Source of the DNA: a virus | DNA length: 64,000 bases | IMG/VR virus record: IMGVR_UViG_3300047564_002155 | Span: 104,129-168,128 of that record | Strand: one strand, 5' to 3' | In this document: one piece after another, positions 1-64,000 of the stretch | Position numbering within the stretch: position 1 is the first letter of the stretch | How the letters are laid out: each line of letters begins with the position of its first letter | Translations under genes and position numbers: made by a program | Notes under the pieces: generated by a model | The model's input: the letters and a program-made list of their open reading frames with translations, nothing else | What the model was told of the DNA's origin: nothing | Databases searched by the model: none

Positions 1-1737
1 TTGTATAAGATATCCTTACAACTTGATAATGGGTTGCGCAAGAATTACAATGATAGTGTATTAAAAGACACCTACAATGGTAAAACTAATAAGTCGGGTG
101 GTAATGCTCACGGATTATTAAAAGAAGATTCATTCAATACTTGGATGAGTAAACAGCCATTCATTGTTACAGGTATTCAAAATGGTAAGGGTAAAGAATT
201 CAATTATGGATTTGGTGGTTTATCATTTATTCGTGGCGGTGCTGTAACCTCAACCACAAGAGCTGCTCTTGATGTTGCAAGAATTTCACAATTCCTATTA
301 ACTCCTCGTGGTATTGTTTGGGGATTAAAGCAAGTTGGAATGCAGAGAAGTCAAAGGTGGGGTAAGGTTTGGACCCCAGCCAATTTATTGGCTACTATTG
401 GTGGACAACATATTGGATTTAGACCCGATAGACAAGGTGTGTATCCAAGTGATGATAGAGGTAGATATCAACCATATTTGACTGATATATATAATACTTT
501 CAAATTAACACCAAATCTTGCTGTTTTACCATTACGAGTTGACCTACGAGGTGGATTTGACTCCGTTTATGGTATTGGTGTAACTACATATAATAGGCAA
601 CATAATACATTTTCCGACCCAAATAGACTGGATAACGATGATAAGGCAAACTTTACACAAAAAATAAACCCATTTGATGTCAAGTTTCTTCCTACATTTG
701 ATTCATATGAAAGAAATTTATCAGAAAATGGTAATCTTGTATCTCAAACCGAAGAACAATCACCAATTCCAATTGATGTTAAAAACGAAACAAAAACAAA
801 TCTATTAAAGTCGGATGGATTTTATGGTACTCAACCGGATGTTGCTGATTATGAGTTTTTGTCGTATGGTAAGATTAAGAAAAGAGCTGAAGGTTTTGCA
901 ACAACATCACCTACCGATTTTAGAAGTTTGTATGATAAAGGAAACAAAAAAGCACTTTCACAAGACACCGATTATGTAAGCGAAAATATTCATTCCATCT
1001 ATCGTGTACCAAATCCATTGGCTGAAAAAAATCCAAAATATTTGAGTGGTAAAGATTCTACAAAGACATTTTCCGGTGATACTTCTATTGACCCATTAAA
1101 CAATACCATATTTAATCAAAGTGGTAGAGTAAATTCTGACCTTGTAACTCTATTCTTTGCATACGATAATAGAAGTGGAGCTCAAGATAGTTCAAAAATA
1201 CTTCAGTTCCGTTCAACCATTTCCGGTCTTACTGAAACCTATTCACCATCATATAATCCAATTAAATATCCAGGTCGTGCTGACCAAGGGTATATGTATG
1301 AGTCTTTTGAACGAACACTTACATTCAACTTTAAGGTTTATGCTAACTCACGAAGAGAAATGAAAAATATGTGGTTAAAAGTGCAAGAACTTGCAAAATT
1401 AACCCTACCTGATTATTCAGGTGGACCATACTCCGGACAATTGGTATTTTTCAGATTAGGTGACCTTTGGGGACAAGGTGCAAGTGGTATTCCTTCAATT
1501 ATTACCGCATTGACTTATACTTATAACGATGACCATCCGTGGGATGTAAACTATGATGGTCAATTAGGCGAACTTCCAATGGGATTGGATGTAAATATTA
1601 GTTTAACTTTACTTCCGGGAACTGCTGCTGGTGGTAGAAGATATGATGTAAATGGACTTGGATTATATTCATTTAGTAGTGAATTTGGTTCAACTCCATC
1701 ACAAGGTTTATCTAAATCTCTTACACCAATTACTTGA
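1..1737 (+). CDS. Baseplate / tail-tube-initiator-like structural protein (5'-truncated by window edge)
   Basis: ORF open from base 1. C-terminal 'LQFRSTISGLTETYSPSY..IKYPGRAD..YMYESFERTLTFNFKVYA...RLGDLW...IITALTYTY...PWD...LPM' resembles tube-like baseplate proteins of large myoviruses. Next gene is LysM/gp53-like. Confidence 0.6.
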   Translation: MYKISLQLDNGLRKNYNDSVLKDTYNGKTNKSGGNAHGLLKEDSFNTWMSKQPFIVTGIQNGKGKEFNYGFGGLSFIRGGAVTSTTRAALDVARISQFLLTPRGIVWGLKQVGMQRSQRWGKVWTPANLLATIGGQHIGFRPDRQGVYPSDDRGRYQPYLTDIYNTFKLTPNLAVLPLRVDLRGGFDSVYGIGVTTYNRQHNTFSDPNRLDNDDKANFTQKINPFDVKFLPTFDSYERNLSENGNLVSQTEEQSPIPIDVKNETKTNLLKSDGFYGTQPDVADYEFLSYGKIKKRAEGFATTSPTDFRSLYDKGNKKALSQDTDYVSENIHSIYRVPNPLAEKNPKYLSGKDSTKTFSGDTSIDPLNNTIFNQSGRVNSDLVTLFFAYDNRSGAQDSSKILQFRSTISGLTETYSPSYNPIKYPGRADQGYMYESFERTLTFNFKVYANSRREMKNMWLKVQELAKLTLPDYSGGPYSGQLVFFRLGDLWGQGASGIPSIITALTYTYNDDHPWDVNYDGQLGELPMGLDVNISLTLLPGTAAGGRRYDVNGLGLYSFSSEFGSTPSQGLSKSLTPIT

Positions 1738-1739
1738 TT

Positions 1740-2039
1740 ATGGAACGATATACTGACATAGAAATTAGAAAAACCTCAACAGGTAGAAGGTTTCGTAGGA
1801 CTGTTCAATATCCTGTGATTGAACCATCATTTGAGGATACATACATCATTGGTATGGAATCGGACCGATTGGATAATTTAGCTTGGAAATATTACAAAGA
1901 TACATCCCTTTGGTGGATTATTGCAAGAGCAAATGGAATTGGTAAGGGTGACTTATCAGTTCCAGTTGGTTCCCAAATTCGTATTCCTGCAAATCCTTTG
2001 GATATCGTAACTAAATTTAACGAACTAAATAGTATATAA
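1740..2039 (+). CDS. LysM-like baseplate wedge protein (T4 gp53-like)
   Basis: 'DRLDNLAWKYYKDTSLWWIIARANG...VPVGSQIRIP' is the typical LysM/gp53 motif. ATG at 1740. Confidence 0.8.
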   Translation: MERYTDIEIRKTSTGRRFRRTVQYPVIEPSFEDTYIIGMESDRLDNLAWKYYKDTSLWWIIARANGIGKGDLSVPVGSQIRIPANPLDIVTKFNELNSI

Positions 2040-2043
2040 AATT

Positions 2044-3816
2044 ATGGGAATTTTAACTCCTGGTGGTTTTGGAGCGGCCGGAACTCTGGCTGCAAGAGAA
2101 GGTTGGATTGCGGGTAATTCCGTTTCAGCTCGTGCTTTAGAGTGGTTACACCAACGAAGGGCATATGGTTCGGTTAGTTTTACAGGAGCTAATGATGGTT
2201 TTACTTGTAAAGCTAAAGCATATACTTTAACATTTGGAACGGGTGATGAAGCTGCTTTAAAAAGAGCCGGTAGATATGTTCCAAGACCACACTTAACTTC
2301 AATCACAACAAAAAACCAAGGTAGCGGTGATATTTCAGACATTGCTATGTGGGATATTTCATTTGAGTATGTAGTGTATTCAAGTGGTGACTTTAACGCA
2401 GCTACTGCTGCTTTTATGATTCCTGGCAACTTTGTAAATGTTAAATTTGGATGGACTAATGGGTTTGGTGAAGTTTCAATCAATGAAGCTGCCATTTATA
2501 ACTTCGGGTGGACTTATAATTTAGATGGGTCTTGGACTTGTAATGCAAGTGCTTTGGCTAAAACGGCCATTGCAGGCGGTTTTATTATCAAACCATCAGC
2601 ACAAGCACAAACTTCAAAAGACTCTGAAGGTGCTGAAACAAAGTATTACGGAGTAGGTGCAAAATTACAAGCAAAATGTGATGAAGCTTTGGGTTTGGGT
2701 AGAGATGAAAATGGTGCGGTGACGAATGATGGATTGGAAGAAGGTCAAGCACGAGCATCCGGTACTTATGGTGTAATTAAATTACAAAAAGAAGCTGGTG
2801 CTATGGATATGCTACTTTCGTTTGGTAGTGCAAACGAATTAGTTGTTTCATTTGTTCAACTAAAGTTATTGGTTTCTTTTTTAAACTCAACATCAATGGG
2901 TGATGCTGGAAAAATTGTATCAAACGAAGCAACCTTTTTAAACAATTATCTTTTAAAATCAGCCGACCCTGGAAAAATTCTAATGCCAGGTATTGGTGCT
3001 AATTATAAACAAACAGGTGGAACTGTAAATGATTTTAGTGCTATTGGTGGAACTTTTGGTAAAGTGGAAGATATTTGGATTTCAACAGGTTTAATAATTG
3101 AAGTTGAAAATAAATTATTAGAGCGTAAAAAAGAAGGTGAAGAGGCTTCTTATACAGTTCACCAATTTATGAGTCAAATATTAAAAGAGATAGAAACCGA
3201 AACGGGTTCCGTTGTGAACTGTTATTTACAATCAGACCCACAATCAAGTGGTATTAAAACCTACACCATAGTAAACCGACATAATGATATTGGTGGTGGA
3301 ACTGGAGTTGGATACACATTCAAAACCCTTACACCAAATTCTATTATAAAAGGAATTAGTATGTCATCAAACTTGGACGCTGAGATGTCTGCGATTGCAT
3401 ACACCGGCGGTGGTGGTAAGTATCCAAGTAATGCAATTAAGAATGTTTTTAATTGTACTCCAAAAAATCCAAATGGTGCTGCTGGTGCTTTAGACAATAC
3501 TAACCAAGCACTCAAAGAAAAAATTACGCAAATGGGTAATAACTATAACTCAAATGAAGTTTCTGATTTTAGAAAGGTTTTAAGAAAACACTTTATGAGT
3601 AAATTATTTCCATCTGCAAAAAGTATTCCATACGCAATTAACTTGAGCGTAACTTTTGATGGAGTAGATGGTATTCAGTTTTTTAACACATTTACGGTAG
3701 ATAATCTGCCAGGTGGTTTTGGTGATGTGTTTTTTGCAGTAGGTGAGATTGAGCATTCGGTTTCAAGTGGTAATTGGGACACGACTATTGTTGGTTATAT
3801 GATGATTAACACATAA
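2044..3816 (+). CDS. Probable baseplate hub / structural protein
   Basis: 590 aa, follows the gp53-like gene. C-terminal 'INLSVTFDGVDGIQFFNTFTVDNLP...FAVGEIEHSVSSGNWDTTI' resembles hub (gp27/GpD-like) C-termini. Confidence 0.5.
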   Translation: MGILTPGGFGAAGTLAAREGWIAGNSVSARALEWLHQRRAYGSVSFTGANDGFTCKAKAYTLTFGTGDEAALKRAGRYVPRPHLTSITTKNQGSGDISDIAMWDISFEYVVYSSGDFNAATAAFMIPGNFVNVKFGWTNGFGEVSINEAAIYNFGWTYNLDGSWTCNASALAKTAIAGGFIIKPSAQAQTSKDSEGAETKYYGVGAKLQAKCDEALGLGRDENGAVTNDGLEEGQARASGTYGVIKLQKEAGAMDMLLSFGSANELVVSFVQLKLLVSFLNSTSMGDAGKIVSNEATFLNNYLLKSADPGKILMPGIGANYKQTGGTVNDFSAIGGTFGKVEDIWISTGLIIEVENKLLERKKEGEEASYTVHQFMSQILKEIETETGSVVNCYLQSDPQSSGIKTYTIVNRHNDIGGGTGVGYTFKTLTPNSIIKGISMSSNLDAEMSAIAYTGGGGKYPSNAIKNVFNCTPKNPNGAAGALDNTNQALKEKITQMGNNYNSNEVSDFRKVLRKHFMSKLFPSAKSIPYAINLSVTFDGVDGIQFFNTFTVDNLPGGFGDVFFAVGEIEHSVSSGNWDTTIVGYMMINT

Positions 3817-3817
3817 G

Positions 3818-4387
3818 ATGAGTAGACAAAGAATATATTACCCAGAAGGAAAAATCCAAAAAGGATTATACACCATCGGAAAACAATGGATGACCGAAGA
3901 TGGTAAAGAGTATATTGGTGGGTATCATACCTACACCACCGGTGAAGTTTTTACTCAAGCATCTTATATCAAAGATGTATCAAAAAAACTCATACCATAC
4001 AAAGATGTAAGTCAACAATCAGTAAAAGAAGTATTTGATTATGACGCTTTGCCAAAAAAGTCAAATCTAGCAGAACACTTTTTTCCAACTTACTCAAAAG
4101 CAACTCCAATTGAAAGTGATTACCTAAAAGGATTTGTAAAACGATACTATGTTAGAAGTATGTTGAATGGTATCATTATGGAAACTTCTATAAGAGATTA
4201 TAGTAAAGTTAGACCGGAAGTATTTGAAAAAACAACAATCACTTGGAAAATAACAGGTCCAATTAATGACTCCGGCTCCGAGCCCGGAATTGAAGACACG
4301 AACCGAAGATTGGTAAATTTGGCTGAAAGAGAAGTCAAAGGGATAACAAACTACATAACAAACTTTACCGAGTTCAGAAAGATTTAA
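3818..4387 (+). CDS. Conserved hypothetical phage protein (baseplate-associated)
   Basis: 189 aa, translationally coupled to the upstream gene, codon usage like its neighbours. Confidence 0.6.
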   Translation: MSRQRIYYPEGKIQKGLYTIGKQWMTEDGKEYIGGYHTYTTGEVFTQASYIKDVSKKLIPYKDVSQQSVKEVFDYDALPKKSNLAEHFFPTYSKATPIESDYLKGFVKRYYVRSMLNGIIMETSIRDYSKVRPEVFEKTTITWKITGPINDSGSEPGIEDTNRRLVNLAEREVKGITNYITNFTEFRKI

Positions 4388-4407
4388 CAATTTGATAACA
4401 TTGAGGG

Positions 4408-4438
4408 CTTGTCAGTTCAAATAGTTTTCGTATCTTTG
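4408..4438 (+). promoter_or_regulatory. Bacteroidota sigmaA-type early promoter
   Basis: CTTG-N19-TATCTTTG upstream of ATG 4458. Confidence 0.7.
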
Positions 4439-4457
4439 TTAAGTAAGTGATAAACAA

Positions 4458-4739
4458 ATGAAAACTATGAATTACGCTGAACTGACCAAGATGTCTCTTG
4501 AAGACCTCCGTATGTTGAACAATCGTGTGGTTGAAGTCATCAAGATGAAACGCAAAGAATCTTCTTTGGAAAAGAAGTTTGAACTCCAAGTTGGAATGCA
4601 GGTAAAGGTCAACCACCCTAAACTGATGGGTATGAAGTTGGTAGTTAATGAAATTCGCCGAACCAAGGCGTCTCTTCGGGTGTTGGATGGTTTTGCTAGT
4701 TACAGCGTCCCCATCAATATGATTGAAGTTGTAAAATAA
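4458..4739 (+). CDS. Hypothetical early protein (SH3-like C-terminal half)
   Basis: 93 aa ORF directly behind the promoter. Confidence 0.65.
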   Translation: MKTMNYAELTKMSLEDLRMLNNRVVEVIKMKRKESSLEKKFELQVGMQVKVNHPKLMGMKLVVNEIRRTKASLRVLDGFASYSVPINMIEVVK

Positions 4740-4745
4740 TTAGAT

Positions 4746-4964
4746 ATGGCTATTGTAAATAAACCCAAAACACGAGGTATTGAGATTGACCTCACAGGTC
4801 CTCAAGGTAACGCATTCTTCCTTCTTGGAACCGCAAGTAATCTTGCTAAACAATTAGATTTGGATGGTAAAAAGATTGTAGAAGAAATGAAGAGTGGTAA
4901 CTACGAAAACCTCCTTCAAGTCTTTGACCGACACTTTGGTTCATTCGTAACCCTTTACCGATAA
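4746..4964 (+). CDS. Small conserved phage protein
   Basis: 72 aa with 'IDLTGPQGNAFFLLG...MKSGNYENLL', a motif common in phage small proteins. Confidence 0.7.
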   Translation: MAIVNKPKTRGIEIDLTGPQGNAFFLLGTASNLAKQLDLDGKKIVEEMKSGNYENLLQVFDRHFGSFVTLYR

Positions 4965-4965
4965 T

Positions 4966-5328
4966 ATGGAACTATCAGAACTTCAAGGTAAAATTGTTAA
5001 GGTGGTCGTGCCTGTTAAAGGTAAGTTGTTCTCAATGAATTTGAAAGTATGTCGTGTTAAAGCACGTTCAGTTCTATTCATTGAAGTAATTAAGCCAGAA
5101 CGAAAGAACATATTTCGTAAAGCATCTATGAAAATGTTAGATTCGTTTAATGAATCAACAATCACATTCAAAGATAGCACTTTGCTTGATAAATGGGAAT
5201 CTTCTTGGGATTCTATTGGTCAACTCACACCATCATACTCTCGCCAAGTTTTTAGTAAGCACTCAAGGGGGTGGGCGCCAAGACTACCATCAACAACAAA
5301 CTCATCTGCTGGGTTTCCAATGGTTTAA
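4966..5328 (+). CDS. Hypothetical protein
   Basis: 120 aa ORF filling the gap, coupled to the upstream stop. Confidence 0.55.
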   Translation: MELSELQGKIVKVVVPVKGKLFSMNLKVCRVKARSVLFIEVIKPERKNIFRKASMKMLDSFNESTITFKDSTLLDKWESSWDSIGQLTPSYSRQVFSKHSRGWAPRLPSTTNSSAGFPMV

Positions 5329-5360
5329 TTTGGTGATATCAAAATAATTTCGTATATTTG
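5329..5360 (+). promoter_or_regulatory. Bacteroidota sigmaA-type promoter
   Basis: TTTG-N20-TATATTTG, 4 nt before GTG 5365. Confidence 0.75.
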
Positions 5361-5364
5361 TAGT

Positions 5365-6588
5365 GTGAAAATAGTAGACACGCAGGAAGAATTACATAAA
5401 CATCTCTCTCAACTTTCCGAGAAGGTCGTGGTGTTCCCCATTCTATCAAGTTTGGAGAAACACCCACGGCTTTCTCGTATATCTGCTATTTTGATTTCTG
5501 ATGGTGAATTGGATTTGTTTGTAAACTACCACAATATAGAAGCGTCTACAATTTCAGAAAAGATTGACTTTAACCCATTCAAAGAGGTATGCGTAGTGGG
5601 TTTAAAAGACTTTCTACACCATTACGAGTTCTTACCTAATATGTACGACCTTGAGATGTCGTTATTCCATCAGGCGTCAAATTTTGAGGTAGATGAGAAA
5701 CCAATCTATACGGTATTTCGTAGGAGAAAAGCTCCAAGAGGAAACGACCTTATCCCCATTTGGAAACACTACGAACAATTTCAAGATTGGAAAAACTTGT
5801 GGTCTCAAAATGCGACCTCAAGTAAGTTTGCACAATTATATGTAAAAACATTAGTAAACCTGGAAAAATCAGGTCTTTATACGGATTCACATATAACGGA
5901 ATATACACAATACAACACATTGACCACAACTTCAAGACCATCCAATACATTTGGTGGGGTCAACTATGCGGCTCTACCAAAAGATGGTGATGTTCGTAAG
6001 AGGTTCATATCACGATTTGAGGGGGGTAAATTGTATCAACTTGACTTTGATGGATACCACCCACGACTGATTGGTAAACTGATTGGGGTAGACATTCCAT
6101 TGGATATAAAAGCACACCAATGGTTGGCTGACCAATATGGGGCAGATATCAAAGACGCAAAAGCTATTACCTTCCGGCAATTATATGGTGGGGTCCAAGA
6201 TGAATACAAACATATTCCGTTTTTTAGTAAAACCGCAGAGTATATTGAGACCCTATGGCGTCAGTTTTTGGTAGATAGGGTAGTTTATACACCAATATTC
6301 AAACGAAAGATAGTTTTTTCTGATGATTTAAACAAAAATAAACTATTTAACTACATTCTGCAGTCCGTTGAGACTGAAAGGAATATAATTATACTTGATA
6401 AATTGTCTAAACTAAAACCCCAGCACTCTTTACCAATACTTTACACATACGACTCAATTTTATTTGATATCCACAAAGATGATATAAATTATATTAGTGA
6501 AGTAAAATCCATAATGGAAAATGATGGATTCCCTGTTGGTGTTGAAGTAGGTGACAACTATAAAGAAATGGTTACAACACATATTTGA
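5365..6588 (+). CDS. polA: Compact family A DNA polymerase (no 5'-3' exonuclease domain)
   Basis: 'TTTSRPSN..GGVN', 'VRKRFISR', motif A 'LYQLDFDGYHPRL', motif B 'KAITFRQLYGG', motif C-like 'YTYDSILFD'. Confidence 0.8.
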   Translation: MKIVDTQEELHKHLSQLSEKVVVFPILSSLEKHPRLSRISAILISDGELDLFVNYHNIEASTISEKIDFNPFKEVCVVGLKDFLHHYEFLPNMYDLEMSLFHQASNFEVDEKPIYTVFRRRKAPRGNDLIPIWKHYEQFQDWKNLWSQNATSSKFAQLYVKTLVNLEKSGLYTDSHITEYTQYNTLTTTSRPSNTFGGVNYAALPKDGDVRKRFISRFEGGKLYQLDFDGYHPRLIGKLIGVDIPLDIKAHQWLADQYGADIKDAKAITFRQLYGGVQDEYKHIPFFSKTAEYIETLWRQFLVDRVVYTPIFKRKIVFSDDLNKNKLFNYILQSVETERNIIILDKLSKLKPQHSLPILYTYDSILFDIHKDDINYISEVKSIMENDGFPVGVEVGDNYKEMVTTHI

Positions 6589-6596
6589 TATTTATA
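6588..6596 (+). promoter_or_regulatory. Putative late-promoter motif ATATTTATA
   Basis: 3 nt before ATG 6600. The same motif recurs before 57992, 59112, 63864, with variants before 35514 and 49774. Confidence 0.55.
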
Positions 6597-6599
6597 CTT

Positions 6600-8225
6600 A
6601 TGAAGAAACTCATTGAACGTATTTCCAAAAAATGGTGGAATGAAGTCGGATACGAACTTTACAACAATCCTTTAAGCGAAAGGTCTGTTGCGGGATTGTA
6701 TTCAGTTCTATTAGAAGAGTTTGATGAGAAGAGAGCCAAAGAGTTAGTATTGGCTATTTTAGAGGGTGGAAGTCCAATCCCACCTAAAAAAGAAGAAGAC
6801 CCTACTGAAAAGGAACTTGACCAATACGATATGTTAACTCAAGCCGAAAAAGATGAGTTAAAGAAAAAAGAAAAAGACCTTGATGAGGATAGTTGGGTAA
6901 AGAATAAAAAGTCGGGTAATGTCTACACGGTTAAAAAACCAAATCCCGAAACCCACGTTACACCAAGTAAGGGTGAAATTGAAAAGGCCGAAAAAGAAAA
7001 GCAAGATAAGCCAGAAGGTGAAGTAAAACCATTCTCATCAGCTACCGCAAAATCGGAACAAGCTAAATTAGCTAAAATTGATGAACTATTGGCTGGTCAA
7101 GATGATAATACTTTACAAAGAGCTGAAGTTCTAAAACAAAATTGGGACCAATTTGTAAATGCAAAAACTCGTGAAGAACGAGTTCAAGCGGTTCGTGAAT
7201 TAGCTGACAATAACTTGATTGAAGGTCACGCTGGTGGTAAGAAAATCTATCTATCACCAAACTCAGCCCTACCATACAAACACCTAACAGGTGCAAGTGG
7301 AACTTCGGTTAGTGAAGAAATGAACAAAATTATCCAAGAAGAGGGTATTGATGTTCCTATGAGGGGTGGTGCAAAAGACCGAGCGTTGGCTGATATGAGT
7401 GGTAAACACAATGAAGCTGGGGTGGTTGCATATCTATTCCCTTCAGATGAAAATAAAAAGGCATATCAATCTACTCAAAACACATTGAAAGAATTGGGTG
7501 GTGATGAAGCCAAGTTTGACGCAATCAATAAAAAGGCAGCCGAGGTAATGAAATCATCTTTACCGGAGGGCTCACAAATTACAGGCGCTCAACAAGTCGG
7601 TGGTGTTGGTAAAAACGCATTGGCTCAATTAGGTATTGACCCTAAAGTTGACCCAACGGATTTGATTATTCAGTATAAAGATAAAGATGGAAACGACCAA
7701 ATTATGAAAGTTTCTGCAAAAACCTATACTGACCCCAAAAATATCACAATGAAGAATTCTGGTGTTAATAACGCAGGTGCTACTTATTTGGGTGATATTG
7801 GTAAAGACCTTGATGCAAAAGTTGGTGAGTTAAGAAAGAAATATGCTTGGAACGATTCTATGTCTGACCAAGAAAAAGCTGACCAAAAGAAAAATTTAAA
7901 GCAAGCATACCTTGGTGAGTTTTCTTCTAAAATGGAAGAATTGTCTAAAACCAGAGAAGGTCAACAAAAATTGACTGATATGTGGAAAGATGTTCACGGG
8001 TGTGGTAAAAATGTTCACACCCAAGTAATCAACAAAAAAACAGGTGATGTTCAAATGAAGTCGCCCGACCATTATTGTAATCCAACTCCACCATTTGGAG
8101 TAAAATTTGATGGTGTTAAACTTGTAATCAATATGGGTGGTAAAGATGACTCATTCCTACAAGTAGATATGAAGACCGAGGATAAGGGCTCGCCCAAGAT
8201 ACTATTTAGACATAGAACAAAATAA
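6600..8225 (+). CDS. Large hypothetical protein with possible C-terminal PD-(D/E)xK-like nuclease fold
   Basis: Charged N-terminal part, then 'HNEAGVV...PTDLIIQ...KVSAK' (E...D...xSxK pattern). ATG at 6600 follows the late motif. Confidence 0.5.
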   Translation: MKKLIERISKKWWNEVGYELYNNPLSERSVAGLYSVLLEEFDEKRAKELVLAILEGGSPIPPKKEEDPTEKELDQYDMLTQAEKDELKKKEKDLDEDSWVKNKKSGNVYTVKKPNPETHVTPSKGEIEKAEKEKQDKPEGEVKPFSSATAKSEQAKLAKIDELLAGQDDNTLQRAEVLKQNWDQFVNAKTREERVQAVRELADNNLIEGHAGGKKIYLSPNSALPYKHLTGASGTSVSEEMNKIIQEEGIDVPMRGGAKDRALADMSGKHNEAGVVAYLFPSDENKKAYQSTQNTLKELGGDEAKFDAINKKAAEVMKSSLPEGSQITGAQQVGGVGKNALAQLGIDPKVDPTDLIIQYKDKDGNDQIMKVSAKTYTDPKNITMKNSGVNNAGATYLGDIGKDLDAKVGELRKKYAWNDSMSDQEKADQKKNLKQAYLGEFSSKMEELSKTREGQQKLTDMWKDVHGCGKNVHTQVINKKTGDVQMKSPDHYCNPTPPFGVKFDGVKLVINMGGKDDSFLQVDMKTEDKGSPKILFRHRTK

Positions 8226-8239
8226 TTACGGAGAGATGA

Positions 8240-8629
8240 GTGAGAACCCAATTGTTATGTACCTTCACAAACGAAGAATCATTTGAAAATATTGTAGACA
8301 CTATTCTGAAAACCTATGAGTTATTCAGCAGAAAAATCTTTATCCTAAAATTAGAACCATCAAAAGAATTGGTAATTAGCTACAATATTATTCCAGCAAC
8401 CGAAAACTCGTTCTTACCAAATACTATAATGGTTCACCGAAAAAAAGAGTCAAATACAATGTATACCATCAATGCGTTAAATAGACTAATTTCAGACCTA
8501 AACAAAGGTGTGGTAGATAAGTCTTTTCAAGTTGATTGGGATATTTATAGAAACAGTGTGATACTCACCAATGGTGATTCATACAAGGTTTTGAAAACAA
8601 GTTTGTTTCGCATCGTAGATGTAAAATAA
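8240..8629 (+). CDS. Conserved hypothetical protein upstream of SSB
   Basis: 129 aa, GTG start, 'TQLLCTF...HRKKESNTMYTINALN'. Confidence 0.65.
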   Translation: MRTQLLCTFTNEESFENIVDTILKTYELFSRKIFILKLEPSKELVISYNIIPATENSFLPNTIMVHRKKESNTMYTINALNRLISDLNKGVVDKSFQVDWDIYRNSVILTNGDSYKVLKTSLFRIVDVK

Positions 8630-8652
8630 AAAATAAAAAATATTGGAATACA

Positions 8653-8684
8653 TTTGGAATTGTCAGCCAAATGTTGTATATTAG
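8653..8684 (+). promoter_or_regulatory. Bacteroidota sigmaA-type promoter
   Basis: TTTG-N20-TATATTAG upstream of the SSB gene. Confidence 0.65.
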
Positions 8685-8723
8685 TGACAAGTTAATGTTT
8701 AACAATTAAAAAATGGTACAATT

Positions 8724-9491
8724 ATGGCTATTGATTTAAACGCAATCCGCAACCGTCTGAATTCTCTTCAGACAAAAGTCCAAAAAACGGACAACCTTTG
8801 GAAGCCGACTCCCGGCAAACAACAAGTACGAATCCTTCCGTACATCCACAACCCCAATAACCCTTTTATTGAACTTTACTTCCACTTTGATTTGGGTGGT
8901 AAGAATGTCATCTCTCCGATGTCGTTTGGTGAGGCTGACCCTATTGTAGAGTTTGCTGAAAAGTTGAAGGCAACTGGCAATCGTGAGGATTGGAACCTTG
9001 CAAAACAACTCACCCCCAAGATGCGAACTTATGTTCCGGTATTGGTTCGTGGTGAAGAGTCTGAAGGTGTTAAGTTTTGGGGATTTGGTAAGCAAGTTTA
9101 CCAAGAACTTCTTGGTTTCTTCGCTGACCCTGACTATGGTGATTTGACCGACCCTGTGAATGGTCGTGATGTTACGGTAGATTTCAAAACCGCAGCTGAA
9201 GTTGGTAAGTCTTACCCTGAAACTTCAATCCGTGTTAAACCAAACACAACCCCTATTTCGGAAGATAAGAACATCTTGGAATTGGCAAAAGACCAAATTG
9301 ATTTGTCAACTATGTTCAAGCGTGTATCTTACGATGAAATGGAGTCTATGCTCCAACAATGGTTGGAAACTGGTAAAGTAGAAGATGGTCAAGCTGAAAC
9401 TGCTGATGTTTCACAACCATCAACTCCGGCTCAAACAACCTCTAAAGCTTCTAATGTTAAAGAAGCGTTTGATGACCTTTTCAACGACTAA
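8724..9491 (+). CDS. Single-stranded DNA-binding protein (T4 gp32-like)
   Basis: 'LWKPTPGKQQVRILP...PFIELYFH...GVKFWGFGKQVY...DLTDPVNGRD' plus an acidic tail 'AFDDLFND'. Confidence 0.85.
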   Translation: MAIDLNAIRNRLNSLQTKVQKTDNLWKPTPGKQQVRILPYIHNPNNPFIELYFHFDLGGKNVISPMSFGEADPIVEFAEKLKATGNREDWNLAKQLTPKMRTYVPVLVRGEESEGVKFWGFGKQVYQELLGFFADPDYGDLTDPVNGRDVTVDFKTAAEVGKSYPETSIRVKPNTTPISEDKNILELAKDQIDLSTMFKRVSYDEMESMLQQWLETGKVEDGQAETADVSQPSTPAQTTSKASNVKEAFDDLFND

Positions 9492-9494
9492 TTT

Positions 9495-10631
9495 ATGGCT
9501 AAAAAAGTAGAATCATCTCGTGATGAACTATCTTCAATTCTAGCTGCTAATCTCAACAAGAAGTTTAAGTCCGCCCACAAGGTGGCTTTCTTCTTGGATG
9601 GGTCAGAACAAACCCCTACCGATTTGGATGAGTGGGTTTCAACTGGCTCACCGATGTTAGACCTCGCCATTGCAAACCGACCCCACGGCGGTTTGCCGGT
9701 GGGTCGCATTACCGAGATTACGGGCTTGGAAGGAAGTGGTAAATCACTACTCGCAGCTCACGCTATTGCAGATACTCAAAAGAAGGGTGGACTTGGTGTT
9801 TATATTGACACCGAGAACGCACTGAACCAAGAGTTTCTTGAGGCGATTGGAGTTGACATCAAAAAGATGTTGTATGTTCCATTGGAAACCGTGGAAGACA
9901 TCTTTGAAGCAATTGATTCTATCATTGAATCAGTCCGTGCCGCCGATGGTGAAAAGAAGAAATTGGTAACTATTGTAGTTGACTCCGTTGCCGGGGCTTC
10001 TACAAAAGTTGAAATTTCTGCTGACTACGACCAAGCTGGATACGCAACTCAAAAAGCTATTATTATTTCTAAAGCGATGAGAAAGGTCACGAACTTGATT
10101 GGTCGTGAACGAATCTCTCTAATCTTTACAAACCAACTTCGTACTCGTTTGGGTGTATCTTTTGGTGACCCTTGGACAACAAGTGGTGGTAAGGCAATCG
10201 CATTCCACTCATCGTGTCGTATCCGACTCAAACAAATGGGTCAGTTGAAAGCAAAGGTTGGTGGTGTAGACCAAGTAGTAGGTATTAAGACTCGTGCTCA
10301 AGTGATTAAAAATCGTATGGGTCCACCTCTCCGTTCTATTGATTACGATATCTACTTTGATAGTGGTATTGACAATTATGGTTCGTGGTTGGAAATGATG
10401 AAGACCTACAAACTTGTAAATCAGACAGGCGCTTGGTATACCTATGTAGATACTGAAACTGGCGAAGAAATTAAGTTCCAAGCCAAGAACTTTGAAGAAA
10501 TGATGGAGTCACGACCAGAACTGAAAGAGTCAATCTATCAGAAAATTTGTGATACTTACATTATGTCTTACAAAGAGTCAAGTGCTGAATCAAACATTGA
10601 TAATATTGAAGTAACCGATTTTGATGATTAG
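9495..10631 (+). CDS. recA: RecA/UvsX recombinase
   Basis: 'STGSPMLDLAI...GGLPVGRITEITGLEGSGKS', 'YIDTENAL', 'VVDSVAG', 'IFTNQLR', 'TTSGGKAIAFHSS', 'KNRMGPP'. Confidence 0.95.
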   Translation: MAKKVESSRDELSSILAANLNKKFKSAHKVAFFLDGSEQTPTDLDEWVSTGSPMLDLAIANRPHGGLPVGRITEITGLEGSGKSLLAAHAIADTQKKGGLGVYIDTENALNQEFLEAIGVDIKKMLYVPLETVEDIFEAIDSIIESVRAADGEKKKLVTIVVDSVAGASTKVEISADYDQAGYATQKAIIISKAMRKVTNLIGRERISLIFTNQLRTRLGVSFGDPWTTSGGKAIAFHSSCRIRLKQMGQLKAKVGGVDQVVGIKTRAQVIKNRMGPPLRSIDYDIYFDSGIDNYGSWLEMMKTYKLVNQTGAWYTYVDTETGEEIKFQAKNFEEMMESRPELKESIYQKICDTYIMSYKESSAESNIDNIEVTDFDD

Positions 10632-11670
10632 TAAATACGCAGAACTCCTTAAAGAAGTTAAGAAAGAACATTTAGAGGTTAAAGATGAACACCTAAATGA
10701 TAGAGTGCTTATTGTAGATGGGCTGAATCAGTTTATTCGTGTCTTTGGGGCAGTTCCTGCGTTAAATGACGATGGTGAACACTGTGGTGGTATAACAGGT
10801 TTCTTGTTATCCACCGCAGCCTCCATCCGAACTCTTAAACCAACTCGTGTAGTTGTTGTATTTGATGGTAAGGGTGGTTCCCAGCGTAGAAAATCAAAAT
10901 ATAGTGGTTATAAAGAGGGTCGTACTGGTCTTACCAAAATCAACCGATTGGCTGGTTATGAAGACTTGGAAGACCAACAACAATCAATGCGATATCAGTT
11001 CTCACGACTGATTGAATACCTACAAGTATTGCCGGTATCATTAACATATATTGACCACGTTGAAGCGGATGATATCATTGCATATCTTGCAAATCATTAT
11101 TTCCAAAAAGAAGTAGTAATTGTATCATCCGATAAGGATTTTCTTCAATTGGTAAATCCACGAATTAAAGTGTGGTCTTCTAATAAAAAGAAAATGTATG
11201 ATGAGTCATTAGTTAGACAAGAATATGGTGTAATACCACAAAATCTTGTATTTTATCGTGTTCTAACCGGAGACGCTTCTGATAATATCAAAGGTGTTAA
11301 AGGTGTTGGTGATAAAACCATAGAGTCTAAAATGTCATTCTTAAATAATGGTGAATTAGAGTTAGATGAGTTTATAAACGAATGTTCTAATGTAGATGAA
11401 AAGTTATCAAAAAAATTGATGGATAACATAGATGTTATACGAATGAACTTTGACCTTATGCAGCTACGAGACCCTGAAATTGCATCATCTATAAAATCTA
11501 ATGTTAGAGCCATTATGGATAATGGGACCAATCAATTGGATATGATTGAGTTTAAGAAAATGTTTATGGGTGATAAATTATATACCGCTTTTGCTGATGT
11601 TGATTCTTGGTTAAGAAATTCTTTTCTAAATTTAGATACCCTCATTAAGAAGCATTTAAATGGTAAATGA
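10624..11670 (+). CDS. 5'-3' exonuclease / RNase H (T4 rnh, FEN family)
   Basis: 'LIVDGLNQFIR', 'VFDGKGG..RR...YKEGR', 'EADDIIA', 'SSDKDFLQL', 'GDASDNIKGVKGVGDKT'. Confidence 0.92.
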   Translation: MISKYAELLKEVKKEHLEVKDEHLNDRVLIVDGLNQFIRVFGAVPALNDDGEHCGGITGFLLSTAASIRTLKPTRVVVVFDGKGGSQRRKSKYSGYKEGRTGLTKINRLAGYEDLEDQQQSMRYQFSRLIEYLQVLPVSLTYIDHVEADDIIAYLANHYFQKEVVIVSSDKDFLQLVNPRIKVWSSNKKKMYDESLVRQEYGVIPQNLVFYRVLTGDASDNIKGVKGVGDKTIESKMSFLNNGELELDEFINECSNVDEKLSKKLMDNIDVIRMNFDLMQLRDPEIASSIKSNVRAIMDNGTNQLDMIEFKKMFMGDKLYTAFADVDSWLRNSFLNLDTLIKKHLNGK

Positions 11671-12202
11671 TTTTGATACACGAGTTTGGTATGGGTCAAT
11701 ACAATACGGACCATTCTCCGCTACTAATTGGTTTTCAATTGGTGGTGTAGAACACCCATTATTTAAAACTCTAATATCAAGGATAAAATCTGAAGTATCG
11801 GAAGTATATAACTTTGAGTTATACACTATGGGTGGTATTTTAGAAGATTGGATGAGCTGGGATGTTGACTTTGCTTTAATAGGTGAATACAAACCAGAAC
11901 TAATTAAAAAGTGTTTTGAGGGTATTGTTGGTATAGCGTTTGATTTACATTTGTATGTGGATTTACAATATCAAGAAAAATTATGGCGAATTGATGAATT
12001 CTCAAAAACAGGTCAACTAAACGAAATACACGAAAACTACGAATTATCAAACTATTTTGTAAGAGATGGTCAGATTGAAGACCTCAGCCACTATCAATTG
12101 GTTGATGGAATCTACAAGCGTAATGTAATATATCCATTTCCAAAACACATTGAAAAATATGCAGAAGGTTATGTTTATAAATCACCACTTCGTTTGGTTT
12201 AA
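11660..12202 (+). CDS. Hypothetical protein, possible Pol-beta-superfamily nucleotidyltransferase
   Basis: 'LYTMGGILEDWMSWDVDFALIG...LYVDL' matches hG[GS]x7-13DhDh plus a third Asp. Confidence 0.45.
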   Translation: MVNDFDTRVWYGSIQYGPFSATNWFSIGGVEHPLFKTLISRIKSEVSEVYNFELYTMGGILEDWMSWDVDFALIGEYKPELIKKCFEGIVGIAFDLHLYVDLQYQEKLWRIDEFSKTGQLNEIHENYELSNYFVRDGQIEDLSHYQLVDGIYKRNVIYPFPKHIEKYAEGYVYKSPLRLV

Positions 12203-12204
12203 GA

Positions 12205-12236
12205 TTTGGATAATTCAAAATAAAGTCGTATATTAG
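12205..12236 (+). promoter_or_regulatory. Bacteroidota sigmaA-type promoter
   Basis: TTTGGATAATTCAAAATAAAGTCGTATATTAG, 5 nt before ATG 12242. Confidence 0.75.
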
Positions 12237-12241
12237 TGTCT

Positions 12242-13600
12242 ATGGAAAAATTCGGAAGTAAATACGGAACCTCGTTCCAAAATAAAATTATATCGGCGCT
12301 GTTAGGTGATAGGAGTTTTTCTCGCCAAGTATTTGACATCCTAAAACCAGAATACTTTGATTCAGAATCATCGGAGTGGCTGGTTCGTGAGGTTATGTCT
12401 TATGTTGAAGAATACGAAAAACTACCAACGCTGGATGTGTTGAAAGTCCGAATCAATACCATAGATAGGGATGTTCTAAAAACAACTGTTGTAGACACAC
12501 TTAAATTTGCGTGGAATCACCTTGAAAGTGATGACTTGGAGTATGTTAAAGAACAAACCCTTGACTTTTGTAAAAATCAATGTATTAAGAATGCTATCCT
12601 TGATTCCGTAGAGTTATTAGAACAAGGTAAGTATGAAGTGATTAAAAAGAAAGTTGATGATGCTATGAAAGCAGGTCAAGATTCTGATTTAGGTCACGAA
12701 TACAAAACTATGATTACTGAACGATACGAAGATTCTATCAGAAATGTAGTATCAACGGGATGGCAGGTTATTGATGAAATTACGCAAGGTGGTTTTGGAA
12801 AAGGTGAGTTGGTTTTATTTGCCGCCCCTCCTGGCATCGGTAAGTCGTGGTCTTTAGTTAACATCGGCGTGGCGGCTATGAAATTAGGTAAGACTGTGGC
12901 TCACTACACCCTTGAATTAAATGAAGGGTATGTAGGACAAAGATACGATGCTGTTTTGAGTAAGATTGCAGTTGCAAATCTGAAATACAATATGGAAGAT
13001 GTTAAAAAATCAGTTACGAGTGTAAAAGGAGACCTGATTGTAAAACATTACCCAACCAAAACCGCCAGCGTGACTTCATTGAAAGCCCATATGGATAAGA
13101 TGATTTTACAAGGTAAAAAACCTGATGTTGTAATAGTGGACTACGCTGACCTACTTCGTGGACCATCAAATAAGGAACGACACGAAGAATTAGAGACTAT
13201 TTTTGAAGACTTGAGGGGTATGGCTGGTGAGTATGAAGTCCCTATCTATACAGCATCTCAAATCAATCGTAGTGGAGCAGAAGATGACATTATTACAGGC
13301 ACAAAAATCGCAGGTTCATTCTCCAAAATGATGACTGCTGACTTTGTAGTATCCCTTTCTCGTAAGATTGAAGACAAACTTGCTGGGACAGGAAGATGGC
13401 ACGTTATTAAGAATCGTTTTGGTCCTGATGGTATGACTTTCCCATCAAAAGCTAACTTCTCTACGGGCGAAATTTCCATCTATAATGAAGATTCCATTTC
13501 TGGTCAACAAACCAAAAAAGAGATGAAAGGTGGGGAGAGTTTAGTAAGAAAAGAACTTGCTCAAAAATATAAAGAAATGAAGGGTGAAATAGATTTTTAA
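12242..13600 (+). CDS. Replicative DnaB-like helicase (T4 gp41-like)
   Basis: Walker A 'APPGIGKS', 'HYTLEL', 'VIVDYADLL', 'TASQINRSG', 'KNRFGPDG'. Confidence 0.92.
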   Translation: MEKFGSKYGTSFQNKIISALLGDRSFSRQVFDILKPEYFDSESSEWLVREVMSYVEEYEKLPTLDVLKVRINTIDRDVLKTTVVDTLKFAWNHLESDDLEYVKEQTLDFCKNQCIKNAILDSVELLEQGKYEVIKKKVDDAMKAGQDSDLGHEYKTMITERYEDSIRNVVSTGWQVIDEITQGGFGKGELVLFAAPPGIGKSWSLVNIGVAAMKLGKTVAHYTLELNEGYVGQRYDAVLSKIAVANLKYNMEDVKKSVTSVKGDLIVKHYPTKTASVTSLKAHMDKMILQGKKPDVVIVDYADLLRGPSNKERHEELETIFEDLRGMAGEYEVPIYTASQINRSGAEDDIITGTKIAGSFSKMMTADFVVSLSRKIEDKLAGTGRWHVIKNRFGPDGMTFPSKANFSTGEISIYNEDSISGQQTKKEMKGGESLVRKELAQKYKEMKGEIDF

Positions 13601-13657
13601 CTACTATGTATATTCACCCACACCAAAATATGTCTAACAATTTAACGGAGAAATCGC

Positions 13658-14650
13658 ATGTCACTATTTGATGAACGAATCCCATACAAACCCTTTGAGT
13701 ATCCTGTTTACTATACCGAAGGTTGGCTGAAACAAGCTCAAGCATTCTGGCTACACACCGAAATCCCAATGCAAGGGGATGTGAAAGATTGGAATGAAAA
13801 TATGTCAGTTTCCGAAAAAAACTTGGTAGGAAACATTCTTTTAGGATTCGCTCAAACTGAATGTGCTGTCTCTGATTATTGGACTACAATGGTAACCAAT
13901 TGGTTTCCAAAGCACGAAATCAAACAAATGGCTATGATGTTTGGTTCACAAGAAACTATTCACGCTACGGCTTACTCATATTTAAACGAAACTCTTGGTC
14001 TTGAAGACTTTGAAGCGTTCCTACACGAGCCCGCTACTGCTGAAAAGTTTGAATTGTTGATTCAGACCAAAGCAGAGTACAACCACGAAGATTTAAAGTG
14101 GAACAAAGACGCACGAGAGGATGTTGCTCGTTCACTTGCAATCTTCTCCGCTTTTGCAGAAGGTGTATCACTTTACTCATCATTTGCGGTTCTTTACTCA
14201 TTCCAAATGAGAAATCTTTTGAAGGGTATTGGTCAACAAATGAAGTGGTCGGTTCGTGATGAATCACTACACTCAAAAATGGGATGCCAACTTTTCAGAC
14301 ATATGTGTGATGAGTTTCCTGGTCTGAAGGGTGATGTTAGAGATTCAGTTATTGAAGCAGCTGAGCTAATTGTAAAGTTGGAAGAAAACTTTATTGACAA
14401 AATGTTTGAAATGGGTGACCTTGAAAATCTTAACTCAAAAGATTTAAAAAACTTCATCCGTAAGCGTGCTAATGAAAAATTAGTGGAGTTGGGATACGAA
14501 CCTCACTTCAACTACGAAAAGGAATCTGCTGATGAATTAGAGTGGTTCTATCACTTAACAGGTGGTTTGACTCATACCGACTTCTTTGCACTCCGACCAA
14601 CCGATTACTCCAAGGCTAACGAGGGTGAAAATTGGGATGATATATTCTAA
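13658..14650 (+). CDS. nrdB: Ribonucleotide reductase class I beta subunit
   Basis: Di-metal ligands 'AQTE', 'ETIH..AY', 'AEG...YSSF', 'RDESLH'; C-terminus 'TDFFALRPTDYSK..WDDIF'. Confidence 0.95.
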   Translation: MSLFDERIPYKPFEYPVYYTEGWLKQAQAFWLHTEIPMQGDVKDWNENMSVSEKNLVGNILLGFAQTECAVSDYWTTMVTNWFPKHEIKQMAMMFGSQETIHATAYSYLNETLGLEDFEAFLHEPATAEKFELLIQTKAEYNHEDLKWNKDAREDVARSLAIFSAFAEGVSLYSSFAVLYSFQMRNLLKGIGQQMKWSVRDESLHSKMGCQLFRHMCDEFPGLKGDVRDSVIEAAELIVKLEENFIDKMFEMGDLENLNSKDLKNFIRKRANEKLVELGYEPHFNYEKESADELEWFYHLTGGLTHTDFFALRPTDYSKANEGENWDDIF

Positions 14651-14659
14651 ATAAATTAT

Positions 14660-14968
14660 ATGAAAACATTTGATGAACTAATTGAAAACATCACTCAATG
14701 GGCTGATGATAAGGGAATCCTATCCCAAGAAAATGCTCCAAAACAATCTATGAAGGTTGTAGAGGAGTTAGGAGAAACGATGGGAGCAATCCTAAAAAGT
14801 AAAGATGAAGAAATTAAAGATGGATTGGGTGATACTTTTGTCACTTTGATTATTCTGTCTAAACAATTAGGATACGAACCATCCGAATGTTTAGAAGCTG
14901 CGTGGAATGAAATCAAAGACCGAAAAGGTAAAACTCAAAACGGAATTTTTGTAAAAGAGGAAAACTAA
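14660..14968 (+). CDS. MazG-like NTP pyrophosphohydrolase
   Basis: 'QWADDKGI...KVVEELGE...IKDGLGDTFVTLIIL...CLEAAWNEIKDRKG'. Confidence 0.88.
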   Translation: MKTFDELIENITQWADDKGILSQENAPKQSMKVVEELGETMGAILKSKDEEIKDGLGDTFVTLIILSKQLGYEPSECLEAAWNEIKDRKGKTQNGIFVKEEN

Positions 14969-16755
14969 TGGCTAAGAATTATGGTGAAGAGCTAGGGTGG
15001 GAACTTGGTGTAGATTTCCCAATTTGGGGTAATACTGAAATTTATGTTAAAACAATCTCAAAGGGATACTTACTCGCAGGAGAAACCCCAAAAGACGCAT
15101 ATTGGAGGGTATCAACCGCTGTTGCACGCAGGTTGGGTAAACCTCATCTTGCTAGCAAGTTTTTTGATTATATTTGGCGTGGCTGGCTTAACCTTGCTAC
15201 TCCTGTACTTTCTAATACTGGCACCGATAGGGGTCTTCCGATATCTTGTTTCGGTATTGATGTCGGTGATTCAATCCAAGAAATTGGTACGAAAAACCTT
15301 GAAATGATGCTACTCGCCAAACACGGTGGCGGTGTTGGTATTGGTGTAAATCAGATTAGAGCGGCTGGTAGTAAAATCACCGGAAACGGAACATCTGATG
15401 GTGTAGTTCCATTTTGTAAAATCTACGACTCAACGATTCTCGCTACAAGCCAAGGGTCAGTTCGTAGGGGAGCTGCTTCAATCAACCTAAACATTGAACA
15501 CGGTGATTTTGATGAGTGGATTGAAATTCGTGAACCAAAGGGTGATGTAAACCGCCAGTCTTTGAACCTACACCAAGCGGTAATCATCGGTGATAAGTTT
15601 ATGAGAAAACTTGAAGAGGGTGACGCTGAAGCAAGACGCAAGTGGGGTAAGGTTCTTCAAAAGAGAAAAGCTACTGGCGAACCTTATATTATGTTTAAGG
15701 GTAATGTAAACAAGAACAACCCCGAAGCATACAAACAAAATGGGTTGAAAGTCTTTATGACTAACATTTGTTCGGAGATTACACTTCACACGGATGAATC
15801 ACACTCTTTTGTATGTTGTTTATCATCAGTCAATTTGGCTAAATACGATGAGTGGAAAGACACCGACCTTATCTACACCGCAATTTGGTTTTTGGATGGT
15901 GTATTGGAAGAATTCATTCAGAGAGCCAAGAATATGAGAGGATTTGAAAATTCTATCCGTTCTGCTGAAAAGGGCCGTGCTTTAGGACTTGGAGTTCTTG
16001 GATGGCATACTTACTTACAACAACGAGGTCTACCATTTGAAGGTCTACAAGGTCAGTTTGAAACTCGTAGAATTTTTTCTGGCATTCGTATTGAAGCTGA
16101 AAGAGCAAGTAGAGATATGGCTGAAGAATATGGTGAACCACTATGGTGTGTTGGTACGGGTATGAGAAATACTCACTTGATGGCTATCGCTCCGACTGTA
16201 TCAAACTCAAAATTGAGTGGTAATGTATCTGCTGGAATTGAACCTTGGGCTGCAAATGTATTTACGGAACAAACCGCTAAAGGAACTTTTATTCGTAGAA
16301 ACCCTGAATTGGAAAAGGTATTCCGTAAAATTGGTATCAACAATAAAGATACTTGGGATAAAATTTTACAAGATGGTGGTTCAGTTCAAGATATTGCTGA
16401 ATTAGACAATTGGGGATACCTCAATGGTAAGTTAACCAATCGTTCAGATATGACCGAATCTAATTTTCAAAATAAAGAAATTGATTGGGTAAAGGATGTA
16501 TTCAAAACATTCAAAGAAATTAACCAATTAGATTTGGTAAAACAAGCTGGAATTCGCCAACAATATGTGGACCAATCGGTTTCTCTAAATCTGGCGTTTC
16601 CATCTCAAGCAACTCCAAAGTGGATTAACCAAGTCCATATGGAAGCTTGGAAGCAGGGAATTAAAACCTTGTATTATATGAGAACGGAGTCGGTTCTTCG
16701 TGGTGATATCGCTATAAAAGCTACCGACCCTGATTGTTTAAGTTGTGATGGATAG
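14968..16755 (+). CDS. nrdA: Ribonucleotide reductase class I alpha subunit (no ATP cone)
   Basis: 'ATPVLSN..LPISCF', 'TNICSEI', 'VCCLSS', 'RALGLG', 'AIAPTVS', 'KTLYY', C-terminal 'CLSCDG'. Confidence 0.95.
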   Translation: MAKNYGEELGWELGVDFPIWGNTEIYVKTISKGYLLAGETPKDAYWRVSTAVARRLGKPHLASKFFDYIWRGWLNLATPVLSNTGTDRGLPISCFGIDVGDSIQEIGTKNLEMMLLAKHGGGVGIGVNQIRAAGSKITGNGTSDGVVPFCKIYDSTILATSQGSVRRGAASINLNIEHGDFDEWIEIREPKGDVNRQSLNLHQAVIIGDKFMRKLEEGDAEARRKWGKVLQKRKATGEPYIMFKGNVNKNNPEAYKQNGLKVFMTNICSEITLHTDESHSFVCCLSSVNLAKYDEWKDTDLIYTAIWFLDGVLEEFIQRAKNMRGFENSIRSAEKGRALGLGVLGWHTYLQQRGLPFEGLQGQFETRRIFSGIRIEAERASRDMAEEYGEPLWCVGTGMRNTHLMAIAPTVSNSKLSGNVSAGIEPWAANVFTEQTAKGTFIRRNPELEKVFRKIGINNKDTWDKILQDGGSVQDIAELDNWGYLNGKLTNRSDMTESNFQNKEIDWVKDVFKTFKEINQLDLVKQAGIRQQYVDQSVSLNLAFPSQATPKWINQVHMEAWKQGIKTLYYMRTESVLRGDIAIKATDPDCLSCDG

Positions 16756-16765
16756 AGATATAAAA

Positions 16766-17764
16766 ATGAAACATAAAGTAGAATATGTTTGGTTAGATGG
16801 TTATAAGCCAGAACCAAACCTCCGCTCTAAAACAAAGATTGTAGATGGTGCTGGTGGGTTGAAATTAGAAGATTTGCCTGAATGGGGATTTGATGGTTCA
16901 TCAACCCAACAGGCGGAAGGACACTTTTCGGATTGTCTTCTAAAACCTGTAAAGTTGGTGATAGACCCACAACGAACCAATGGTTGGATTGTATTGTGTG
17001 AAGTTCTGAATCCAGATGGAACACCACACCCATCAAATATGAGAGCACACTTGGAAGACCATCCAAATAATTGGTATGGGTTTGAGCAAGAATACACTTT
17101 TGTAGAAGATGGTAGACCGGTCGGATTCCCCAAAGATGGATACCCTGCACCACAAGGACAATACTATTGTGGAGTTGGTGGTGGATTGGTATCTGCAAGA
17201 AATGTAGTTGAAGAACACTTGGTTGTGTGTTTAGCTGCAGGATTAGATATTACCGGTATCAACGCTGAAGTGATGTTGGGGCAATGGGAGTTCCAAGTTA
17301 TGGGTAAGGGTAATAAGGATGCTTGCGACCAATTGTGGATTGCAAGATACTTTCTACATAGAATTTCCGAAGACTATGATTTTAAAGTAGAGTTTCATCC
17401 AAAACCAATGGTTGGTGATTGGAATGGTTCCGGTCTACATACTAACTTCTCAACCAAAGAAATGAGAGAAGTAGGTGGTAAAGAACTATTTGATAATATC
17501 TTTTCAGCATTTGAAAGAAACCATATCAAGCACATTGCAAACTATGGTTCATCAAACGAAATGAGATTGACCGGTAGACACGAAACTCAATCAATTGATA
17601 AGTTCAGTTGGGGAGTTTCGGATAGAGGTTCTTCTATCCGAGTTCCACAAGCAACTGCTAAAGAGTGGATTGGTTACTTGGAAGATAGAAGACCTGCGTC
17701 AAACGCTGACCCCTACCGAATCGTAAGGGTTATTGAACAATCTTTGAAAGAGGTAAATTTATGA
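16766..17764 (+). CDS. glnII: Glutamine synthetase type II
   Basis: 'EYVWLDG...LRSKT', 'WGFDGSSTQQAEG..SD', 'GFEQEY', 'GINAEVM.GQWEFQ', 'DWNGSGLHTNFST', 'RLTGRHET', 'EDRRPASNADPY'. Confidence 0.93.
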   Translation: MKHKVEYVWLDGYKPEPNLRSKTKIVDGAGGLKLEDLPEWGFDGSSTQQAEGHFSDCLLKPVKLVIDPQRTNGWIVLCEVLNPDGTPHPSNMRAHLEDHPNNWYGFEQEYTFVEDGRPVGFPKDGYPAPQGQYYCGVGGGLVSARNVVEEHLVVCLAAGLDITGINAEVMLGQWEFQVMGKGNKDACDQLWIARYFLHRISEDYDFKVEFHPKPMVGDWNGSGLHTNFSTKEMREVGGKELFDNIFSAFERNHIKHIANYGSSNEMRLTGRHETQSIDKFSWGVSDRGSSIRVPQATAKEWIGYLEDRRPASNADPYRIVRVIEQSLKEVNL

Positions 17765-18327
17765 TTATTATTGATAATTTTATTAAAGACCAAGAGTTTC
17801 TAAACAAGATTAGAAACGACAAAACTTTTTTTGATACAAAAGGATATCATTGGTGGGATGGTTGGTGGAGTTCTCCAGCGGATACTATCAAAAAACAATT
17901 GATTGAGTATATTTGGAGAGATAATTGTCCACCGGACCACATCTATGAATTGTATGGGTTTGAGTATTGGATTGGAACGTATTCAGCATCCGAAGTTGGT
18001 GATGGTAATACTGACAATCTAAATATGCACTTTGATAAAGATGAGTTTTGGTTCAAAGAGACTGGTGAGTTACGAGTCCCTATTATGGGTACGGTTTTCT
18101 ATCCGTGGGAACACGATATTGATGGTGGATACCTTGAAGTATTTTCAAAAGAAGGTGAAGAGCCAGAACGAATTGCTGCCGTTCCAAATAGGTTGATTAT
18201 TTTTCCTGCTGGAAAGTATCCACATAAAGTTACTCAAGTGACTCGTGGAACCAGATACGCAATTGCAATTAATTTGTGGGATGTTCTACCGTCTGGAGTT
18301 TCCAACGGGCAAATGATGTATGAATGA
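17761..18327 (+). CDS. 2OG-Fe(II) oxygenase (prolyl-4-hydroxylase-like)
   Basis: 'HFDKDE' (HxD), 'GGYL', 'PNRLIIF...PHKV...RYAIAINLW'. Confidence 0.85.
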   Translation: MIIIDNFIKDQEFLNKIRNDKTFFDTKGYHWWDGWWSSPADTIKKQLIEYIWRDNCPPDHIYELYGFEYWIGTYSASEVGDGNTDNLNMHFDKDEFWFKETGELRVPIMGTVFYPWEHDIDGGYLEVFSKEGEEPERIAAVPNRLIIFPAGKYPHKVTQVTRGTRYAIAINLWDVLPSGVSNGQMMYE

Positions 18328-18542
18328 TAACATTTAGAATGTCGTTACGAGGAGAATCACACCCACAACATAAACTAACGGAAGACCAAGTAAAATCTAT
18401 TCGTAAGTTGTGGGCTATTGGGCATAGAAACATTCGTGTTCTTGCACGAAACAATGGCGTATCATCCGCTAACATTCGTAAGATTGTAAAAGGTGAAACT
18501 TGGACTCATATTCTTTTTGGTGAATTCAATGACTACCAATGA
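18324..18542 (+). CDS. Small HTH DNA-binding protein (HNH-associated C-terminal-type HTH)
   Basis: 'GESHPQHKLTEDQVKSIR...LARNNGVSSANIRKIVKGETW'. Confidence 0.75.
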   Translation: MITFRMSLRGESHPQHKLTEDQVKSIRKLWAIGHRNIRVLARNNGVSSANIRKIVKGETWTHILFGEFNDYQ

Positions 18543-19300
18543 AAGTAGAAGGTAAGATATATTTTGACCCATCCAAATTTTCAGTAAGACCTATTGCAAA
18601 ATCAGTTGCAAAGGACATTATTGTAAACAACCATTATAGTGGTATTTGGACAAAAGTATCTTATGCTTTAGGGCTTTTTTACAAGTCGGAAACGGAACAC
18701 CAATTTTTTAGTGGAGTCAACGAAGAGTTGGTCGGAGTTGCTACTTATGGAGACCCCATCGGTAGACATTCCGGCCAATCTATTTCGCCACTACTTGACC
18801 GAACTGAAGTCCTTGAACTTACACGACTATTTGTTTTTGATGGCTATGGGTGTAATGTAGAGAGTTGGTTTGTTAGTCAGACCTTTAAGTGGTTAAGGGA
18901 AAACGCCCCACACATTAGAGGGTTGATTTCATACTCTGACCCCAAGGTAGGTCATAAGGGGACGGTTTATATGTCTACCAATTGGATTTATCAAGGTAAT
19001 CGTATTAGACCCAACGACTCGTGGTTATTCAAGTGGGAAGAGGGTGGTGAGTGGACACATTCACGAACATCATATGTAAAGTTTGGAACCAATAATCCAA
19101 AAAAAATCCAAGAGATGACCGCCGCTCCATTTTGGATAAAAAAGGAACTTCGCAAACATCGGTATGTTTATATTTTGGATAATTCAAAAAAAAGTCGTAT
19201 ATTGAAGAACCTAAAATATCCATCATTACCATATCCAACGGAAAACGAGGAGTTCATAGAAGAAATCTACAAATTAGACCCAATTGAAAGAGGACAATAA
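18539..19300 (+). CDS. Mom-like GNAT-fold DNA modification protein (paralog 1)
   Basis: 'NHYS', 'GVATYG.P', 'LELTRL..D', 'N.ESWF', 'ISYSD...GHKGTVY.STNWIYQG', 'KHRY'. Confidence 0.8.
   Translation: MKVEGKIYFDPSKFSVRPIAKSVAKDIIVNNHYSGIWTKVSYALGLFYKSETEHQFFSGVNEELVGVATYGDPIGRHSGQSISPLLDRTEVLELTRLFVFDGYGCNVESWFVSQTFKWLRENAPHIRGLISYSDPKVGHKGTVYMSTNWIYQGNRIRPNDSWLFKWEEGGEWTHSRTSYVKFGTNNPKKIQEMTAAPFWIKKELRKHRYVYILDNSKKSRILKNLKYPSLPYPTENEEFIEEIYKLDPIERGQ
19174..19205 (+). promoter_or_regulatory. Promoter-like motif embedded in the Mom-1 CDS, upstream of Mom-2
   Basis: TTTGGATAATTCAAAAAAAAGTCGTATATTGA is nearly identical to the intergenic copy at 12205. Confidence 0.6.
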
Positions 19301-20078
19301 GACATATGTAGACACTTCACGAGTTACCATTCGTGAAATCAACAAAGCCATCGCAAAGGATATGATTGTGACCTATCACTATTCCCACGCTTGGACTATG
19401 TGTAGATACGCATTGGGTATTTTTTACAAAACCGATGAAAAGGACATTCTTGGAAATGATGAGCAATTGATTGGAGTTGCTGTGTATGGATTTCCTGTTG
19501 GTAGGTCGGCTGTGACCTCTATCATTGATGGGTTGGGTAATGACCAATGTTTGGAGCTAACACGATTGTTCATCCACGATGGTTATGGGTCAAATATTGA
19601 ATCATACGCATTGGGACAAACATTTAAGTGGATGAGGGAACACGCCCCCAACATCAAAATGTTATTGTCGTATTCAGACCCATTCCAAGGTCATTTGGGT
19701 GGTATCTATCGTGCTACCAATTGGTTATTCCAAGACACCAACAAAATCCAATTGATGCCGAACTATGGTATTTCATTAGAAGGTGAAAATGGAACTTATA
19801 TTCACTCACGAACTGTATTTTCAAAGTGGGGCTCGCATAATCTTGAACATTTGAAAACTGAAATTGGTAAGGATGGGTATAAAGAGTTCTGGCGTAGAAA
19901 AGAAATGTCTAAACTACGATACATTCAGATTCTACCAACAAACAAAGGTGAGAAGAAGAAACTGATGAACTCACTTAAACATCCGTGTGAAACTCCACCA
20001 AAGGATATCAGCGACATCTTACCAAAGAGTGAACGATACGAAACTTACGAGCCAGAAAATATGGTTAGTTTTTGGTAG
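19284..20078 (+). CDS. Mom-like GNAT-fold DNA modification protein (paralog 2)
   Basis: Same motif set: 'YHYS', 'GVAVYGFP', 'LELTRL', 'LSYSD..GHLGGIY.ATNW'. Clearly similar to the upstream gene. TTG start. Confidence 0.8.
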   Translation: MKEDNKTYVDTSRVTIREINKAIAKDMIVTYHYSHAWTMCRYALGIFYKTDEKDILGNDEQLIGVAVYGFPVGRSAVTSIIDGLGNDQCLELTRLFIHDGYGSNIESYALGQTFKWMREHAPNIKMLLSYSDPFQGHLGGIYRATNWLFQDTNKIQLMPNYGISLEGENGTYIHSRTVFSKWGSHNLEHLKTEIGKDGYKEFWRRKEMSKLRYIQILPTNKGEKKKLMNSLKHPCETPPKDISDILPKSERYETYEPENMVSFW

Positions 20079-20105
20079 ACTTTGACCAAAAAAATACTAA
20101 ATAAT

Positions 20106-20136
20106 TTTGGCAGTTCAAAAATATTTCGTATATTTG
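20106..20136 (+). promoter_or_regulatory. Bacteroidota sigmaA-type promoter
   Basis: TTTG-N19-TATATTTG. Confidence 0.75.
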
Positions 20137-20208
20137 TATAGTAATGATTGAGAAAGTTCTCCGATTCTCAATTTAGTAAACAGGAGAGTAATTTTAAAAA
20201 CCCCCACG

Positions 20209-20703
20209 ATGAGTAATTATCACAAGCGAGTTCCCTTCCACTCCCTAAACGAAGGTCAAATTGAATATCATCCCATTTTGAGTGGTATTCGGTATCAACA
20301 AAACAAAAAAAGTTTTACAACTTACAATGTTAAAAGTAGGTTAGCTGCTGCAATCTACGAGAACAATGGTAACTGGGATGTTATGTTATGTCCAGCCGGT
20401 GCTAGACCCGATGGTTCAACTAATCATTCTCAAAATCATTCCACGGTAAAGGCTGACGCTCCGTTGTTACTTCAATATCTTAAAATTAAAGGATTTGACA
20501 ACAGAAACCGAAATCTTAAATTTAAAGACCTTCCTTTTTCTTTTGAAAAATTTGAAGACGCATTAGCTTGTTTTCAACTTTATGAAGAAGTGGTTTTAAA
20601 TACACCACTATTGGATTTGGATAAAGTTAATTTACAATCAAATCCTTGGACAAAACGAGATTTTGAAAATTTAAAAAATAATCGTATATTTGTTAACCAA
20701 TAA
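20209..20703 (+). CDS. Hypothetical protein
   Basis: 164 aa ORF behind a promoter; no recognisable motif. Confidence 0.6.
   Translation: MSNYHKRVPFHSLNEGQIEYHPILSGIRYQQNKKSFTTYNVKSRLAAAIYENNGNWDVMLCPAGARPDGSTNHSQNHSTVKADAPLLLQYLKIKGFDNRNRNLKFKDLPFSFEKFEDALACFQLYEEVVLNTPLLDLDKVNLQSNPWTKRDFENLKNNRIFVNQ
20662..20692 (+). promoter_or_regulatory. Bacteroidota sigmaA-type promoter overlapping the ORF end
   Basis: TTTG-N19-TATATTTG before the 20707/20716 start. Confidence 0.65.
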
Positions 20704-20706
20704 AAA

Positions 20707-22503
20707 TTGAAAGATATGAGAAGTTTAAAAGAAGCTTTAGTGTGGGTTGGTGAGAACAAAGCAAAGCCCGCTATTTTCGTTAGAACATTGGGTGTTGTTA
20801 CATTTCAAATGTGTCGTGAGTTGATTGATAGTGGTGCTCTTGATAATGAGGCTAACCGAGATGAGGATTTGGACACTCATAAAAAGTATTGGGGTAAACT
20901 TCATCACTTGATTCGCTTCGTAAGCGGTATCTCCGAAAAGGGTCAGTTATTGGTGTCTATCTTAAAGGACAAAGTGGGTGATGTTGGTTTCATTCGTGAT
21001 AACGGAACATTGTTTTCCTTGTTGTTTGGTAAATACTACGATAGTAGTGTTCTAACAGGTAATGAATGGTTAATGATGTGTGAGGACATTATTAAAGATT
21101 ATGACATCACGAATGAGGATGATAAGTGTGTAATCAATATGATTACTGACTATTTCAACAAGAAGACACCACAGGAACTTGATATTAAGTATTCTTTAAA
21201 ACATTTGATAGATGGCTCTGATGAGTTTCGTGAATTCTTTGACAATAGTCAAATTGCATTTGTTGTTAATTTACACACTGTAAAACAATTTGAGAAGGAT
21301 ATGATTAATTGTAACCGACAACCAAATCCGTGGTTGGCTTACAACTACTATATGACTCCTTTGAAACGAACGGATGAGTACAAAACTTATTTTTGTGGTG
21401 ACCAACTTTTAGAATATTTTACTAATAAGGTAGGTGCTGATGAATTTACACGAGGTGGGTTGATGTCGGGTCATAAAGGATATGCCGAGAAACACAAAGT
21501 AGCAAAGATGATACCAATCCTTCAGGCGTACATTGGTTCTCACTATTGTGATACCATTGATGAGTTTAAAAAGTTTAACGATATGGTCGTTAGTTTTGAA
21601 AACGGAACAACCGATGGTAAGGAAACCGAATACTGGCAATCTATGTTTAAGCGTGTCATTTCGGAAGTAAGTTATGGTGAGTTGACCAAGTGGTACGAAA
21701 GTACATATGTGAAGGTGTTTGAATCGGATGATTGGAAGACAATCACCACTACCATTAACAAGATTGTAACCAACAATCTAAATGGGAAGCGAATAACGGC
21801 TATGGAAGACCTTCACATTAAAAAGTATCATACAGGAATTTTGTTATTCACCTTTGTTTTACACTTCAAACGAACCAAGAAGTCAGTTGGGATATCAAAG
21901 TTAACATCCAAAGTAGTCAATGAGTATTGTAAACTGTTGAATGGTAATGTTGACCACGAAGGTAATCAAATTAGTGTATGGGAGTATTTTGGAACACAAT
22001 CTTCGGTTTACTCATCAACGAGTGCCAATGTTAGATTTGAAAAGTTGTTCAAATATGTTTTTAAGAATGTTGAATCTAACTTGAAAGCTGGCTCTAAAGA
22101 CCGTGACCATCAATCCGAATATCGTGAGCAGTCACTAAAACGAATTTCAACCTTCCTTGAGTCCGAGGGAATGCCTCAACGACTGAAACTATACCCACTA
22201 TCTACCGATGTGTTGAGTGTTGTAAACTTCAAGACTGGCGAGGGTGTCCAATGGTTACATAAATCACCCAACTCAACCGGGGGTGATGCTAAAGATGGGT
22301 TTTTGGGTATGACTGATGATAACCTAACGGGTAATCAAAAATACAAGAATTGGAATTGTACACCAAACGAGTATTGGGAGATGTTGGTTGAACATAATGA
22401 GAAGATGTCTGGCAATTTGAGTCCAATTGAAAAACGGATTGTCGCTTCATCAATTAATACAATTTACCAAATCCTTGAAACGGGTTTAAATTTTGGAGCA
22501 TAA
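20707..22503 (+). CDS. Hypothetical protein, possibly a divergent DUF262/ParB-like + HNH-like (GmrSD-type) protein
   Basis: 598 aa (alternative ATG at 20716). N-terminal 'ANR..W..LI...RDNG..F...NR' and C-terminal 'WLHKSPNSTGG...DN' only loosely resemble these domains. Confidence 0.4.
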   Translation: MKDMRSLKEALVWVGENKAKPAIFVRTLGVVTFQMCRELIDSGALDNEANRDEDLDTHKKYWGKLHHLIRFVSGISEKGQLLVSILKDKVGDVGFIRDNGTLFSLLFGKYYDSSVLTGNEWLMMCEDIIKDYDITNEDDKCVINMITDYFNKKTPQELDIKYSLKHLIDGSDEFREFFDNSQIAFVVNLHTVKQFEKDMINCNRQPNPWLAYNYYMTPLKRTDEYKTYFCGDQLLEYFTNKVGADEFTRGGLMSGHKGYAEKHKVAKMIPILQAYIGSHYCDTIDEFKKFNDMVVSFENGTTDGKETEYWQSMFKRVISEVSYGELTKWYESTYVKVFESDDWKTITTTINKIVTNNLNGKRITAMEDLHIKKYHTGILLFTFVLHFKRTKKSVGISKLTSKVVNEYCKLLNGNVDHEGNQISVWEYFGTQSSVYSSTSANVRFEKLFKYVFKNVESNLKAGSKDRDHQSEYREQSLKRISTFLESEGMPQRLKLYPLSTDVLSVVNFKTGEGVQWLHKSPNSTGGDAKDGFLGMTDDNLTGNQKYKNWNCTPNEYWEMLVEHNEKMSGNLSPIEKRIVASSINTIYQILETGLNFGA

Positions 22504-22504
22504 T

Positions 22505-23623
22505 ATGAGAGTTTTAGTTATACCAAATTACACCAACTTTGGGGCTGTTAAAGACATCAATAGGGATTCGTTCCTATTGGTGTTCAAGTCCTTTTTAGAT
22601 AATACGCAAATTGGTAAAGAGTGGGAGTGGATTCTACCTTATCCTGATTTAGATAATCATCCTGGTATCATCAACGCATTTGAATACCCGAATGTTCAGT
22701 TGGTAAAAATGGATGGATTGGATTCATTTCCACCCAAAATGAGGGTAGATTATCCTCACAAGTTTTTCAATAGAATCATTGAAAAATACAAAGGTGAATT
22801 CAATTTGATTTGGAGTCATTTGCCTGAATGGACTAATGAGTTTAAAGTAACTCGTATCTATAATAAAACTCAACCTATTATTGGATATTGTCATTGGTGG
22901 GAAATCAAAGATAATGGTGCAAGAGATGATAATTCATTTTGGCGTAATGTCAAGGGTATGTTAGAAATGAAAGTGTGTGGTGTAAACTCACAATGGGTAA
23001 AAGATTTAGTAATCAAACGAGCATCTGAATCATTTCAACCACATATCATTGAGCAATTAGAACAAATTATTCAACCTTGGTATCTTGGATGTGATTCCGC
23101 AACTCCAACATCTACATACGAACCTAAAACTATTTTGTATAATCATAGATGGGGTGTGTATACGGGTTCGGAATTCTTTTTTGAGGTAATGGATGAATTA
23201 TGGAAAACTCGTAAAGATTTCCAAGTGTGGACTACCTTAAAAGAAATGGGTAAACCATATACCAAATATATTGGTCACGCTGATAGAGATGTATATATGA
23301 ATCAAATGTCAAAAGCACATTTTGGTGTAGGTACGTTCCAAGGATATTCCGCTTGGTCTATGTCAGCAACTGATGGTTTATCTCGTGGAGTTCCATATTT
23401 ACTACCAAATGATTTTTGTTATCCTGAAATGGTAGGCACTGATTACCCTTTACTTTATAATGGTAAAGAAGAATTTAAACAAATGGTTGTAAAACTATTG
23501 GATGGTGATATTGAACGACCTGATGTAACTCATATTGCAGAATCCTTGCTTTGGGAACACCAACTAAAAAGTTGGAATGTAGAAGAAAACTTTGTTAATA
23601 CCGCACGAAAAGATTTTAATTAA
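22505..23623 (+). CDS. GT-B glycosyltransferase, candidate DNA glycosyltransferase
   Basis: 'IWSHLPEW', 'GYCHWWE', 'LYNHR...YTG', 'WSMSATDGLSRGVPYLLP...YPEM'. Its stop overlaps the start of the DNA polymerase B gene. Confidence 0.75.
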   Translation: MRVLVIPNYTNFGAVKDINRDSFLLVFKSFLDNTQIGKEWEWILPYPDLDNHPGIINAFEYPNVQLVKMDGLDSFPPKMRVDYPHKFFNRIIEKYKGEFNLIWSHLPEWTNEFKVTRIYNKTQPIIGYCHWWEIKDNGARDDNSFWRNVKGMLEMKVCGVNSQWVKDLVIKRASESFQPHIIEQLEQIIQPWYLGCDSATPTSTYEPKTILYNHRWGVYTGSEFFFEVMDELWKTRKDFQVWTTLKEMGKPYTKYIGHADRDVYMNQMSKAHFGVGTFQGYSAWSMSATDGLSRGVPYLLPNDFCYPEMVGTDYPLLYNGKEEFKQMVVKLLDGDIERPDVTHIAESLLWEHQLKSWNVEENFVNTARKDFN

Positions 23624-26142
23624 TGTATCAAAATGTATACTATGAAAAGGAAAATGGTATCATCCATTGCTGGGATGACCAAAAAGGTTATTTTACAAGC
23701 AAGTACCGTAGATACGCATATGTTAGAGATGGGAATGGTTCTTTTACTTCTATTCACGGAGAGCGTCTTAAAAAGATAAACTTTTGGAAGCAAGAGGATA
23801 ATCTTAAACTTTACGAAAGTGATGTAAACGAAATGACTCGTTTTCTGATTGACCAATATGGTGATTCAGATGAGGTATCTACCGGTCATACTATTCTAAC
23901 CTTTGATATTGAGGTTGAGATGAATAGTGGTTTGCCGGACATTGATAAAGCAGGTAACGCAATCACTTCAATTGCAGGTCACGATTCAGTCACCAACGAC
24001 TATTTCGTATATGTTGTATCGGACAATTATGTTGACAAAACCATCAAAGGAGCTCAAGTTCGTTCGTTTAAAACTGAAGCTGACCTACTTGAATCATTTC
24101 TAAACAAATGGCAAGAAATCAACCCAACAATCGTTACGGGTTGGAACATTGACTACTTTGATATTACTTACCTATACAATCGTTTAAAGAATGTGTTGGG
24201 TGAGAGAATGGCTAGTAAACTTTCTCCTATTGGTAAGATTGGATACAACAAATATCGTAATCGTTATATTATCGCGGGTGTAAGTTGTTTGGACTACCTT
24301 GCTCTTTACAAGAACTTTACCTACCAAGAATTCCCTAACTACCGATTGGATACCATTGCTAATATCGTATTGGGTAGGGGTAAAATTGAATACAAGGGTA
24401 ATCTTGACCAATTGTTCCGAGATGATTTGGAAAAGTTCATTGAGTATAACTTGGTGGATGTGGAGTTGGTTGTTGAAATGGATAGAAAACTTCAGTTCAT
24501 TGAATTGGCTCAAGCGATTTGTCACGCAGGGCACGTATTTTATGAAGATTTCCTATTCTCATCAAAGTGGTTGGAAGGTGCTATCCTAACTTTCTTGCGT
24601 AGAAGTAATCGTGTAGCGCCAGACAAACCACGAAGAGCGGAAAAGAACGAAGATGGGTCTGATGGTGAGGGTAAGTTCACAGGTGCATATGTAAAAGAAC
24701 CCAAACCCGGTCTTTACAAGTGGGTATATGACTTGGACTTGACTTCGCTGTATCCATCTATTATTATGACCTTGAATGTGTCGCCAGAAACAAAGATTGG
24801 TAAACTCAAATCATTCTCTTCGGAAGATTATATGAAGAACAAGATTGAGTCGTATTCAATCGTGGATGATAATGGTCGTGAGTTTCCACCGCTAACTCGT
24901 GATGAATTTCAAAATCTAATCACGGAATCCAATTATTCAGTATCATCAAATGGTGTATTGTACACGCAAGATAGGGTTGGTGTAATACCTGAAATCTTGA
25001 ATGTTTGGTTTGACAAGCGAGTTGAGTATAAGGACTTAATGAAAAAATATGGTAAAGAGGGTAATAACGAACTTTACAAGTTTTACTCTCAACGCCAGTT
25101 GGTTCAAAAAATTATGTTGAACTCCCTTTATGGTGTATTGGGTCTACCATCATTCCGATTCTATGATGTGGATAACGCAGAAGCTACCACAATTACGGGT
25201 CAAACTGTAATCAAGACCACGGAGATGATTGCTAACCAATACTACAAAAGTATCATTGGTAAAGAGGATGACTACAATGTATATACCGATACTGACTCCG
25301 TATTCTATCAGGCGGCTCCGCTTGTAAAAGCAAGAAACCCACAAATTGATGTGGAGTCTGATGAACAAATGGTTCCAGCGATTCTATCAGTTGCTCAAGA
25401 GGTTCAAGCCCACATCAATAAGGTCTACGACACGATGTCTAAAAAGTTATTCAATGTGGACTTTCACCGATTTGATATCAAACAAGAAACCATCGCAAAA
25501 GGTGGATTTTGGGTATCAAAGAAGAGATACGCACAATGGATTATCAACGACAATACTGTTCCTTGTGATAAGATGGATGTTAAGGGATTGGATGTTCGTA
25601 GGTCATCATTCCCAACCTACTTTAAGAAGGTGATGGAGACTGTTTTGTTGGATATTCTAAAAGGTGTTGATAAATCTATAATTGATGATAAACTTATCAA
25701 ATTCAAAGAAGAGATGTCAGACCAAAACTTTACGGATATTGCAAAGAACTCTGCTGTGAAGGATATGTCCAAGTATGTAAAGAATCGTAAGGAGTACGCA
25801 TTGGGTGAATTTGAGAAAGGAACCCCAGCGCACGTTAAAGCTGCTATAACCTATAATAGGTTGTTGAAACATTATAACGCTCCTTACAAATATGAACCTA
25901 TGAAGGATGGTGATAAGATTAAGTGGGTTTACTTAAAAAAGAATCCACTTGGATTGGAAGCTACCGCATTCACAGGTCATAACGACCCCCCACAAATCAA
26001 TCAGTTTATTCAACAATACATTGATGTGGACTTGATTTGGGAAAAGGAGTTGGAGAACAAAATCACCGACTTCTATGACGCAATGAATTGGGACAAACCA
26101 AATCCCAATCTTCTAAAAGCATCGCAATTTTTTGGATTTTGA
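23623..26142 (+). CDS. Family B DNA polymerase (T4 gp43-like)
   Basis: Exonuclease motifs 'FDIEV', 'GWNIDYFD', 'YNLVD'; polymerase motifs 'DLTSLYPSI', 'KIMLNSLYG', 'YTDTDS', 'KKRY'. Confidence 0.96.
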   Translation: MYQNVYYEKENGIIHCWDDQKGYFTSKYRRYAYVRDGNGSFTSIHGERLKKINFWKQEDNLKLYESDVNEMTRFLIDQYGDSDEVSTGHTILTFDIEVEMNSGLPDIDKAGNAITSIAGHDSVTNDYFVYVVSDNYVDKTIKGAQVRSFKTEADLLESFLNKWQEINPTIVTGWNIDYFDITYLYNRLKNVLGERMASKLSPIGKIGYNKYRNRYIIAGVSCLDYLALYKNFTYQEFPNYRLDTIANIVLGRGKIEYKGNLDQLFRDDLEKFIEYNLVDVELVVEMDRKLQFIELAQAICHAGHVFYEDFLFSSKWLEGAILTFLRRSNRVAPDKPRRAEKNEDGSDGEGKFTGAYVKEPKPGLYKWVYDLDLTSLYPSIIMTLNVSPETKIGKLKSFSSEDYMKNKIESYSIVDDNGREFPPLTRDEFQNLITESNYSVSSNGVLYTQDRVGVIPEILNVWFDKRVEYKDLMKKYGKEGNNELYKFYSQRQLVQKIMLNSLYGVLGLPSFRFYDVDNAEATTITGQTVIKTTEMIANQYYKSIIGKEDDYNVYTDTDSVFYQAAPLVKARNPQIDVESDEQMVPAILSVAQEVQAHINKVYDTMSKKLFNVDFHRFDIKQETIAKGGFWVSKKRYAQWIINDNTVPCDKMDVKGLDVRRSSFPTYFKKVMETVLLDILKGVDKSIIDDKLIKFKEEMSDQNFTDIAKNSAVKDMSKYVKNRKEYALGEFEKGTPAHVKAAITYNRLLKHYNAPYKYEPMKDGDKIKWVYLKKNPLGLEATAFTGHNDPPQINQFIQQYIDVDLIWEKELENKITDFYDAMNWDKPNPNLLKASQFFGF

Positions 26143-26174
26143 TTTGGATAATTAAAATTAATTTAGTATATTTG
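26143..26174 (+). promoter_or_regulatory. Bacteroidota sigmaA-type promoter
   Basis: TTTG-N20-TATATTTG, 4 nt before ATG 26179. Confidence 0.75.
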
Positions 26175-26178
26175 TATT

Positions 26179-26382
26179 ATGAATATTGAACAAGCAAAAC
26201 AAGTATTAAAGGAGAATGGTTACTATGTAGATAATCTCTGGCACACCGATGATGTCCACCAATTTGGTGATATTTCAGAGGATGGTGCATATGATGTGTT
26301 AAATTCAGTTTTACAAAATGCGTATACCATTGAAAAAATCAATGAAATGCTGCACGATGAATTCTACGAGCGAACAAATTAA
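26179..26382 (+). CDS. Small hypothetical protein
   Basis: 67 aa, acidic, 'GYYVDNLWHTDDV'. Confidence 0.65.
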   Translation: MNIEQAKQVLKENGYYVDNLWHTDDVHQFGDISEDGAYDVLNSVLQNAYTIEKINEMLHDEFYERTN

Positions 26383-26993
26383 TGAGTGTAACCAACTACA
26401 TAGTAGAATTATGTCCACGAAGTGAGATTGTAAACTTTGTGGAAACTCATCACTATTCAAAAAATATGAATGGATTACACATTTCATATTGTTTTAAGTT
26501 GATGGATGGTGATACTATGATTGGTGCTATGGTTTATGGGTCTTTGGGTATGGTTGGGGTTGCTGAAAAGTATACCTCCAACCCATCAAAGATTTTAGAG
26601 TTGAAACGACTCGTTTGTATTGATGATACTCCAAAAAATACCGAATCGTATTTTATAGGTTGGACTCTTCGGTGGTTACAACGAAATACTGATTTGGAAA
26701 TGATAATCTCATATGCTGATAAAACATTTGGACACGAAGGTGTGGTTTATAAAGCTACAAACTTTGAGTGTATGGGTGAAACATCAGCTGGAAGGGTTAT
26801 TATGTGGAATGGTCGTAGGTATCACGACAAAACTTTAAGAAACAAACACAATGGGAAACTAAAGCCCGTTGCTATTGAATTGAAAAACGCATTGGATGAT
26901 GGAAGTGCTCAGTATGTGGAAACTCTTACAAAGAACATTTACATTTACCGATTCAAAAAAAGAAAACAAAAAATCCAGCAATGGTTTGGATAA
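26382..26993 (+). CDS. Mom-like GNAT-fold DNA modification protein (paralog 3)
   Basis: 'HHYS', 'IGAMVYG', 'LELKRLVCIDDTPKNTESYFIG..LRWL', 'ISYAD..GHEGVVYKATNF..G'. Confidence 0.82.
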   Translation: MSVTNYIVELCPRSEIVNFVETHHYSKNMNGLHISYCFKLMDGDTMIGAMVYGSLGMVGVAEKYTSNPSKILELKRLVCIDDTPKNTESYFIGWTLRWLQRNTDLEMIISYADKTFGHEGVVYKATNFECMGETSAGRVIMWNGRRYHDKTLRNKHNGKLKPVAIELKNALDDGSAQYVETLTKNIYIYRFKKRKQKIQQWFG

Positions 26994-27016
26994 TTCAAAA
27001 TTATTTCGTATATTTG
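26985..27016 (+). promoter_or_regulatory. Bacteroidota sigmaA-type promoter
   Basis: TTTGGATAATTCAAAATTATTTCGTATATTTG. Confidence 0.78.
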
Positions 27017-27038
27017 TCTAAACTAAAAATTAAAAAGT

Positions 27039-27740
27039 ATGAAGAAAAGTTCATTTGAGGGATTTGTCTCTCGTTATAATCTTGGCGGTGAAGTTGAATC
27101 CGTTAAGGTAGTCTCAACTGATGAAGGACTTTCGGTTCGTTTCATCTCTGATGACAAAACCCTTTTGGGTGTTGTAGAAAGTGAAGATAAGTCATTCCCT
27201 AATGGTGAATTTGGTATCTACACTACTTCACAACTAAAAGGTTTGTTGGGTGTTCTTGACGCAAGTGTTGATGTAAAATCTAATGAAACTTCATTGGTAT
27301 TTTCAGACACTAAAACTTCGGTAAACTATGTGTTGGCTGAATTGTCAGTAATTCCAGCAGTTCCAGAACTCAAGCAACTCCCCAACTTTAATGCTACCAT
27401 CACTTTGGATGAAGCATTCATTGGGACATTTATCAAATCAAAAGGTGCTTTGAGTGATTCGGATACCTTTACCTTTACTTGTACTGGTGAATCAAACGCA
27501 GGTAAGATTGTTTTGGGTTATTCTAAAATCAACTCTAACCGAATCTCTATCAATGTAGATTGTGTTTGTGAAAGTGATGTTCAACCCATTTCATTCTCTG
27601 CTAAATACTTGAAGGAAATCTTGAATGCAAATCGTGGTGCTAAAGCATCTTCTATGAAGGTCTCATCACAAGGTCTTGCTTCAGTTTCTTTTGAACACGA
27701 AGGATACAAATCATCTTACTACCTCGTAGAAGTAAAGTAA
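27039..27740 (+). CDS. Sliding clamp (T4 gp45/PCNA-like)
   Basis: 233 aa with 'EFGIY..SQL..LL', a PCNA-like 'FSAKYLKEIL' and 'YYL' C-terminus. Lies between PolB and the clamp loader. Confidence 0.75.
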   Translation: MKKSSFEGFVSRYNLGGEVESVKVVSTDEGLSVRFISDDKTLLGVVESEDKSFPNGEFGIYTTSQLKGLLGVLDASVDVKSNETSLVFSDTKTSVNYVLAELSVIPAVPELKQLPNFNATITLDEAFIGTFIKSKGALSDSDTFTFTCTGESNAGKIVLGYSKINSNRISINVDCVCESDVQPISFSAKYLKEILNANRGAKASSMKVSSQGLASVSFEHEGYKSSYYLVEVK

Positions 27741-28927
27741 TGTTTTGGGATACTGAACCAGCGAAACCTGCGTTTGACTATGATGTAGAAAAGGGTAAGT
27801 TCATTGAAAATATGGACTACCTTTCTTCTATGTCCGTAGAAGAACAAACACTTTACAAAAAGTGGCAGGAGTGGAACTATGACTTGGCTACCTCTATGAA
27901 GAGAAAAGCAGGTCTGGCTCTTCACTATGATGCTCTTTGGATGCCGAAAGACATTCAAAATAAGGAACAAACAATCAAAGAAATTGAAGACCTTGAACCT
28001 TATGTAGAAATTGTTGATGACCCAAAAGAATCTACTCGCTGGACTGAAATCCGAAAACTAATTCATACGATGTCTTTTGATGCTAATCCCGGTCGTAATG
28101 TAAAGATTTACATTAAGGATAGGGTTAGTGGTAAGATACTTGGAATGATTTCCTTGGCTTCAGATGTCACATCATTGGGAGTTCGTGATACCTACATTGG
28201 GTGGACCCAAGACAACAAATACAAAGATGGTAAGTTGAATCATACTACTATCGCATCCACAATTGTCTGCACCCAACCTTTGGGGTACAATTTCTTGGGT
28301 GGTAAGTTGATTGCTTGTATGGCTACATCGGAGGTAGTTCGTAAACATTGGAAAGAGAAATACGGACAAACTTTGATTGCAGTCGGAACCACTTCTTTGT
28401 ATGGTATTCACTCTCAATATAATGGTATCCCCCACTTCAAAACCTTGGGAGAATCCGCAGGTAAGGTAGCTACAAAGCCAGATGATTCAGTTTACGAACC
28501 CTGGCACCATTGGATTAAAGAAAACAAATCCGAAGAGTACGCTATTCAAACTGCTGAAAAAGAAGGTGTAGATGGACCTGCTACCGGAGTAAAGCAGAAA
28601 GTCATCAATATGATTTTCAAAGAACTTGGGTTGAAAGGTTCTCACTACCAACACGGATTCAAACGAGGTGTGTATTTCGCACAAATGTATGAGAATGGTA
28701 ATGAGTTTCTCCGTAATGAGATTACCGAAGACCAACTGATAATGAAGGACAAGTTTGTTCAGAGCGATGAATACACAATGAAGTGGTGGAAACCAAAGGC
28801 AATCAAACGATACGAAAAACTACACGAAGAAGGTCGTATCAAACCAGAATCATTATTTTACCTTGATATCATTGGTATGTCGTGGGAAGATTGTAAAGAA
28901 AAATATCTAAAAGAAGTAGGAAGATGA
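27740..28927 (+). CDS. DUF4338 (Druantia DruA-like) protein
   Basis: 'PGRNVKIYIKD..SGKILG.I.LASD...RD.YIGW...LN...QPLGYNFLGGKLIA...TTSLYG..SQYN'. Confidence 0.75.
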   Translation: MFWDTEPAKPAFDYDVEKGKFIENMDYLSSMSVEEQTLYKKWQEWNYDLATSMKRKAGLALHYDALWMPKDIQNKEQTIKEIEDLEPYVEIVDDPKESTRWTEIRKLIHTMSFDANPGRNVKIYIKDRVSGKILGMISLASDVTSLGVRDTYIGWTQDNKYKDGKLNHTTIASTIVCTQPLGYNFLGGKLIACMATSEVVRKHWKEKYGQTLIAVGTTSLYGIHSQYNGIPHFKTLGESAGKVATKPDDSVYEPWHHWIKENKSEEYAIQTAEKEGVDGPATGVKQKVINMIFKELGLKGSHYQHGFKRGVYFAQMYENGNEFLRNEITEDQLIMKDKFVQSDEYTMKWWKPKAIKRYEKLHEEGRIKPESLFYLDIIGMSWEDCKEKYLKEVGR

Positions 28928-29838
28928 GTAATTCATTATGGGTTGAAAAATACCGACCAGATACATTAGAAGGATATGTAGGAAACGAACACATCCTTGA
29001 AAAGGTAAAGATTTACATTCAAAATGAAGATGTCCCACACCTTTTATTGTATGGACAAGCCGGTACGGGTAAAACCACATTGGCTAAAATCATTACCAAT
29101 CAGATTGATTGTGATTTGATGTATATTAACGCTTCTGATGAAAACTCCGTAGACGCAGTTCGTGATAAGATTCGTGGATTCGCATCATCTATGGGTTTTA
29201 GAAAGTGGAAGGTTATTATCTTGGATGAGGCTGATTATTTGTCTCAAAACGCCCAAGCGGCTCTTCGTAATTTGATGGAGACATTTTCAGCATCTACTCG
29301 TTTTATTCTAACTTGTAATTTTGTTGAAAAGGTAATTGACCCTATCCAATCTCGTTGCCAAACATTTGCAATTACCCCACCATCTAAAAAGGATGTTGCA
29401 AAACGATTGAATGATATTCTAACAACCGAAGGTATTGAATTTGAAATGTCAGACCTTGCTGTGCTTGTTAATAGTGGATATCCGGACATTCGTAGAGTTC
29501 TAAACGCAGCTCAACGACAGGTCATCAACGGCAAATTGGTGATTGACAAACAATCAACTCTTGAAGCAAACTACACCGAAAAAGTGGTACAAGAATTGAT
29601 GTCTAATAATGATGCAAAAACAAAGTTCACCAATGTCAGACAAATTATTGCTGATTCAGGTGTTAAAAGCTTTGAACCTTTGTATAGAACCCTTTACGAT
29701 AGAGTAGATGACTATGGGAAAGGTAAAGTCGGACAAACCATCTTAAACATCGCGGATGGTCAGTATAAAGACGCTATGGTAGTTGATAAAGAAATCAATG
29801 TAATGGCGATGATGTTAAATATTATAACAAGTATCTAA
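28924..29838 (+). CDS. Clamp loader large subunit (gp44/RFC AAA+)
   Basis: 'LWVEKYRP', 'GQAGTGKTT', 'INASDE', 'ILDEAD', 'AQAALR', 'IQSRC', 'PDIRR'. Confidence 0.95.
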   Translation: MSNSLWVEKYRPDTLEGYVGNEHILEKVKIYIQNEDVPHLLLYGQAGTGKTTLAKIITNQIDCDLMYINASDENSVDAVRDKIRGFASSMGFRKWKVIILDEADYLSQNAQAALRNLMETFSASTRFILTCNFVEKVIDPIQSRCQTFAITPPSKKDVAKRLNDILTTEGIEFEMSDLAVLVNSGYPDIRRVLNAAQRQVINGKLVIDKQSTLEANYTEKVVQELMSNNDAKTKFTNVRQIIADSGVKSFEPLYRTLYDRVDDYGKGKVGQTILNIADGQYKDAMVVDKEINVMAMMLNIITSI

Positions 29839-29839
29839 A

Positions 29840-30121
29840 ATGGCAAAAGGTAAAGTAATTCCAATGGGTGGTAAACAACAACCAACTCAACAAGCACCAA
29901 AAATCAATGTTGACCCCTTTAAACTCAAAACAGTAACTTGTCCTAATTGTGAAGGTATTTTCTTCACGGAAGTGACTATGTTTAAAGAAGTTCCAGCGGT
30001 AATGTCTCCGAATGGTCAACAATCAATGCTACCAATCCCTGTGGTTGTATGTAATGAATGTGGGACTGTTCATCCAAAGTTCACTCCAAAAGAGTTCTTT
30101 GAAGGTGGTGAAGAAAAGTAA
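29840..30121 (+). CDS. Zinc-ribbon protein
   Basis: CPNC...CNEC. Confidence 0.7.
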   Translation: MAKGKVIPMGGKQQPTQQAPKINVDPFKLKTVTCPNCEGIFFTEVTMFKEVPAVMSPNGQQSMLPIPVVVCNECGTVHPKFTPKEFFEGGEEK

Positions 30122-30560
30122 TGATGGTGTAGTAAAAGCCAAAGGGTTATTTGACCACTTGGGTGGTATTACTCATCTTAAAACTCCGTGGGAGAGCTTG
30201 TCCACGATGGATAAGAAATCCTTTGAAACCTATATGGTTAATCGGTTCTTGTCTATGGGTGTTGATAATGTTGAAATTGTAAACATTATAAATCAATACA
30301 CAAACGGACAGCTAACCCCACGAGAGGTTTATAAGTTTTACTTGGATATTCTACCAAAGAAAAAATCATTCAACAAGTATATCAAAGGTAAGTCCGAAGA
30401 CAAGTGGGATAAAAATGTAATCCAGTATTTGTGCAAATACTATGAAGTATCATCCCGTGAAGTTTTGGATTACCTTGATATTCTTACCAAGGATGAAATC
30501 AAATCAATAATTGTTAAATATGGGATTGACCCAAAAGAAATAGATAAATGGCTAAAATGA
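30108..30560 (+). CDS. Clamp loader small subunit (gp62-like)
   Basis: 'YMVNRFLSM...YKFYLDILPKKK.FNKYIK...YYEVS.RE..DYL.IL'. Probable GTG start at 30105/30108. Confidence 0.7.
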   Translation: MKKSNDGVVKAKGLFDHLGGITHLKTPWESLSTMDKKSFETYMVNRFLSMGVDNVEIVNIINQYTNGQLTPREVYKFYLDILPKKKSFNKYIKGKSEDKWDKNVIQYLCKYYEVSSREVLDYLDILTKDEIKSIIVKYGIDPKEIDKWLK

Positions 30561-30967
30561 TTAAAGAAGCAAAAACCAAAGTAGAGTGGGTAGCTGAAGA
30601 AGAGCGCCCCAACTATGGTGGGGTCAAAGAACAATCTGCAATTGAGTATTGTGAAGAAAACTATCCACAAACTACTGAAGAGTTCAAAAATATTTTGGAT
30701 GAGATGTATCTTACTTTTTGTAAGAAGCAGAGAAACTACGGACCGGGTAATATCTCCGTAGGAACATCACTTCAAACCCAAGATGAGGTTAGATTGTCTT
30801 TGACCGGATTATGGTTCCGTATTAACGATAAAGTTAATCGCTTGAAGCAGATGGTTGTATTGGGTCAGCCAGATGAGGTTGGTGAGTCAATCCAAGATAC
30901 ATACGAAGACCTGTCGGTCTATGGTATTATCGCTCAGATTGTTCAGCGTGGAAAGTGGGGAAAATAA
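30548..30967 (+). CDS. Nucleotide-modification-associated domain 1 (Nmad1/DUF1599) protein
   Basis: 'KKQRNYG..NI...GLWFRINDKVNRL...ESIQDTYEDLSVYGIIA'. Confidence 0.75.
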   Translation: MAKMIKEAKTKVEWVAEEERPNYGGVKEQSAIEYCEENYPQTTEEFKNILDEMYLTFCKKQRNYGPGNISVGTSLQTQDEVRLSLTGLWFRINDKVNRLKQMVVLGQPDEVGESIQDTYEDLSVYGIIAQIVQRGKWGK

Positions 30968-31352
30968 AAAACCCGATTATGTAGTATATTCGGAAGAAGG
31001 TGGGTATAACGCCCGCCTTTTACCATATGCTACAAATGTTGGGGCCCCAAGTATAAAAACGGAAGATGTTGACCTTTGGAAGCAACGAGGAGTCAACAAA
31101 GTAAACAAACAATTAGAAACCAAGTTCAATGAACTCAAAGAAGAGTATCAGAGGTTGGTGGATGAATTTAGGTGGAATGAATTAGTTTATACCGCTAAAT
31201 TTAGTTTTGAACCCGTGATAGGTGATACCTATCATCTTTATGTGGGTAATAACGGAAATGTGTTTCTTTCTTTAATATCACCAAACGAATGGAATAGAGA
31301 ACATATTGGGTCGTTTAGATTAGATAGTAATCAAAAATGGATAAAATTATGA
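30948..31352 (+). CDS. DUF2452-like protein
   Basis: 'LLPYATNVGAP', 'LVY.AKFSFEPVIG.TYHLY', 'FLSLISP.EW'. Start uncertain (GTG 30948). Confidence 0.65.
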   Translation: MESGENKKPDYVVYSEEGGYNARLLPYATNVGAPSIKTEDVDLWKQRGVNKVNKQLETKFNELKEEYQRLVDEFRWNELVYTAKFSFEPVIGDTYHLYVGNNGNVFLSLISPNEWNREHIGSFRLDSNQKWIKL

Positions 31353-31660
31353 AAAATGTTTTTCTGGCAAGTGTTTTGTTTTTAAGTTCTTGCGCAGTAA
31401 CTCCGCTTACTAATGTTTCTACCAAAGACTTTTCTTACCAAGGAACGGACATTTACTACAAGGGTGAATTATGTGCTCAAATGGGTGCTTTGGAAGTTGC
31501 ATACGATGATGGTAAAGTTGTCCGTGAGGTCACTTACATCGTAACTGATGAAAAGTTCAACGAAGTGGCTATGGGTATTTTAAAGTATGTTCGTGAACGC
31601 AGACCAAGTTGGGAAGTTGAAGTTGAGCTAAAAAAAGCTGTAAAAAGTTTGGATAATTAA
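31349..31660 (+). CDS. Small lipoprotein
   Basis: Signal peptide with lipobox 'MKNVFLASVLFLSSC'. Confidence 0.7.
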   Translation: MKNVFLASVLFLSSCAVTPLTNVSTKDFSYQGTDIYYKGELCAQMGALEVAYDDGKVVREVTYIVTDEKFNEVAMGILKYVRERRPSWEVEVELKKAVKSLDN

Positions 31661-31679
31661 AAACTTTTTCGTATATTTG
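31648..31679 (+). promoter_or_regulatory. Bacteroidota sigmaA-type promoter
   Basis: TTTG-N20-TATATTTG, 5 nt before ATG 31685. Confidence 0.78.
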
Positions 31680-31684
31680 TATAG

Positions 31685-32620
31685 ATGAAAAAGTCAAAGA
31701 CAACACTACTTCAGATTCCTGTTTATGTAGAAAAGCAGGGAGATGTGAAGGTTTCGTACTCACAATATACGATGTGGGCTAATTGCCCTAAACAATGGAA
31801 GCTGACCTATATGGATGGTAATAAAATTGATGACCCATCCATTCACCTCATCTTCGGAACTTCAATGCACGAAACCATCCAAACTTGGTTGGATGTTATG
31901 TATTCTTCAACTGTGAAGAAAGCCAATGAACTTGACCTACATACTATGTTGAGGGATACGATGGCTAAAGAATACAAAAAGACAATGGCTATCTATGGTC
32001 AAAAGTTTACCACCAAAGAACAAATGAATGAGTTCTATCAAGATGGTGTTGAAATTATTGACTACTTGAAGAAGAAACGCTCAATATATTTCTCTACCAA
32101 GAAAATCAAATTGGTGGGTATTGAGTTGCCAATTTACTATCCGACAAATAATGAAAATGTGATGATGAAGGGCTTCCTTGACCTTGTGTTTGAGGATACT
32201 GAAAATTCTCGCCTTATCATTGATGATATCAAAACATCTACAAGTGGTTGGAATAAGTGGGCTAAAGCCGACAAAACCAAAACCGCTCAGTTGATTTTAT
32301 ATAAGAAGTTTTTCTCCGAACAATATGGATACGACATTGATAGAATTGATGTTCAGTACATTATATTAAAACGAAAGTTGAGTGAGAACGCTTACGACAA
32401 ACGAGTTCAAGTATTTAAGCCCGCTGCTGGTAGTCGGACTCTGAAAGAAATTACAACAAACTTTGATACCTTTGTATCAGCCGCTTTCAATATGGATGGA
32501 ACCTACCGACAAGATGGTCCATTTCCCGCCAAAGCCGGTGATAAGAATAAGAATTGTAGATTTTGTCCTTTCAAAGACCGCTACGATTTGTGTCCTAAAT
32601 CAGAACGACACGCTGTTTAA
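31685..32620 (+). CDS. PD-(D/E)xK RecB/Cas4-like exonuclease
   Basis: 'SYSQY...CP..W', 'FGT.MHE', 'E...GFLDLV...IDDIKT', 'QLILY', and the C-terminal Fe-S motif 'CRFCPF...C'. Confidence 0.88.
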   Translation: MKKSKTTLLQIPVYVEKQGDVKVSYSQYTMWANCPKQWKLTYMDGNKIDDPSIHLIFGTSMHETIQTWLDVMYSSTVKKANELDLHTMLRDTMAKEYKKTMAIYGQKFTTKEQMNEFYQDGVEIIDYLKKKRSIYFSTKKIKLVGIELPIYYPTNNENVMMKGFLDLVFEDTENSRLIIDDIKTSTSGWNKWAKADKTKTAQLILYKKFFSEQYGYDIDRIDVQYIILKRKLSENAYDKRVQVFKPAAGSRTLKEITTNFDTFVSAAFNMDGTYRQDGPFPAKAGDKNKNCRFCPFKDRYDLCPKSERHAV

Positions 32621-32635
32621 TCAAAACCCTTAATT

Positions 32636-33199
32636 ATGTTGTATAGCTACAATAAAACCCTGTTGGAATTCAAAAGAATTGGATTACGAAAGTTAGTTCT
32701 TATTTTGAGTGGATTCGCATTTTTAATTGGTAGTATTTCTTATGGAATTGGTAGATACGCTGCTTTTGGAGATTTGAGTATCTATGAGAAAAACATACTA
32801 CTGTTAAACATCAAGGAAACTCCTTTTAATCAAGATGATTTGGTCAAATTGATGAAAGACCTTAATATGAAATTTCCACATATTGCATTGGCTCAATCTT
32901 ATGTAGAAACAGGTCAGTTCAAATCTAAAATCTTCCGAGAAAACAACAACCTATTTGGTATGAAGCAAGCCCGCCAGAGGGTTAATACTGCAAAAGGAAC
33001 ACAAAATAACCACGCATACTACGATACTTGGGAAGAGTCAGTATACGACTACGCATTTTACCAATGTAGATATTTAGGTGGCATTCAAACTGAAGAAGAA
33101 TATTTTAGATATTTGAATGCTTCTTATGCTGAAGACCCTAATTATGTAAGTAAAGTAAAATCGGTTATTGAAAAACAAAAGTTGCGAGAGCTATTTTAA
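32636..33199 (+). CDS. Membrane-anchored glucosaminidase (GH73/FlgJ-like peptidoglycan hydrolase)
   Basis: N-terminal TM segment; 'LAQSYVETG', 'NNLFGMK', 'YDTWEESV.DY', 'YAEDPNY'. Confidence 0.85.
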   Translation: MLYSYNKTLLEFKRIGLRKLVLILSGFAFLIGSISYGIGRYAAFGDLSIYEKNILLLNIKETPFNQDDLVKLMKDLNMKFPHIALAQSYVETGQFKSKIFRENNNLFGMKQARQRVNTAKGTQNNHAYYDTWEESVYDYAFYQCRYLGGIQTEEEYFRYLNASYAEDPNYVSKVKSVIEKQKLRELF

Positions 33200-33267
33200 T
33201 GAGAAAATATCAAAATCATTCCCCGAATAGATTGCGTGTAAAGAGCTTATATAATAGAAGAGAAGGT

Positions 33268-33663
33268 ATGAAGGTCGCATTGATAGGTGATGCTAGATAT
33301 GAAAATCGTGGTGAAATCAAAGACCTTATATTCAAACTAAAACAAAAATTTGGAGACCAACTATCAATTATCAGTCGTGGTAACAAAGATGGTATTGAAA
33401 AATGGGTTCGCAAATTTTGCATAGAATTGGATGTAAAGTATATTGAGTATAACCTTGCATCTACACCAATGAACCTATACAGTGGAATGTCCGAAGAATA
33501 CTATGACAAACCACACCACCCCACCCAAAAATTACACCAATACGACTTGATTGCTCAAAACGCAGACAAGATTATGTATTTTGGTCAAATTGATATTAAA
33601 GAGTGGAAACACTTTGAAAAAAGAGTATATTGGAACGATAAAAAAGTCACATTCGTACAATGA
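33268..33663 (+). CDS. SLOG/YspA-like Rossmann-fold protein
   Basis: 'MKVALIG..RY', 'IISRG..DG.EK', 'IAQNAD'. ATG 33268 preferred over 33199. Confidence 0.55.
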   Translation: MKVALIGDARYENRGEIKDLIFKLKQKFGDQLSIISRGNKDGIEKWVRKFCIELDVKYIEYNLASTPMNLYSGMSEEYYDKPHHPTQKLHQYDLIAQNADKIMYFGQIDIKEWKHFEKRVYWNDKKVTFVQ

Positions 33664-35480
33664 TTATATTAGGAATACACACAGGACACGATGCGTCTCT
33701 ATCACTAATGCGTGATGGTAAAATTGTATCAGCTATTGCAGTAGAAAGATTATCTCGTAGAAAAAAAGATGATTTTATTAGTCGTGAAGTATTTGATACT
33801 TTTTTAGAAAAAAATGGTATATCAATTGAAGAGGTTGATGTTATTACGATGGGGTTTTGGCATAAACAATCAATTCCATTTATGAATATTTACTCACCAC
33901 TTGATACCAAGTATCCATTAAGCACCTATGGAACATATGAGCTTGAAAGTAGAATATTAAGTGGAGTTGACCCAAATCATACACCACAATTAATTGATGG
34001 TTTGGGTTGGACTTTACCAATATACATTGACCGTATAACCCCACCATATGGAAGTGGAACGAGTCCACACATTGGATATGCTAGACTGTGGGTTTTGATT
34101 GATGGGGTTGATAAAGTATTTCAAGGTTACTTTGTAGACCATCATACCGCACATTCTGCATACGCTTTTTACCTATCACCATTTAAAGAGTCTATGATTT
34201 TTACAGCTGATGCTAGTATAAGTGACCATATGGCTTGTAGTTCTATGCAATTTGGATGGGGTAATCAAATAAATCGGTTTAAGAATCCACAATATATGTA
34301 TGGAAACTTTTACGATGTTGCTACGGAATGGTGTGGTATTGGACCTGGTGTATTAAAAGCGGGTGTTTTAATGGGGTTGGCTGCGTATGGTCAAGTTAGT
34401 CCAAAAACCAAAAAAAATTGGAAAAAATGGACCAAACCTATGAGAAAAAGAACTGAAGAGTTTGATAATCTTTACATTGATTGGTTATGGTCTCAAATTA
34501 GTGGTAGATTTCCAAAAATTTGGTATCCACGCGAAGTTAACAAATACGAAGATACTTTTTACACAAGACCACATCAGTATGTTTATACCAAAGAAGAGTC
34601 CGAGTCAAAAGAGGTAATGGGTGTTGCGGCTGATATTCAATATATGGCTGAGCGTTCATTGGTAAAATATTCACAAGACCTTTACCAAGAAAGTAAAGAG
34701 TTCAATAAAAACTTATGTGCGGCTGGTGGTATATTTTTGAATTGTAATGCAAACTATAAAATTATTACCGAAAGTGGATTTGAAAACTTCTTTTTAGCAC
34801 CGGCTTGTGGTGATGATGGTATATCAATTGGTTCATCTTTATACGCTTATCATCATATTTTATTGAACGATAAGATAGAACACAAAAATTCGGAAATTAT
34901 GTATCTTGGGTTTGATTATGATTATCAACCATCAAGTAAATACACCGAAGTTGATTTGGATTTGGATGTCATTGCTAATTCAGTTGCAGATGGTAAAATT
35001 GTTTGTTGGTTCCAAGGTCGTTCTGAATTTGGACCACGAGCCTTGGGTAATCGCTCATTCATTACCGACCCACGAAGAAAGGAAATGAAAGACATCCTAA
35101 ATTCAAGGGTTAAGTTCCGTGAGTGGTATAGACCATTTGCTCCTGTGATTTTGAATGAATACAAAGAAGAATGGTTCCAAATGGATTTTGAATCGCCATT
35201 TATGCTATTTACAGTTCCTTGTAAAAAACCACAAGAAATCCCATCCGCAGTTCATATTGACAATACAGGTCGTGTTCAGACTCTTCGTAGGGAAGACAAT
35301 GAAAGATTTTACGATTTGATAGACAAGTTTAGACAAATCACGGGTGTTCCTATTGTGATGAATACCTCGTTAAATATCAAGGGTGAACCTATTGTTGAAA
35401 CGCCGGAAGATGCTATGAAATTGTTTGAAGAATCCGATGTTGATGTGTTAGTAATCAACAACAAAATGTATTTTAAATAA
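33660..35480 (+). CDS. Carbamoyltransferase (NodU/CmcH family)
   Basis: 'GHDAS', 'ERLSRRK', 'HHTAH', 'MGLAAYG', 'GGIFLNC.AN', 'PACGDDG', 'EFGPRALGNRS', 'KFREWYRPFAP', 'NTSLN.KGEPIVETP'. Confidence 0.95.
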   Translation: MIILGIHTGHDASLSLMRDGKIVSAIAVERLSRRKKDDFISREVFDTFLEKNGISIEEVDVITMGFWHKQSIPFMNIYSPLDTKYPLSTYGTYELESRILSGVDPNHTPQLIDGLGWTLPIYIDRITPPYGSGTSPHIGYARLWVLIDGVDKVFQGYFVDHHTAHSAYAFYLSPFKESMIFTADASISDHMACSSMQFGWGNQINRFKNPQYMYGNFYDVATEWCGIGPGVLKAGVLMGLAAYGQVSPKTKKNWKKWTKPMRKRTEEFDNLYIDWLWSQISGRFPKIWYPREVNKYEDTFYTRPHQYVYTKEESESKEVMGVAADIQYMAERSLVKYSQDLYQESKEFNKNLCAAGGIFLNCNANYKIITESGFENFFLAPACGDDGISIGSSLYAYHHILLNDKIEHKNSEIMYLGFDYDYQPSSKYTEVDLDLDVIANSVADGKIVCWFQGRSEFGPRALGNRSFITDPRRKEMKDILNSRVKFREWYRPFAPVILNEYKEEWFQMDFESPFMLFTVPCKKPQEIPSAVHIDNTGRVQTLRREDNERFYDLIDKFRQITGVPIVMNTSLNIKGEPIVETPEDAMKLFEESDVDVLVINNKMYFK

Positions 35481-35489
35481 CCAACTTTA

Positions 35490-35498
35490 ATACTTATA
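35490..35498 (+). promoter_or_regulatory. Putative late-promoter motif variant ATACTTATA
   Basis: Intergenic, 15 nt before ATG 35514. Confidence 0.45.
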
Positions 35499-35513
35499 CC
35501 AAAGAGTTACGAT

Positions 35514-36938
35514 ATGGAATTACAATTACCAAAGCTACGAAAAGTAGACCCTAATAAACCAAAGAAAAAGAAGATTTTACTTCTATCGGATGACCTCCGA
35601 TTGCATAGTGGAATCGCAACGCAGAGTAAAGAAATGGTCCTATCAACCCTACACAAATATGATTGGGTTCAGTTAGGTGCTGCTTTAAAACACCCCGATG
35701 AAGGTAAAGTGTTTGATGTATCAGCTGATGCTGCTAAAGAAAGTGGTGTTGAAGACGCGTACTTGAAGATTTACGCATCTACGGGCTATGGAAGTCCTGA
35801 TGTGTTAAGAAACCTAATTAACATTGAAAAGCCGGATGCAATTCTACACTTTACCGACCCTCGTTTTTGGGGATGGTTATACAATATGGAACACGAAGTT
35901 CGGCAGTTTGTTCCTATTATGTATTACAATATTTGGGATTCATTGCCAGACCCAATGTGGAATGCTCCGTTCTACGCAAGTTGTGATTTGTTAATGTCCA
36001 TCTCAAAACAAACATATGGTATCAACAAACGAGTGTTGGAAAAGTATGAAATGGCTAAAGAAGATTGGGCTTACAAATACATCCCACACGGAGTATCAAA
36101 ATTGTTTAAACCACTACCAAGTGATGATTTAAACTTGGTAAAGTTCAAAGAAAAGTATGGTCTTGACAAGTATGACTTTGTAGTTCTTTGGAACAATAGA
36201 AACATTCGTAGAAAAGTGCCAGGTGATATGATTCTTGCATTTAACGAGTTTGCAGAACGATATCAAGACAAAAAGCTTCTATTGTTTATGCACACTCAAC
36301 CCGTTGATGATAATGGAACGGATATTCCAGATGTAATCAAACACAATGGTAAGTTTGGTGAATACAAGTTCACCGATGCAAGATTCTCAACCGAAGAACT
36401 TAACCTATTTTACAATTCAGGTGATGTGATTCTAAACATCGCATCCAACGAAGGATTTGGTCTTGCGTCTTGTGAAGCTCTACGAGCTGGAACTCCAATT
36501 GTTGTAAATGTTACCGGCGGCCTCCAAGACCAATGTGGATTTGAATTGGATGGTAAACCGCTAACTGCAGAAGATTATGTAAAAATTGGTTCACTTCACA
36601 ATCGTAGAGATTGGAATTCGCTTCAAAGTAATGGTAGATTAGTGTGGGGTGAGTGGGTATTTCCTGTATGGCCATCTAACCTATCTCTTCAAGGTTCTCC
36701 CGCAACTCCATACATTTTTGATGACCGAGTTGATTACTACGAAGTAGCAGACCAACTTGATTGGTCCTTCAGAGAGGGTAGAGAAGCTCTTGTTGAATAT
36801 GGTGAGATTGGTAGTCAATGGATTCAATCAGACGCAGGTATGTCTATGGAATCTATGGGTGGTAGATTTGTTGAAGCTATTGAAGGATGTTTCCAAAATT
36901 GGACTCCTCGTAAACGATTTGAAATTTATAAAGCATGA
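35514..36938 (+). CDS. GT4-like glycosyltransferase
   Basis: 'IPHGV', 'NRNIRRK', 'LN.FYN..DV', 'EGFGLASCEA...GTP'. Confidence 0.88.
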   Translation: MELQLPKLRKVDPNKPKKKKILLLSDDLRLHSGIATQSKEMVLSTLHKYDWVQLGAALKHPDEGKVFDVSADAAKESGVEDAYLKIYASTGYGSPDVLRNLINIEKPDAILHFTDPRFWGWLYNMEHEVRQFVPIMYYNIWDSLPDPMWNAPFYASCDLLMSISKQTYGINKRVLEKYEMAKEDWAYKYIPHGVSKLFKPLPSDDLNLVKFKEKYGLDKYDFVVLWNNRNIRRKVPGDMILAFNEFAERYQDKKLLLFMHTQPVDDNGTDIPDVIKHNGKFGEYKFTDARFSTEELNLFYNSGDVILNIASNEGFGLASCEALRAGTPIVVNVTGGLQDQCGFELDGKPLTAEDYVKIGSLHNRRDWNSLQSNGRLVWGEWVFPVWPSNLSLQGSPATPYIFDDRVDYYEVADQLDWSFREGREALVEYGEIGSQWIQSDAGMSMESMGGRFVEAIEGCFQNWTPRKRFEIYKA

Positions 36939-38209
36939 AAAAGTTATGTGTAGTTAGTTGCCCTATCGCAACACGCAGTGGTTATGGTTCTCGTTCAAGA
37001 GATTTTGTTCGTTCACTAATCCAAGTAAAGGGTGAGGAGTGGGATATTCGTATCCTACCACAACGATGGGGTAATACACCTCAAACAGCTCTTACTGATG
37101 CAGACCAAGATTTGACCTCACGATTTGTGACCAAGTTGGAAACCAAGCCCGATGTGTGGATTCAAATCACCATTCCAAGTGAGTTCCAATCCGTTGGTCA
37201 CTACAACATTGGTGTATCTGCAGTGATTGAAACCAACCAAGCCAGCCCAGCATTCATTGAAGGATGTAATCGTATGGATTTGAATCTTGTATCATCCAAT
37301 CACTCCGCAACTACATTAAGTGTTAGTTACGACAAAATGGATGATAAGACCAAACAAAAAATTGGTGAGTTGAAACTTACCAAACCCGTTGAGGTTTTGT
37401 TTGAGGGATTCCACGAAGACATTTATGATAACAAAAAACCAATTCATAGTTCAGTAAATCAAGTGATGTCAGATATCAAAGAAGATTTCGCATTTCTATT
37501 TGTAGGTCATTGGTTACAAGGAAACTCTGGTGAAGACCGAAAGAATGTTAGTGGACTTGTTTATACATTCCTTGAATCTTTCAAAAACAAGTCAAAGAAG
37601 CCAGCACTTATTTTGAAAACATCACTTGTAGCTCCGGGCATTACAAATGTTCACGAAGTTCGTAAACGAATTGAGATGATTAAAAACCAAGTAGACTCAA
37701 AGAATCTGCCAAATGTTTACATTCTTGATGGTGAACTTTCGGATGAAGAAATGAACTCACTATACAACCATCCAAAAGTAAAAGCGCACGTATCTTTTAC
37801 AAAAGGTGAGGGTTTTGGTAGACCTCTATTAGAAGCTTGTGTGAGTGGTAAACCAATTATCGCATCAAAGTGGAGTGGTCATTTGGATTTTCTACACAAT
37901 GATTACAATTTCTTGATTGGTGGTGATGTTAAACAAGTTCATCCATCATCGGCTAACGATTGGATTATGAAAGAAGCCAGTTGGTTTACTATAAATTATT
38001 CAGACGCGGGTGCTCATCTAAAATGGATTTACGATAATTATAATAAAGCAGAAGAGAGGTCTCGTAAGAATCGTAAGTATGTAAAGGATAATTTCACCAT
38101 TGAAAAAATGACTCAATTGCTTGGTGATATTCTACAAAAGTATGACGCCGGAAAAGGACCCCAACAAGTTACACTTCAACTACCTAAATTGAAGAAATTA
38201 GATGCCTGA
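36935..38209 (+). CDS. GT4-like glycosyltransferase
   Basis: 'SGYG', 'FLFVGHW..RKN', 'MNSLYN', 'GEGFGRPLLEA..SGKPIIAS.WSGHLDF'. Confidence 0.9.
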   Translation: MKKLCVVSCPIATRSGYGSRSRDFVRSLIQVKGEEWDIRILPQRWGNTPQTALTDADQDLTSRFVTKLETKPDVWIQITIPSEFQSVGHYNIGVSAVIETNQASPAFIEGCNRMDLNLVSSNHSATTLSVSYDKMDDKTKQKIGELKLTKPVEVLFEGFHEDIYDNKKPIHSSVNQVMSDIKEDFAFLFVGHWLQGNSGEDRKNVSGLVYTFLESFKNKSKKPALILKTSLVAPGITNVHEVRKRIEMIKNQVDSKNLPNVYILDGELSDEEMNSLYNHPKVKAHVSFTKGEGFGRPLLEACVSGKPIIASKWSGHLDFLHNDYNFLIGGDVKQVHPSSANDWIMKEASWFTINYSDAGAHLKWIYDNYNKAEERSRKNRKYVKDNFTIEKMTQLLGDILQKYDAGKGPQQVTLQLPKLKKLDA

Positions 38210-38675
38210 TTTTAAAAACCAACATCGGAATAAGATGACTGACCCTACACGACTCCAAAAGTCAAACTTGGAGAGAGGTATGGTTGCAAAAATTGATTAC
38301 ACCAAAACTAATGGTGAAACGGGTGATTATTTCGTGTTTGTTTTACAACCAAAGTTTAAGGAATACTTACATTGTATAGACCTTGATAAGGTCAGTCCAA
38401 TTGTATTTTCAAAACTGGCGGAAGACTATCCGGAGATTATGGCGGAATCAACTCGTGTTCGTAAATTGGACTTAACTAAACTACGAATAGATGAGTCATC
38501 CAAAGCATTCTATATGGGTGAAATCAAAAGAAAAAAACTACAAGAAGGTTACCGAACTTTAATTTACAAGAATGTGGGTCCGATAATGGTATTCAATTAC
38601 AACTATGGTGTAAACGATAAAGTTGCTGCGGCAAATAAAAGAAGACAAGAAGAACAAGTTCAAAAAGATGATTGA
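38202..38675 (+). CDS. Hypothetical protein (weak resemblance to T4 DNA end-protector-like proteins)
   Basis: 157 aa, 'FVFVL..LHCIDL...FY...GYRTL'. Confidence 0.45.
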   Translation: MPDFKNQHRNKMTDPTRLQKSNLERGMVAKIDYTKTNGETGDYFVFVLQPKFKEYLHCIDLDKVSPIVFSKLAEDYPEIMAESTRVRKLDLTKLRIDESSKAFYMGEIKRKKLQEGYRTLIYKNVGPIMVFNYNYGVNDKVAAANKRRQEEQVQKDD

Positions 38676-38677
38676 TT

Positions 38678-39295
38678 ATGAAAATTAGTTACGCAGTTAC
38701 GGTTTGTAATGAGTTTATTGAAATACAACGATTACTAACATTTCTTATTGACCGAAAACAACCACAAGATGAAATTGTGGTTTTCTATGATACAAACCAC
38801 GGAACACCAGAAGTGGAACGATACCTAACAATATTGGGTAGTAGTATCCGAAGAATCGGTTATCACTTTGATGGTCACTTTGGACATATGAAGAACGCAT
38901 TAACCGAAGCTTGTTTGGGAGATTACATTTTTCAGATTGATGCAGATGAAATTCCCAATGAAGTTCTTATGGACAACATTCACCCAATCTTGGAAGAAAA
39001 TGATGTGGATGTAATTCTCGTACCACGAGTAAATACAGTAGAAGGTTTGACCCAAGAACACATTCAAAAATGGGGATGGCGATTAAATGAAAAGGGTTGG
39101 GTAAATTTTCCAGACCCTCAATGGCGAATCTACAAGAACAATGGAGTCATTCGTTGGGAAAACAAGGTTCACGAAAAACTCGTTGGATATGAAACTATTT
39201 CAAACCTACCTTGGACCGAAGAACTTTCCTTATATCATCCAAAGGGAATAGAAAGACAAGAACGACAAAACGATTATTACGAAACCCTATCGTGA
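38678..39295 (+). CDS. GT2 glycosyltransferase
   Basis: 'ISYAVTVCNE', 'GDYIFQIDADE', 'PD.Q.RIY', 'KVHE'. Confidence 0.88.
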   Translation: MKISYAVTVCNEFIEIQRLLTFLIDRKQPQDEIVVFYDTNHGTPEVERYLTILGSSIRRIGYHFDGHFGHMKNALTEACLGDYIFQIDADEIPNEVLMDNIHPILEENDVDVILVPRVNTVEGLTQEHIQKWGWRLNEKGWVNFPDPQWRIYKNNGVIRWENKVHEKLVGYETISNLPWTEELSLYHPKGIERQERQNDYYETLS

Positions 39296-39347
39296 TGGGT
39301 GTTTTGGAAACGAATCGTGTGTCATAAAGAAAATTTTACAATTATCT

Positions 39348-40181
39348 ATGTTTGATATAAAGCCATTTCGCGAAGAAGTTTTGGATATCCTAAAGCAGAG
39401 CGGTAATCATTACAATACAAAAACCATAACCTTAAATAGAGTTGGTAAGGAATTCTCGTATCATAGATGGTTACATCCATATCAAGGTGATTGGGAAGTT
39501 GAGTATCTCTTTACGGAAGAAATCTTACAAAACCTTTCAAAAATTATCTTACCCCATTCCACCGTCATTGATGTTGGAGCCCAAGTAGGAAATATGTCCA
39601 TTGCGTATTCCTTGTTCGCAGACAAAGTTATTTCGTTTGAACCAAACCCTGCTACCTTTGAAGTTTTGGAAAAAAACTCAAAGTTAAATCCAAATATCCA
39701 CCCATACAATTATGCGGTTTCGGATGAAGAAGGTGAACTTACTTTTCACTATTCCGATATGGGATTTTGTAATGGTGGATTTGCTACTCGTACACACTTT
39801 GGAGTTGGTGTAACCGGTCACAAAATTCCAATTGATGTTTATGGTGTAAATCTACCAAAATTTATTGAAGATGAAAATATTGATTTGGGTGTGGTATCTT
39901 TAATAAAAGTAGACGCAGAGGGTCACGATAAAGACATTTTAAAAACTTTAAAACCAATTATTGAAGTTCATCATCCTTATTTGATTACGGAAATTTATAA
40001 TGGATTGGATGTTCAAGAAACACAAGAGTTATTAGATGTTATTCATTCCTATGGTTATAAAATTTATGATGAAGAATTCAATAAATGTAACCTTGAAAAT
40101 TTAGGTAAAGAAATCAAGTCAGCAGTAGATATCACTCCGGGCTCTGGTCATAATTTGTTTTGTATTTATGATTCCAAATAA
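39348..40181 (+). CDS. FkbM family methyltransferase
   Basis: 'VIDVGAQVG', 'SFEPNP', 'YAVSD', 'LIKVDAEG'. Confidence 0.9.
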   Translation: MFDIKPFREEVLDILKQSGNHYNTKTITLNRVGKEFSYHRWLHPYQGDWEVEYLFTEEILQNLSKIILPHSTVIDVGAQVGNMSIAYSLFADKVISFEPNPATFEVLEKNSKLNPNIHPYNYAVSDEEGELTFHYSDMGFCNGGFATRTHFGVGVTGHKIPIDVYGVNLPKFIEDENIDLGVVSLIKVDAEGHDKDILKTLKPIIEVHHPYLITEIYNGLDVQETQELLDVIHSYGYKIYDEEFNKCNLENLGKEIKSAVDITPGSGHNLFCIYDSK

Positions 40182-40920
40182 ATTACACTATGTTCATTTG
40201 AGTGCTGGTGGTAGGGAATGGAAACTACATCATTATTTGTCAGTTAAATCTGCATATATTCGTGGTGGGTTTGATTCTATTACCATTTGGATGGATACTG
40301 AACCAAGTGGAGATTGGTGGGATTTAACAAAACCTATGGTGAAATTAGAGTTTGTAGAACCACCTGTTGAAATTTTCGGAAAACCCATCATACAACAAGC
40401 ACACAAATCAGATGTAATTAGACTACAAGTTCTTTTGGATGAGGGTGGTGTGTATGCTGACACGGATACTATTTTTGTAAAACCATATACCGACTTACTA
40501 AACAACAAAGTGGTTATGGGTCAACAAGGAGTAGATGGTTCTGAAGGATTGTGTCCGGCTATAATTCTTTCCGAACCAAATTCAACTTTTCTTACACGGT
40601 GGTTGATGGGATTTGAATATTCTTTTGGTGGAGGGCCTCCGGGCTCACCAACTTGGTGTACTCATTCAGTTGCATATCCCCTTTGGTTATCGCGTCAGAT
40701 TGCGGATGAAATAACAATTTTAAATCATCAAGCTTTTTTCTGGCCGTTATATCACCAAGACCACATAGAAGCCCTTTTTGAAAGAAACCTTGAGTTTGAA
40801 AACGCGTACTCACATCATCTTTGGGAAAGTAGTGGTAAAAAATATTTAGATGAATTAACCATAGATAAAATTAAAACACAAAACACATCATTTCATATGA
40901 TGGTTAGAAATTTGGTATGA
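40168..40920 (+). CDS. DXD-motif glycosyltransferase (GT32/alpha-1,4-GT-like)
   Basis: 'MIPNKLHY', 'AHKSDVIRL..L...GGVYADTD', 'HHLW'. Confidence 0.88.
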   Translation: MIPNKLHYVHLSAGGREWKLHHYLSVKSAYIRGGFDSITIWMDTEPSGDWWDLTKPMVKLEFVEPPVEIFGKPIIQQAHKSDVIRLQVLLDEGGVYADTDTIFVKPYTDLLNNKVVMGQQGVDGSEGLCPAIILSEPNSTFLTRWLMGFEYSFGGGPPGSPTWCTHSVAYPLWLSRQIADEITILNHQAFFWPLYHQDHIEALFERNLEFENAYSHHLWESSGKKYLDELTIDKIKTQNTSFHMMVRNLV

Positions 40921-42119
40921 ATATAGTTTTATACGCGGGTGACCAAAAATACTATAAGACCCTACTACCCATAGCTTTAGAGGTAAAACGTAGAGGTCAC
41001 GATTTTTTATTTTTATATAGCGAAGAAACTCAATTAAAATACCCACACGAAAAAGAATACTTTTCTTATGATGGTAGTTTTTCTGAAAATAAAGAATCTG
41101 TTGTATCACAAACTTTGGGTGTTGAGATACCATTTAAACCAGACATTTTAATTTTAGCCAGAGAGCGCTGGCAACCTGAACAATCAATTATTTACGAATT
41201 CAAAGAAAAATTTGGGTGTAAGATAGGATTAATTGAGGTTAGCAGCCATCTTATAAACAACATAGAAAATAGACTTGAAATGTTGTCAAGAATGAACTAT
41301 CCACAAAATATGATTGATTACTACTTTGAACACAGCGAGTTTGCAAAAGAAAGAAGAATTGATTGTATGAATGAGAGCTATCGTGACAAAATAAAGGTAG
41401 TTGGCAATCCAAGATTCTCAAACATAAAACTAAATGGGTCTTTGGAAAAATACAATATTGATTTGGACAAAAAACAAATATTGTTTTGGGGTGTAATTAA
41501 TACAACACGAGATATTTCCTTTCAGGCGTTAAAAACTTTGGTTGAAAAAACAAAATATACACATCAAGTGTTTTATAAATGTTATCCGGGAGAACCAACA
41601 AACCCAAAATTTATTAATCAATTTAATCCATTTGTAGTGGATGGGGTTCAGATAGTGTATGATGAAAGCGATGTATTTGATATTGCTAATTTGTGTGATA
41701 TACACATTGGTCAAATGAGCAGTGTATTTAATTTTGGATTTTATTTCAATAAAACAATTGTTAATTTGGACAGCGTGTGTGACGCATCTAACAAAATGAA
41801 TGATATTAATACGTTCATAAATGAAACAGGAAATGGAGTAGAAGATTCCGCTAAGTTTTGGATGAATATATGGAAAATACCAACCATTGAAGACTTTAAA
41901 AAGTTTGTTGATGTTGATAGATTGCAAAAATTTAATCAAACCAATTTGATAGTTATGGACATAGTTAAACAAAACACGATTGATTTTGATTGGAATTGTG
42001 AATTTTTATCAAAACCAAAAAAAGATTACCGTGATTTAATTAAACTATTTGATGAATATGAACTTGATGGTAACACATCAATTAGAATTTTAGATTTTTT
42101 AGAAAATGAAACTAACTGA
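40917..42119 (+). CDS. GT-B capsule-polymerase / sialyltransferase-like protein
   Basis: 'IKVVGNPRF', 'YKCYPGE' (HP-like position), 'CDIHIG..SSV', C-terminal 'DGNTSIRILD'. Confidence 0.55.
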   Translation: MNIVLYAGDQKYYKTLLPIALEVKRRGHDFLFLYSEETQLKYPHEKEYFSYDGSFSENKESVVSQTLGVEIPFKPDILILARERWQPEQSIIYEFKEKFGCKIGLIEVSSHLINNIENRLEMLSRMNYPQNMIDYYFEHSEFAKERRIDCMNESYRDKIKVVGNPRFSNIKLNGSLEKYNIDLDKKQILFWGVINTTRDISFQALKTLVEKTKYTHQVFYKCYPGEPTNPKFINQFNPFVVDGVQIVYDESDVFDIANLCDIHIGQMSSVFNFGFYFNKTIVNLDSVCDASNKMNDINTFINETGNGVEDSAKFWMNIWKIPTIEDFKKFVDVDRLQKFNQTNLIVMDIVKQNTIDFDWNCEFLSKPKKDYRDLIKLFDEYELDGNTSIRILDFLENETN

Positions 42120-42681
42120 AGAAATATTTAATTCGTTAAGTGGTAAAGCTACCAACGGATTTAATGATGTAAAAACGTATCTTGAAATTGGTGTTAGAGA
42201 AGGTAATACGTTCTCTTTAAGAGTACCCGTTGTGAGTCAGAAATGTGTTGCGATTGATTGCTGGGATTTGTACGAAACGCCATCTCAAAACGATATGAAT
42301 CGTAATCGTGAAGAAGCAAAATATCAATATGAAAATTTAAATAAAAAGTTTTCTGATAATAATAAGGTAGAAGTTATTAGAGCATTCTCAAATGATTCTG
42401 AAATTATTTCACAATTTGGAGATGGTTACTTTGATTTAATTTTTATTGATGGAGACCATTCATATGAGGGTGTAAAGGAAGACCTCAATAACTGGTGGTC
42501 AAAATGTAATACTTTGTTTTGTGGTCACGATTATATGTTAACTGATACGATTTGGGGTGGTGTAAAATGCGGTGTAAAGCAGGCGGTTGATGAGTTTGTT
42601 AATGAAAAAAAAGAAGACATCAAAATGTTTAGGGTACATACCGAATCTACAAACCCAACTTGGTTTATTTGGAAAAAATGA
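42106..42681 (+). CDS. Class I SAM methyltransferase (Methyltransf_24-like)
   Basis: 'LEIGVREG', 'AIDCW', 'FDLIFIDGDHSYEGV..DL..W', 'GHDY', 'GVKQAVDEF'. Confidence 0.9.
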   Translation: MKLTEEIFNSLSGKATNGFNDVKTYLEIGVREGNTFSLRVPVVSQKCVAIDCWDLYETPSQNDMNRNREEAKYQYENLNKKFSDNNKVEVIRAFSNDSEIISQFGDGYFDLIFIDGDHSYEGVKEDLNNWWSKCNTLFCGHDYMLTDTIWGGVKCGVKQAVDEFVNEKKEDIKMFRVHTESTNPTWFIWKK

Positions 42682-42971
42682 ATATCTACGTTGATATAGA
42701 TGAAACCATTTGTTTTTATGATGGTGAAAGAAATTACGAAAATGCAATACCAAATTTGGAAAATATAAAAAAAATTCGTATATTGTATGACCAAGGACAT
42801 ACTATAACATATTGGAGTGCTAGAGGTAGTGTTACTGGAATAAATTGGTATGATATAACTAAAAAACAATTAGATGATTGGGGATGTAAATACCACAATT
42901 TAAGTGTGGGTGAAAAACCAGCATATGATTTATTAATATGTGATAAAACAAAACGAATAGAAGAACTTTAA
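42678..42971 (+). CDS. Small HAD-superfamily (capsule-biosynthesis-type) phosphatase
   Basis: 'YVDIDETIC', 'YWSARG', 'KP.YD.LICDK'. Confidence 0.8.
   Translation: MNIYVDIDETICFYDGERNYENAIPNLENIKKIRILYDQGHTITYWSARGSVTGINWYDITKKQLDDWGCKYHNLSVGEKPAYDLLICDKTKRIEEL
42755..42786 (+). promoter_or_regulatory. Promoter-like motif inside the HAD CDS, upstream of yhcH-like/neuB
   Basis: TTTGGAAAATATAAAAAAAATTCGTATATTGT matches the phage consensus with a 20-nt spacer. Confidence 0.5.
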
Positions 42972-43292
42972 ATGGAACAAACATACATCACTAAAATAAA
43001 AGATGAAAGTTGTCTAGCCGAAGGTCATCTTAAACATATTGATATTCAGTATCTAACCGAAGGTGAAGAGGTAATAGAAATCTATTCAAAAGATGAAGTT
43101 GAGCTGGTTCAAGAATATGATATTGAAAAAGATTACGCATTATATAAACCTATAAAAGAGGGAAGAAAAGTAATACTAAAACCTTATGAATTTTTAATAT
43201 TATATCCAAACGACTTACATATACCAGGACTTGCGTCTGGCAATCCGCAAGAAGTAAAAAAAGTAGTAATTAAAATACCCTACAACAAATGA
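42972..43292 (+). CDS. YhcH/YjgK/NanQ (DUF386) family protein, short form
   Basis: 'EGHLKHIDIQY...GEE', 'YDIEKD', 'F.ILYP.DLHIP', 'VKKVVIKI'. Confidence 0.8.
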   Translation: MEQTYITKIKDESCLAEGHLKHIDIQYLTEGEEVIEIYSKDEVELVQEYDIEKDYALYKPIKEGRKVILKPYEFLILYPNDLHIPGLASGNPQEVKKVVIKIPYNK

Positions 43293-44140
43293 AAAAAACA
43301 TATATTATAGCAGAAATTGGTATCAACCACAATGGTGACCTTGATATCGCAAAGCGACTTATTGATATTGCAGCCTTATCGGGATGTGATGCTGTGAAGT
43401 TTCAAAAAAGAAATCCGGATGTTTGTGTTCCTGAACATCAAAAGGGAATTATGAGAGAAACCCCCTGGGGAACTATGACATATCTTGATTACAAATACCG
43501 AGTTGAATTTGGTAAGGAAGAGTATGACCAAATAGATGAGTATTGTAAACAAAAAGGAATCGCCTGGTCAGCATCGCCTTGGGATATGGATTCTCTTGAA
43601 TTCTTAAATCAATATGATATTCCATTTATCAAAGTACCATCTGCAATGTTGACTAATGATGAATTGTTAGAGGGTTGTGTTGCTACGGGTAAAAAAGTTA
43701 TATTTTCAACTGGTATGTCAACCCAAGAAGAAATTAATCACGCTGTGGAAGTTCTTCGTAATGCAAAGGTAAAGTATAATAACCAATATGAAATTGGATT
43801 ACTACACTGCAACTCTACCTACCCAGCTCCAGTTAATGAGTTAAATTTGTCTGGCATCAAAACACTATCAGAAATGTATTCTGATTTTGAAATTGGATAT
43901 TCCGGTCACGAATTTAGGTTAGGTACTTCGGTTGCTGCTGTTTATTTGGGGGCAAGTATTATTGAAAGACACATTACACTTGACCGAACAATGTGGGGTA
44001 CTGACCATATGGCTTCGGTAGAACCTCAAGGTCTAATTAAACTGATAAAAGGAATCCGTGAACTTGAAGAAGCATATGGCGATGGTATCATCAGAGTAAC
44101 CGACTCTGAAATGCCAGTTCGTAGTAAATTAAGGGGATAA
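43289..44140 (+). CDS. neuB: Sialic acid / nonulosonic acid synthase (NeuB family, no C-terminal AFP domain)
   Basis: 'IIAEIGINHNGD', 'DAVKFQK', 'STGM', 'HCNSTYP', 'GYSGHE', 'IERHITLDR..GTDH.ASVEP'. Confidence 0.93.
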   Translation: MKKTYIIAEIGINHNGDLDIAKRLIDIAALSGCDAVKFQKRNPDVCVPEHQKGIMRETPWGTMTYLDYKYRVEFGKEEYDQIDEYCKQKGIAWSASPWDMDSLEFLNQYDIPFIKVPSAMLTNDELLEGCVATGKKVIFSTGMSTQEEINHAVEVLRNAKVKYNNQYEIGLLHCNSTYPAPVNELNLSGIKTLSEMYSDFEIGYSGHEFRLGTSVAAVYLGASIIERHITLDRTMWGTDHMASVEPQGLIKLIKGIRELEEAYGDGIIRVTDSEMPVRSKLRG

Positions 44141-44934
44141 TGTATACATCATACTTTGATTATATAGAAAAATCAAAAATACATCAAACTGAATTTGATG
44201 TAACTAAATTTACATTAGATTTAAATGGTACAAATTTAGGTATAGAAGTACCTGACAACTATAATACTTTAGTTTCAAATATATCAAAAAATGTATTAGA
44301 AAAAATAAACAATGGTGATGTAATAGATGATAACCTTTTAGTTAAAATAAACAATATGTTGGATGTTCCTGAAGTAATAGAATTGGGAGAACATTTTGCT
44401 AAAGAACTATCAAATAAATTATACGGAACTGAAGTTGTTGTTGAACACCTACACACATATAAAAACAAAATAACGGACCATCAAGAACAATCTTCTTGGT
44501 TATGGCACTATGATAATTGCGCAGTGGGTCAGATAAAAATTATGGTTTATCTTACACCAACTACACGAAAAAATGGAGCGTTTTTAACATTGGTTTTTTC
44601 AGATTCATTTTTTGCATTAGATAGTACAAAAACATCACCAACATCAATATCACCACCATTGTATGAAGATAGTAGAATTCCTTTATCAGAGATAGAAGAA
44701 TTAAAAGCCCAAGGGTTTTTTGAATATTATGTAGAGGGTGACTTGGGAACTTTTATTGTTTTTAGTCAAAATATTGCACATAAAGCAACAATTCCAATTG
44801 AAGAACCTGAAAGAATTTGTATGATATATAATTTTAGACCATATCATAAAAAATTAAACAACCACATTAGTAAAGAAGTAACCAAAGATTGGAATTTCAA
44901 TGGTAATGTAAAAATATACAATTACGAATTATGA
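44140..44934 (+). CDS. 2OG-Fe(II)/PhyH-like dioxygenase
   Basis: 'WLWHYD', 'KIMVYL', 'G..GTFIVF...AHKA...R'. Confidence 0.7.
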   Translation: MYTSYFDYIEKSKIHQTEFDVTKFTLDLNGTNLGIEVPDNYNTLVSNISKNVLEKINNGDVIDDNLLVKINNMLDVPEVIELGEHFAKELSNKLYGTEVVVEHLHTYKNKITDHQEQSSWLWHYDNCAVGQIKIMVYLTPTTRKNGAFLTLVFSDSFFALDSTKTSPTSISPPLYEDSRIPLSEIEELKAQGFFEYYVEGDLGTFIVFSQNIAHKATIPIEEPERICMIYNFRPYHKKLNNHISKEVTKDWNFNGNVKIYNYEL

Positions 44935-45485
44935 GAAAAATATTTATAGATTGTGGATACAATATGGGAGAGGTAACTTCTGATTTTAGAAATAAATTAG
45001 GAGATTCTTTTGAATATTACGCATTTGAAGCGAATCCTTACTTGTATGAAAAATACAAAAACAAACATAATTTTTTATCACTTGAAAATAAAGCTGTTTG
45101 GGTTTTTGATGGTGAGATTCCATTTTATGTTGTTGTTGTTGACCGAGCTGGTAATGATAACAAATATACCGGAGCTTCTACTTTGATAAAAGAAAAATCA
45201 AATTGGAATATGTCTATACATCAACGTGAGGAGGAAGTTATAGTAGAATGTTTTGATTTTTCAAGGTTCCTATCAGAGAATTTTGAAAAAACAGACTACA
45301 TAATTGTAAAAATGGACATAGAGGGTGCTGAATATGAAATACTTAATAAACTCGTAGAAACAAACACAGCAGACTTTATGAATGAATTGTATGTAGAGTT
45401 TCACGATGAGAAGGTGGGATTATCAAAAGATAAAATAATTTCCGATTTAACGAATTTAAATGTAAAGGTACACAAATGGCACTAA
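44931..45485 (+). CDS. FkbM family methyltransferase
   Basis: 'FIDCGYNMG', 'AFEANP', 'KAVW', 'KMDIEGAEY', 'VEFH'. Confidence 0.88.
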   Translation: MRKIFIDCGYNMGEVTSDFRNKLGDSFEYYAFEANPYLYEKYKNKHNFLSLENKAVWVFDGEIPFYVVVVDRAGNDNKYTGASTLIKEKSNWNMSIHQREEEVIVECFDFSRFLSENFEKTDYIIVKMDIEGAEYEILNKLVETNTADFMNELYVEFHDEKVGLSKDKIISDLTNLNVKVHKWH

Positions 45486-45826
45486 AATGGGATGATGGTG
45501 ATTCTCTAAACGAGTTCATAAAAAATAACAAAGAAAATTTAGTAAATTTTGATACTAAAACAATAAAAACAACCAATACCGATAAGGTTACAATATGTGA
45601 AATGACTCGTAGGATAGTTGATACTTTGGTTATTAATGACATTCACGAATCACATCCTGAAGTATTTGAGGAATTGATGTCCCGTATAAAGTATGTATAT
45701 ATTTCGGCTAAAAAAATGCAAAATAGAATATCGGAGTTACGCGGAAGTTCTGATGATTTATGGGAGCAGATAGATGCCGATTATGACATATCAAATAGAA
45801 TTGAACGTATTCAAAAAATAAAATGA
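45476..45826 (+). CDS. Hypothetical helical protein
   Basis: 116 aa, overlaps both neighbours in operon fashion. Confidence 0.55.
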   Translation: MALKWDDGDSLNEFIKNNKENLVNFDTKTIKTTNTDKVTICEMTRRIVDTLVINDIHESHPEVFEELMSRIKYVYISAKKMQNRISELRGSSDDLWEQIDADYDISNRIERIQKIK

Positions 45827-46506
45827 AATCAATATCGGATATTGTAGTTATTCTACAAGCAAGAATGAACTCCCAGCGAGTTCCTAAAAAAATGTTAAAA
45901 CCATTTTTGGATTCAAACTTATTTGAAATCGCTATTAACAAACTTTTAAACTCAAAGGTAATACCAAAGGAAAACATATACGTTTCCGTATTTGAAGATG
46001 AGTTAAAGGATATAGCTAAAAAGTATGGTTTAAACATATACAATAGAAGTAAAGAATCTGCTAATAATGACAACTCACTTCAAAAAATTTATGAATGGCA
46101 TGATAAGTTACCATTCAAATACGTTATAAAAGTTAACGCATGTTCACCTTTGCTTAAAATAGAAACAATTGATGGGTTTATTACTCAATTTATAAATCAG
46201 TCAGAAGATAATTTGTTTGGAGTTATTCCTATGAAAGATTATTTTTGGAATAAAGATGGTATGTTAGTTACACCTTGGCCAGATGGTCAAACAATTATGA
46301 ACACTAAAGCGGTAGAGATAACATATAAAGCAGCTCACGTTTTATACGCTTCTTGTTTAGATTTGATATCACAAAATAGATTTATGGGTGATTTTCAAAA
46401 AGAGGGTGGGATAAAATTATATCCAATGGATGAGTTAGAATGTTTTGATATTGATTATGAGTGGCAATTTAATCTAGCTCAAATTTTATATGAAAAATTT
46501 TCATAA
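45823..46506 (+). CDS. neuA: Acylneuraminate cytidylyltransferase (CMP-sialic acid synthetase family)
   Basis: 'ILQARMNSQRVPKK', 'NACSPLL', 'FDIDYEWQF'. Lies in the NeuB cluster. Confidence 0.85.
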   Translation: MKSISDIVVILQARMNSQRVPKKMLKPFLDSNLFEIAINKLLNSKVIPKENIYVSVFEDELKDIAKKYGLNIYNRSKESANNDNSLQKIYEWHDKLPFKYVIKVNACSPLLKIETIDGFITQFINQSEDNLFGVIPMKDYFWNKDGMLVTPWPDGQTIMNTKAVEITYKAAHVLYASCLDLISQNRFMGDFQKEGGIKLYPMDELECFDIDYEWQFNLAQILYEKFS

Positions 46507-47203
46507 TATAATATATTCAAACGGAAAAATTAATTTACCTATGTTTAAATTTATAAAAGGTAATACTGATTTATTATCGGAAAATATATCTGATAAAAAA
46601 GTTCTCGTTCTTGGTTCAGGACCATCGGCTCGTGATATTGATTGGTCAAGTTATGATTGGGATGTTTTGGTAACTACAAGTTTTTTTTATTTAAATGACT
46701 ATGTTGTATCAAAAAAACCAGTACATATAACCTTATCGGATTTAGTTGATTTAACCGACCCAAGACTTATTAATTTTTTAGATGAGAATCCACGATGTAC
46801 AATTGGATTTGAGCCAAAAGTTCATCCATTTTACGAAGGAATTGAATTTCAAAACTTTTATAAAAAATACGAATCCAGAATGATACTTTACAATGTTTTG
46901 GGTGGTAAAGAAGGTGTTGCTGGTCGTGTTTGTTGGTTAGTTCTTGCCTGTGAACCGAAAATGTTGTATATTTGTGGTATAGATGGTATAAGTAAAGATA
47001 GAGAAAAAGACCCACAAAACTATTTTAGAGACCACATTGGTACTGCGGACCCGTATCCATATGATACTTATTGGAAATCTTTTCAAGAGTTTGGAAATAA
47101 TATTTATAGATTAGGTAGAGAACTAAACGTGGATATTAAAAATCTTGGTAAAGGAAAACCCTATAATATGATTACTAATTTGAGTGAAGAGTATGAATTA
47201 TAA
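46490..47203 (+). CDS. Sialyltransferase-like (GT29/GT42/Maf-type Rossmann) protein
   Basis: 'KKVLVLGSGPS', 'LYICGIDG', C-terminal 'NL'. Immediately after NeuA. Confidence 0.6.
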   Translation: MKNFHNIIYSNGKINLPMFKFIKGNTDLLSENISDKKVLVLGSGPSARDIDWSSYDWDVLVTTSFFYLNDYVVSKKPVHITLSDLVDLTDPRLINFLDENPRCTIGFEPKVHPFYEGIEFQNFYKKYESRMILYNVLGGKEGVAGRVCWLVLACEPKMLYICGIDGISKDREKDPQNYFRDHIGTADPYPYDTYWKSFQEFGNNIYRLGRELNVDIKNLGKGKPYNMITNLSEEYEL

Positions 47204-48083
47204 AGAACTAACATATGAAACCGCAGTACGCGGTGATTTTGGTAATAAAATCGCAGATGAGTGGTCAAGGTGGAAATCTTATGAAAGAAAACGAAAAGAA
47301 CAATTTGACTTTCCACTTGATGAATCAGCACTAAAGATTACAAACGAAGTACACAAAAATGGATACGTTGTAGTAAAGAATTTTTTTGACAAAGACCTTT
47401 TGCAAAAACTAAACAAGGAAACGCAAAATTATATATTGGAAGGTAAGTTTCAAAAATCAATGGCCGGTGGCGGGGTTGGTCGTGAAATTGAAATACGAAA
47501 CTCTAATTTATGGACAACCATTGACCAACCTCTTTTGAATGTTGAGTCTCTTTGGGATGTTGCGTTTCACGATGATTTGGTTGTATTAGCAGCTAATTAT
47601 TTCGGATGTCTGCCATATTTTGGTACCTGTAATTTAAGAAAAAGTTTTGTAAATGACTTAAAAGAAGACCACACGCAAATATATCACCAAGACCCAAATA
47701 GTCCTCAATTTATCAAAATGTTTTTGTATTTAAACGATGTAGATGATATGGGTGGTCCTTTTTGTATTGTGGAAGGAAGTCATAGAAATAAGTTTGAAGG
47801 TTGTTATGATAAATACCGATGGGATACTGATGAAATTAACTTAATATATGGTGAGGATAAGGTAAAATATCTTACGGCTAATGTTGGGGATTTGATTATT
47901 GCAAACACCACAGCGTTTCATAAAGGTACAAAACCATATTCTTCCGATAGAACAATGATTACATTGGATTGGGTTTTACATCCAGAATTTTTTAGTAATC
48001 CCGAATTCAAGATAAAACAAGAAAAATTTGATAAACTTCCAGATTGGAAAAAACCTGTAATGGATTATCTAATTAAAGTATGA
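47193..48083 (+). CDS. Phytanoyl-CoA dioxygenase (PhyH)-like 2OG-Fe(II) enzyme
   Basis: 'NGYVVVKNFF', 'YHQD', 'KMFLYLNDV...GGP...GSH', 'GDLII..T..FHKG...DR'. Confidence 0.85.
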   Translation: MNYKELTYETAVRGDFGNKIADEWSRWKSYERKRKEQFDFPLDESALKITNEVHKNGYVVVKNFFDKDLLQKLNKETQNYILEGKFQKSMAGGGVGREIEIRNSNLWTTIDQPLLNVESLWDVAFHDDLVVLAANYFGCLPYFGTCNLRKSFVNDLKEDHTQIYHQDPNSPQFIKMFLYLNDVDDMGGPFCIVEGSHRNKFEGCYDKYRWDTDEINLIYGEDKVKYLTANVGDLIIANTTAFHKGTKPYSSDRTMITLDWVLHPEFFSNPEFKIKQEKFDKLPDWKKPVMDYLIKV

Positions 48084-49246
48084 ATAAAATAACATTTTGT
48101 ATTCCAAGTAAATCAAATTTGAGATACTTGAAAACAGCAATTCCATCTATTAGAAAAAATGCATATCGTAAAGACCACGATATTATTGTGTTTGTAGATT
48201 CGGATGAAGATGGTACAATTGAGTGGTTAAAAGAAAACGCTGAATCTTTGGGTGTAAAATACTATGTAAATCCTAATTTGGGTAGTTCATTATATGGTAT
48301 TGGTAAAGCTTATGATTATTGTATTGATAAATCAGAAACAAATATTGTAATGATTTTTCACGCAGATATGATGTTGGGTAAGGATGCAGACTTACACGCT
48401 TTTAAACACCTAAAACCATTATCGGTTGTGTGTTCTACTCGTATTGAACCACCACTACACCCAAACGCAGGTGAAAAAATACTTGAAGATTTTGGGTTGT
48501 GGCCGGAAGAGTTTAAAGGTCAAGAATTTGATTCATATGTTGATTCTTTAATCATTCAAAACAAAAACAAAACTACTGAAGGTGTATTTGCTCCGTGGAT
48601 GGTTTACAAAGAAGACATTCAGTCAATAGGAGGTCACGACCCAATTATGCATTCGTGTAGAGAAGATTCCGATTTGTTTAATAGATTTGTATTAAATGGT
48701 TACACATTAGTTCAGTCTTGGGACTCATTAGTGTATCATCTAACCGGCAGAGGTGCTGGTTCATTTGGAGGTGATGAAAAAAGACACGAGCAATGGAAAC
48801 TTGATATGAACAATTCTACAAAAGAATTTATTCGTAAATGGGGATGTGGTGTAAAACACGATAAAATGATGAAACCGATAGTTCCACACAAATACGATAT
48901 AGAATTCAAAGTCACAAACTGTCAAACCCAACACCTTCAATTATTAGAACCTTGGTGTGATAAAATGAGTGTGGATTGTTCCCAAGATGTAATCAATCAA
49001 TACATTCAGTCTGAACAGCCGAACACAAAATTTGATTTGACTAAAAGGTTCAATGTGAATGGAAAATCAGACATTGTGGTGGAATTTGACGCATTACGAC
49101 TGAATAATCAGTCATTTCAATTCATCCAAAATCTATCTGAAATTTTTGATTTTAACAACTTTGATAGTGGTGAGTACGAATTTGACATATTTAAAGTAAA
49201 GGTCAACCGTGTAAAACACTATGAAATGAGTCTTGTAAAACTATGA
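48080..49246 (+). CDS. GT2 glycosyltransferase
   Basis: 'ITFCIP', 'VFVD..DGT.EWL', 'FHADM', 'IGGHD...EDSDLF.R', 'VYH'. Confidence 0.85.
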   Translation: MNKITFCIPSKSNLRYLKTAIPSIRKNAYRKDHDIIVFVDSDEDGTIEWLKENAESLGVKYYVNPNLGSSLYGIGKAYDYCIDKSETNIVMIFHADMMLGKDADLHAFKHLKPLSVVCSTRIEPPLHPNAGEKILEDFGLWPEEFKGQEFDSYVDSLIIQNKNKTTEGVFAPWMVYKEDIQSIGGHDPIMHSCREDSDLFNRFVLNGYTLVQSWDSLVYHLTGRGAGSFGGDEKRHEQWKLDMNNSTKEFIRKWGCGVKHDKMMKPIVPHKYDIEFKVTNCQTQHLQLLEPWCDKMSVDCSQDVINQYIQSEQPNTKFDLTKRFNVNGKSDIVVEFDALRLNNQSFQFIQNLSEIFDFNNFDSGEYEFDIFKVKVNRVKHYEMSLVKL

Positions 49247-49482
49247 TGTATTACATATTGTTAAAAGAGGATGATGTTAAAAATCCAAACTTTTCTCCGA
49301 ATGTGTTGGGTGAGGTTTCGTTCAAAAACTTTTGGGCAGAGGATGGTTTCCGAGCTCTTCAACAAATGATACAAAAGTATCCTGATAACCTTGATGAGGT
49401 AGTTATCAAAGACCAAAATAATAAATCTTATTCCATAGAACAATTCTTGGATAAACTTAATGGTTTACGAATTATTCAGTAA
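49243..49482 (+). CDS. Small hypothetical protein
   Basis: 79 aa, operonic. Confidence 0.6.
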   Translation: MMYYILLKEDDVKNPNFSPNVLGEVSFKNFWAEDGFRALQQMIQKYPDNLDEVVIKDQNNKSYSIEQFLDKLNGLRIIQ

Positions 49483-49483
49483 A

Positions 49484-49645
49484 ATGGCAAAAATCAACAT
49501 TCACCAATTAGACCGTTACACAACGGAATTTAAATCATACGAAAAAATCAATAAAAAAAATGGAAAGAATAAAAGCCAAGATGGCGAAGACCTTTTCCAA
49601 TCATCGGGGAAGTCTCGTAGAAGAAGAGAGAGTAACGATTATTAA
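49484..49645 (+). CDS. Small basic hypothetical protein
   Basis: ATG 49484 just after the upstream stop; 53 aa. Confidence 0.45.
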   Translation: MAKINIHQLDRYTTEFKSYEKINKKNGKNKSQDGEDLFQSSGKSRRRRESNDY

Positions 49646-49716
49646 ATCAACTGACACCCACCATCATATTTTAGACCCATTTGATATTTTGTGGATAGTT
49701 CCACGAGAATTTATCC

Positions 49717-49725
49717 ATACTTATT
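49717..49725 (+). promoter_or_regulatory. Putative late-promoter motif variant ATACTTATT inside an inverted repeat
   Basis: Flanked by ATTTATCC (49709-16) and GGATAAAT (49733-40), upstream of the endolysin. Confidence 0.45.
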
Positions 49726-49773
49726 AAGGTAGGGATAAATCTATCCTTTTGGTTTTTAAAATAGGAGTTTAAA

Positions 49774-50619
49774 ATGGCTGTTTACAAAAGAGGTGATAAT
49801 AACGAATTCATCAAAGAAATCCAAAAAGCATTGGGTGTTGACCCAATTGGTAATTTTGGACCAAAAACCGAAGATGCTGTAAAAGCATTTCAAAAGAAAC
49901 ACGGACTTACCGCTGATGGTATTGTTGGTGAATCCACATTAGTTAAATTGGGTCTCAAAGCTCCAGCAGCTCCTGCTGCTAAGCCCGCTGCTAAACCTGC
50001 AGCAGCCGCTCCTGCAAAACCAAGTGCTGCTGCAAAATACAATAAAGAATCTATTGAAAAAGCAGTAAAAGCAAAAGGATACAAGTGGTTTGAAGGTAAA
50101 GACCTTGAACTTAATATCGTAGGTGTTCGTAATTCAGATACAGGTACAAAAGTAACCAATGCTTTTGATGATAGAATTACCGTATCATACAAAGAAAATG
50201 GTGTTTGGGTTTACAATGAATGGATGAATACTACCGACCCTGGTACTAAAGGTGTTAAAGAATATCACAACGCAGCTGGTGTTGCAAGATTGGTTCCTGG
50301 TCAGTATGTTGACTCACACGCGTTGGGTCTACACCAAGGTAAGTATGAAGCCCTAAAACAATTTGGTAAGGTAAAAGTTTATCGTGATGCAAATCGTGAT
50401 ATGAACTATGATGAAACCAAAATCCAAGAAGGTGTATTTGGTATTAACATCCACAAAGCAGGTGCTGATTCTACATTTGTAGAAAACTGGTCTGAAGGAT
50501 GTCAAGTATTCAAAAGAGCGGCTGACTTTGAACAATTTATGACAATTGCAAGAAAAGCAGCGGCTGCTGGAAATAAGAAGTTTACTTATACTTTGATTGA
50601 ATCAAAAGATATCGTTTAA
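49774..50619 (+). CDS. Endolysin: PG-binding domain + Ala/Pro linker + L,D-transpeptidase-like catalytic domain
   Basis: PG_binding_1 'GNFGPKTEDAVKAFQKKHGLTADGIVG..T'; catalytic 'GINIH...WSEGC'. Confidence 0.85.
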   Translation: MAVYKRGDNNEFIKEIQKALGVDPIGNFGPKTEDAVKAFQKKHGLTADGIVGESTLVKLGLKAPAAPAAKPAAKPAAAAPAKPSAAAKYNKESIEKAVKAKGYKWFEGKDLELNIVGVRNSDTGTKVTNAFDDRITVSYKENGVWVYNEWMNTTDPGTKGVKEYHNAAGVARLVPGQYVDSHALGLHQGKYEALKQFGKVKVYRDANRDMNYDETKIQEGVFGINIHKAGADSTFVENWSEGCQVFKRAADFEQFMTIARKAAAAGNKKFTYTLIESKDIV

Positions 50620-50681
50620 GATAGTTATTTAAAAGAGTTTTTTAAGAAGTTTCGGGTCAACAACTAATAGGACTTGAAACT

Positions 50682-52601
50682 ATGAAAAAATTATTATTCC
50701 TTTTATTAGGGATTTTATCAATTGGTGCTGTAGCACAAAATGGTAAGACCGAGATATTAGTGGCTCCAAACTCAAACAGCCCATATATCTTGGTTGATAC
50801 CTTGTTTACCCTTGAAGATACATCTGTAACTACGGATATTTACATTCACTTTGCAAATCCAACCGCAAGTAATGTAAAGGCAGTTCAGTTCAGATTGTTC
50901 TATGACAATACGAAGTTCTCAAATGTTCAGGTATTTTGGGGGCCAACCGCTCTTTCTATATCAGACAAGTATGGTTCCTTCTTCAAAAGTGGTGACTATG
51001 TGAATATTATTGGAACTTACACCGGAAACAATCAAAACTTTGATTGGTCTGATGGTGCTATGTTCAAAGTAAGATTAACGCATGGTTCGGCATATCAAGG
51101 TGTGGTAAACTCAATGGCTACTACCGGTACAACTTCATACTCAAACCTTGCTACTACTGGAAATGGTACGGATGTTACTTTGGGATTATTCAATTATGGT
51201 GGCGCTTTCCAAATGCAACCAATCACATTCCCAATCAGAGTTAAAAACGCAGATGGTTCTGCAGCACAAGGTGTTTGGTTTTCAGCATCAAAAAGATTAA
51301 AGTCAACTCCGCAAGCAACTTGGCAACCAATTACATCTGACTCAACAAACGCATTGGGTTTAGTATCATTTACACATCCACTTGATACCTCATATTGGAA
51401 TTTAAAGATTACTGCTCAAACCGACACTATGGGTGATGGTGGTGCTATTTCAATTACGGATGCATACAAATTGGCAAACCACGCTTCAATGCAAGATACT
51501 TTGAGTGGTATTGAATGGTATGAAGGTGATATCAACCAATCACAAACAGCAACAATTTCTGACGCATTTGCTGTGTTTAATAGATTGGCTCTTCAGTCTA
51601 CGGATTGGGATGGTTTATTCACCGGCGTAAACAACGTATCGGTATTATGGCCAAATGAGTACACTACTGCTGTATCAGCAACCGGTATTCCAGACTGGAC
51701 TACTTCGCCAAGAAGATATCAAATTGATACTATTGTAAACTCACTTGACTCAATTAACCCATACATTTATGTAGTGGGTGACGCGACAACTACGGGCTAT
51801 AACAACCCTGCGGTTATTATGGCAAAAATTGCAAACCCAGGCACCGGAACTGATTACATACTTGACCCAGCAGTTTATATGGTCAATAGAGATGACACGG
51901 TTCAATTCCGTATTCCTAAATTGGTAATTGCAAATAATCAAATGGAAGTTCCTGTGACTATGTTCACATTTGGTAATAAGATTGGTGCTGCTCAAATGGG
52001 TATTGAGTTTGATACTACAATCTTCCAATTTAGTTCTATCAAAGTTGGTGATGATGTATCAAAATGGACATCATTAATTTCGGTAGAAAAGGGTAGAGTA
52101 TTCTTCGCAGGACACGAAGACAAAATGAACCCATCGTTGGTTGAAACAATGACCAATCAATTTACATTTGTATTTAATGTTATCAATCCAATTGGATGGC
52201 AGACTTCACCTTTGAGAATCTTTGATAAATCTGCTGGTAATGAAAAGGCAGAAGACCTGTCAGTTAAACCATCACCAAACGATGGTTCGGTAGTGAATAG
52301 AAACTCAATGAACCCTGACCTTGCTGAATTGATGACCGGATTCAAAGTGTATCCAAACCCTGTTACCGACCTTACCGATGGTTGGTTAGTAATTGAACAC
52401 TTTAACGAATATAGAAATTCTGACTTTACTGGTGTAATTTACAACATTAGTGGTCAAGTATCACAAGTTTACCAAACAAAGATTACCAACATTGGTTTCC
52501 AAGTACACGGAATAAATGTTAAGGACCTACCGAATGGAGTATACTTTGTTAAGTTAGTTACGGCGGATAGAGAAAAAGTTGTGAAAATTGTTAAATATTA
52601 A
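50682..52601 (+). CDS. T9SS-secreted cohesin/dockerin scaffold-like protein
   Basis: Signal peptide; cohesin-like 'DIYIHF...VKAVQFRLFYDNT'; dockerin-like 'ISITDA...GDINQSQTATISDAF'; second cohesin-like 'MEVPV...IGAAQMGIEFDTT.F'; type A CTD 'FKVYPNPV...IYNISGQ...INVKDLPNGVYFVKL...KIVK'. Confidence 0.8.
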   Translation: MKKLLFLLLGILSIGAVAQNGKTEILVAPNSNSPYILVDTLFTLEDTSVTTDIYIHFANPTASNVKAVQFRLFYDNTKFSNVQVFWGPTALSISDKYGSFFKSGDYVNIIGTYTGNNQNFDWSDGAMFKVRLTHGSAYQGVVNSMATTGTTSYSNLATTGNGTDVTLGLFNYGGAFQMQPITFPIRVKNADGSAAQGVWFSASKRLKSTPQATWQPITSDSTNALGLVSFTHPLDTSYWNLKITAQTDTMGDGGAISITDAYKLANHASMQDTLSGIEWYEGDINQSQTATISDAFAVFNRLALQSTDWDGLFTGVNNVSVLWPNEYTTAVSATGIPDWTTSPRRYQIDTIVNSLDSINPYIYVVGDATTTGYNNPAVIMAKIANPGTGTDYILDPAVYMVNRDDTVQFRIPKLVIANNQMEVPVTMFTFGNKIGAAQMGIEFDTTIFQFSSIKVGDDVSKWTSLISVEKGRVFFAGHEDKMNPSLVETMTNQFTFVFNVINPIGWQTSPLRIFDKSAGNEKAEDLSVKPSPNDGSVVNRNSMNPDLAELMTGFKVYPNPVTDLTDGWLVIEHFNEYRNSDFTGVIYNISGQVSQVYQTKITNIGFQVHGINVKDLPNGVYFVKLVTADREKVVKIVKY

Positions 52602-52615
52602 TAAAAAGGAAGAAT

Positions 52616-52864
52616 ATGGCATTTGTAGACATCTTCAAAGACAAAAACGATTTTAATGAAAAAACAATCGTGGGATTTCTGTCATTTTCAGTTATGGCTA
52701 TCTTCGCCGGCGCTGATGTTGTAACAGGTATTATGGGTCAAGAGTTAATCATCTCTGACACTATTTTTAATTCATTCGTAATGATTACTTTGGGTGCTTT
52801 TGGTATTGCTGAAGCTGGAAAGATTTTCGGTGGCAAGAAAAAAGATGAAGAAGAATTAGGTTAA
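52616..52864 (+). CDS. Small two-TM membrane protein (holin-like)
   Basis: Two hydrophobic helices and a charged C-terminal tail. Confidence 0.6.
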   Translation: MAFVDIFKDKNDFNEKTIVGFLSFSVMAIFAGADVVTGIMGQELIISDTIFNSFVMITLGAFGIAEAGKIFGGKKKDEEELG

Positions 52865-52884
52865 TTTAAAATAAGGAAGAAGTG

Positions 52885-53277
52885 ATGTCAGAAGAACAAC
52901 AAGAAGGCGGACTATCGGGTCTTAAAAAGACCATCCTTGGAGTAGCTGGAACTGCTGTTACAGGTTTTGGAATCTGGGCAAGTACAAACATCAATAAGAT
53001 TTTTGGTGTAGAGGAAGAGTCGGATGTAAAAACTGAACAAGTTCAACAGGTTCAACAACAACCTGCTGCAGCTCCCGTGGTTATTAACCTTGAAAATAAC
53101 AACACTCAACAGCAAAGTTCTGGCGGTGGTACTCATACAAGAGAAATCATCAGAGAAGTTCCTGCTCAACAACCTGCAGCAGCTCCCGCTCCTGTGGTTG
53201 AAAAGAAGGAAACTCCTGCTGAAAGAATCGCAAGACTAAAAGCTGAAAAAGAAGCTAAAAACGCGGGTGGTCAATGA
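52885..53277 (+). CDS. Membrane-anchored Gln/Pro/Ala-rich protein
   Basis: N-terminal TM 'ILGVAGTAVTGFGIWA', repeated 'QQPAAAP', charged C-terminal helix. Confidence 0.65.
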   Translation: MSEEQQEGGLSGLKKTILGVAGTAVTGFGIWASTNINKIFGVEEESDVKTEQVQQVQQQPAAAPVVINLENNNTQQQSSGGGTHTREIIREVPAQQPAAAPAPVVEKKETPAERIARLKAEKEAKNAGGQ

Positions 53278-54014
53278 GAACTCGTAAAGATGTAATTTTA
53301 GAGTATATCTTTGCACCATTAGGTGTGATTATGGTGGTGGGTGGCTTACTTTTTGTAGGAACAATGGCTACTTCGTGTAAGTCATCTATTTCTACGGAAG
53401 CATACAAAGCGGAGTTTGAACAAGCACAACCATTAAATACACTACCGGCTTATACTGGTGAAAAGCAAGTGGTTCAACTTGCTACTCTTAATGTTAACAA
53501 AGAACTTTGGGATATGTTCCCTGAACTTCGTGACAAAAGAGTTGGTATGGGTGTATCAAATCGTATTGTAGAGAACTTTGAAACAACTGGTAGGTTTACT
53601 TATGCTGAAGAAAAAGAAGCAATTGTAAACCAAATGTTGGATACTTGGGAAAAAGACTTACAAGGTCTTGGTGATGGTAAAACAAAATTAAATGTTGGTT
53701 CTGTGGTATTGCCAAAGTATATTGTGTATGCTGAAATCTATGACTTTTCGGTATCTTACGCTGAAACTTACGACAAGGGTAAATTGAATAAAACCAACAC
53801 TACAATTATTGGTATCCAAATCCGTATGGTAAATGTGGATAATTCTCAATACATTGTAGCATCAGGTCAAGGAACATCTACTCAAGTTGGTGAGGGTTAC
53901 TTCAAAAACCCAACTATGGGGTTTGATAACTCTACCGTAGGTATCTCTACACAACGCGCTTTGGAGGTTGCTACTATGAACCTCATCAAGCGTATGGAAC
54001 AAAATGGATGGTAA
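53274..54014 (+). CDS. CsgG/HfaB-like outer-membrane lipoprotein
   Basis: Lipobox 'ATSC'; 'GMGVSNRIVE.FETTGRF...E', 'YIVYAEIYDF', 'IGIQIRMVNVD.SQ.I.ASGQG', 'F....G....ALE'. Confidence 0.75.
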   Translation: MRTRKDVILEYIFAPLGVIMVVGGLLFVGTMATSCKSSISTEAYKAEFEQAQPLNTLPAYTGEKQVVQLATLNVNKELWDMFPELRDKRVGMGVSNRIVENFETTGRFTYAEEKEAIVNQMLDTWEKDLQGLGDGKTKLNVGSVVLPKYIVYAEIYDFSVSYAETYDKGKLNKTNTTIIGIQIRMVNVDNSQYIVASGQGTSTQVGEGYFKNPTMGFDNSTVGISTQRALEVATMNLIKRMEQNGW

Positions 54015-55455
54015 ACATTGGATAACTCTCCTATTTCTCGTATTGGGGTTTGGTGTAGCTGCACAAACATATCAGTATAGCTACACCGACCCTTGTACAG
54101 GGATATTAAACACAGTTACAATTACACAACAAACGGGTTCGGTTACATTATTTTACGCCGGACAATATCAAACTTTTACAGCGGCTCAATTACAAGCCGG
54201 AGCATATGAAGCTTGGATAGCTCAAATCAATGCTCAGTTTCCACCTGGTTCAAATCCTTGTGCTGGGAATGGTGGTCAAAACGCAAATAATTCCAACGTG
54301 AGTATTGGAACCAATTCAGCAACAAATATTACAAACATCATAGGTATAGCTACTTCAGTTAGTGGTTCTGCTTCGGGCGCTGCCGGAAATATTGGCGGTG
54401 GTATGGGTGGTGGTGATATGGGCGGTGGTGGTTCAAGTGGTGGTGACCCCGGTGAAAACGGAGCCGGTGGGTCATCTTCATCAAGTGGTGGCTCCGGTGG
54501 TGGTTCAAAACCACCTACCGGTGGAAGTGGTTCATCAAGTGGTGGTGGCTCTACCAGCGGTAGTGGTTCTACTGGCGGTGGAAGTGGTTCGGGTGGTGGT
54601 CAACCATCCGGTGGAGGTCAACCCGCGTCTGGTCAAGGTGAGGGTGGTGGTGGTTCCGTTCCATCATCCGGTGGTGGTGGTGAAAGTGGTGGTGGAACCG
54701 AGCAAGGTGCTGTGGGTGAGAGTTCTACAACAACCGCAAGTGGTGGTGAATCCGAATCATCTTCATCCGAAGGTGGTGGTGGAGGTGGCGGTAGTCGTCA
54801 AAAATCAAAACAAGAGCGTATTGCAAGAGGTGCTTTAATTGGGGCTGGTGATATTGTTGTGATTAGAAACTCCGCTAATATCCAAGATACGGGTAAAGAT
54901 AACCTAAAAGTAAACCTATCACTAACGCACGTTAATACAAAACAAAACTTTATTAAAGGTATGGCATTAAACTATCAGACAGGTGAGAATGTAGCTAATG
55001 TGACTTTGTATGGTAGTTTTAAATCAAAAGGTTATATGGGTGTCTTTTCAAACTCATTTATGACCAATTTTCAAACCGATTGGTTCAATACAGGTTCATT
55101 CTTAAATGCTCAAAAAACAGGTCCTGCGACCTGGTTGCTTGGTTTAAACTATACATTTGGTTCGTTGGGTAAAAGTGATTTCCAAAACTTTTCTCTTGTT
55201 GGCGGAACCTTTACAAATTTTAAAGGTGGTAAATCATTTAGTTCTAATGTAATGATGTTAGGTATTTATAGTCCCTATGTGTTTTATTACGAAGGTCAAT
55301 GGTATAAATCAGGAGTTATATTAGTTCCTATGATGAATATGGATTTTAAATTAACTGATAAGTTTAAATGGAGCATTTCATTTAGTGGTGCTTATCAGCT
55401 TAATGCTGAAATTTTAAATTACCAAGTAATGACCGGAACAAAGATGTTGTTATGA
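54004..55455 (+). CDS. Secreted protein with Gly/Ser linker and predicted C-terminal outer-membrane beta-barrel
   Basis: Signal peptide; Cys-paired N-terminal domain ('DPC..NPC'); ~150 aa G/S-rich region; C-terminal ~200 aa of alternating amphipathic beta-strands. Confidence 0.6.
   Translation: MDGKHWITLLFLVLGFGVAAQTYQYSYTDPCTGILNTVTITQQTGSVTLFYAGQYQTFTAAQLQAGAYEAWIAQINAQFPPGSNPCAGNGGQNANNSNVSIGTNSATNITNIIGIATSVSGSASGAAGNIGGGMGGGDMGGGGSSGGDPGENGAGGSSSSSGGSGGGSKPPTGGSGSSSGGGSTSGSGSTGGGSGSGGGQPSGGGQPASGQGEGGGGSVPSSGGGGESGGGTEQGAVGESSTTTASGGESESSSSEGGGGGGGSRQKSKQERIARGALIGAGDIVVIRNSANIQDTGKDNLKVNLSLTHVNTKQNFIKGMALNYQTGENVANVTLYGSFKSKGYMGVFSNSFMTNFQTDWFNTGSFLNAQKTGPATWLLGLNYTFGSLGKSDFQNFSLVGGTFTNFKGGKSFSSNVMMLGIYSPYVFYYEGQWYKSGVILVPMMNMDFKLTDKFKWSISFSGAYQLNAEILNYQVMTGTKMLL
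54360..54795 (+). repeat. Low-complexity (GGT/AGT/TCA)n Gly-Ser coding tract
   Basis: Dense ggtggtggt / ggttcatca repeats, locally GC-rich. Confidence 0.85.
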
Positions 55456-56444
55456 GATGGTTTATTTTTATTCTTATTTTTATACTCACAGTATCAATTG
55501 AGGGGTATTCTCAAACCTTTACTCATTCGGGAACTATTAGAACTGAAGGTAACATAGTTGTTCCAGGAGTAACAGTTAAACTTTATAAAAGAACTACTCC
55601 TGTAATAACAGGATTCACAAACCAGCAGAACTACAACGGACACTCTTACTATCGGTCAACAAGTTCTGCCTTCTGGTCAGCAGCCAAAGCTGCTTGTGAG
55701 AATATGGGTGGACATTTAGTAACAGTAACTTCAGCAGCTGAAAATAGCTTCATCTTCAATCTATGGCCATCTGGCTGGATTGGACTAACAGACGAAGTAA
55801 CGGAAGGACAGTGGAGATGGGTTACAGGAGAAACTTATTCATACTCATCTTGGAATAGCGGTGAACCAAACAACGCAGGTAATGAAGACTACGTTCAGTT
55901 TGTTGGTGGTGGTAGATGGAATGACCTACCTAATAATGTATCTCTACCATATGTGTTAGAATTTGAATACATAGTAACGACTACACCCTGGGTGTTACAA
56001 GCAACATCAGTCACAAATGCTAGCGGTCAATATTCATTTAGTCAGGTCACTAACCCTTCAGTTGAATGGTATATTGAAGTAGTTGTTCCAACAGTCTCAT
56101 CCAACCCAGCGATATCTGATTTTGATGGTCCAAGTGATGTTATTTTGGGTAGAACTGCTTTAAAACCATATCACTATCACAAATATGATTTGAGTGGTGA
56201 GGGTAAAATTACAATTGCAGATATTTGTATAATTGCTGATAGAATAAATGGAACACCTTTTACAAAGAATACTTTACTCTTTACAAATACCCAATGGACA
56301 AGTTTAAATAGTGGAACTTCTGATTTAAGAGCCACAATACCCGGACTTGCAACTTCATACACATTTACTCCCACATCGGGCGGAACAAGTAATTTCTATT
56401 TATTATCACCGGGTTATAACAATCAGTCAGCCTTGACCTATTAA
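55452..56444 (+). CDS. Secreted C-type lectin + dockerin-like protein
   Basis: Signal peptide; CTLD 'YNGHSYY..W..A..AC..GGHLVT..S..EN...WIGLTD..EG.WRW..GE...W..GEPNN..EDY..WND'; dockerin-like 'YDLSGEGKITIAD'. Confidence 0.85.
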   Translation: MRWFIFILIFILTVSIEGYSQTFTHSGTIRTEGNIVVPGVTVKLYKRTTPVITGFTNQQNYNGHSYYRSTSSAFWSAAKAACENMGGHLVTVTSAAENSFIFNLWPSGWIGLTDEVTEGQWRWVTGETYSYSSWNSGEPNNAGNEDYVQFVGGGRWNDLPNNVSLPYVLEFEYIVTTTPWVLQATSVTNASGQYSFSQVTNPSVEWYIEVVVPTVSSNPAISDFDGPSDVILGRTALKPYHYHKYDLSGEGKITIADICIIADRINGTPFTKNTLLFTNTQWTSLNSGTSDLRATIPGLATSYTFTPTSGGTSNFYLLSPGYNNQSALTY

Positions 56445-56445
56445 A

Positions 56446-57585
56446 ATGAAATGGATACTAACATTATTACCATTTGTCACTTTTGGACAAACCATAACTC
56501 TGACTCCGATTGGAACGCAGGATGTTAGTGGTATACCTGTTCAAGTTGAACACTATGTAAATTATGTTCCAAACCACTCCATCTCATCGGTAACATATAA
56601 CCCATTAGGAACAACTGGAACATCAGTATCATTGGGTGATGATGATAATATAGGCCCGTTTAACATAGGTTTTAACTTTGAGTTCTATGGGCAAACCTTT
56701 TCACAATTTAGAATATGCACCAATGGATTCATTACATTTGGTGACCCATCTGGAACTTATTCTCCCACATCGTTTCCATCATCAGCAACTCCCAATGGTG
56801 TAGTAGCAGCATATTGGACAGACCTATTTCCAACCTCTGGTTATTATGTGAGATATAGAACCGAAGGAACTGCTCCAAATAGACAATTGGTTGTAAGTGC
56901 TCACCTAACCTATTATTCAAATAGAAATGCTTGGGTAGATTATCAGATTATTTTATTTGAAGGAACTAATAAAGTTCAAACCACAATCACATCACAAGGT
57001 TGGACTACCACAGCAACTCAAGGTGTGGAGAATCACCAAGGAACTTTAGCAGCAACTCCACCTGGTAGAAACCTTACATCATTCAATGGTGCAGGAACTA
57101 CATTTGAATACACCCCGATGCCACCACTTCAAGGATGGGAATCACAAGGAACAAAAAATACAAATACAAGTGGACAGGTATCCTTTACTAACTCACTTAA
57201 CTGGCCATATAGAGTAACCATAAACACATCACAAAAAACACACTTAATAACTGATTTTAGTTTAAACTATATGATGTTTATGAAAGCTGGATTAGGACCA
57301 TTACAAGATTGGGACTTCTATACTTGTGATTGTGATAATTCATCAACATTTAATTGGGAAGATATTTATTGGTGTTATATGTTGTATTCAAATGGGTATT
57401 ACCATAACAAATATGTTTTCACTCAAGCTGAAAAAACAACAATAGAAAGTGATGTAAATACTAATTATTATAACACTTACTTTCCAACTCAAGTAAGAAC
57501 CATTGAAAATCAAAATCAGTTTTATATAATGGGAACCGGAATCCACAATGCTTCCCCTAATTCTAATGTAGGAAAAATACAATGA
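56446..57585 (+). CDS. Secreted NIDO-like domain + dockerin-like protein
   Basis: Signal peptide; 'GDDD...NIGFNFEFYG....ICTNGFITF...VAAYWTDL...YQIILFEG'; dockerin-like 'CDCDNSSTFNWED'. Confidence 0.7.
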   Translation: MKWILTLLPFVTFGQTITLTPIGTQDVSGIPVQVEHYVNYVPNHSISSVTYNPLGTTGTSVSLGDDDNIGPFNIGFNFEFYGQTFSQFRICTNGFITFGDPSGTYSPTSFPSSATPNGVVAAYWTDLFPTSGYYVRYRTEGTAPNRQLVVSAHLTYYSNRNAWVDYQIILFEGTNKVQTTITSQGWTTTATQGVENHQGTLAATPPGRNLTSFNGAGTTFEYTPMPPLQGWESQGTKNTNTSGQVSFTNSLNWPYRVTINTSQKTHLITDFSLNYMMFMKAGLGPLQDWDFYTCDCDNSSTFNWEDIYWCYMLYSNGYYHNKYVFTQAEKTTIESDVNTNYYNTYFPTQVRTIENQNQFYIMGTGIHNASPNSNVGKIQ

Positions 57586-57980
57586 ACGCAGTAATATGTT
57601 ATTTTATTTCATCGGTAATTTCATTAGCAACTCTACCTGGAGTTCCTGCTGAAAAGTTAACCTTTGGTGCAAGACAAATCACAACCGAGTTAGTCGGTCA
57701 GAAATATTCATTATGTGATGATGGTAAGCCCGTAGAAGTAACCATCCTTTCGGTAGATGCTCCAACCACTGGAATTCAAATTGGACCCTTTGAATTCAAA
57801 TCAAAGAAGACAATTGTAAAAACCAAAGTGGTAATGAATGGTAAAGAGTATTATGGTATCGGAAAAGCAAAAACAAATGTTGCTGCTACGCTAATGCAAT
57901 TACAAGATGAAGAACTACCATTTGAAAGAACCGAGTTTTCAGTAGCATTAAAAAAATCATTGGAAGACGCTCTTAACTGA
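57582..57980 (+). CDS. Small CsgG-like paralog
   Basis: 'FGARQITTELV' and 'FERTEFSVALKKSLE' parallel 'MGVSNRIVENF' and 'FDNSTVGISTQRALE' in the 53274 protein. Confidence 0.5.
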   Translation: MNAVICYFISSVISLATLPGVPAEKLTFGARQITTELVGQKYSLCDDGKPVEVTILSVDAPTTGIQIGPFEFKSKKTIVKTKVVMNGKEYYGIGKAKTNVAATLMQLQDEELPFERTEFSVALKKSLEDALN

Positions 57981-57988
57981 TATTTATT
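57980..57988 (+). promoter_or_regulatory. Putative late-promoter motif ATATTTATT
   Basis: 3 nt before ATG 57992. Confidence 0.55.
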
Positions 57989-57991
57989 AGT

Positions 57992-58810
57992 ATGAAAAAA
58001 CTCATCAATGAATGTATCATAGTAGCCAAGAGAGTTGGTGATACTCTTGTTATGGCGAAGAACCGAGATAGGGCTTATAAGCCCGAACTTGAAGTGGTTC
58101 ACGAAATTATTGATGGAGTTGAAGTAGCATATCTACGAGATACTATTACGGATTGGTCCGAAGGTATGAACGAGTATGGTATTGGTATTCTCAATACAGC
58201 CCTTATGGTTGGATACGATGAGAACGAAAAGAAGATTGTGAAGAAGGGTGGTAAACCCTCAAAAGATGGTGCAAGAATTAGACAAGCACTTTCAAAGAAA
58301 ACACTTAAAGACACGCTTGTTCAAGTTGTAAGGGGTGATGGTGGTGTAAAGGGTCACACTATGATTGGAACACCACAAAAGGTAGTTTCGGTTGAGATGA
58401 CCTCTAAACACTCACCTAAAATTGATGTTAGAGATGTTGACTCTGAAAACTTTGTAAGAACAAACCACGGATATCATTATGGTGATGCTGGATATACGGA
58501 AGGACCTGATTACCTTTCATCCAAAATCAGAAAGATGTCTGCTGAAAAGGTGGTAGACAAAGTTGAAGATGCTATTGAGATTTTAAGAGGATTGAGAAAA
58601 CAATTGTATAAACAAGACTCACCTCTTAATATGAGAAGAGATACACCAAAAATGTCCACTTCATCTCAATTGATGTTAAACCTTACTGATTTAGTATTAG
58701 AATTGGATTTCTTTGAAAGTAAGGTAGAAAAGTTTCACGGAATTGTGAATAAACTTCCAGAGGGTAGAACTCCGAGGATAAAAGTAGTTGTGAAAAAAAT
58801 CAATCTATAA
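57992..58810 (+). CDS. Ntn-hydrolase-fold protein (C45/NRDE/choloylglycine-hydrolase-like)
   Basis: 'C-IIVA....VMAKNRD', 'EGMNEYGIGI', 'RTNH'. Confidence 0.7.
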   Translation: MKKLINECIIVAKRVGDTLVMAKNRDRAYKPELEVVHEIIDGVEVAYLRDTITDWSEGMNEYGIGILNTALMVGYDENEKKIVKKGGKPSKDGARIRQALSKKTLKDTLVQVVRGDGGVKGHTMIGTPQKVVSVEMTSKHSPKIDVRDVDSENFVRTNHGYHYGDAGYTEGPDYLSSKIRKMSAEKVVDKVEDAIEILRGLRKQLYKQDSPLNMRRDTPKMSTSSQLMLNLTDLVLELDFFESKVEKFHGIVNKLPEGRTPRIKVVVKKINL

Positions 58811-58825
58811 AACAGGAGATATGAA

Positions 58826-58966
58826 ATGGCTAAAATGAAAGCCCAAACCACAACTTCATTTCAAGAGAAGTCAAAAGTAAGTAGACCCGGCGTTCACGCT
58901 AAAACAAAAACATCGCAACTGAAATCTTCAAAAAACTACAAGAAGAAATACAGAGGACAGGGGTAA
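58826..58966 (+). CDS. Small basic protein ending KKYRGQG (not in the ORF track)
   Basis: Translated by hand: MAKMKAQTTTSFQEKSKVSRPGVHAKTKTSQLKSSKNYKKKYRGQG*. AGGAG upstream. Confidence 0.75.
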   Translation: MAKMKAQTTTSFQEKSKVSRPGVHAKTKTSQLKSSKNYKKKYRGQG

Positions 58967-58971
58967 ATAAG

Positions 58972-59094
58972 ATGGCAAAGTCAGCGAAAAAGAGATTGGC
59001 TCCGTCAAAGCCCAAAAGTAAAAAGACCCAAGTCAAGTTTGAAAAAAGAATGGAACACAATAATAAAGTGATTTCTAAACTTCAATCAAAATAA
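58972..59094 (+). CDS. Small basic protein (not in the ORF track)
   Basis: Translated by hand: MAKSAKKRLAPSKPKSKKTQVKFEKRMEHNNKVISKLQSK*. Confidence 0.6.
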   Translation: MAKSAKKRLAPSKPKSKKTQVKFEKRMEHNNKVISKLQSK

Positions 59095-59098
59095 TTTT

Positions 59099-59107
59099 AT
59101 ATTTATA
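59099..59107 (+). promoter_or_regulatory. Putative late-promoter motif ATATTTATA
   Basis: 4 nt before ATG 59112. Confidence 0.55.
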
Positions 59108-59111
59108 CGAT

Positions 59112-59588
59112 ATGGCACTGATTAAAACAAAACGAGGATTAGAAAGACAAGCTCTTCAAACCATTCACAATCCACCATCCGCTACTCAACAAGTTAAAGT
59201 GAGTAGAGAGAATCAGGATGAGAAAAGAAAAATGGTTAGAGAGTTGATTCCATTTCTTGCAATGTTATACAAAAAATACTTGAATGCTAAGATTGAAGAA
59301 CAATCATTAAAAGAAGCCAATATCTTTAAACATAGAGTATCACTTGACCCATCATCATTTGATAGATTAAAATCAAATTACAAAAAGTTAAATTCAAAGA
59401 ATGTTGTAATTGATGACGCATTTAAGAGTCAGACAATTTGGGGAGTTCGTAGAGGTGAGAGAGACGCTCATTGGAAATACGACACCGACACTTATGAATT
59501 ACACTTTGATGATGTAAAAATACAACCACAAGTTCTTGGGTTGGTAAATTTCTTTAATAAAGTAAAAGATAATCACCCGTGGGCGTAA
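59112..59588 (+). CDS. Hypothetical late protein
   Basis: 158 aa with an internal 'SLKE|A' putative processing site. Confidence 0.6.
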   Translation: MALIKTKRGLERQALQTIHNPPSATQQVKVSRENQDEKRKMVRELIPFLAMLYKKYLNAKIEEQSLKEANIFKHRVSLDPSSFDRLKSNYKKLNSKNVVIDDAFKSQTIWGVRRGERDAHWKYDTDTYELHFDDVKIQPQVLGLVNFFNKVKDNHPWA

Positions 59589-61630
59589 TTGTAGAAGCGT
59601 GTTGGAAGGGATACAAACAAGCCGGTCTCAAGAAAAAGGGAGACCGAATGGTTCCCAACTGCGTTCCAATTAGCGAAGACATTAATATTCCAATTAATGT
59701 TGGTGATGTTGTCCTTGGTGGTAAATTCAAAAACAAAAGAATTGTTGTAAAGTCAATAAGTAAAAACGAAAAAGGTGATATCACAATCAACGGAAAACCA
59801 TTACTCAAATTTAGAATGGTTCAAGAAGGTGAGGATGTTATTGGTATTTGTGAGATGGGATGTGGTCCTCGTAAAAAGGGTGAATCTGAAGCCGACTACA
59901 AAAAAAGGTGTGGTGGATATACATACGCATTTCCACTTTATATGAGTTCAAAAGAAGAACCACAAGAAGAACCCACCACACCTCCTTCAGATTCAGAAAC
60001 CCCAGCGGAAACTCCAACTGATGGTGGTATTGAAGAAGCAAATGCAGTTACTGGTGGTAAAATACATAAATTCATTACAGGTAAAAACCTTACACTAAAA
60101 GGTAAGAAATATGCTGATATTGAATTTGAAGTGGTATCTACTGATAATAAATCCGAACTTGTTAGATTGAGAATTTTATTCCCACTCAATCTTGCCGGTC
60201 AAGAATTGAATGTCCCATTCAAAACTATCAGAAGAGGACCATTCATCAAAACCCAAACTAAAGGGGTATTTGAAACTATCAAAAAAGTAGATGGTAAGTA
60301 TGTTGTATATCCAAAAAAGGGTGGTGATAGATTAGGAACTCACGACTCATACGAAGCAGCATTAAAACAATTACAAGCCATTGAAGCAAGTAAAGCAAGA
60401 CGCAATGAAGATTGGAGTGATAAATACAAACGCTCCATAGATTGTAATAATCCAAAAGGGTTTTCACAAAAAGCACATTGTCAAGGTAGAAAAAAAAACG
60501 AATTACAACAACTTGAAGAAGACCTTCGTAATTGGTTTGGTAAAGGTAAGACTGGTTCATCCGATGGTGGTGGTTGGGATAGATATGGAACTGATGGTCA
60601 GAAATTAGGTAAGTGTGGTGATGGTGAAGATGGTGATGCTTACGCAGCGTGTTTATCAAAAGAGAAAGCTGCAAAACTTGGACCGGAAGGTAGAGCCGCA
60701 TTCGTAAGAAGAAAAAGAGCTGACCAAAAGAAAGCAGGTGACGCTAAAAAGGGTGGTGAACAAAAGAAAGGTCAGAAACCTACATTCTCAAGGACGGGTG
60801 CAAGTGAAGGTGTAATCAACGAAAATGTAATCGCAAATATTCTCATCAAACTAATTGTATCGGCTGGCGTTATTGTAGTTAGAGTATTTTGGAATTTGTT
60901 TGTAGATAGAGTAGTTGATGGTGCTATAAGAACCTATCACGATATCAAAGATATTGTTGCGCCTGAACCTTATATTAAATTCTTAAAGGGTTTAGCAAAG
61001 AACGACGCATTCAACAAACAATTTATTCAATTTGCTATTGAAAATAAAAAAGGAAAAAACCTCATTGGAAATAGTTGGATTGAAAAAGTAACAACTCTAC
61101 CTGCATTCATAGAAGCATTTGATAGATTTACAAAAGATGAAGGTATTGATGGAAGTAATAAAACAAGATTACTTGCTGTTATTAAAAAGTCAATGTGGGA
61201 TACATACTTACGAAATTGGAAAGGTATTTATCAAATGTTGAAAAAGAAATACCCTCAACTTGCTAATGAATTACCAGAAGGAAAGATAAACGAAATCCCA
61301 ATGGCTGACCTTCAGAAGATTGACCAATTTGCAGATAAACAACTCAACCCACTTGATATAGTAATCACCGACAAACATTTCTTTGATAGATTGAACGACC
61401 CTCGTAATGGTAAAGAAATCTCACAGGCGGAACTCATTGGGTTCTTCAAAAGATTGGGTAAGAACAAAAAACAATTCTTGGATTTCCTTGACAAGTATCA
61501 AGAAATGGTTGCGGTTGATGATAGAACCAATATCAACATCCCGTTTATGAAACAGGCGAACAAAGCAATCGCTAAGACCATTATGAGAAAAAAAGATTTC
61601 AAATCTTCTACTCCAAAGTTGGATATTTAA
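59579..61630 (+). CDS. Modular head-associated polyprotein-like protein
   Basis: A string of short modules ('CWKGY..VPNCVP', 'SIDCNNPKGFSQKAHC', 'DLRNWFG', 'HFFDRLNDPRN') separated by Glu-ending linkers. Confidence 0.65.
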   Translation: MGVIVEACWKGYKQAGLKKKGDRMVPNCVPISEDINIPINVGDVVLGGKFKNKRIVVKSISKNEKGDITINGKPLLKFRMVQEGEDVIGICEMGCGPRKKGESEADYKKRCGGYTYAFPLYMSSKEEPQEEPTTPPSDSETPAETPTDGGIEEANAVTGGKIHKFITGKNLTLKGKKYADIEFEVVSTDNKSELVRLRILFPLNLAGQELNVPFKTIRRGPFIKTQTKGVFETIKKVDGKYVVYPKKGGDRLGTHDSYEAALKQLQAIEASKARRNEDWSDKYKRSIDCNNPKGFSQKAHCQGRKKNELQQLEEDLRNWFGKGKTGSSDGGGWDRYGTDGQKLGKCGDGEDGDAYAACLSKEKAAKLGPEGRAAFVRRKRADQKKAGDAKKGGEQKKGQKPTFSRTGASEGVINENVIANILIKLIVSAGVIVVRVFWNLFVDRVVDGAIRTYHDIKDIVAPEPYIKFLKGLAKNDAFNKQFIQFAIENKKGKNLIGNSWIEKVTTLPAFIEAFDRFTKDEGIDGSNKTRLLAVIKKSMWDTYLRNWKGIYQMLKKKYPQLANELPEGKINEIPMADLQKIDQFADKQLNPLDIVITDKHFFDRLNDPRNGKEISQAELIGFFKRLGKNKKQFLDFLDKYQEMVAVDDRTNINIPFMKQANKAIAKTIMRKKDFKSSTPKLDI

Positions 61631-61649
61631 AATTTATTTTGTATATTTG
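61618..61649 (+). promoter_or_regulatory. Bacteroidota sigmaA-type promoter
   Basis: GTTG-N20-TATATTTG, 1 nt before ATG 61651. Confidence 0.6.
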
Positions 61650-61650
61650 T

Positions 61651-62403
61651 ATGAAGCTAATATCTCTTATAGTAGAAGGAATGTACGACAAGTTAGTTGG
61701 TGAGATAAACAAAGATATCTTTAAGACCATCAAATCCGCTATGCTTAAAAGCGGAACGCAAGAATCTCCAAAGAAGTATAAAGGTTACGCAGTTCGTAAA
61801 GAACCCGTGTTAACAATGTCTGACTTGTTTTTTTCAGAAAGACGCTCATTGTATGTTGGTGAATATAACGATAGCGTAAGTGGTGTAGATGTTGAAGTAG
61901 ACCTGAAGCTTGCAATCAGCGAAGAGGGTGTAACTCCTGGCAAATTCTTTATAGATGGTTCGGCCGAAGCTGATTCTGAATATCCTTCAATTGAAGTTCA
62001 TATTGGTATTCACCCATCGGATGGTGAAACTATTTTTTCAAAGATTCAGCCAGTTCTTCGTGACTTGGTACGACACGAAGTAGAACACTTGACTCACGGA
62101 AGAAAGTCAGCGTCTGCAAAATCATCAAAGGTTTTGAGGGGTGATGAAAAAATGAGAGTTAAAATTAGACAAAATCCTGAATTATATTACAAGTATTATC
62201 TTTTACCAAAAGAGGTAGATGCAAACATTCAAGGATTATATTCAAAGGCAAAGACATTGAAGAAACCATATCAACAAGTGGTTGATGACTATTTGGATTC
62301 TTTAGTTGATGATGGTATTATTACACCCAAGAACAGAATGTTAATTTATAAAACGTGGAAGAACCGAATCACAAAAATCGGTGGTATTCCTAATTTGAAA
62401 TAA
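61651..62403 (+). CDS. HExxH zincin-like metalloprotease
   Basis: 'VRHEVEHLTH' plus downstream 'YYLLPKEVDA'. Confidence 0.6.
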   Translation: MKLISLIVEGMYDKLVGEINKDIFKTIKSAMLKSGTQESPKKYKGYAVRKEPVLTMSDLFFSERRSLYVGEYNDSVSGVDVEVDLKLAISEEGVTPGKFFIDGSAEADSEYPSIEVHIGIHPSDGETIFSKIQPVLRDLVRHEVEHLTHGRKSASAKSSKVLRGDEKMRVKIRQNPELYYKYYLLPKEVDANIQGLYSKAKTLKKPYQQVVDDYLDSLVDDGIITPKNRMLIYKTWKNRITKIGGIPNLK

Positions 62404-62407
62404 CACT

Positions 62408-63268
62408 ATGGATTTCACTAATAACCCACATTTAAAAGAGTATCTCCGTAAAAAAGAGATGGAGTTGGAAGCTAAAAAAGCTAGTCAAAAACGAATTGTT
62501 GAAGACAAAGCTCGTAAAAAGTGGTTGGAATACCAAAAACATTTAAGAAACACATTGGGTGGTGGGTACGTTCAGAGTTCACTTTCATTCATAACTGATG
62601 ATTTGGTATTATATTACGATGCGAATATGCTAACTTCATATAATGGAGTTGGTTCTACAATACGAGATGTTTCTGGAAACAATAGAAACGGAACAATTGT
62701 AGGTTCTCCTAATTGGAATTCCAATGGGTGGTTTGATTTTTCAAATGATTATATTGTTACTCCAGATTTAGACCAAGTGCTGACTATTGGGGATGAAGCT
62801 CATTCCATAGAGGTTTGGGTGTATCCGACAAATAATGGTGTAATTGCATCTTACTTGGGAACTGCTGTTGCTGACGATAATTACCATTTTAGTGCTATTG
62901 AGTTAGTATCGGGTCAAGTGGAATTTGGATTATGGAATGGTACAGCTATCACAAGTACAGGTCCAACCGGAGCTCTTACATTTAATGAGTGGCATCAAAT
63001 AGTATTAACATACAATGGAGATGGTTCTCCTGTTAAAGGTTATGTTGATAGTGTTTTAGTAGACCAAACCTCAAATATGAACTTTCACTCACCAATGGAT
63101 GACTCCTTGCCTAGCTTTCATATTGCTTTTGGTGGTTTAGATTCTACTAGCCAAGGAGATGGAACTTATTTTGATGGTAGATTTGGTATTGCTAGAATTT
63201 ATGGAAGAGCCTTAACTCAAGATGAAATAATTCAAAATTATAGAAGAAACATTAGTTATTATAGATAA
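62408..63268 (+). CDS. Concanavalin A / LamG-like lectin domain protein
   Basis: 'LVLYYDA..SY.G.G..I.DVSGNNRNGT', 'SIEVWVYP', 'WHQIVLTY', 'FDG...ARIY.RALT..EI.QNY'. Confidence 0.85.
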   Translation: MDFTNNPHLKEYLRKKEMELEAKKASQKRIVEDKARKKWLEYQKHLRNTLGGGYVQSSLSFITDDLVLYYDANMLTSYNGVGSTIRDVSGNNRNGTIVGSPNWNSNGWFDFSNDYIVTPDLDQVLTIGDEAHSIEVWVYPTNNGVIASYLGTAVADDNYHFSAIELVSGQVEFGLWNGTAITSTGPTGALTFNEWHQIVLTYNGDGSPVKGYVDSVLVDQTSNMNFHSPMDDSLPSFHIAFGGLDSTSQGDGTYFDGRFGIARIYGRALTQDEIIQNYRRNISYYR

Positions 63269-63837
63269 TGGGAAAAGTATTAAGAGTATTTGATTTTGAT
63301 GATACACTTGCTAAAAGTGTATCATATATCTATGTAACACATTCTGATGGTACGGAAAGTACCCTTGACCCAGGAGAATACGCAGTTTATGAACCAAAAC
63401 CTGGTGACAAGTTTGACTTCCGTGATTTCAATAGGATGTTAAATAAACCAAAAATTATCAAGAAGAATGTGGATTTGTTACGAAGAATGATTTCAAGTCC
63501 TGAAAAGAAAGTTACCATTCTTACCGCTCGTAAGTTAGGATTTCCTGTCAAGTATTGGTTCAAAAAGAATTTGGGTGTAGATGTATATGTTGTTGCACTT
63601 GGTGATGCTAATCCACAAGCTAAAGCTGATTGGATTGAGAAACATATTAAAAGTGGATATACTGATATTGCATTTATGGATGATTCAATCAAAAATGTAA
63701 AAGCAGTAGCCGCTTTACAAGACAAATACCCAAATGTAAGATTAAAATCCATTCTTGCAGTTGAACACCTTTCTCATTCAGAAACCAAGGAATTGTTAGA
63801 AAATTATATTTCCGACCAATTTAAGTCATATTTATAA
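63268..63837 (+). CDS. HAD-superfamily phosphatase
   Basis: 'VFDFDDTL', 'ILTAR', 'K', 'FMDDS.KN'. Confidence 0.8.
   Translation: MGKVLRVFDFDDTLAKSVSYIYVTHSDGTESTLDPGEYAVYEPKPGDKFDFRDFNRMLNKPKIIKKNVDLLRRMISSPEKKVTILTARKLGFPVKYWFKKNLGVDVYVVALGDANPQAKADWIEKHIKSGYTDIAFMDDSIKNVKAVAALQDKYPNVRLKSILAVEHLSHSETKELLENYISDQFKSYL
63828..63836 (+). promoter_or_regulatory. Putative late-promoter motif ATATTTATA
   Basis: Overlaps the stop of the HAD gene, upstream of ATG 63864. Confidence 0.5.
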
Positions 63838-63863
63838 CCAGTTTATTTTAACAAGGAACCGAT

Positions 63864-64000
63864 ATGGCTGCTACATCTCAAAAAGAGGTTTTAGAAAGAA
63901 TTCTTATAGAAATCGCTGCGATGAAGACCAAACTCCCAAATGGGGAGTTAAAGCGTATGGAAGAGTCTGTCCGTGACCTTCGTGATAACTACACTACTTT
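63864..64000 (+). CDS. Hypothetical coiled-coil protein (3'-truncated)
   Basis: MAATSQKEVLERILIEIAAMKTKLPNGELKRMEESVRDLRD..., open to the window end. Confidence 0.6.
   Translation, partial: MAATSQKEVLERILIEIAAMKTKLPNGELKRMEESVRDLRDNYTT

What the first reader, a model, noticed from the sequence alone, without database searches (positions are those of the whole stretch)
18539..28927. Four Mom/DruA-type GNAT proteins woven into the replisome operon: candidate multi-enzyme DNA hypermodification system
Seen: three Mom-like paralogs (18539, 19284, 26382) and a DUF4338/DruA-like gene inserted between the clamp and clamp loader. Nearby are a glycosyltransferase abutting PolB, a 2OG-Fe(II) oxygenase, glutamine synthetase, MazG and Nmad1. 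Known: phage Mu Mom is a GNAT-fold enzyme that carbamoylmethylates adenine against restriction, normally as a single gene. Inference: several paralogs with different sequence or base specificities modify nascent DNA. The stand-alone DruA-like gene here suggests DUF4338 is itself a DNA-modifying enzyme.
Basis: partly seen in the sequence, partly recalled or inferred. Interest (0 to 1): 0.75.

Follow-up and report, generated by a model that had tools for sequence, protein, structure and literature searches.

The report
Clamp-tagged Mom and DruA enzymes in phage replisome
An uncultured T4-like water phage keeps three intact copies of the Mu "Mom" DNA-adenine-modifying enzyme and a fourth, Mom-shaped enzyme of the unexplained bacterial DruA family among its DNA-replication genes; two Moms end in the same short tag as the polymerase, so they probably ride the sliding clamp and mark new DNA.

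Summary
The window holds three Mom-family genes (18539-19300, 19284-20078, 26382-26993) and one DruA/DUF4338-family gene (27740-28927, between clamp and clamp loader). These are the only copies in the 168-kb virus record.

- **The Moms look active.** All three keep most of the residues shown to matter in Mu Mom (H58, Y59, R111, S124, D149, Y159), but not R151.
- **DNA-directed fusions.** Homologues are fused to ParB-N or uracil-DNA-glycosylase domains.
- **Co-occurrence.** In 38 polymerase-anchored relatives, Moms and DruA are either both present (23) or both absent (15). That is four concordant gain/loss contrasts, too few for significance.
- **Shared end tag.** Of about 182 genes, only PolB, Mom2 and Mom3 end in an F/W pair (QFFGF, SFW, QWFG). 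The tails are lineage-specific additions.

Best reading: replication-coupled DNA modification by several GNATs that blocks restriction.

Glutamine synthetase, the 2OG oxygenase, MazG and Nmad1 are not shown to take part. The glycosyltransferase is real but optional.

The scan found this same module in at least 12 other genomes.

The parts
18324..18542 (+). 72-aa helix-turn-helix protein (HTH72), 4-nt overlap with Mom1. A conserved neighbour, not dependent on the Moms.
   Evidence: The sequence resembles the DNA-binding module attached to HNH homing endonucleases. It lies upstream of Mom1 in all relatives, but it is also kept in relatives that lack the Moms.
18539..19300 (+). Mom1: Mom-family GNAT, 253 aa, with a conserved acidic C-terminal extension (EEFIEEI.KL.PIE) and no aromatic end.
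   Evidence: Pfam Mom E 3.8e-43. It keeps Mu H58, Y59, R111, S124, D149 and Y159. Orthologues are 61-93% identical.
19284..20078 (+). Mom2: Mom-family GNAT, 264 aa, TTG start, 17-nt overlap with Mom1.
   Evidence: Pfam Mom E 5.3e-46. 42% identical to Mom1. Catalytic residues are kept.
20007..20075 (+). Mom2 C-terminal extension (residues 242-264): a variable linker ending in an invariant FW. Candidate clamp-binding tail.
   Evidence: All 20 distinct orthologue tails end in FW after a divergent linker. The nearest cultured homologue (Polaribacter phage P12002L) aligns only up to residue 241. It is one of only 3 of about 182 genes with an F/W-pair end.
22493..23623 (+). GT-B (GT4-like) glycosyltransferase, 376 aa, 1-nt overlap with PolB. 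An optional companion.
   Evidence: AlphaFold model pLDDT 83.5. Foldseek E 1e-12 to 1e-9 to GT4 enzymes (7qsg, MshA, SenB, PimB'). Protein-atlas features 0.97-0.98 to GT4. It often lies next to DruA-like genes in relatives, but it is absent upstream of PolB in 7 Mom+DruA+ loci.
23623..26142 (+). Family B DNA polymerase (T4 gp43 type). It ends in KASQFFGF (26116-26139).
   Evidence: Pfam DNA_pol_B E 1.7e-41; phrog_262 E 1.6e-191. T4 gp43 ends in KASLDFLFG, the known clamp-binding end (PMC2988020).
26179..26382 (+). 67-aa acidic protein (u67), 1-nt overlap with Mom3. Seen only in loci that carry Mom3.
   Evidence: No family hit. It is present with Mom3 in L009 and L015, and was not detected in any locus without Mom3.
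26382..26993 (+). Mom3: Mom-family GNAT of a different clade, 203 aa. An accessory gene between PolB and the clamp. It ends in KRKQKIQQWFG (26958-26990).
   Evidence: Pfam Mom E 9.1e-34. Only about 33% identical to Mom1 over 94 residues. Present in only 5 of 34 DruA-anchored long loci and 6 of 23 Mom-bearing PolB-anchored loci. All orthologues of 72% identity or more end in WF(G/N/K/V/GF). Homologues at about 60% identity and the cyanophage Moms stop right after the last strand.
27039..27740 (+). Sliding clamp (T4 gp45 type).
   Evidence: phrog_223, DNA polymerase processivity factor, E 8.9e-10. It holds the same syntenic position in all relatives.
27740..28927 (+). DruA/DUF4338-family GNAT, 395 aa, overlapping the clamp stop and the clamp-loader start.
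28924..29838 (+). Clamp loader large subunit (T4 gp44 type).
   Evidence: phrog_168 E 4e-81; Pfam AAA and DNA_pol3_delta2.

Best explanation
This is a replication-coupled DNA base-modification module built from several GNAT-fold enzymes. It lies in an abundant, uncultured lineage of aquatic T4-like phages.

**Shown**
- There are three intact Mom-family enzymes and one DruA-family GNAT.
- In a sister clade the Mom1-Mom2 pair and the DruA-like gene are contiguous.
- In polymerase-anchored relatives the Moms and DruA are present together or absent together.
- Mom2 and Mom3 carry lineage-specific C-terminal extensions ending in an F/W pair. The only other gene in the genome with such an end is the polymerase.

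**Inferred**
- By analogy with Mu Mom, each Mom takes an aminoacyl group (glycine in Mu) from a charged host or phage tRNA. It puts the group on the N6 of adenine in duplex DNA, where it rearranges to a bulky adduct that blocks restriction enzymes.
- The three Moms read different sequence contexts through their divergent helical insertions.
- Mom2 and Mom3 dock on the sliding clamp through their tails, as T4 gp43, gp33 and gp55 do, so DNA is marked just behind the fork.
- The DruA-like enzyme is a fourth DNA-directed acyltransferase. It has a different active-site motif set (Q-P-x-G-x-N-x-x-G-G-K, T-T-S-L-Y-G, R-G-V-Y-F), so its donor may be an acyl-CoA rather than a tRNA. Its target is unknown.
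- The glycosyltransferase is an optional extra. GS, the 2OG oxygenase, MazG and Nmad1 are neighbours, not shown parts.
For: **Family calls.**

**Catalytic residues.** H58, Y59, R111, S124, D149 and Y159 of Mu Mom are invariant across 24 Mom sequences, including Mom1/2/3 orthologues. Their role is documented in PMC13219725.

**DNA-oriented fusions.** DruA-like homologues are fused to ParB_N (three cases) and to UDG.

**Gene order.** HTH72-Mom1-Mom2-DruA are contiguous in the clade with about 53% PolB identity.

**Co-occurrence.** 23 loci have both, 15 have neither, none is discordant. Four of four independent contrasts on the PolB tree agree.

**Tails.** Only PolB, Mom2 and Mom3, of about 182 genes, end in [FW][FW](G|GF). 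FW is invariant in Mom2 orthologues and WF in Mom3 orthologues, behind variable linkers. Outgroup Moms lack the tails. T4 gp43 ends in KASLDFLFG and this PolB in KASQFFGF. T4 clamp ligands use such ends on variable linkers (PMC2988020).

**Recurring position.** DruA-like genes sit inside the clamp/clamp-loader operon in distant cyanophages too: S-SM2 and S-SCSM2R, between gp44 and gp62.

**Druantia link.** A preprint reports that Druantia type I, which has no methylase domain, gives a new 'm6A' call in host DNA (10.1101/2024.04.14.589459).
Against: - No modified base has been measured. Everything about the chemistry is by analogy.
- Mu R151, essential in Mu Mom, is K, F or T in the three Moms.
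- There is no sequence-profile link between DruA-like proteins and Mom (hhalign probability 2.6%).
- Foldseek ranks p300 and other GNATs above Mom, all weakly, and ranks a phage Mom only 22nd in BFVD.
- The Z margin over ordinary GNATs is only 1.0-1.2.
- With four contrasts the co-occurrence cannot reach significance (p 0.125).
- DruA-like genes stand without any detected Mom in most cyanophage carriers, so the two are not obligate partners.
- The DruA-like protein, Mom1 and the GT have no aromatic tail in this genome.
- Clamp binding was not tested, because no complex prediction was available.
- No gp55 homologue was found for comparing tails.
- The phage tRNA-Gly(GCC) is explained by codon usage: GGT is 62% of Gly codons.
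Confidence: 0.55

Rival explanations
1. The Moms are ordinary free-standing, post-replicative anti-restriction enzymes, as in Mu. Having several copies only broadens motif coverage. The aromatic ends of Mom2 and Mom3 serve another purpose, such as folding, dimer contacts or binding another partner, and have nothing to do with the clamp.
For: Mu Mom acts post-replicatively on dsDNA with no replisome partner (PMC13219725). Cyanophage Moms outside the replication cluster have no tail. Mom1, always present, has no aromatic end. Clamp binding was not tested.
Against: The tails are lineage-specific additions, conserved at the very end behind variable linkers. The only other gene in the genome with such an end is the polymerase. 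That is the architecture of the known T4 clamp ligands. Mom3 sits directly next to the clamp gene.
Confidence: 0.25
2. The DruA-like GNAT does not modify DNA. It acylates a protein (a replisome or host protein), a charged tRNA or a small molecule. Its link to the Moms is only shared cargo history.
For: Most GNATs act on proteins or small molecules. The conserved Q-P-x-G...G-G-K stretch after strand 4 resembles the acyl-CoA-binding motif A. There is no sequence relationship to Mom. Foldseek's best PDB hits are p300/CBP and other acetyltransferases. Many cyanophages carry it without a Mom.
Confidence: 0.3
3. One linear multi-step hypermodification pathway. In it the glutamine synthetase, 2OG oxygenase, MazG, Nmad1, glycosyltransferase and the four GNATs each add a step to one elaborate base.
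For: All these genes lie within about 17 kb on one strand. The GT is frequently adjacent to DruA-like genes in relatives. In T4, the modification genes 42 and beta-gt also lie beside gene 43.
Against: The GS is a full-length GlnII type (412 bits) and was not found near the Moms in any relative. The 2OG oxygenase and HTH72 stay in Mom-less relatives. The GT is missing in 7 Mom+DruA+ loci. There is no ThyA-type hydroxymethylase, ThyX or TET/JBP in the genome. The MazG and Nmad1 Pfam scores are below the cut-offs.
Confidence: 0.08
4. The phage DruA-like protein is a decoy, or dominant-negative copy, of the host's Druantia type I DruA. It would be used to disarm that defence system.
For: Phages do capture homologues of defence components. 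The protein matches the PADLOC DruA model over most of its length.
Against: The family is broad in phages (1097 representative homologues) and strongly conserved at catalytic-looking positions. It sits in replisome operons of phages of cyanobacteria and SAR11. It is gained and lost with Mom genes. A decoy would not need conserved GNAT motifs.
Confidence: 0.05

Closest known systems
Bacteriophage Mu Mom (Pfam PF25680; PDB 8bv8; Silva et al., Nat Commun 2026, PMC13219725)
   Same: Mom1, Mom2 and Mom3 are members of the same family. They keep H58, Y59, R111, S124, D149, Y159 and the helical insertion region. The expected role is the same: a bulky N6-adenine adduct that blocks restriction.
   Different: There are three divergent copies instead of one, whereas every deposited phage record with a Mom has a single place. 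The genes sit among early replication genes rather than as a late, Com-controlled gene, and there is no Com-type zinc finger. R151 is not kept. Two copies have C-terminal extensions with polymerase-like aromatic ends. The module is coupled to a DruA-family GNAT.
DruA (DUF4338, PF14236) of the Druantia type I defence system
   Same: The Pfam and PADLOC DruA models match over most of the domain. The fold is GNAT, as the Aravind laboratory noted for DUF4338 (PMC10853773).
   Different: There are no druB-E genes. The gene is in a phage replisome operon. The N- and C-terminal helical parts (residues 1-80 and 330-395) lie largely outside the Pfam model. The biochemical role of DruA itself is unknown. 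DruA-like genes were noted in six Synechococcus phages, without a function (Phold preprint).
C-terminal sliding-clamp-binding ends of T4 gp43, gp33 and gp55 (Geiduschek and Kassavetis review, PMC2988020)
   Same: A short hydrophobic or aromatic motif sits at the very C-terminus behind a variable linker. This phage's polymerase end, KASQFFGF, parallels T4's KASLDFLFG. Mom2 (..SFW) and Mom3 (..QWFG) share the feature.
   Different: The carriers are DNA-modifying enzymes, not polymerase or transcription factors. Binding is inferred, not shown. Coupling of a DNA-marking enzyme to a clamp is known to me only from eukaryotic DNMT1-PCNA (my own knowledge, not checked here).
T4 genes 42 and beta-gt beside gene 43
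   Same: DNA-modification genes, including a GT-B glycosyltransferase, lie next to the polymerase and the clamp/clamp-loader genes.
   Different: T4 modifies the dNTP pool (hmdC) and then glucosylates DNA. This genome has no ThyA-type hydroxymethylase, ThyX or TET/JBP. Its GT resembles GT4 enzymes rather than the T4 glucosyltransferases.

Membership tests
Mom family (PF25680) | Match to the family profile above the curated cut-off | tested here: met
   147.9, 157.3 and 117.3 bits against a cut-off of 27.1. A profile of the paralogues finds Mu Mom 8bv8 at E 3.6e-60.
Mom family (PF25680) | Residues shown to be needed in Mu Mom: R111, S124, D149 (plus H58, Y59, Y159) | tested here: met
   Invariant in the 4-sequence alignment with Mu Mom and in 24 sequences. 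Their roles are given in PMC13219725.
Mom family (PF25680) | R151, essential in Mu Mom | tested here: not met
   The aligned position is K (Mom1), F (Mom2) and T (Mom3). Most family members instead have G-H two to three residues later.
Mom family (PF25680) | Helical (HTH-like) insertion before the last strand, essential in Mu Mom | tested here: met
   All three align through Mu residues 175-209, with G179, H183, T186 and G193 invariant and otherwise divergent sequence. This rests on the alignment; no structure of the paralogues was predicted.
Mom family (PF25680) | Gly-tRNA(Gly)-dependent modification of adenine N6 in dsDNA | not testable with these tools
   Needs expression and nucleoside LC-MS/MS.
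DruA / DUF4338 (PF14236; PADLOC DruA) | Match to the family profiles | tested here: met
   Pfam 87.6 bits (cut-off 27), model positions 35-296 of 297. PADLOC PDLC00002 80.3 bits, positions 89-371 of 407.
Druantia type I system | DruA encoded together with DruB-DruE (the large helicase) | tested here: not met
   Its neighbours are the clamp and clamp loader, in a phage genome. No PADLOC hit for the neighbouring unknown genes. It is a DruA-family protein, not a Druantia system.
GNAT superfamily | GNAT fold | tested here: met
GNAT superfamily | Acyl-CoA-binding motif A (Q/R-x-x-G-x-G/A) after strand 4 | tested here: inconclusive
   The DruA-like proteins have a conserved Q179-P-L-G182-Y-N ... G187-G188-K189. 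This is similar to the motif but not canonical. The Moms lack it.
T4-type sliding-clamp ligands | Short hydrophobic or aromatic motif at the extreme C-terminus behind a variable linker, like the phage's own polymerase | tested here: met
   Mom2 ends in FW and Mom3 in WF(G). Both ends are conserved across orthologues behind variable linkers (Mom2) or a basic linker (Mom3). Only PolB shares such an end, making 3 of about 182 genes.
T4-type sliding-clamp ligands | Physical binding to the clamp | not testable with these tools
   No complex prediction or binding assay was available.

The most novel reading that the evidence does not exclude
DUF4338/DruA is a DNA-base acyl- or aminoacyl-transferase related in shape and job to Mom. 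In Druantia type I it would be the missing writer of the methylase-less adenine mark that flags self DNA. T4-like aquatic phages would have captured it, together with two or three Moms, into a clamp-tethered machine that decorates DNA as it leaves the replication fork.
Probability: 0.3. Interest if true: 0.85.

Novelty: new variant of a known kind. Interest (0 to 1): 0.68.

Why it matters
Mom chemistry was solved only in 2026, and only for a single stand-alone enzyme. Here an abundant, uncultured phage lineage has thousands of metagenomic homologues. In it the same enzyme type is multiplied, wired into the replisome, apparently tagged for the sliding clamp, and inherited together with a DruA-family GNAT.

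If the tails do bind the clamp, this would, to my knowledge, be the first phage example of a DNA-hypermodifying enzyme coupled physically to replication.

If the DruA-like enzyme modifies DNA, that would give a concrete, testable function to DruA. It is the unexplained first gene of Druantia type I. It would also explain the reported adenine-modification signal from that methylase-less system.

Both ideas can be tested with simple expression, binding and LC-MS experiments.

Tried and rejected
**Comparisons that gave nothing**
- Profile-profile comparison of 48 DruA-like against 24 Mom sequences gave no signal. BLASTP of Mom3 against DruA gave nothing either.
- Sequence search of the DruA-like protein against PDB gave nothing.
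- Foldseek against PDB gave only weak GNAT hits, and Mom was not among those listed.

**Ideas dropped**
- HTH72 as a Com-like partner of Mom: it is a helix-turn-helix, not a zinc finger, and it is kept in Mom-less relatives.
- Glutamine synthetase as a modification enzyme: it is a GlnII type and is not conserved near the Moms.
- A T4-like hydroxymethyl-pyrimidine route for the GT: no ThyA or ThyX hit. The TET/JBP search also found nothing, but it rang in no control genome, so that absence is weak.
- A GmrSD-like reading of the 598-aa ORF, from another note: no Pfam, PHROG, PADLOC, NCBIfam or atlas support.
- Phage tRNA-Gly as a dedicated glycine donor: the genome has tRNA-Gly(GCC), but GGT makes up 62% of Gly codons, so codon usage explains it.

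**Scans that were uninformative**
- T4 late-promoter motif TATAAATA: 7 matches, all on the minus strand, at the chance level.
- The sigma-70 and terminator scan told nothing.
- A gp55 homologue for tail comparison was not found by BLASTP.

- The ParB-DruA fusion gave no viral locus.

Full report
**What the window is.** The window is bases 104129-168128 of a 168,128-bp IMG/VR virus record judged 94% complete. Almost all genes lie on the plus strand. The stretch 13.6-31 kb is a T4-type nucleotide-metabolism and replication cluster. In order it holds:

- ribonucleotide reductase small subunit, MazG-like protein and ribonucleotide reductase large subunit;
- a GlnII-type glutamine synthetase and a 2OG-Fe(II) oxygenase;
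- a 72-aa HTH protein, Mom1 and Mom2;
- two orphan ORFs (164 and 598 aa);
- a 376-aa protein, family B polymerase, a 67-aa protein and Mom3;
- sliding clamp, DruA-like protein and clamp loader;
- a 93-aa zinc-ribbon protein, the clamp-loader A subunit and a weak Nmad1-like protein.

The nearest deposited phage is Microcystis phage Mel-JY01 (PolB 48.5% identical). It has no Mom or DruA gene in its polymerase-clamp-loader stretch.

Three genes match Pfam Mom and one matches Pfam DruA, all far above the cut-offs. PHROGs and PADLOC agree. These are the only copies in the genome. Mom1 and Mom2 are 42% identical. Mom3 shares about 33% identity with Mom1 over 94 residues and belongs to another clade. 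Among deposited phages, every record that matches Mom2 (331) or Mom3 (313) does so at one place only. Three copies is therefore unusual.

**The Moms look active.**
- Mu Mom is now known to transfer glycine from Gly-tRNA(Gly) to N6 of adenine in dsDNA. The adduct then rearranges on the base to N6-carbamoylmethyl-adenine.
- R111, S124, D149 and R151 are needed for activity. H58, Y59 and Y159 are important. A helical insertion (residues 175-209) is essential (PMC13219725).
- Aligned with Mu Mom (taken from NC_000929), all three paralogues keep H58, Y59, R111, S124, D149 and Y159. They also align through the insertion.
- The same positions are invariant across 24 sequences that include orthologues from related contigs.
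- R151 is not kept (K, F and T).
- The insertion, proposed to contact the major groove, is the most divergent part. That fits different target motifs, but this is inference.

**The DruA-like protein.**
- It has 1097 representative homologues at E of 0.001 or better in a library of 1.84 billion representatives.
- An AlphaFold model built on 48 diverse homologues is very confident (pLDDT 94.7, pTM 0.91).
- Foldseek against PDB gives only weak acetyltransferase hits.
- The model has four helices between the last two core strands (residues 249-303). Mom has its special insertion at the same topological place. I infer this from the order of secondary-structure elements, not from a residue-level superposition.
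- Against a closer link, profile-profile comparison with the Mom alignment is null. The conserved motifs also differ: the DruA-like proteins have P-G-R, S-D, R-D-x-x-I-G-W, Q-P-x-G-x-N-x-x-G-G-K, T-T-S-L-Y-G-x-x-S-Q-Y and R-G-V-Y-F.
- The protein is therefore a GNAT whose nearest solved relative in shape is Mom. It is not a Mom-family member.
- DUF4338 had already been called a GNAT (PMC10853773). DruA-like genes had been noticed in six Synechococcus phages, without a function. One GenBank record even labels such a gene 'methylcarbamoylase mom'.

**Evidence that the DruA-like enzyme works on DNA and with the Moms.**
- Longer homologues carry N-terminal ParB_N domains (three cases), a uracil-DNA-glycosylase-superfamily domain or DUF3102.
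- In 80 IMG/VR loci found with the DruA-like protein, the near clade has it between clamp and loader. In the clade with about 53% PolB identity it follows Mom2 directly, in the order HTH72-Mom1-Mom2-DruA-GT-PolB.
- In a neutral sample anchored on PolB (38 loci with a full 10 kb on both sides), 23 have two or three Moms and DruA, 15 have neither, and none is discordant.
- On a PolB tree each trait changes four times, and the four independent contrasts are all concordant. The sign test gives p = 0.125, which four contrasts cannot improve.
- In the cultured cyanophages S-SM2 and S-SCSM2R, a 26-28% identical homologue sits between gp44 and gp62. Two SAR11 phages have one in the recombination and replication region.
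- At least 14 of the 25 Synechococcus phage records that carry the gene show no Mom. The enzyme can therefore work alone.
- A preprint reports that Druantia type I, which has no methylase domain, causes a new 'm6A' call in host DNA (10.1101/2024.04.14.589459; cited also in 10.64898/2026.05.12.722862). A Mom-like adenine adduct written by DruA would explain this. That link is my inference.

**The tails.** I followed a lead from another first-reader note and compared C-termini.
- PolB orthologues end in QFFGF, KFFSF or KFFAF. T4 gp43 ends in KASLDFLFG and this PolB in KASQFFGF.
- T4 gp43, gp33 and gp55 bind the clamp through such ends on variable linkers (PMC2988020).
- All Mom2 orthologues end in FW after a highly variable stretch of about 20 residues. 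The closest cultured homologue aligns only up to residue 241 of 264.
- All Mom3 orthologues of 72% identity or more end in K(I/L)xxWF plus one or two residues. Homologues at about 60% identity, and the Moms of cyanophages S-SSM7 and DSL-LC03, stop right after the last strand.
- Across about 182 genes of the genome, only PolB, Mom2 and Mom3 end in [FW][FW](G|GF).
- Mom1 has a different, conserved acidic extension. The DruA-like protein ends in YLKEVGR.
- I infer that Mom2 and Mom3 dock on the clamp. This was not tested.

**What does not belong.**
- The 376-aa protein next to PolB is a real GT-B/GT4 glycosyltransferase, and it is often adjacent to DruA-like genes. It is absent upstream of PolB in seven Mom+DruA+ loci.
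- The genome has no ThyA-type hydroxymethylase, ThyX or TET/JBP (the TET/JBP search rang in no control, so that absence is weak).
- The glutamine synthetase is a GlnII type and was not seen near the Moms in any relative.
- The 2OG oxygenase and HTH72 remain in relatives that lack the Moms.
- The MazG and Nmad1 Pfam scores are below the cut-offs.
- The ten phage tRNAs, which lie outside the window, include tRNA-Gly(GCC), but codon usage explains it.

**Verdict.** The most likely reading is a replication-coupled, multi-GNAT DNA-modification module (confidence 0.55): Mom-type aminoacyl-tRNA-dependent adenine modification at several motifs, two enzymes tethered to the clamp, and a DruA-family GNAT of unknown donor and target that is co-inherited with them. 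It is a new variant of a known kind.

**Earlier scan results.** The scan has already met the same module in at least 12 other genomes, and follow-up reports there reached similar readings.

Noticed in passing
window 26179-26382: A 67-aa, strongly acidic protein overlaps the Mom3 start by 1 nt. In relatives it was detected only in loci that carry Mom3 (L009, L015). It matches no family. It may be a partner or regulator of Mom3, or a small anti-restriction protein.
   Followed up: partly
loci L130-L134, L140 (PolB 77-78% identical relatives): In relatives that lack the Moms and DruA, the slot between clamp and clamp loader holds a glycosyltransferase-like gene ending in NKFF, another aromatic end. 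The clamp-loader slot seems to be a hot spot for tail-tagged cargo.
   Followed up: no
locus L009 4060-4779; locus L036 2227-2934: One relative has a second, short (239 aa) DruA-family gene between Mom2 and the GT. Another has three Moms in tandem, with an extra 235-aa copy between Mom1 and Mom2. The GNAT set is expanding and contracting within the lineage.
   Followed up: no
window 20209-20703 and 20707-22503: Two orphan ORFs (164 and 598 aa) lie between Mom2 and the glycosyltransferase. They have no hit in Pfam, PHROGs, PADLOC or NCBIfam, and the 598-aa ORF also has no hit in the protein atlas. Among the DruA-anchored long loci, the 598-aa ORF recurs only in L032 (63% identity).
   Followed up: partly
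window 29840-30121: A 93-aa protein with two CxxC pairs (zinc-ribbon-like) lies between the two clamp-loader subunits. It is conserved in relatives (33-78% identity) and ends in KEFFEGGEEK.
   Followed up: no
BFVD hits of model m25c5f8ed902d: DUF4338-like domains appear inside very large proteins (469-1260 aa) of giant viruses (Faunusvirus, Yasminevirus, Dasosvirus), with Foldseek E values from 6e-9 to 3e-20. The family therefore reaches into eukaryotic giant viruses.
   Followed up: no
genome C1:11511-13229 (outside the window): An array of ten tRNA genes. Eight of them have U at the wobble position; Tyr(GTA) and Gly(GCC) are the exceptions. GGT is 62% of glycine codons, so the Gly(GCC) choice fits codon usage.
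   Followed up: yes
locus L106 1924-2481 (Synechococcus phage DSL-LC03): In this cultured cyanophage the single Mom gene overlaps an upstream gene annotated as a type II restriction endonuclease. This fits the Mom-plus-nuclease pairs described for jumbo phages (PMC7824862).
   Followed up: no

Follow-up and report, generated by a model that had tools for sequence, protein, structure and literature searches.

The scaffold and the two cargo proteins encoded between positions 50682 and 57585 of the window, i.e., the whole stretch of 64,000 nucleotides, share one homologous frame of about 150-200 residues, as profile comparisons show with solid statistics. The frame is a transthyretin-like beta-sandwich of the CarboxypepD_reg/SdrD-B type carrying a dockerin-like EF-hand pair, and in both cargo proteins the insert breaks up the B-C loop of this sandwich. 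The stretch is best explained as belonging to a conserved phage module, of which it forms the variable part. Taken whole, the explanation we favour, and consider rather probable, is that of a shared frame with swapped lectins, where a T9SS-anchored cohesin scaffold would dock the cargo for surface display. The 168-kb phage has a Flavobacterium-like host, and no published description of this system was found in the literature. All features given below lie on the plus strand.

Common origin of the three proteins

Direct BLASTP comparisons among the three proteins were weak (3e-4, 0.022, and 0.75), and this speaks for a chance likeness caused by composition, with Thr/Ser/Asn-rich beta strands and no common origin. 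Against it stand the family profiles of the post-insert segment, which were compared by hhalign. The 55452 family matched the 50682 family (95.6%, E=1.3e-8) and the 56446 family (94.1%, E=1.2e-7), and the latter two matched each other (79.6%, E=1.5e-5). In the 82 related loci, frame profiles cross-matched other classes down to about 1e-20. Scaffold frames could be aligned end to end with the frames of cargo with N-terminal fusions, with invariant G, N, and D positions, and an intermediate cargo, L084, joined both classes. Together with the mosaic identities described below, these profile E-values, cross-class matches and collinear alignments effectively refute a compositional resemblance, to which we assign hardly any probability. 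The first-pass annotation, which had proposed three paralogs on one chassis, was right in this respect, and the peptide strings it quoted are all present in the three ORFs.

The HMM of the uninterrupted frame matched insert-type cargo in two pieces, positions ~14-55 directly behind the leader and positions from ~42-47 to 200 behind the insert. The split point was identical across all insert classes in which both pieces were detected.

Fold of the frame and the dockerin-like element

The chassis had been described as Ig-like plus dockerin. The dockerin-like part stood, while the Ig-like part was replaced by a transthyretin/CarboxypepD_reg-like assignment from structure and profile matches. The closest VIA-align neighbours of the cargo 2 model were transthyretin, HIUase, SdrD-B, CnaB, and carboxypeptidase-D TTR domains, at Z of 5-6, a range which the tool calls common; the alignments extend from residue ~12 to ~365 of the model, and only ~90 residues are paired. 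The frame profile matched transthyretins at positions 21-63 (E 0.005-0.05) and also CarboxypepD_reg-repeat giants, and Pfam matches to the CarboxypepD_reg/SdrD-B/CnaB/transthyretin-like class were sub-threshold.

Dockerin profile matches fell at frame positions 84-140, those to PDB dockerins being weak (E 0.5-1.2). Positions 84-148 matched multi-Dockerin_1 proteins, such as P0432 at 1.4e-19, whose own Pfam Dockerin_1 match is 9.5e-86. Judging by the AF2 model, by the ranges of the alignments and by strand order, the dockerin-like part would itself lie between strands of the same sandwich. The cargo 1 homologue P0083 scored above the cut-off of Pfam Dockerin_1 (26.6 bits), and 8 of 57 cargo proteins matched it at E<=0.1; the three window proteins themselves did not reach E<=0.1. 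Alignments place one canonical Ca-type loop in the pair. The loop starts proposed earlier coincide with D282 in the scaffold, Y245/D246 in ORF 55452, and C294/D295 in ORF 56446, where D-x-[ND]-x-S/E...D12 loops begin. In the second loop N3 and D12 are invariant. The first F-hand repeat is degenerate, and the dockerin of the frame is therefore atypical and may serve solely as a structural Ca site.

Scaffold and cargo proteins

The scaffold, or anchor, protein (50682..52601, 639 aa) consists of a Sec leader, a cohesin-like N-domain, the uninterrupted transthyretin-like and dockerin frame, a cohesin and a T9SS type A CTD. Profile matches establish the last two as a true cohesin and a true type A CTD, both above the Pfam cut-off (Cohesin, 29.5 bits; Por_Secre_tail, 40.5 bits). 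The cohesin (aa ~407-544, 51900..52313; PF00963) matched scaffoldin cohesins of C. cellulolyticum in PDB, 2vn5 over the whole domain (E=5.2e-5) and 1g1k (1.8e-4). The sorting domain (aa 556-637, 52347..52592) matched PF18962 at E=3.4e-10 and the Por CTD 8glj_D at E=1.3e-7. The N-terminal domain (aa ~20-175, 50739..51206) is possibly a first cohesin, since Pfam Cohesin was found in 6 of 14 orthologues (best E=1.8e-4); hhalign of this domain with the C-terminal cohesin half was not significant, and a PDB search with it gave no match. The frame (aa ~178-374, 51213..51803), delimited by alignment and by profile matches to transthyretins and dockerins, comprises strands A-E with a short B-C loop, the dockerin-like pair with the canonical loop beginning at D282 (position 51525), and terminal strands closing on G-Y-N.

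Cargo 1 (55452..56444, 330 aa) is 52% identical to gp013 of Flavobacterium phage vB_FspM_immuto (hereafter immuto) and runs from a leader through strands A-B and a C-type lectin insert to the remaining frame with the dockerin-like pair. A Pfam scan found a T9SS CTD in neither cargo protein, as had been claimed. Strands A-B (aa 21-48, 55512..55595) were modelled by AF2 at 22-28 and 41-48 with pLDDT 74-78, within a whole-protein model that was poor (pLDDT 51). The frame HMM positions 14-55 matched this piece weakly (iE=5) and close family members at 2e-5 to 6e-5. A C-type lectin had been suggested at ~55630-55970, in good agreement with the Lectin_C match in the B-C loop (aa ~57-172, 55620..55967; 62.3 bits, E=8.6e-17). 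Its EPN (138-140) and WND (156-158) motifs are invariant in 49 homologues, and profile matches in PDB included mannose receptor, DC-SIGN, and MBP (1e-35 to 1e-17). The post-insert frame (aa 176-325, 55977..56426) was recognized by hhalign and by frame HMM positions 44-201 (iE=2e-22), and contains the canonical loop D246-D257, from ~56187.

Cargo 2 (56446..57585, 379 aa) has the same layout with a NIDO-like beta-sandwich as insert, and the remaining frame bears the dockerin-like helices. Its AF2 model (pLDDT 87.7) was compared by VIA-align and by Foldseek against BFVD, where scaffold-type proteins were matched at 2.6e-6 and 3.6e-6. The frame HMM did not detect the N-terminal piece, strands A-B (aa 15-40, 56488..56565), which is assigned from the AF2 model (strands 14-22 and 31-40) and from the transthyretin-like alignments starting at model residue 8-13. 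The NIDO-like label of the insert (aa ~44-227, 56575..57126) held for the family, where Pfam NIDO matched 7 of 49 members (best E=1.6e-5), and not for the window protein itself, which was unmatched; the structural neighbours were supersandwich/mutarotase-like domains at Z ~5.5, not decisive. The post-insert frame (aa 228-364, 57127..57537) was supported by frame HMM positions 47-200 (iE=7e-7), hhalign, AF2, and VIA-align, and comprises strands C-E, helices 270-335 with the loop D295-D306 (from ~57328), and terminal strands 350-363.

Exchange of inserted domains

In the 82 related loci the insertion slot was occupied by a CTLD, a CTLD with a nested laminin-G (LamG) domain, PA14, a NIDO-like domain, or an unnamed domain of ~160 aa; this catalogue, proposed in the first-pass annotation as a check, shows a slot filled combinatorially across related phages. 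PA14 inserts were 64% identical whereas their frames were 22-38% identical, and the unnamed insert was 62% identical against 27-33% for the frames. The reverse case was also found, frames 60-79% identical with unrelated inserts. Such mosaic identities therefore indicate real cassette exchange, and the compared segments show that recombination at the borders of the loop has moved inserts from one diverged frame lineage to another. The common HMM split and the varied slot contents likewise bear out the earlier proposal of a fixed insertion point. Other relatives carry N-terminal fusions to an uninterrupted frame (GEVED, CTLD+Ig_7, and legume-lectin+LamG), and the scaffold's own cohesin-like domain is likewise N-terminal to an uninterrupted frame. 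Judged from these layouts, loop insertion is not the sole mode of attaching domains.

The conserved module

The module has a conserved order: scaffold, small protein, lipoprotein, Gly/Ser-linker protein, one or two cargo genes, and a short lipoprotein paralogue. This synteny was seen in 82 related phage loci, plus immuto, and genes between 52601 and 57992 overlap or are separated by gaps of 1-17 nt. The small protein (52882..53277, 131 aa) contains a single hydrophobic segment and a tail rich in Q, A, and P; a homologue occupies the same position in 77 of 82 loci. The lipoprotein (53274..54014, 246 aa; lipobox ...TSC) was found in all 82. CsgG was matched by Pfam in 1 of 17 members of its family (E=0.011), a PDB search with it gave no match, and its language-model neighbours in the Atlas were CsgG/LpoB clusters (0.94); a CsgG-like nature is a weakly supported lead. 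The secreted protein (54004..55455, 483 aa; 81 of 82 loci) has a leader, a long Gly/Ser-rich linker and a C-terminal domain. No Pfam match was obtained for it, and the Atlas neighbours of aa 280-483 were a Bacteroidota 'transporter' cluster (0.95) and OmpK/Tsx (0.92), so that the C-terminal domain may be an outer-membrane barrel, which we take as a lead only. The last protein (57582..57980, 132 aa; 82 of 82 loci) is a short paralogue of the C-terminal part of the 53274 lipoprotein. Its HMM also matched the 53274 family in 55 loci, and single-sequence hhalign of the two proteins was weak (E=0.019).

Proposed export, docking and role

All three proteins have short hydrophobic N-terminal leaders that stop directly ahead of a Gln, the usual arrangement in Bacteroidota. 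These are apparently Sec-type leaders, and the Sec system of the host is predicted to export all module products. The scaffold would then be exported via the host T9SS and retained at the cell surface, its cohesin or cohesins would bind the dockerin-like element of the cargo, and infected cells, or debris from them, would display the docked exchangeable lectins. Three exits are conceivable for cargo without a CTD: together with the scaffold in a folded cohesin-dockerin complex, by way of membrane proteins that the module itself encodes, or on lysis of the cell. The T9SS transports folded proteins (PMC9251779); a literature search found no description of CTD-less partners hitch-hiking through it. 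The ensemble looks like a phage-made, cellulosome-style kit that places exchangeable lectins on the infected cell. Its likely purpose would be the binding of host-type surface glycans, e.g., so that receptors are masked, other phages are kept out or cells are clumped, and if this is true, the lectin repertoire should follow the diversity of glycans in much the way that receptor-binding proteins follow it.

The dockerin-like element could instead be a mere Ca-stabilised structural subdomain, the cargo being lectins that stay free, in the periplasm or after release by lysis, and never dock on the scaffold, and the adjacency of the cohesin reflecting common regulation only. The degenerate first F-hand repeat, the missing Dockerin_1 matches in the window proteins and the weak PDB dockerin matches are in line with this, as is the presence of the dockerin-like element on the scaffold too, a strange feature for a simple anchor. 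Nevertheless, we regard it as unlikely, though a serious contender: a cohesin accompanies the dockerin-bearing frame in 82 of 82 loci, the frame profile finds genuine multi-dockerin proteins, and in phages of the immuto type the cohesin+CTD anchor has a gene of its own, so that the dockerin on the separate adaptor has an evident partner. Still less credible is a place of the three proteins in the virion, as fibre tips or decoration proteins, with N-termini that are not signal peptides and lectins serving as phage receptor-binding domains. Phage fibres and capsids do often carry lectin-type and Ig/TTR-like domains, the variability resembles that of receptor-binding proteins, and the frame profile weakly matched a tail fibre protein (9e7m, E=0.24). 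Yet the leaders ending before Gln on all three proteins, the scaffold CTD above the Pfam cut-off and the lipobox lipoprotein in the module argue otherwise; no PHROG structural family was matched, and the nearest neighbour gene is endolysin-like rather than a tail gene.

Comparison with known systems

The same module is found in immuto as gp013-gp019, where gp016, gp017, gp018, and gp019 correspond to ORFs 52882, 53274, 54004, and 57582, respectively, and where the annotation mentions only a 'lectin C-type domain', a 'cohesin domain' and hypothetical proteins. Immuto differs in having a single cargo gene, placed upstream, and a scaffold split into an anchor (cohesin+CTD) and an adaptor (N-domain+dockerin frame); the scaffold in the window equals gp014 and gp015 fused. 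Like T9SS type A CTD cargo of Bacteroidota, the scaffold combines a Sec leader with a C-terminal sorting domain of ~80 aa, but it is phage-borne and has CTD-less partners that would need the scaffold or another exit route. The frame resembles CarboxypepD_reg/SdrD-B/CnaB/transthyretin-like adhesin stalk domains in strand order and in the sequence pattern of strands A-E, whereas it occurs as a single copy hosting two inserted modules, the lectin in the B-C loop and the dockerin later, and not as a tandem stalk. Cargo 1 has a full-length CRD with invariant EPN and WND, as in the animal-type C-type lectins (mannose receptor, DC-SIGN, MBP), but this CTLD sits in the loop of another domain and in some relatives is itself split by a laminin-G domain. 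A parallel in organization is offered by cohesin-dockerin assemblies of the cellulosome type, i.e., the anchoring and adaptor scaffoldins of cellulosomes in Clostridia and non-cellulosomal modules. Shared features are the scaffoldin-type cohesin (2vn5/1g1k-like), the dockerin-like EF-hand pairs on several phage 'cargo' proteins, and, in phages of the immuto type, a split resembling anchoring plus adaptor scaffoldins. In contrast to the cellulosome, the module is encoded by a lytic-type phage, its cargo consists of lectins and adhesion domains instead of enzymes, its anchor is a T9SS CTD instead of an SLH domain or sortase signal, and its dockerin, with one canonical Ca loop only, is embedded in a transthyretin-like sandwich rather than forming a free C-terminal module.

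A common frame in the scaffold and cargo proteins

In the scaffold protein (50682-52601, 639 aa), an N-terminal leader is accompanied by two domains that score over their Pfam cut-offs, a cohesin and a T9SS type A C-terminal sorting domain (CTD). Leaders are likewise present in the two cargo proteins: the first (55452-56444, 330 aa) contains Lectin_C at residues 74-168 (E=8.6e-17), and the second (56446-57585, 379 aa) gave no Pfam match. The first-pass annotation had read the three as paralogs on one chassis; the peptide strings it quoted were all present in the three ORFs, and each of its three dockerin-loop positions fell on the first Asp of a D-x-[ND]-x-[SE]...D loop. BLASTP between pairs of the proteins was weak (3e-4, 0.022 and 0.75), which by itself would leave room for a chance likeness. 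Homologues were gathered (1740, 343 and 164 matches for the three proteins), and profiles of the segment following the insert were compared. The flanking segments do align, as had been proposed: in hhalign the 55452 family matched the 50682 family at 95.6% (E=1.3e-8) and the 56446 family at 94.1% (E=1.2e-7), and the 56446 family matched the 50682 family at 79.6% (E=1.5e-5). Each family profile also cross-matches the other classes in the 82 loci of the comparison set, down to about 1e-20. Over their full length, frames of scaffolds and of cargo with N-terminal fusions align with few gaps, and G, N, D and G positions are invariant. In addition, a cargo protein from a 254-kb MAG contig (L084) bridges both cargo classes: over 308 aa it shares 30% identity with ORF 56446, and its frame matches the frame HMM at 2e-42. 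Against the profile E-values, the cross-class matches, the collinear frames and the bridging cargo, chance is excluded for practical purposes.

Structure comparison, with moderate Z-scores, and profiles point to a CarboxypepD_reg or transthyretin-like, prealbumin-like sandwich of seven or eight strands as the fold of this frame. The AF2 model of ORF 56446 was good (pLDDT 87.7), and its exhaustive structural alignment returned YedX, transthyretin, HIUase, SdrD-B, CnaB2 and the TTR domain of carboxypeptidase D as neighbours (moderate Z of 4.8-6.1, rmsd 2.5-3.4 Å, 71-93 residues aligned). Foldseek of the same model against PDB gave none at E<=0.001. Because the ~90 aligned residues are spread from residue ~12 to ~365 of the model, a single sandwich seems to be dispersed over strands at 14-40, 228-267 and 350-363, and at these moderate Z-scores of 5-6 we infer that the domain at 44-227 and the helical part at 270-335 are excursions from it. 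The AF2 prediction for ORF 55452 with 49 homologues reached pLDDT 51 and was unusable past the sandwich strands. The profile of uninterrupted frames matched transthyretin and HIUase over positions 21-63 (E 0.005-0.05), with the conserved frame Trp aligned where strand C begins. Among 1.84 billion representatives searched, giant CarboxypepD_reg/SdrD_B repeat proteins were matched by profile positions 20-85, one of them P0421 (1.9e-21), which has CarboxypepD_reg repeats with Pfam support of 4e-185. In ORF 55452 itself, just after the lectin, CarboxypepD_reg and SdrD_B scored 17.1 and 17.7 bits, below their cut-offs of 32.3 and 29.7, and of 57 cargo proteins, 9 and 14, respectively, had such sub-threshold matches.

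The remaining part of the frame was compared with dockerins, in which a 12-residue Ca loop (D1, N/D3, D/N/S5, D12) followed by a helix makes up an F-hand repeat that is present twice. All three window proteins have a canonical second repeat (D-I-N-Q-S...D, D-L-S-G-E...D and D-C-D-N-S...D), with N3 and D12 of its loop invariant; the first keeps D12 and the helix, and its loop is degenerate. Dockerin_1 (PF00404, gathering cut-off 22.9 bits) was found in none of the three at E<=0.1. It was found at that level in 8 of 57 cargo proteins (best 2.8e-4), and P0083, a close homologue of ORF 55452, scores 26.6 bits, over the cut-off. Over the whole ~60-aa module, frame profile positions 84-148 match proteins with 4-10 copies of Dockerin_1 (P0432, P0464, P0478, P0482, P0493 and P0502), of which P0432 has Pfam Dockerin_1 at 9.5e-86, and the profile covers the PDB dockerins 6kg9/6kgc end to end, at an E of only 0.5-1.2. 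The lack of a Pfam match in the window proteins and the one degenerate loop, together with the profile likeness, lead us to describe the element as dockerin-like but atypical.

Insertion slot and its occupants

In insert-type cargo, the match to the HMM of uninterrupted frames is broken into two pieces, HMM positions ~14-55 right after the leader and ~42-47 to 200 after the insert. The split point is identical in proteins with a C-type lectin domain (CTLD), a CTLD with internal laminin-G, PA14, and the inserts of the L073 and L069 types; NIDO-like proteins of the window clade give the second piece only, starting at the same HMM position. The fixed insertion point suggested earlier is thus borne out by a split common to the insert classes, and the slot is the B-C loop, which in the scaffold has 8-10 residues.

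Occupants of the slot were catalogued from Pfam and by clustering of the pre-frame regions. As anticipated, homologues do vary at this site: the loop holds C-type lectins (31 proteins), PA14 (7), NIDO-like domains, an unnamed domain of ~160 aa, and CTLDs with an internal laminin-G/ConA-like domain. Other relatives carry an N-terminal fusion on an uninterrupted frame, namely GEVED (7), CTLD with Ig_7, a 788-aa unknown region, legume lectin with LamG (P0382) or the scaffold N-domain. Use of the loop in every relative was therefore ruled out; it is the commonest mode and not the sole one. Three-level nesting, with a ~237-aa laminin-G/ConA-like domain within a CTLD within the frame, was seen in L057:5350-7017, L061:12854-14494, P0049-P0062 and P0450. 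The L057 cargo aligns over its residues 4-118 and 356-553 with residues 2-119 and 131-325 of ORF 55452, respectively, and since these collinear blocks flank both sides, the nested position of the laminin-G domain is proven.

For ORF 55452 the earlier assignment of a C-type lectin with an EPN motif holds. Its CTLD (PF00059) scores 62.3 bits against a cut-off of 22.6, PDB matches range from 1e-35 to 1e-17, and 49 homologues keep the Ca-site-2 motifs E138-P139-N140 and W156-N157-D158 without variation. The EPN motif would predict sugar binding of the mannose/GlcNAc/glucose type. The NIDO-like label of ORF 56446 is supported in part, more by its family than by the window protein: NIDO (PF06119) was matched in 7 of 49 homologues (best 1.6e-5) and is listed for the window protein in a precomputed table, but the scan of this protein gave none at E<=1. 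The family profile had no match among PDB sequences, the structural neighbours of the insert were generic supersandwiches, and PHROGs gave nothing for the cargo.

Segment identities are discordant among cargo pairs. The PA14 cargo of locus L008 is 38% identical to that of L049 in strands A-B, 64% in the insert and 22% in the post-insert frame, and 64%, 19% and 60% identical to window ORF 56446 in the same segments. For the unnamed insert, the corresponding values are 27%, 62% and 33% between loci L029 and L069, and 79%, 28% and 70% between L029 and ORF 56446. Moreover, PA14, the unnamed domain and the NIDO-like domain each occur on both frame lineages. Taken together, these two observations are, at the level of sequence, direct evidence that cassettes were swapped and that the breakpoints lie at the loop borders. 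We are confident that the proteins have a common transthyretin-like and dockerin-like frame and that the B-C loop is where lectin cassettes are exchanged.

The scaffold and the genome setting

Scaffold residues ~407-544 scored 29.5 bits for Cohesin (PF00963, cut-off 24.1) and matched 2vn5 (E=5.2e-5 over chain residues 7-149) and 1g1k (1.8e-4), so the region is assigned as a cohesin on a full-length match to solved scaffoldin cohesins. The type A CTD (PF18962) scored 40.5 bits against a cut-off of 27 and matched the Por CTD 8glj_D at 1.3e-7, and a Sec leader is present. PF18962 was found in neither ORF 55452 nor ORF 56446, which agrees with the cargo having been described as CTD-less. The scaffold N-domain (residues ~20-175) is possibly a second cohesin: Pfam Cohesin was found in 6 of 14 orthologues (best 1.8e-4), with no match in the window copy. 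Its hhalign comparison with the C-terminal half was not significant (probability 1.8%), and its profile gave nothing useful against PDB. In Flavobacterium phage vB_FspM_immuto (immuto) the scaffold consists of two genes, gp014 (N-domain and dockerin frame, without CTD) and gp015 (cohesin and CTD); NC_055915 8935-10759 is the split counterpart of window 50682-52601. A split scaffold with the cargo upstream was seen in about a quarter of the related loci.

The virus record is 168,128 bp long with an estimated completeness of 94%, and the window is its final 64 kb. Nearly all ORFs of the window lie on the + strand, and its genes include a family-B DNA polymerase, ribonucleotide reductase, glycosyltransferases and a carbamoyltransferase. 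The stretch at 33660-49246, upstream of the module, has genes for carbamoyltransferase and GT4-type glycosyltransferase. Immediately before the module comes an endolysin-like gene (49774-50619, PG_binding_1 and phrog_3000 domain); in many loci this gene or relatives of it adjoin the module, on one side or the other. ORFs from 52601 to 57992 overlap or are 1-17 nt apart, forming one tightly packed block. Eighty IMG/VR loci were retrieved via the neighbouring lipoprotein and, with immuto and the window, make up the 82 compared. The order scaffold, ORF 52882, lipoprotein 53274, ORF 54004, one or two cargo genes and ORF 57582 is conserved in 82 of 82, with the cargo gene placed upstream in split-scaffold phages. 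Immuto was the sole nucleotide-level match to the region in the phage collection. The similarity is confined to the CTLD-coding segment at 55572-56074 (72% over ~500 bp of a 6.9-kb region), which is far more conserved than the flanking sequence.

The family HMM of ORF 57582-57980 (132 aa) cross-matches the family of lipoprotein 53274-54014 in 55 of 82 loci, with a weak single-sequence hhalign, and the ORF is a short paralogue of the C-terminal part of that lipoprotein. The CsgG-like label given to lipoprotein 53274 survives as a lead: one of 17 orthologues matched CsgG (PF03783) at E=0.011 and its atlas feature neighbours are CsgG/LpoB clusters (0.94), but its profile had no match in PDB. Likewise as a lead only, the C-terminus of ORF 54004 may be an outer-membrane barrel. 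This ORF contains a Gly/Ser-rich low-complexity linker of ~190 residues (54300-54870). A 158-aa ORF at 54362-54838 was discarded as an artefact of this repeat-like region in another reading frame.

The complete frame occurs in a few dozen 50%-identity clusters among the 1.84 billion representatives. Pattern scanning of 185,579 species genomes gave no relative with the lipoprotein alignment, and the closer frame alignment retrieved one contig only, the 254-kb CAIWBA010000291.1 (L084). This contig, from a MAG of an uncultured Bacteroidetes bacterium, carries a complete module and probably represents a large phage that ended up in the MAG by binning. With a single phage-like contig in 185,579 genomes, the module seems restricted to phages as far as pattern scanning can show.

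Discussion

The domain content suggests that the cargo may dock by cohesin-dockerin contact on a T9SS-exported, surface-held scaffold, a proposal that we consider evenly balanced. The T9SS moves folded proteins (PMC9251779). The anchor protein gp015 is separate from the gp014 frame in immuto, which gives the dockerin of the frame an obvious partner. That the dockerin-like element would be a structural-only Ca site, leaving the lectins free, appears rather unlikely to us; the degenerate first loop is compatible with such a role. That the three proteins would be virion proteins we regard as improbable.

Building on docking to the exported scaffold, we tentatively suggest, as a possible reading, that the phage has its own cellulosome-like display, based on hitch-hiker T9SS secretion of dockerin-framed lectins. 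The T9SS-tagged cohesin anchor would take CTD-less, dockerin-framed lectins through the host type IX translocon as folded complexes, and the infected Flavobacterium would be re-coated with a set of glycan binders that can be exchanged combinatorially. The re-coating might be used for receptor masking, exclusion of rival phages or gluing cells to partners; such a role in masking, exclusion or aggregation via host-type glycans is speculative. We found no description in the literature of a phage cohesin/dockerin or phage T9SS-cargo module, nor of hitch-hiking through the T9SS, and the proposed system, if true, would be the first natural hitch-hiking of this kind and the first viral cohesin-dockerin machine. 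It would suggest that the host surface is remodelled by large aquatic Bacteroidota phages through a cohesin-dockerin lectin complex of their own, for which the host T9SS is the delivery route, and it raises the questions of how CTD-less proteins cross the outer membrane and which glycans the phage lectins read, and why.

The module is also a clean natural case of domain-in-loop cassette exchange, with up to three nested levels and mappable recombination points. The frame is compact, accepts whole domains in a single loop and has a docking tag of its own, and could be of use as a scaffold in protein engineering. A cultured relative exists in phage immuto on Flavobacterium sp. LMO8, and the division of its scaffold into gp014 and gp015 resembles that between adaptor and anchoring scaffoldins.
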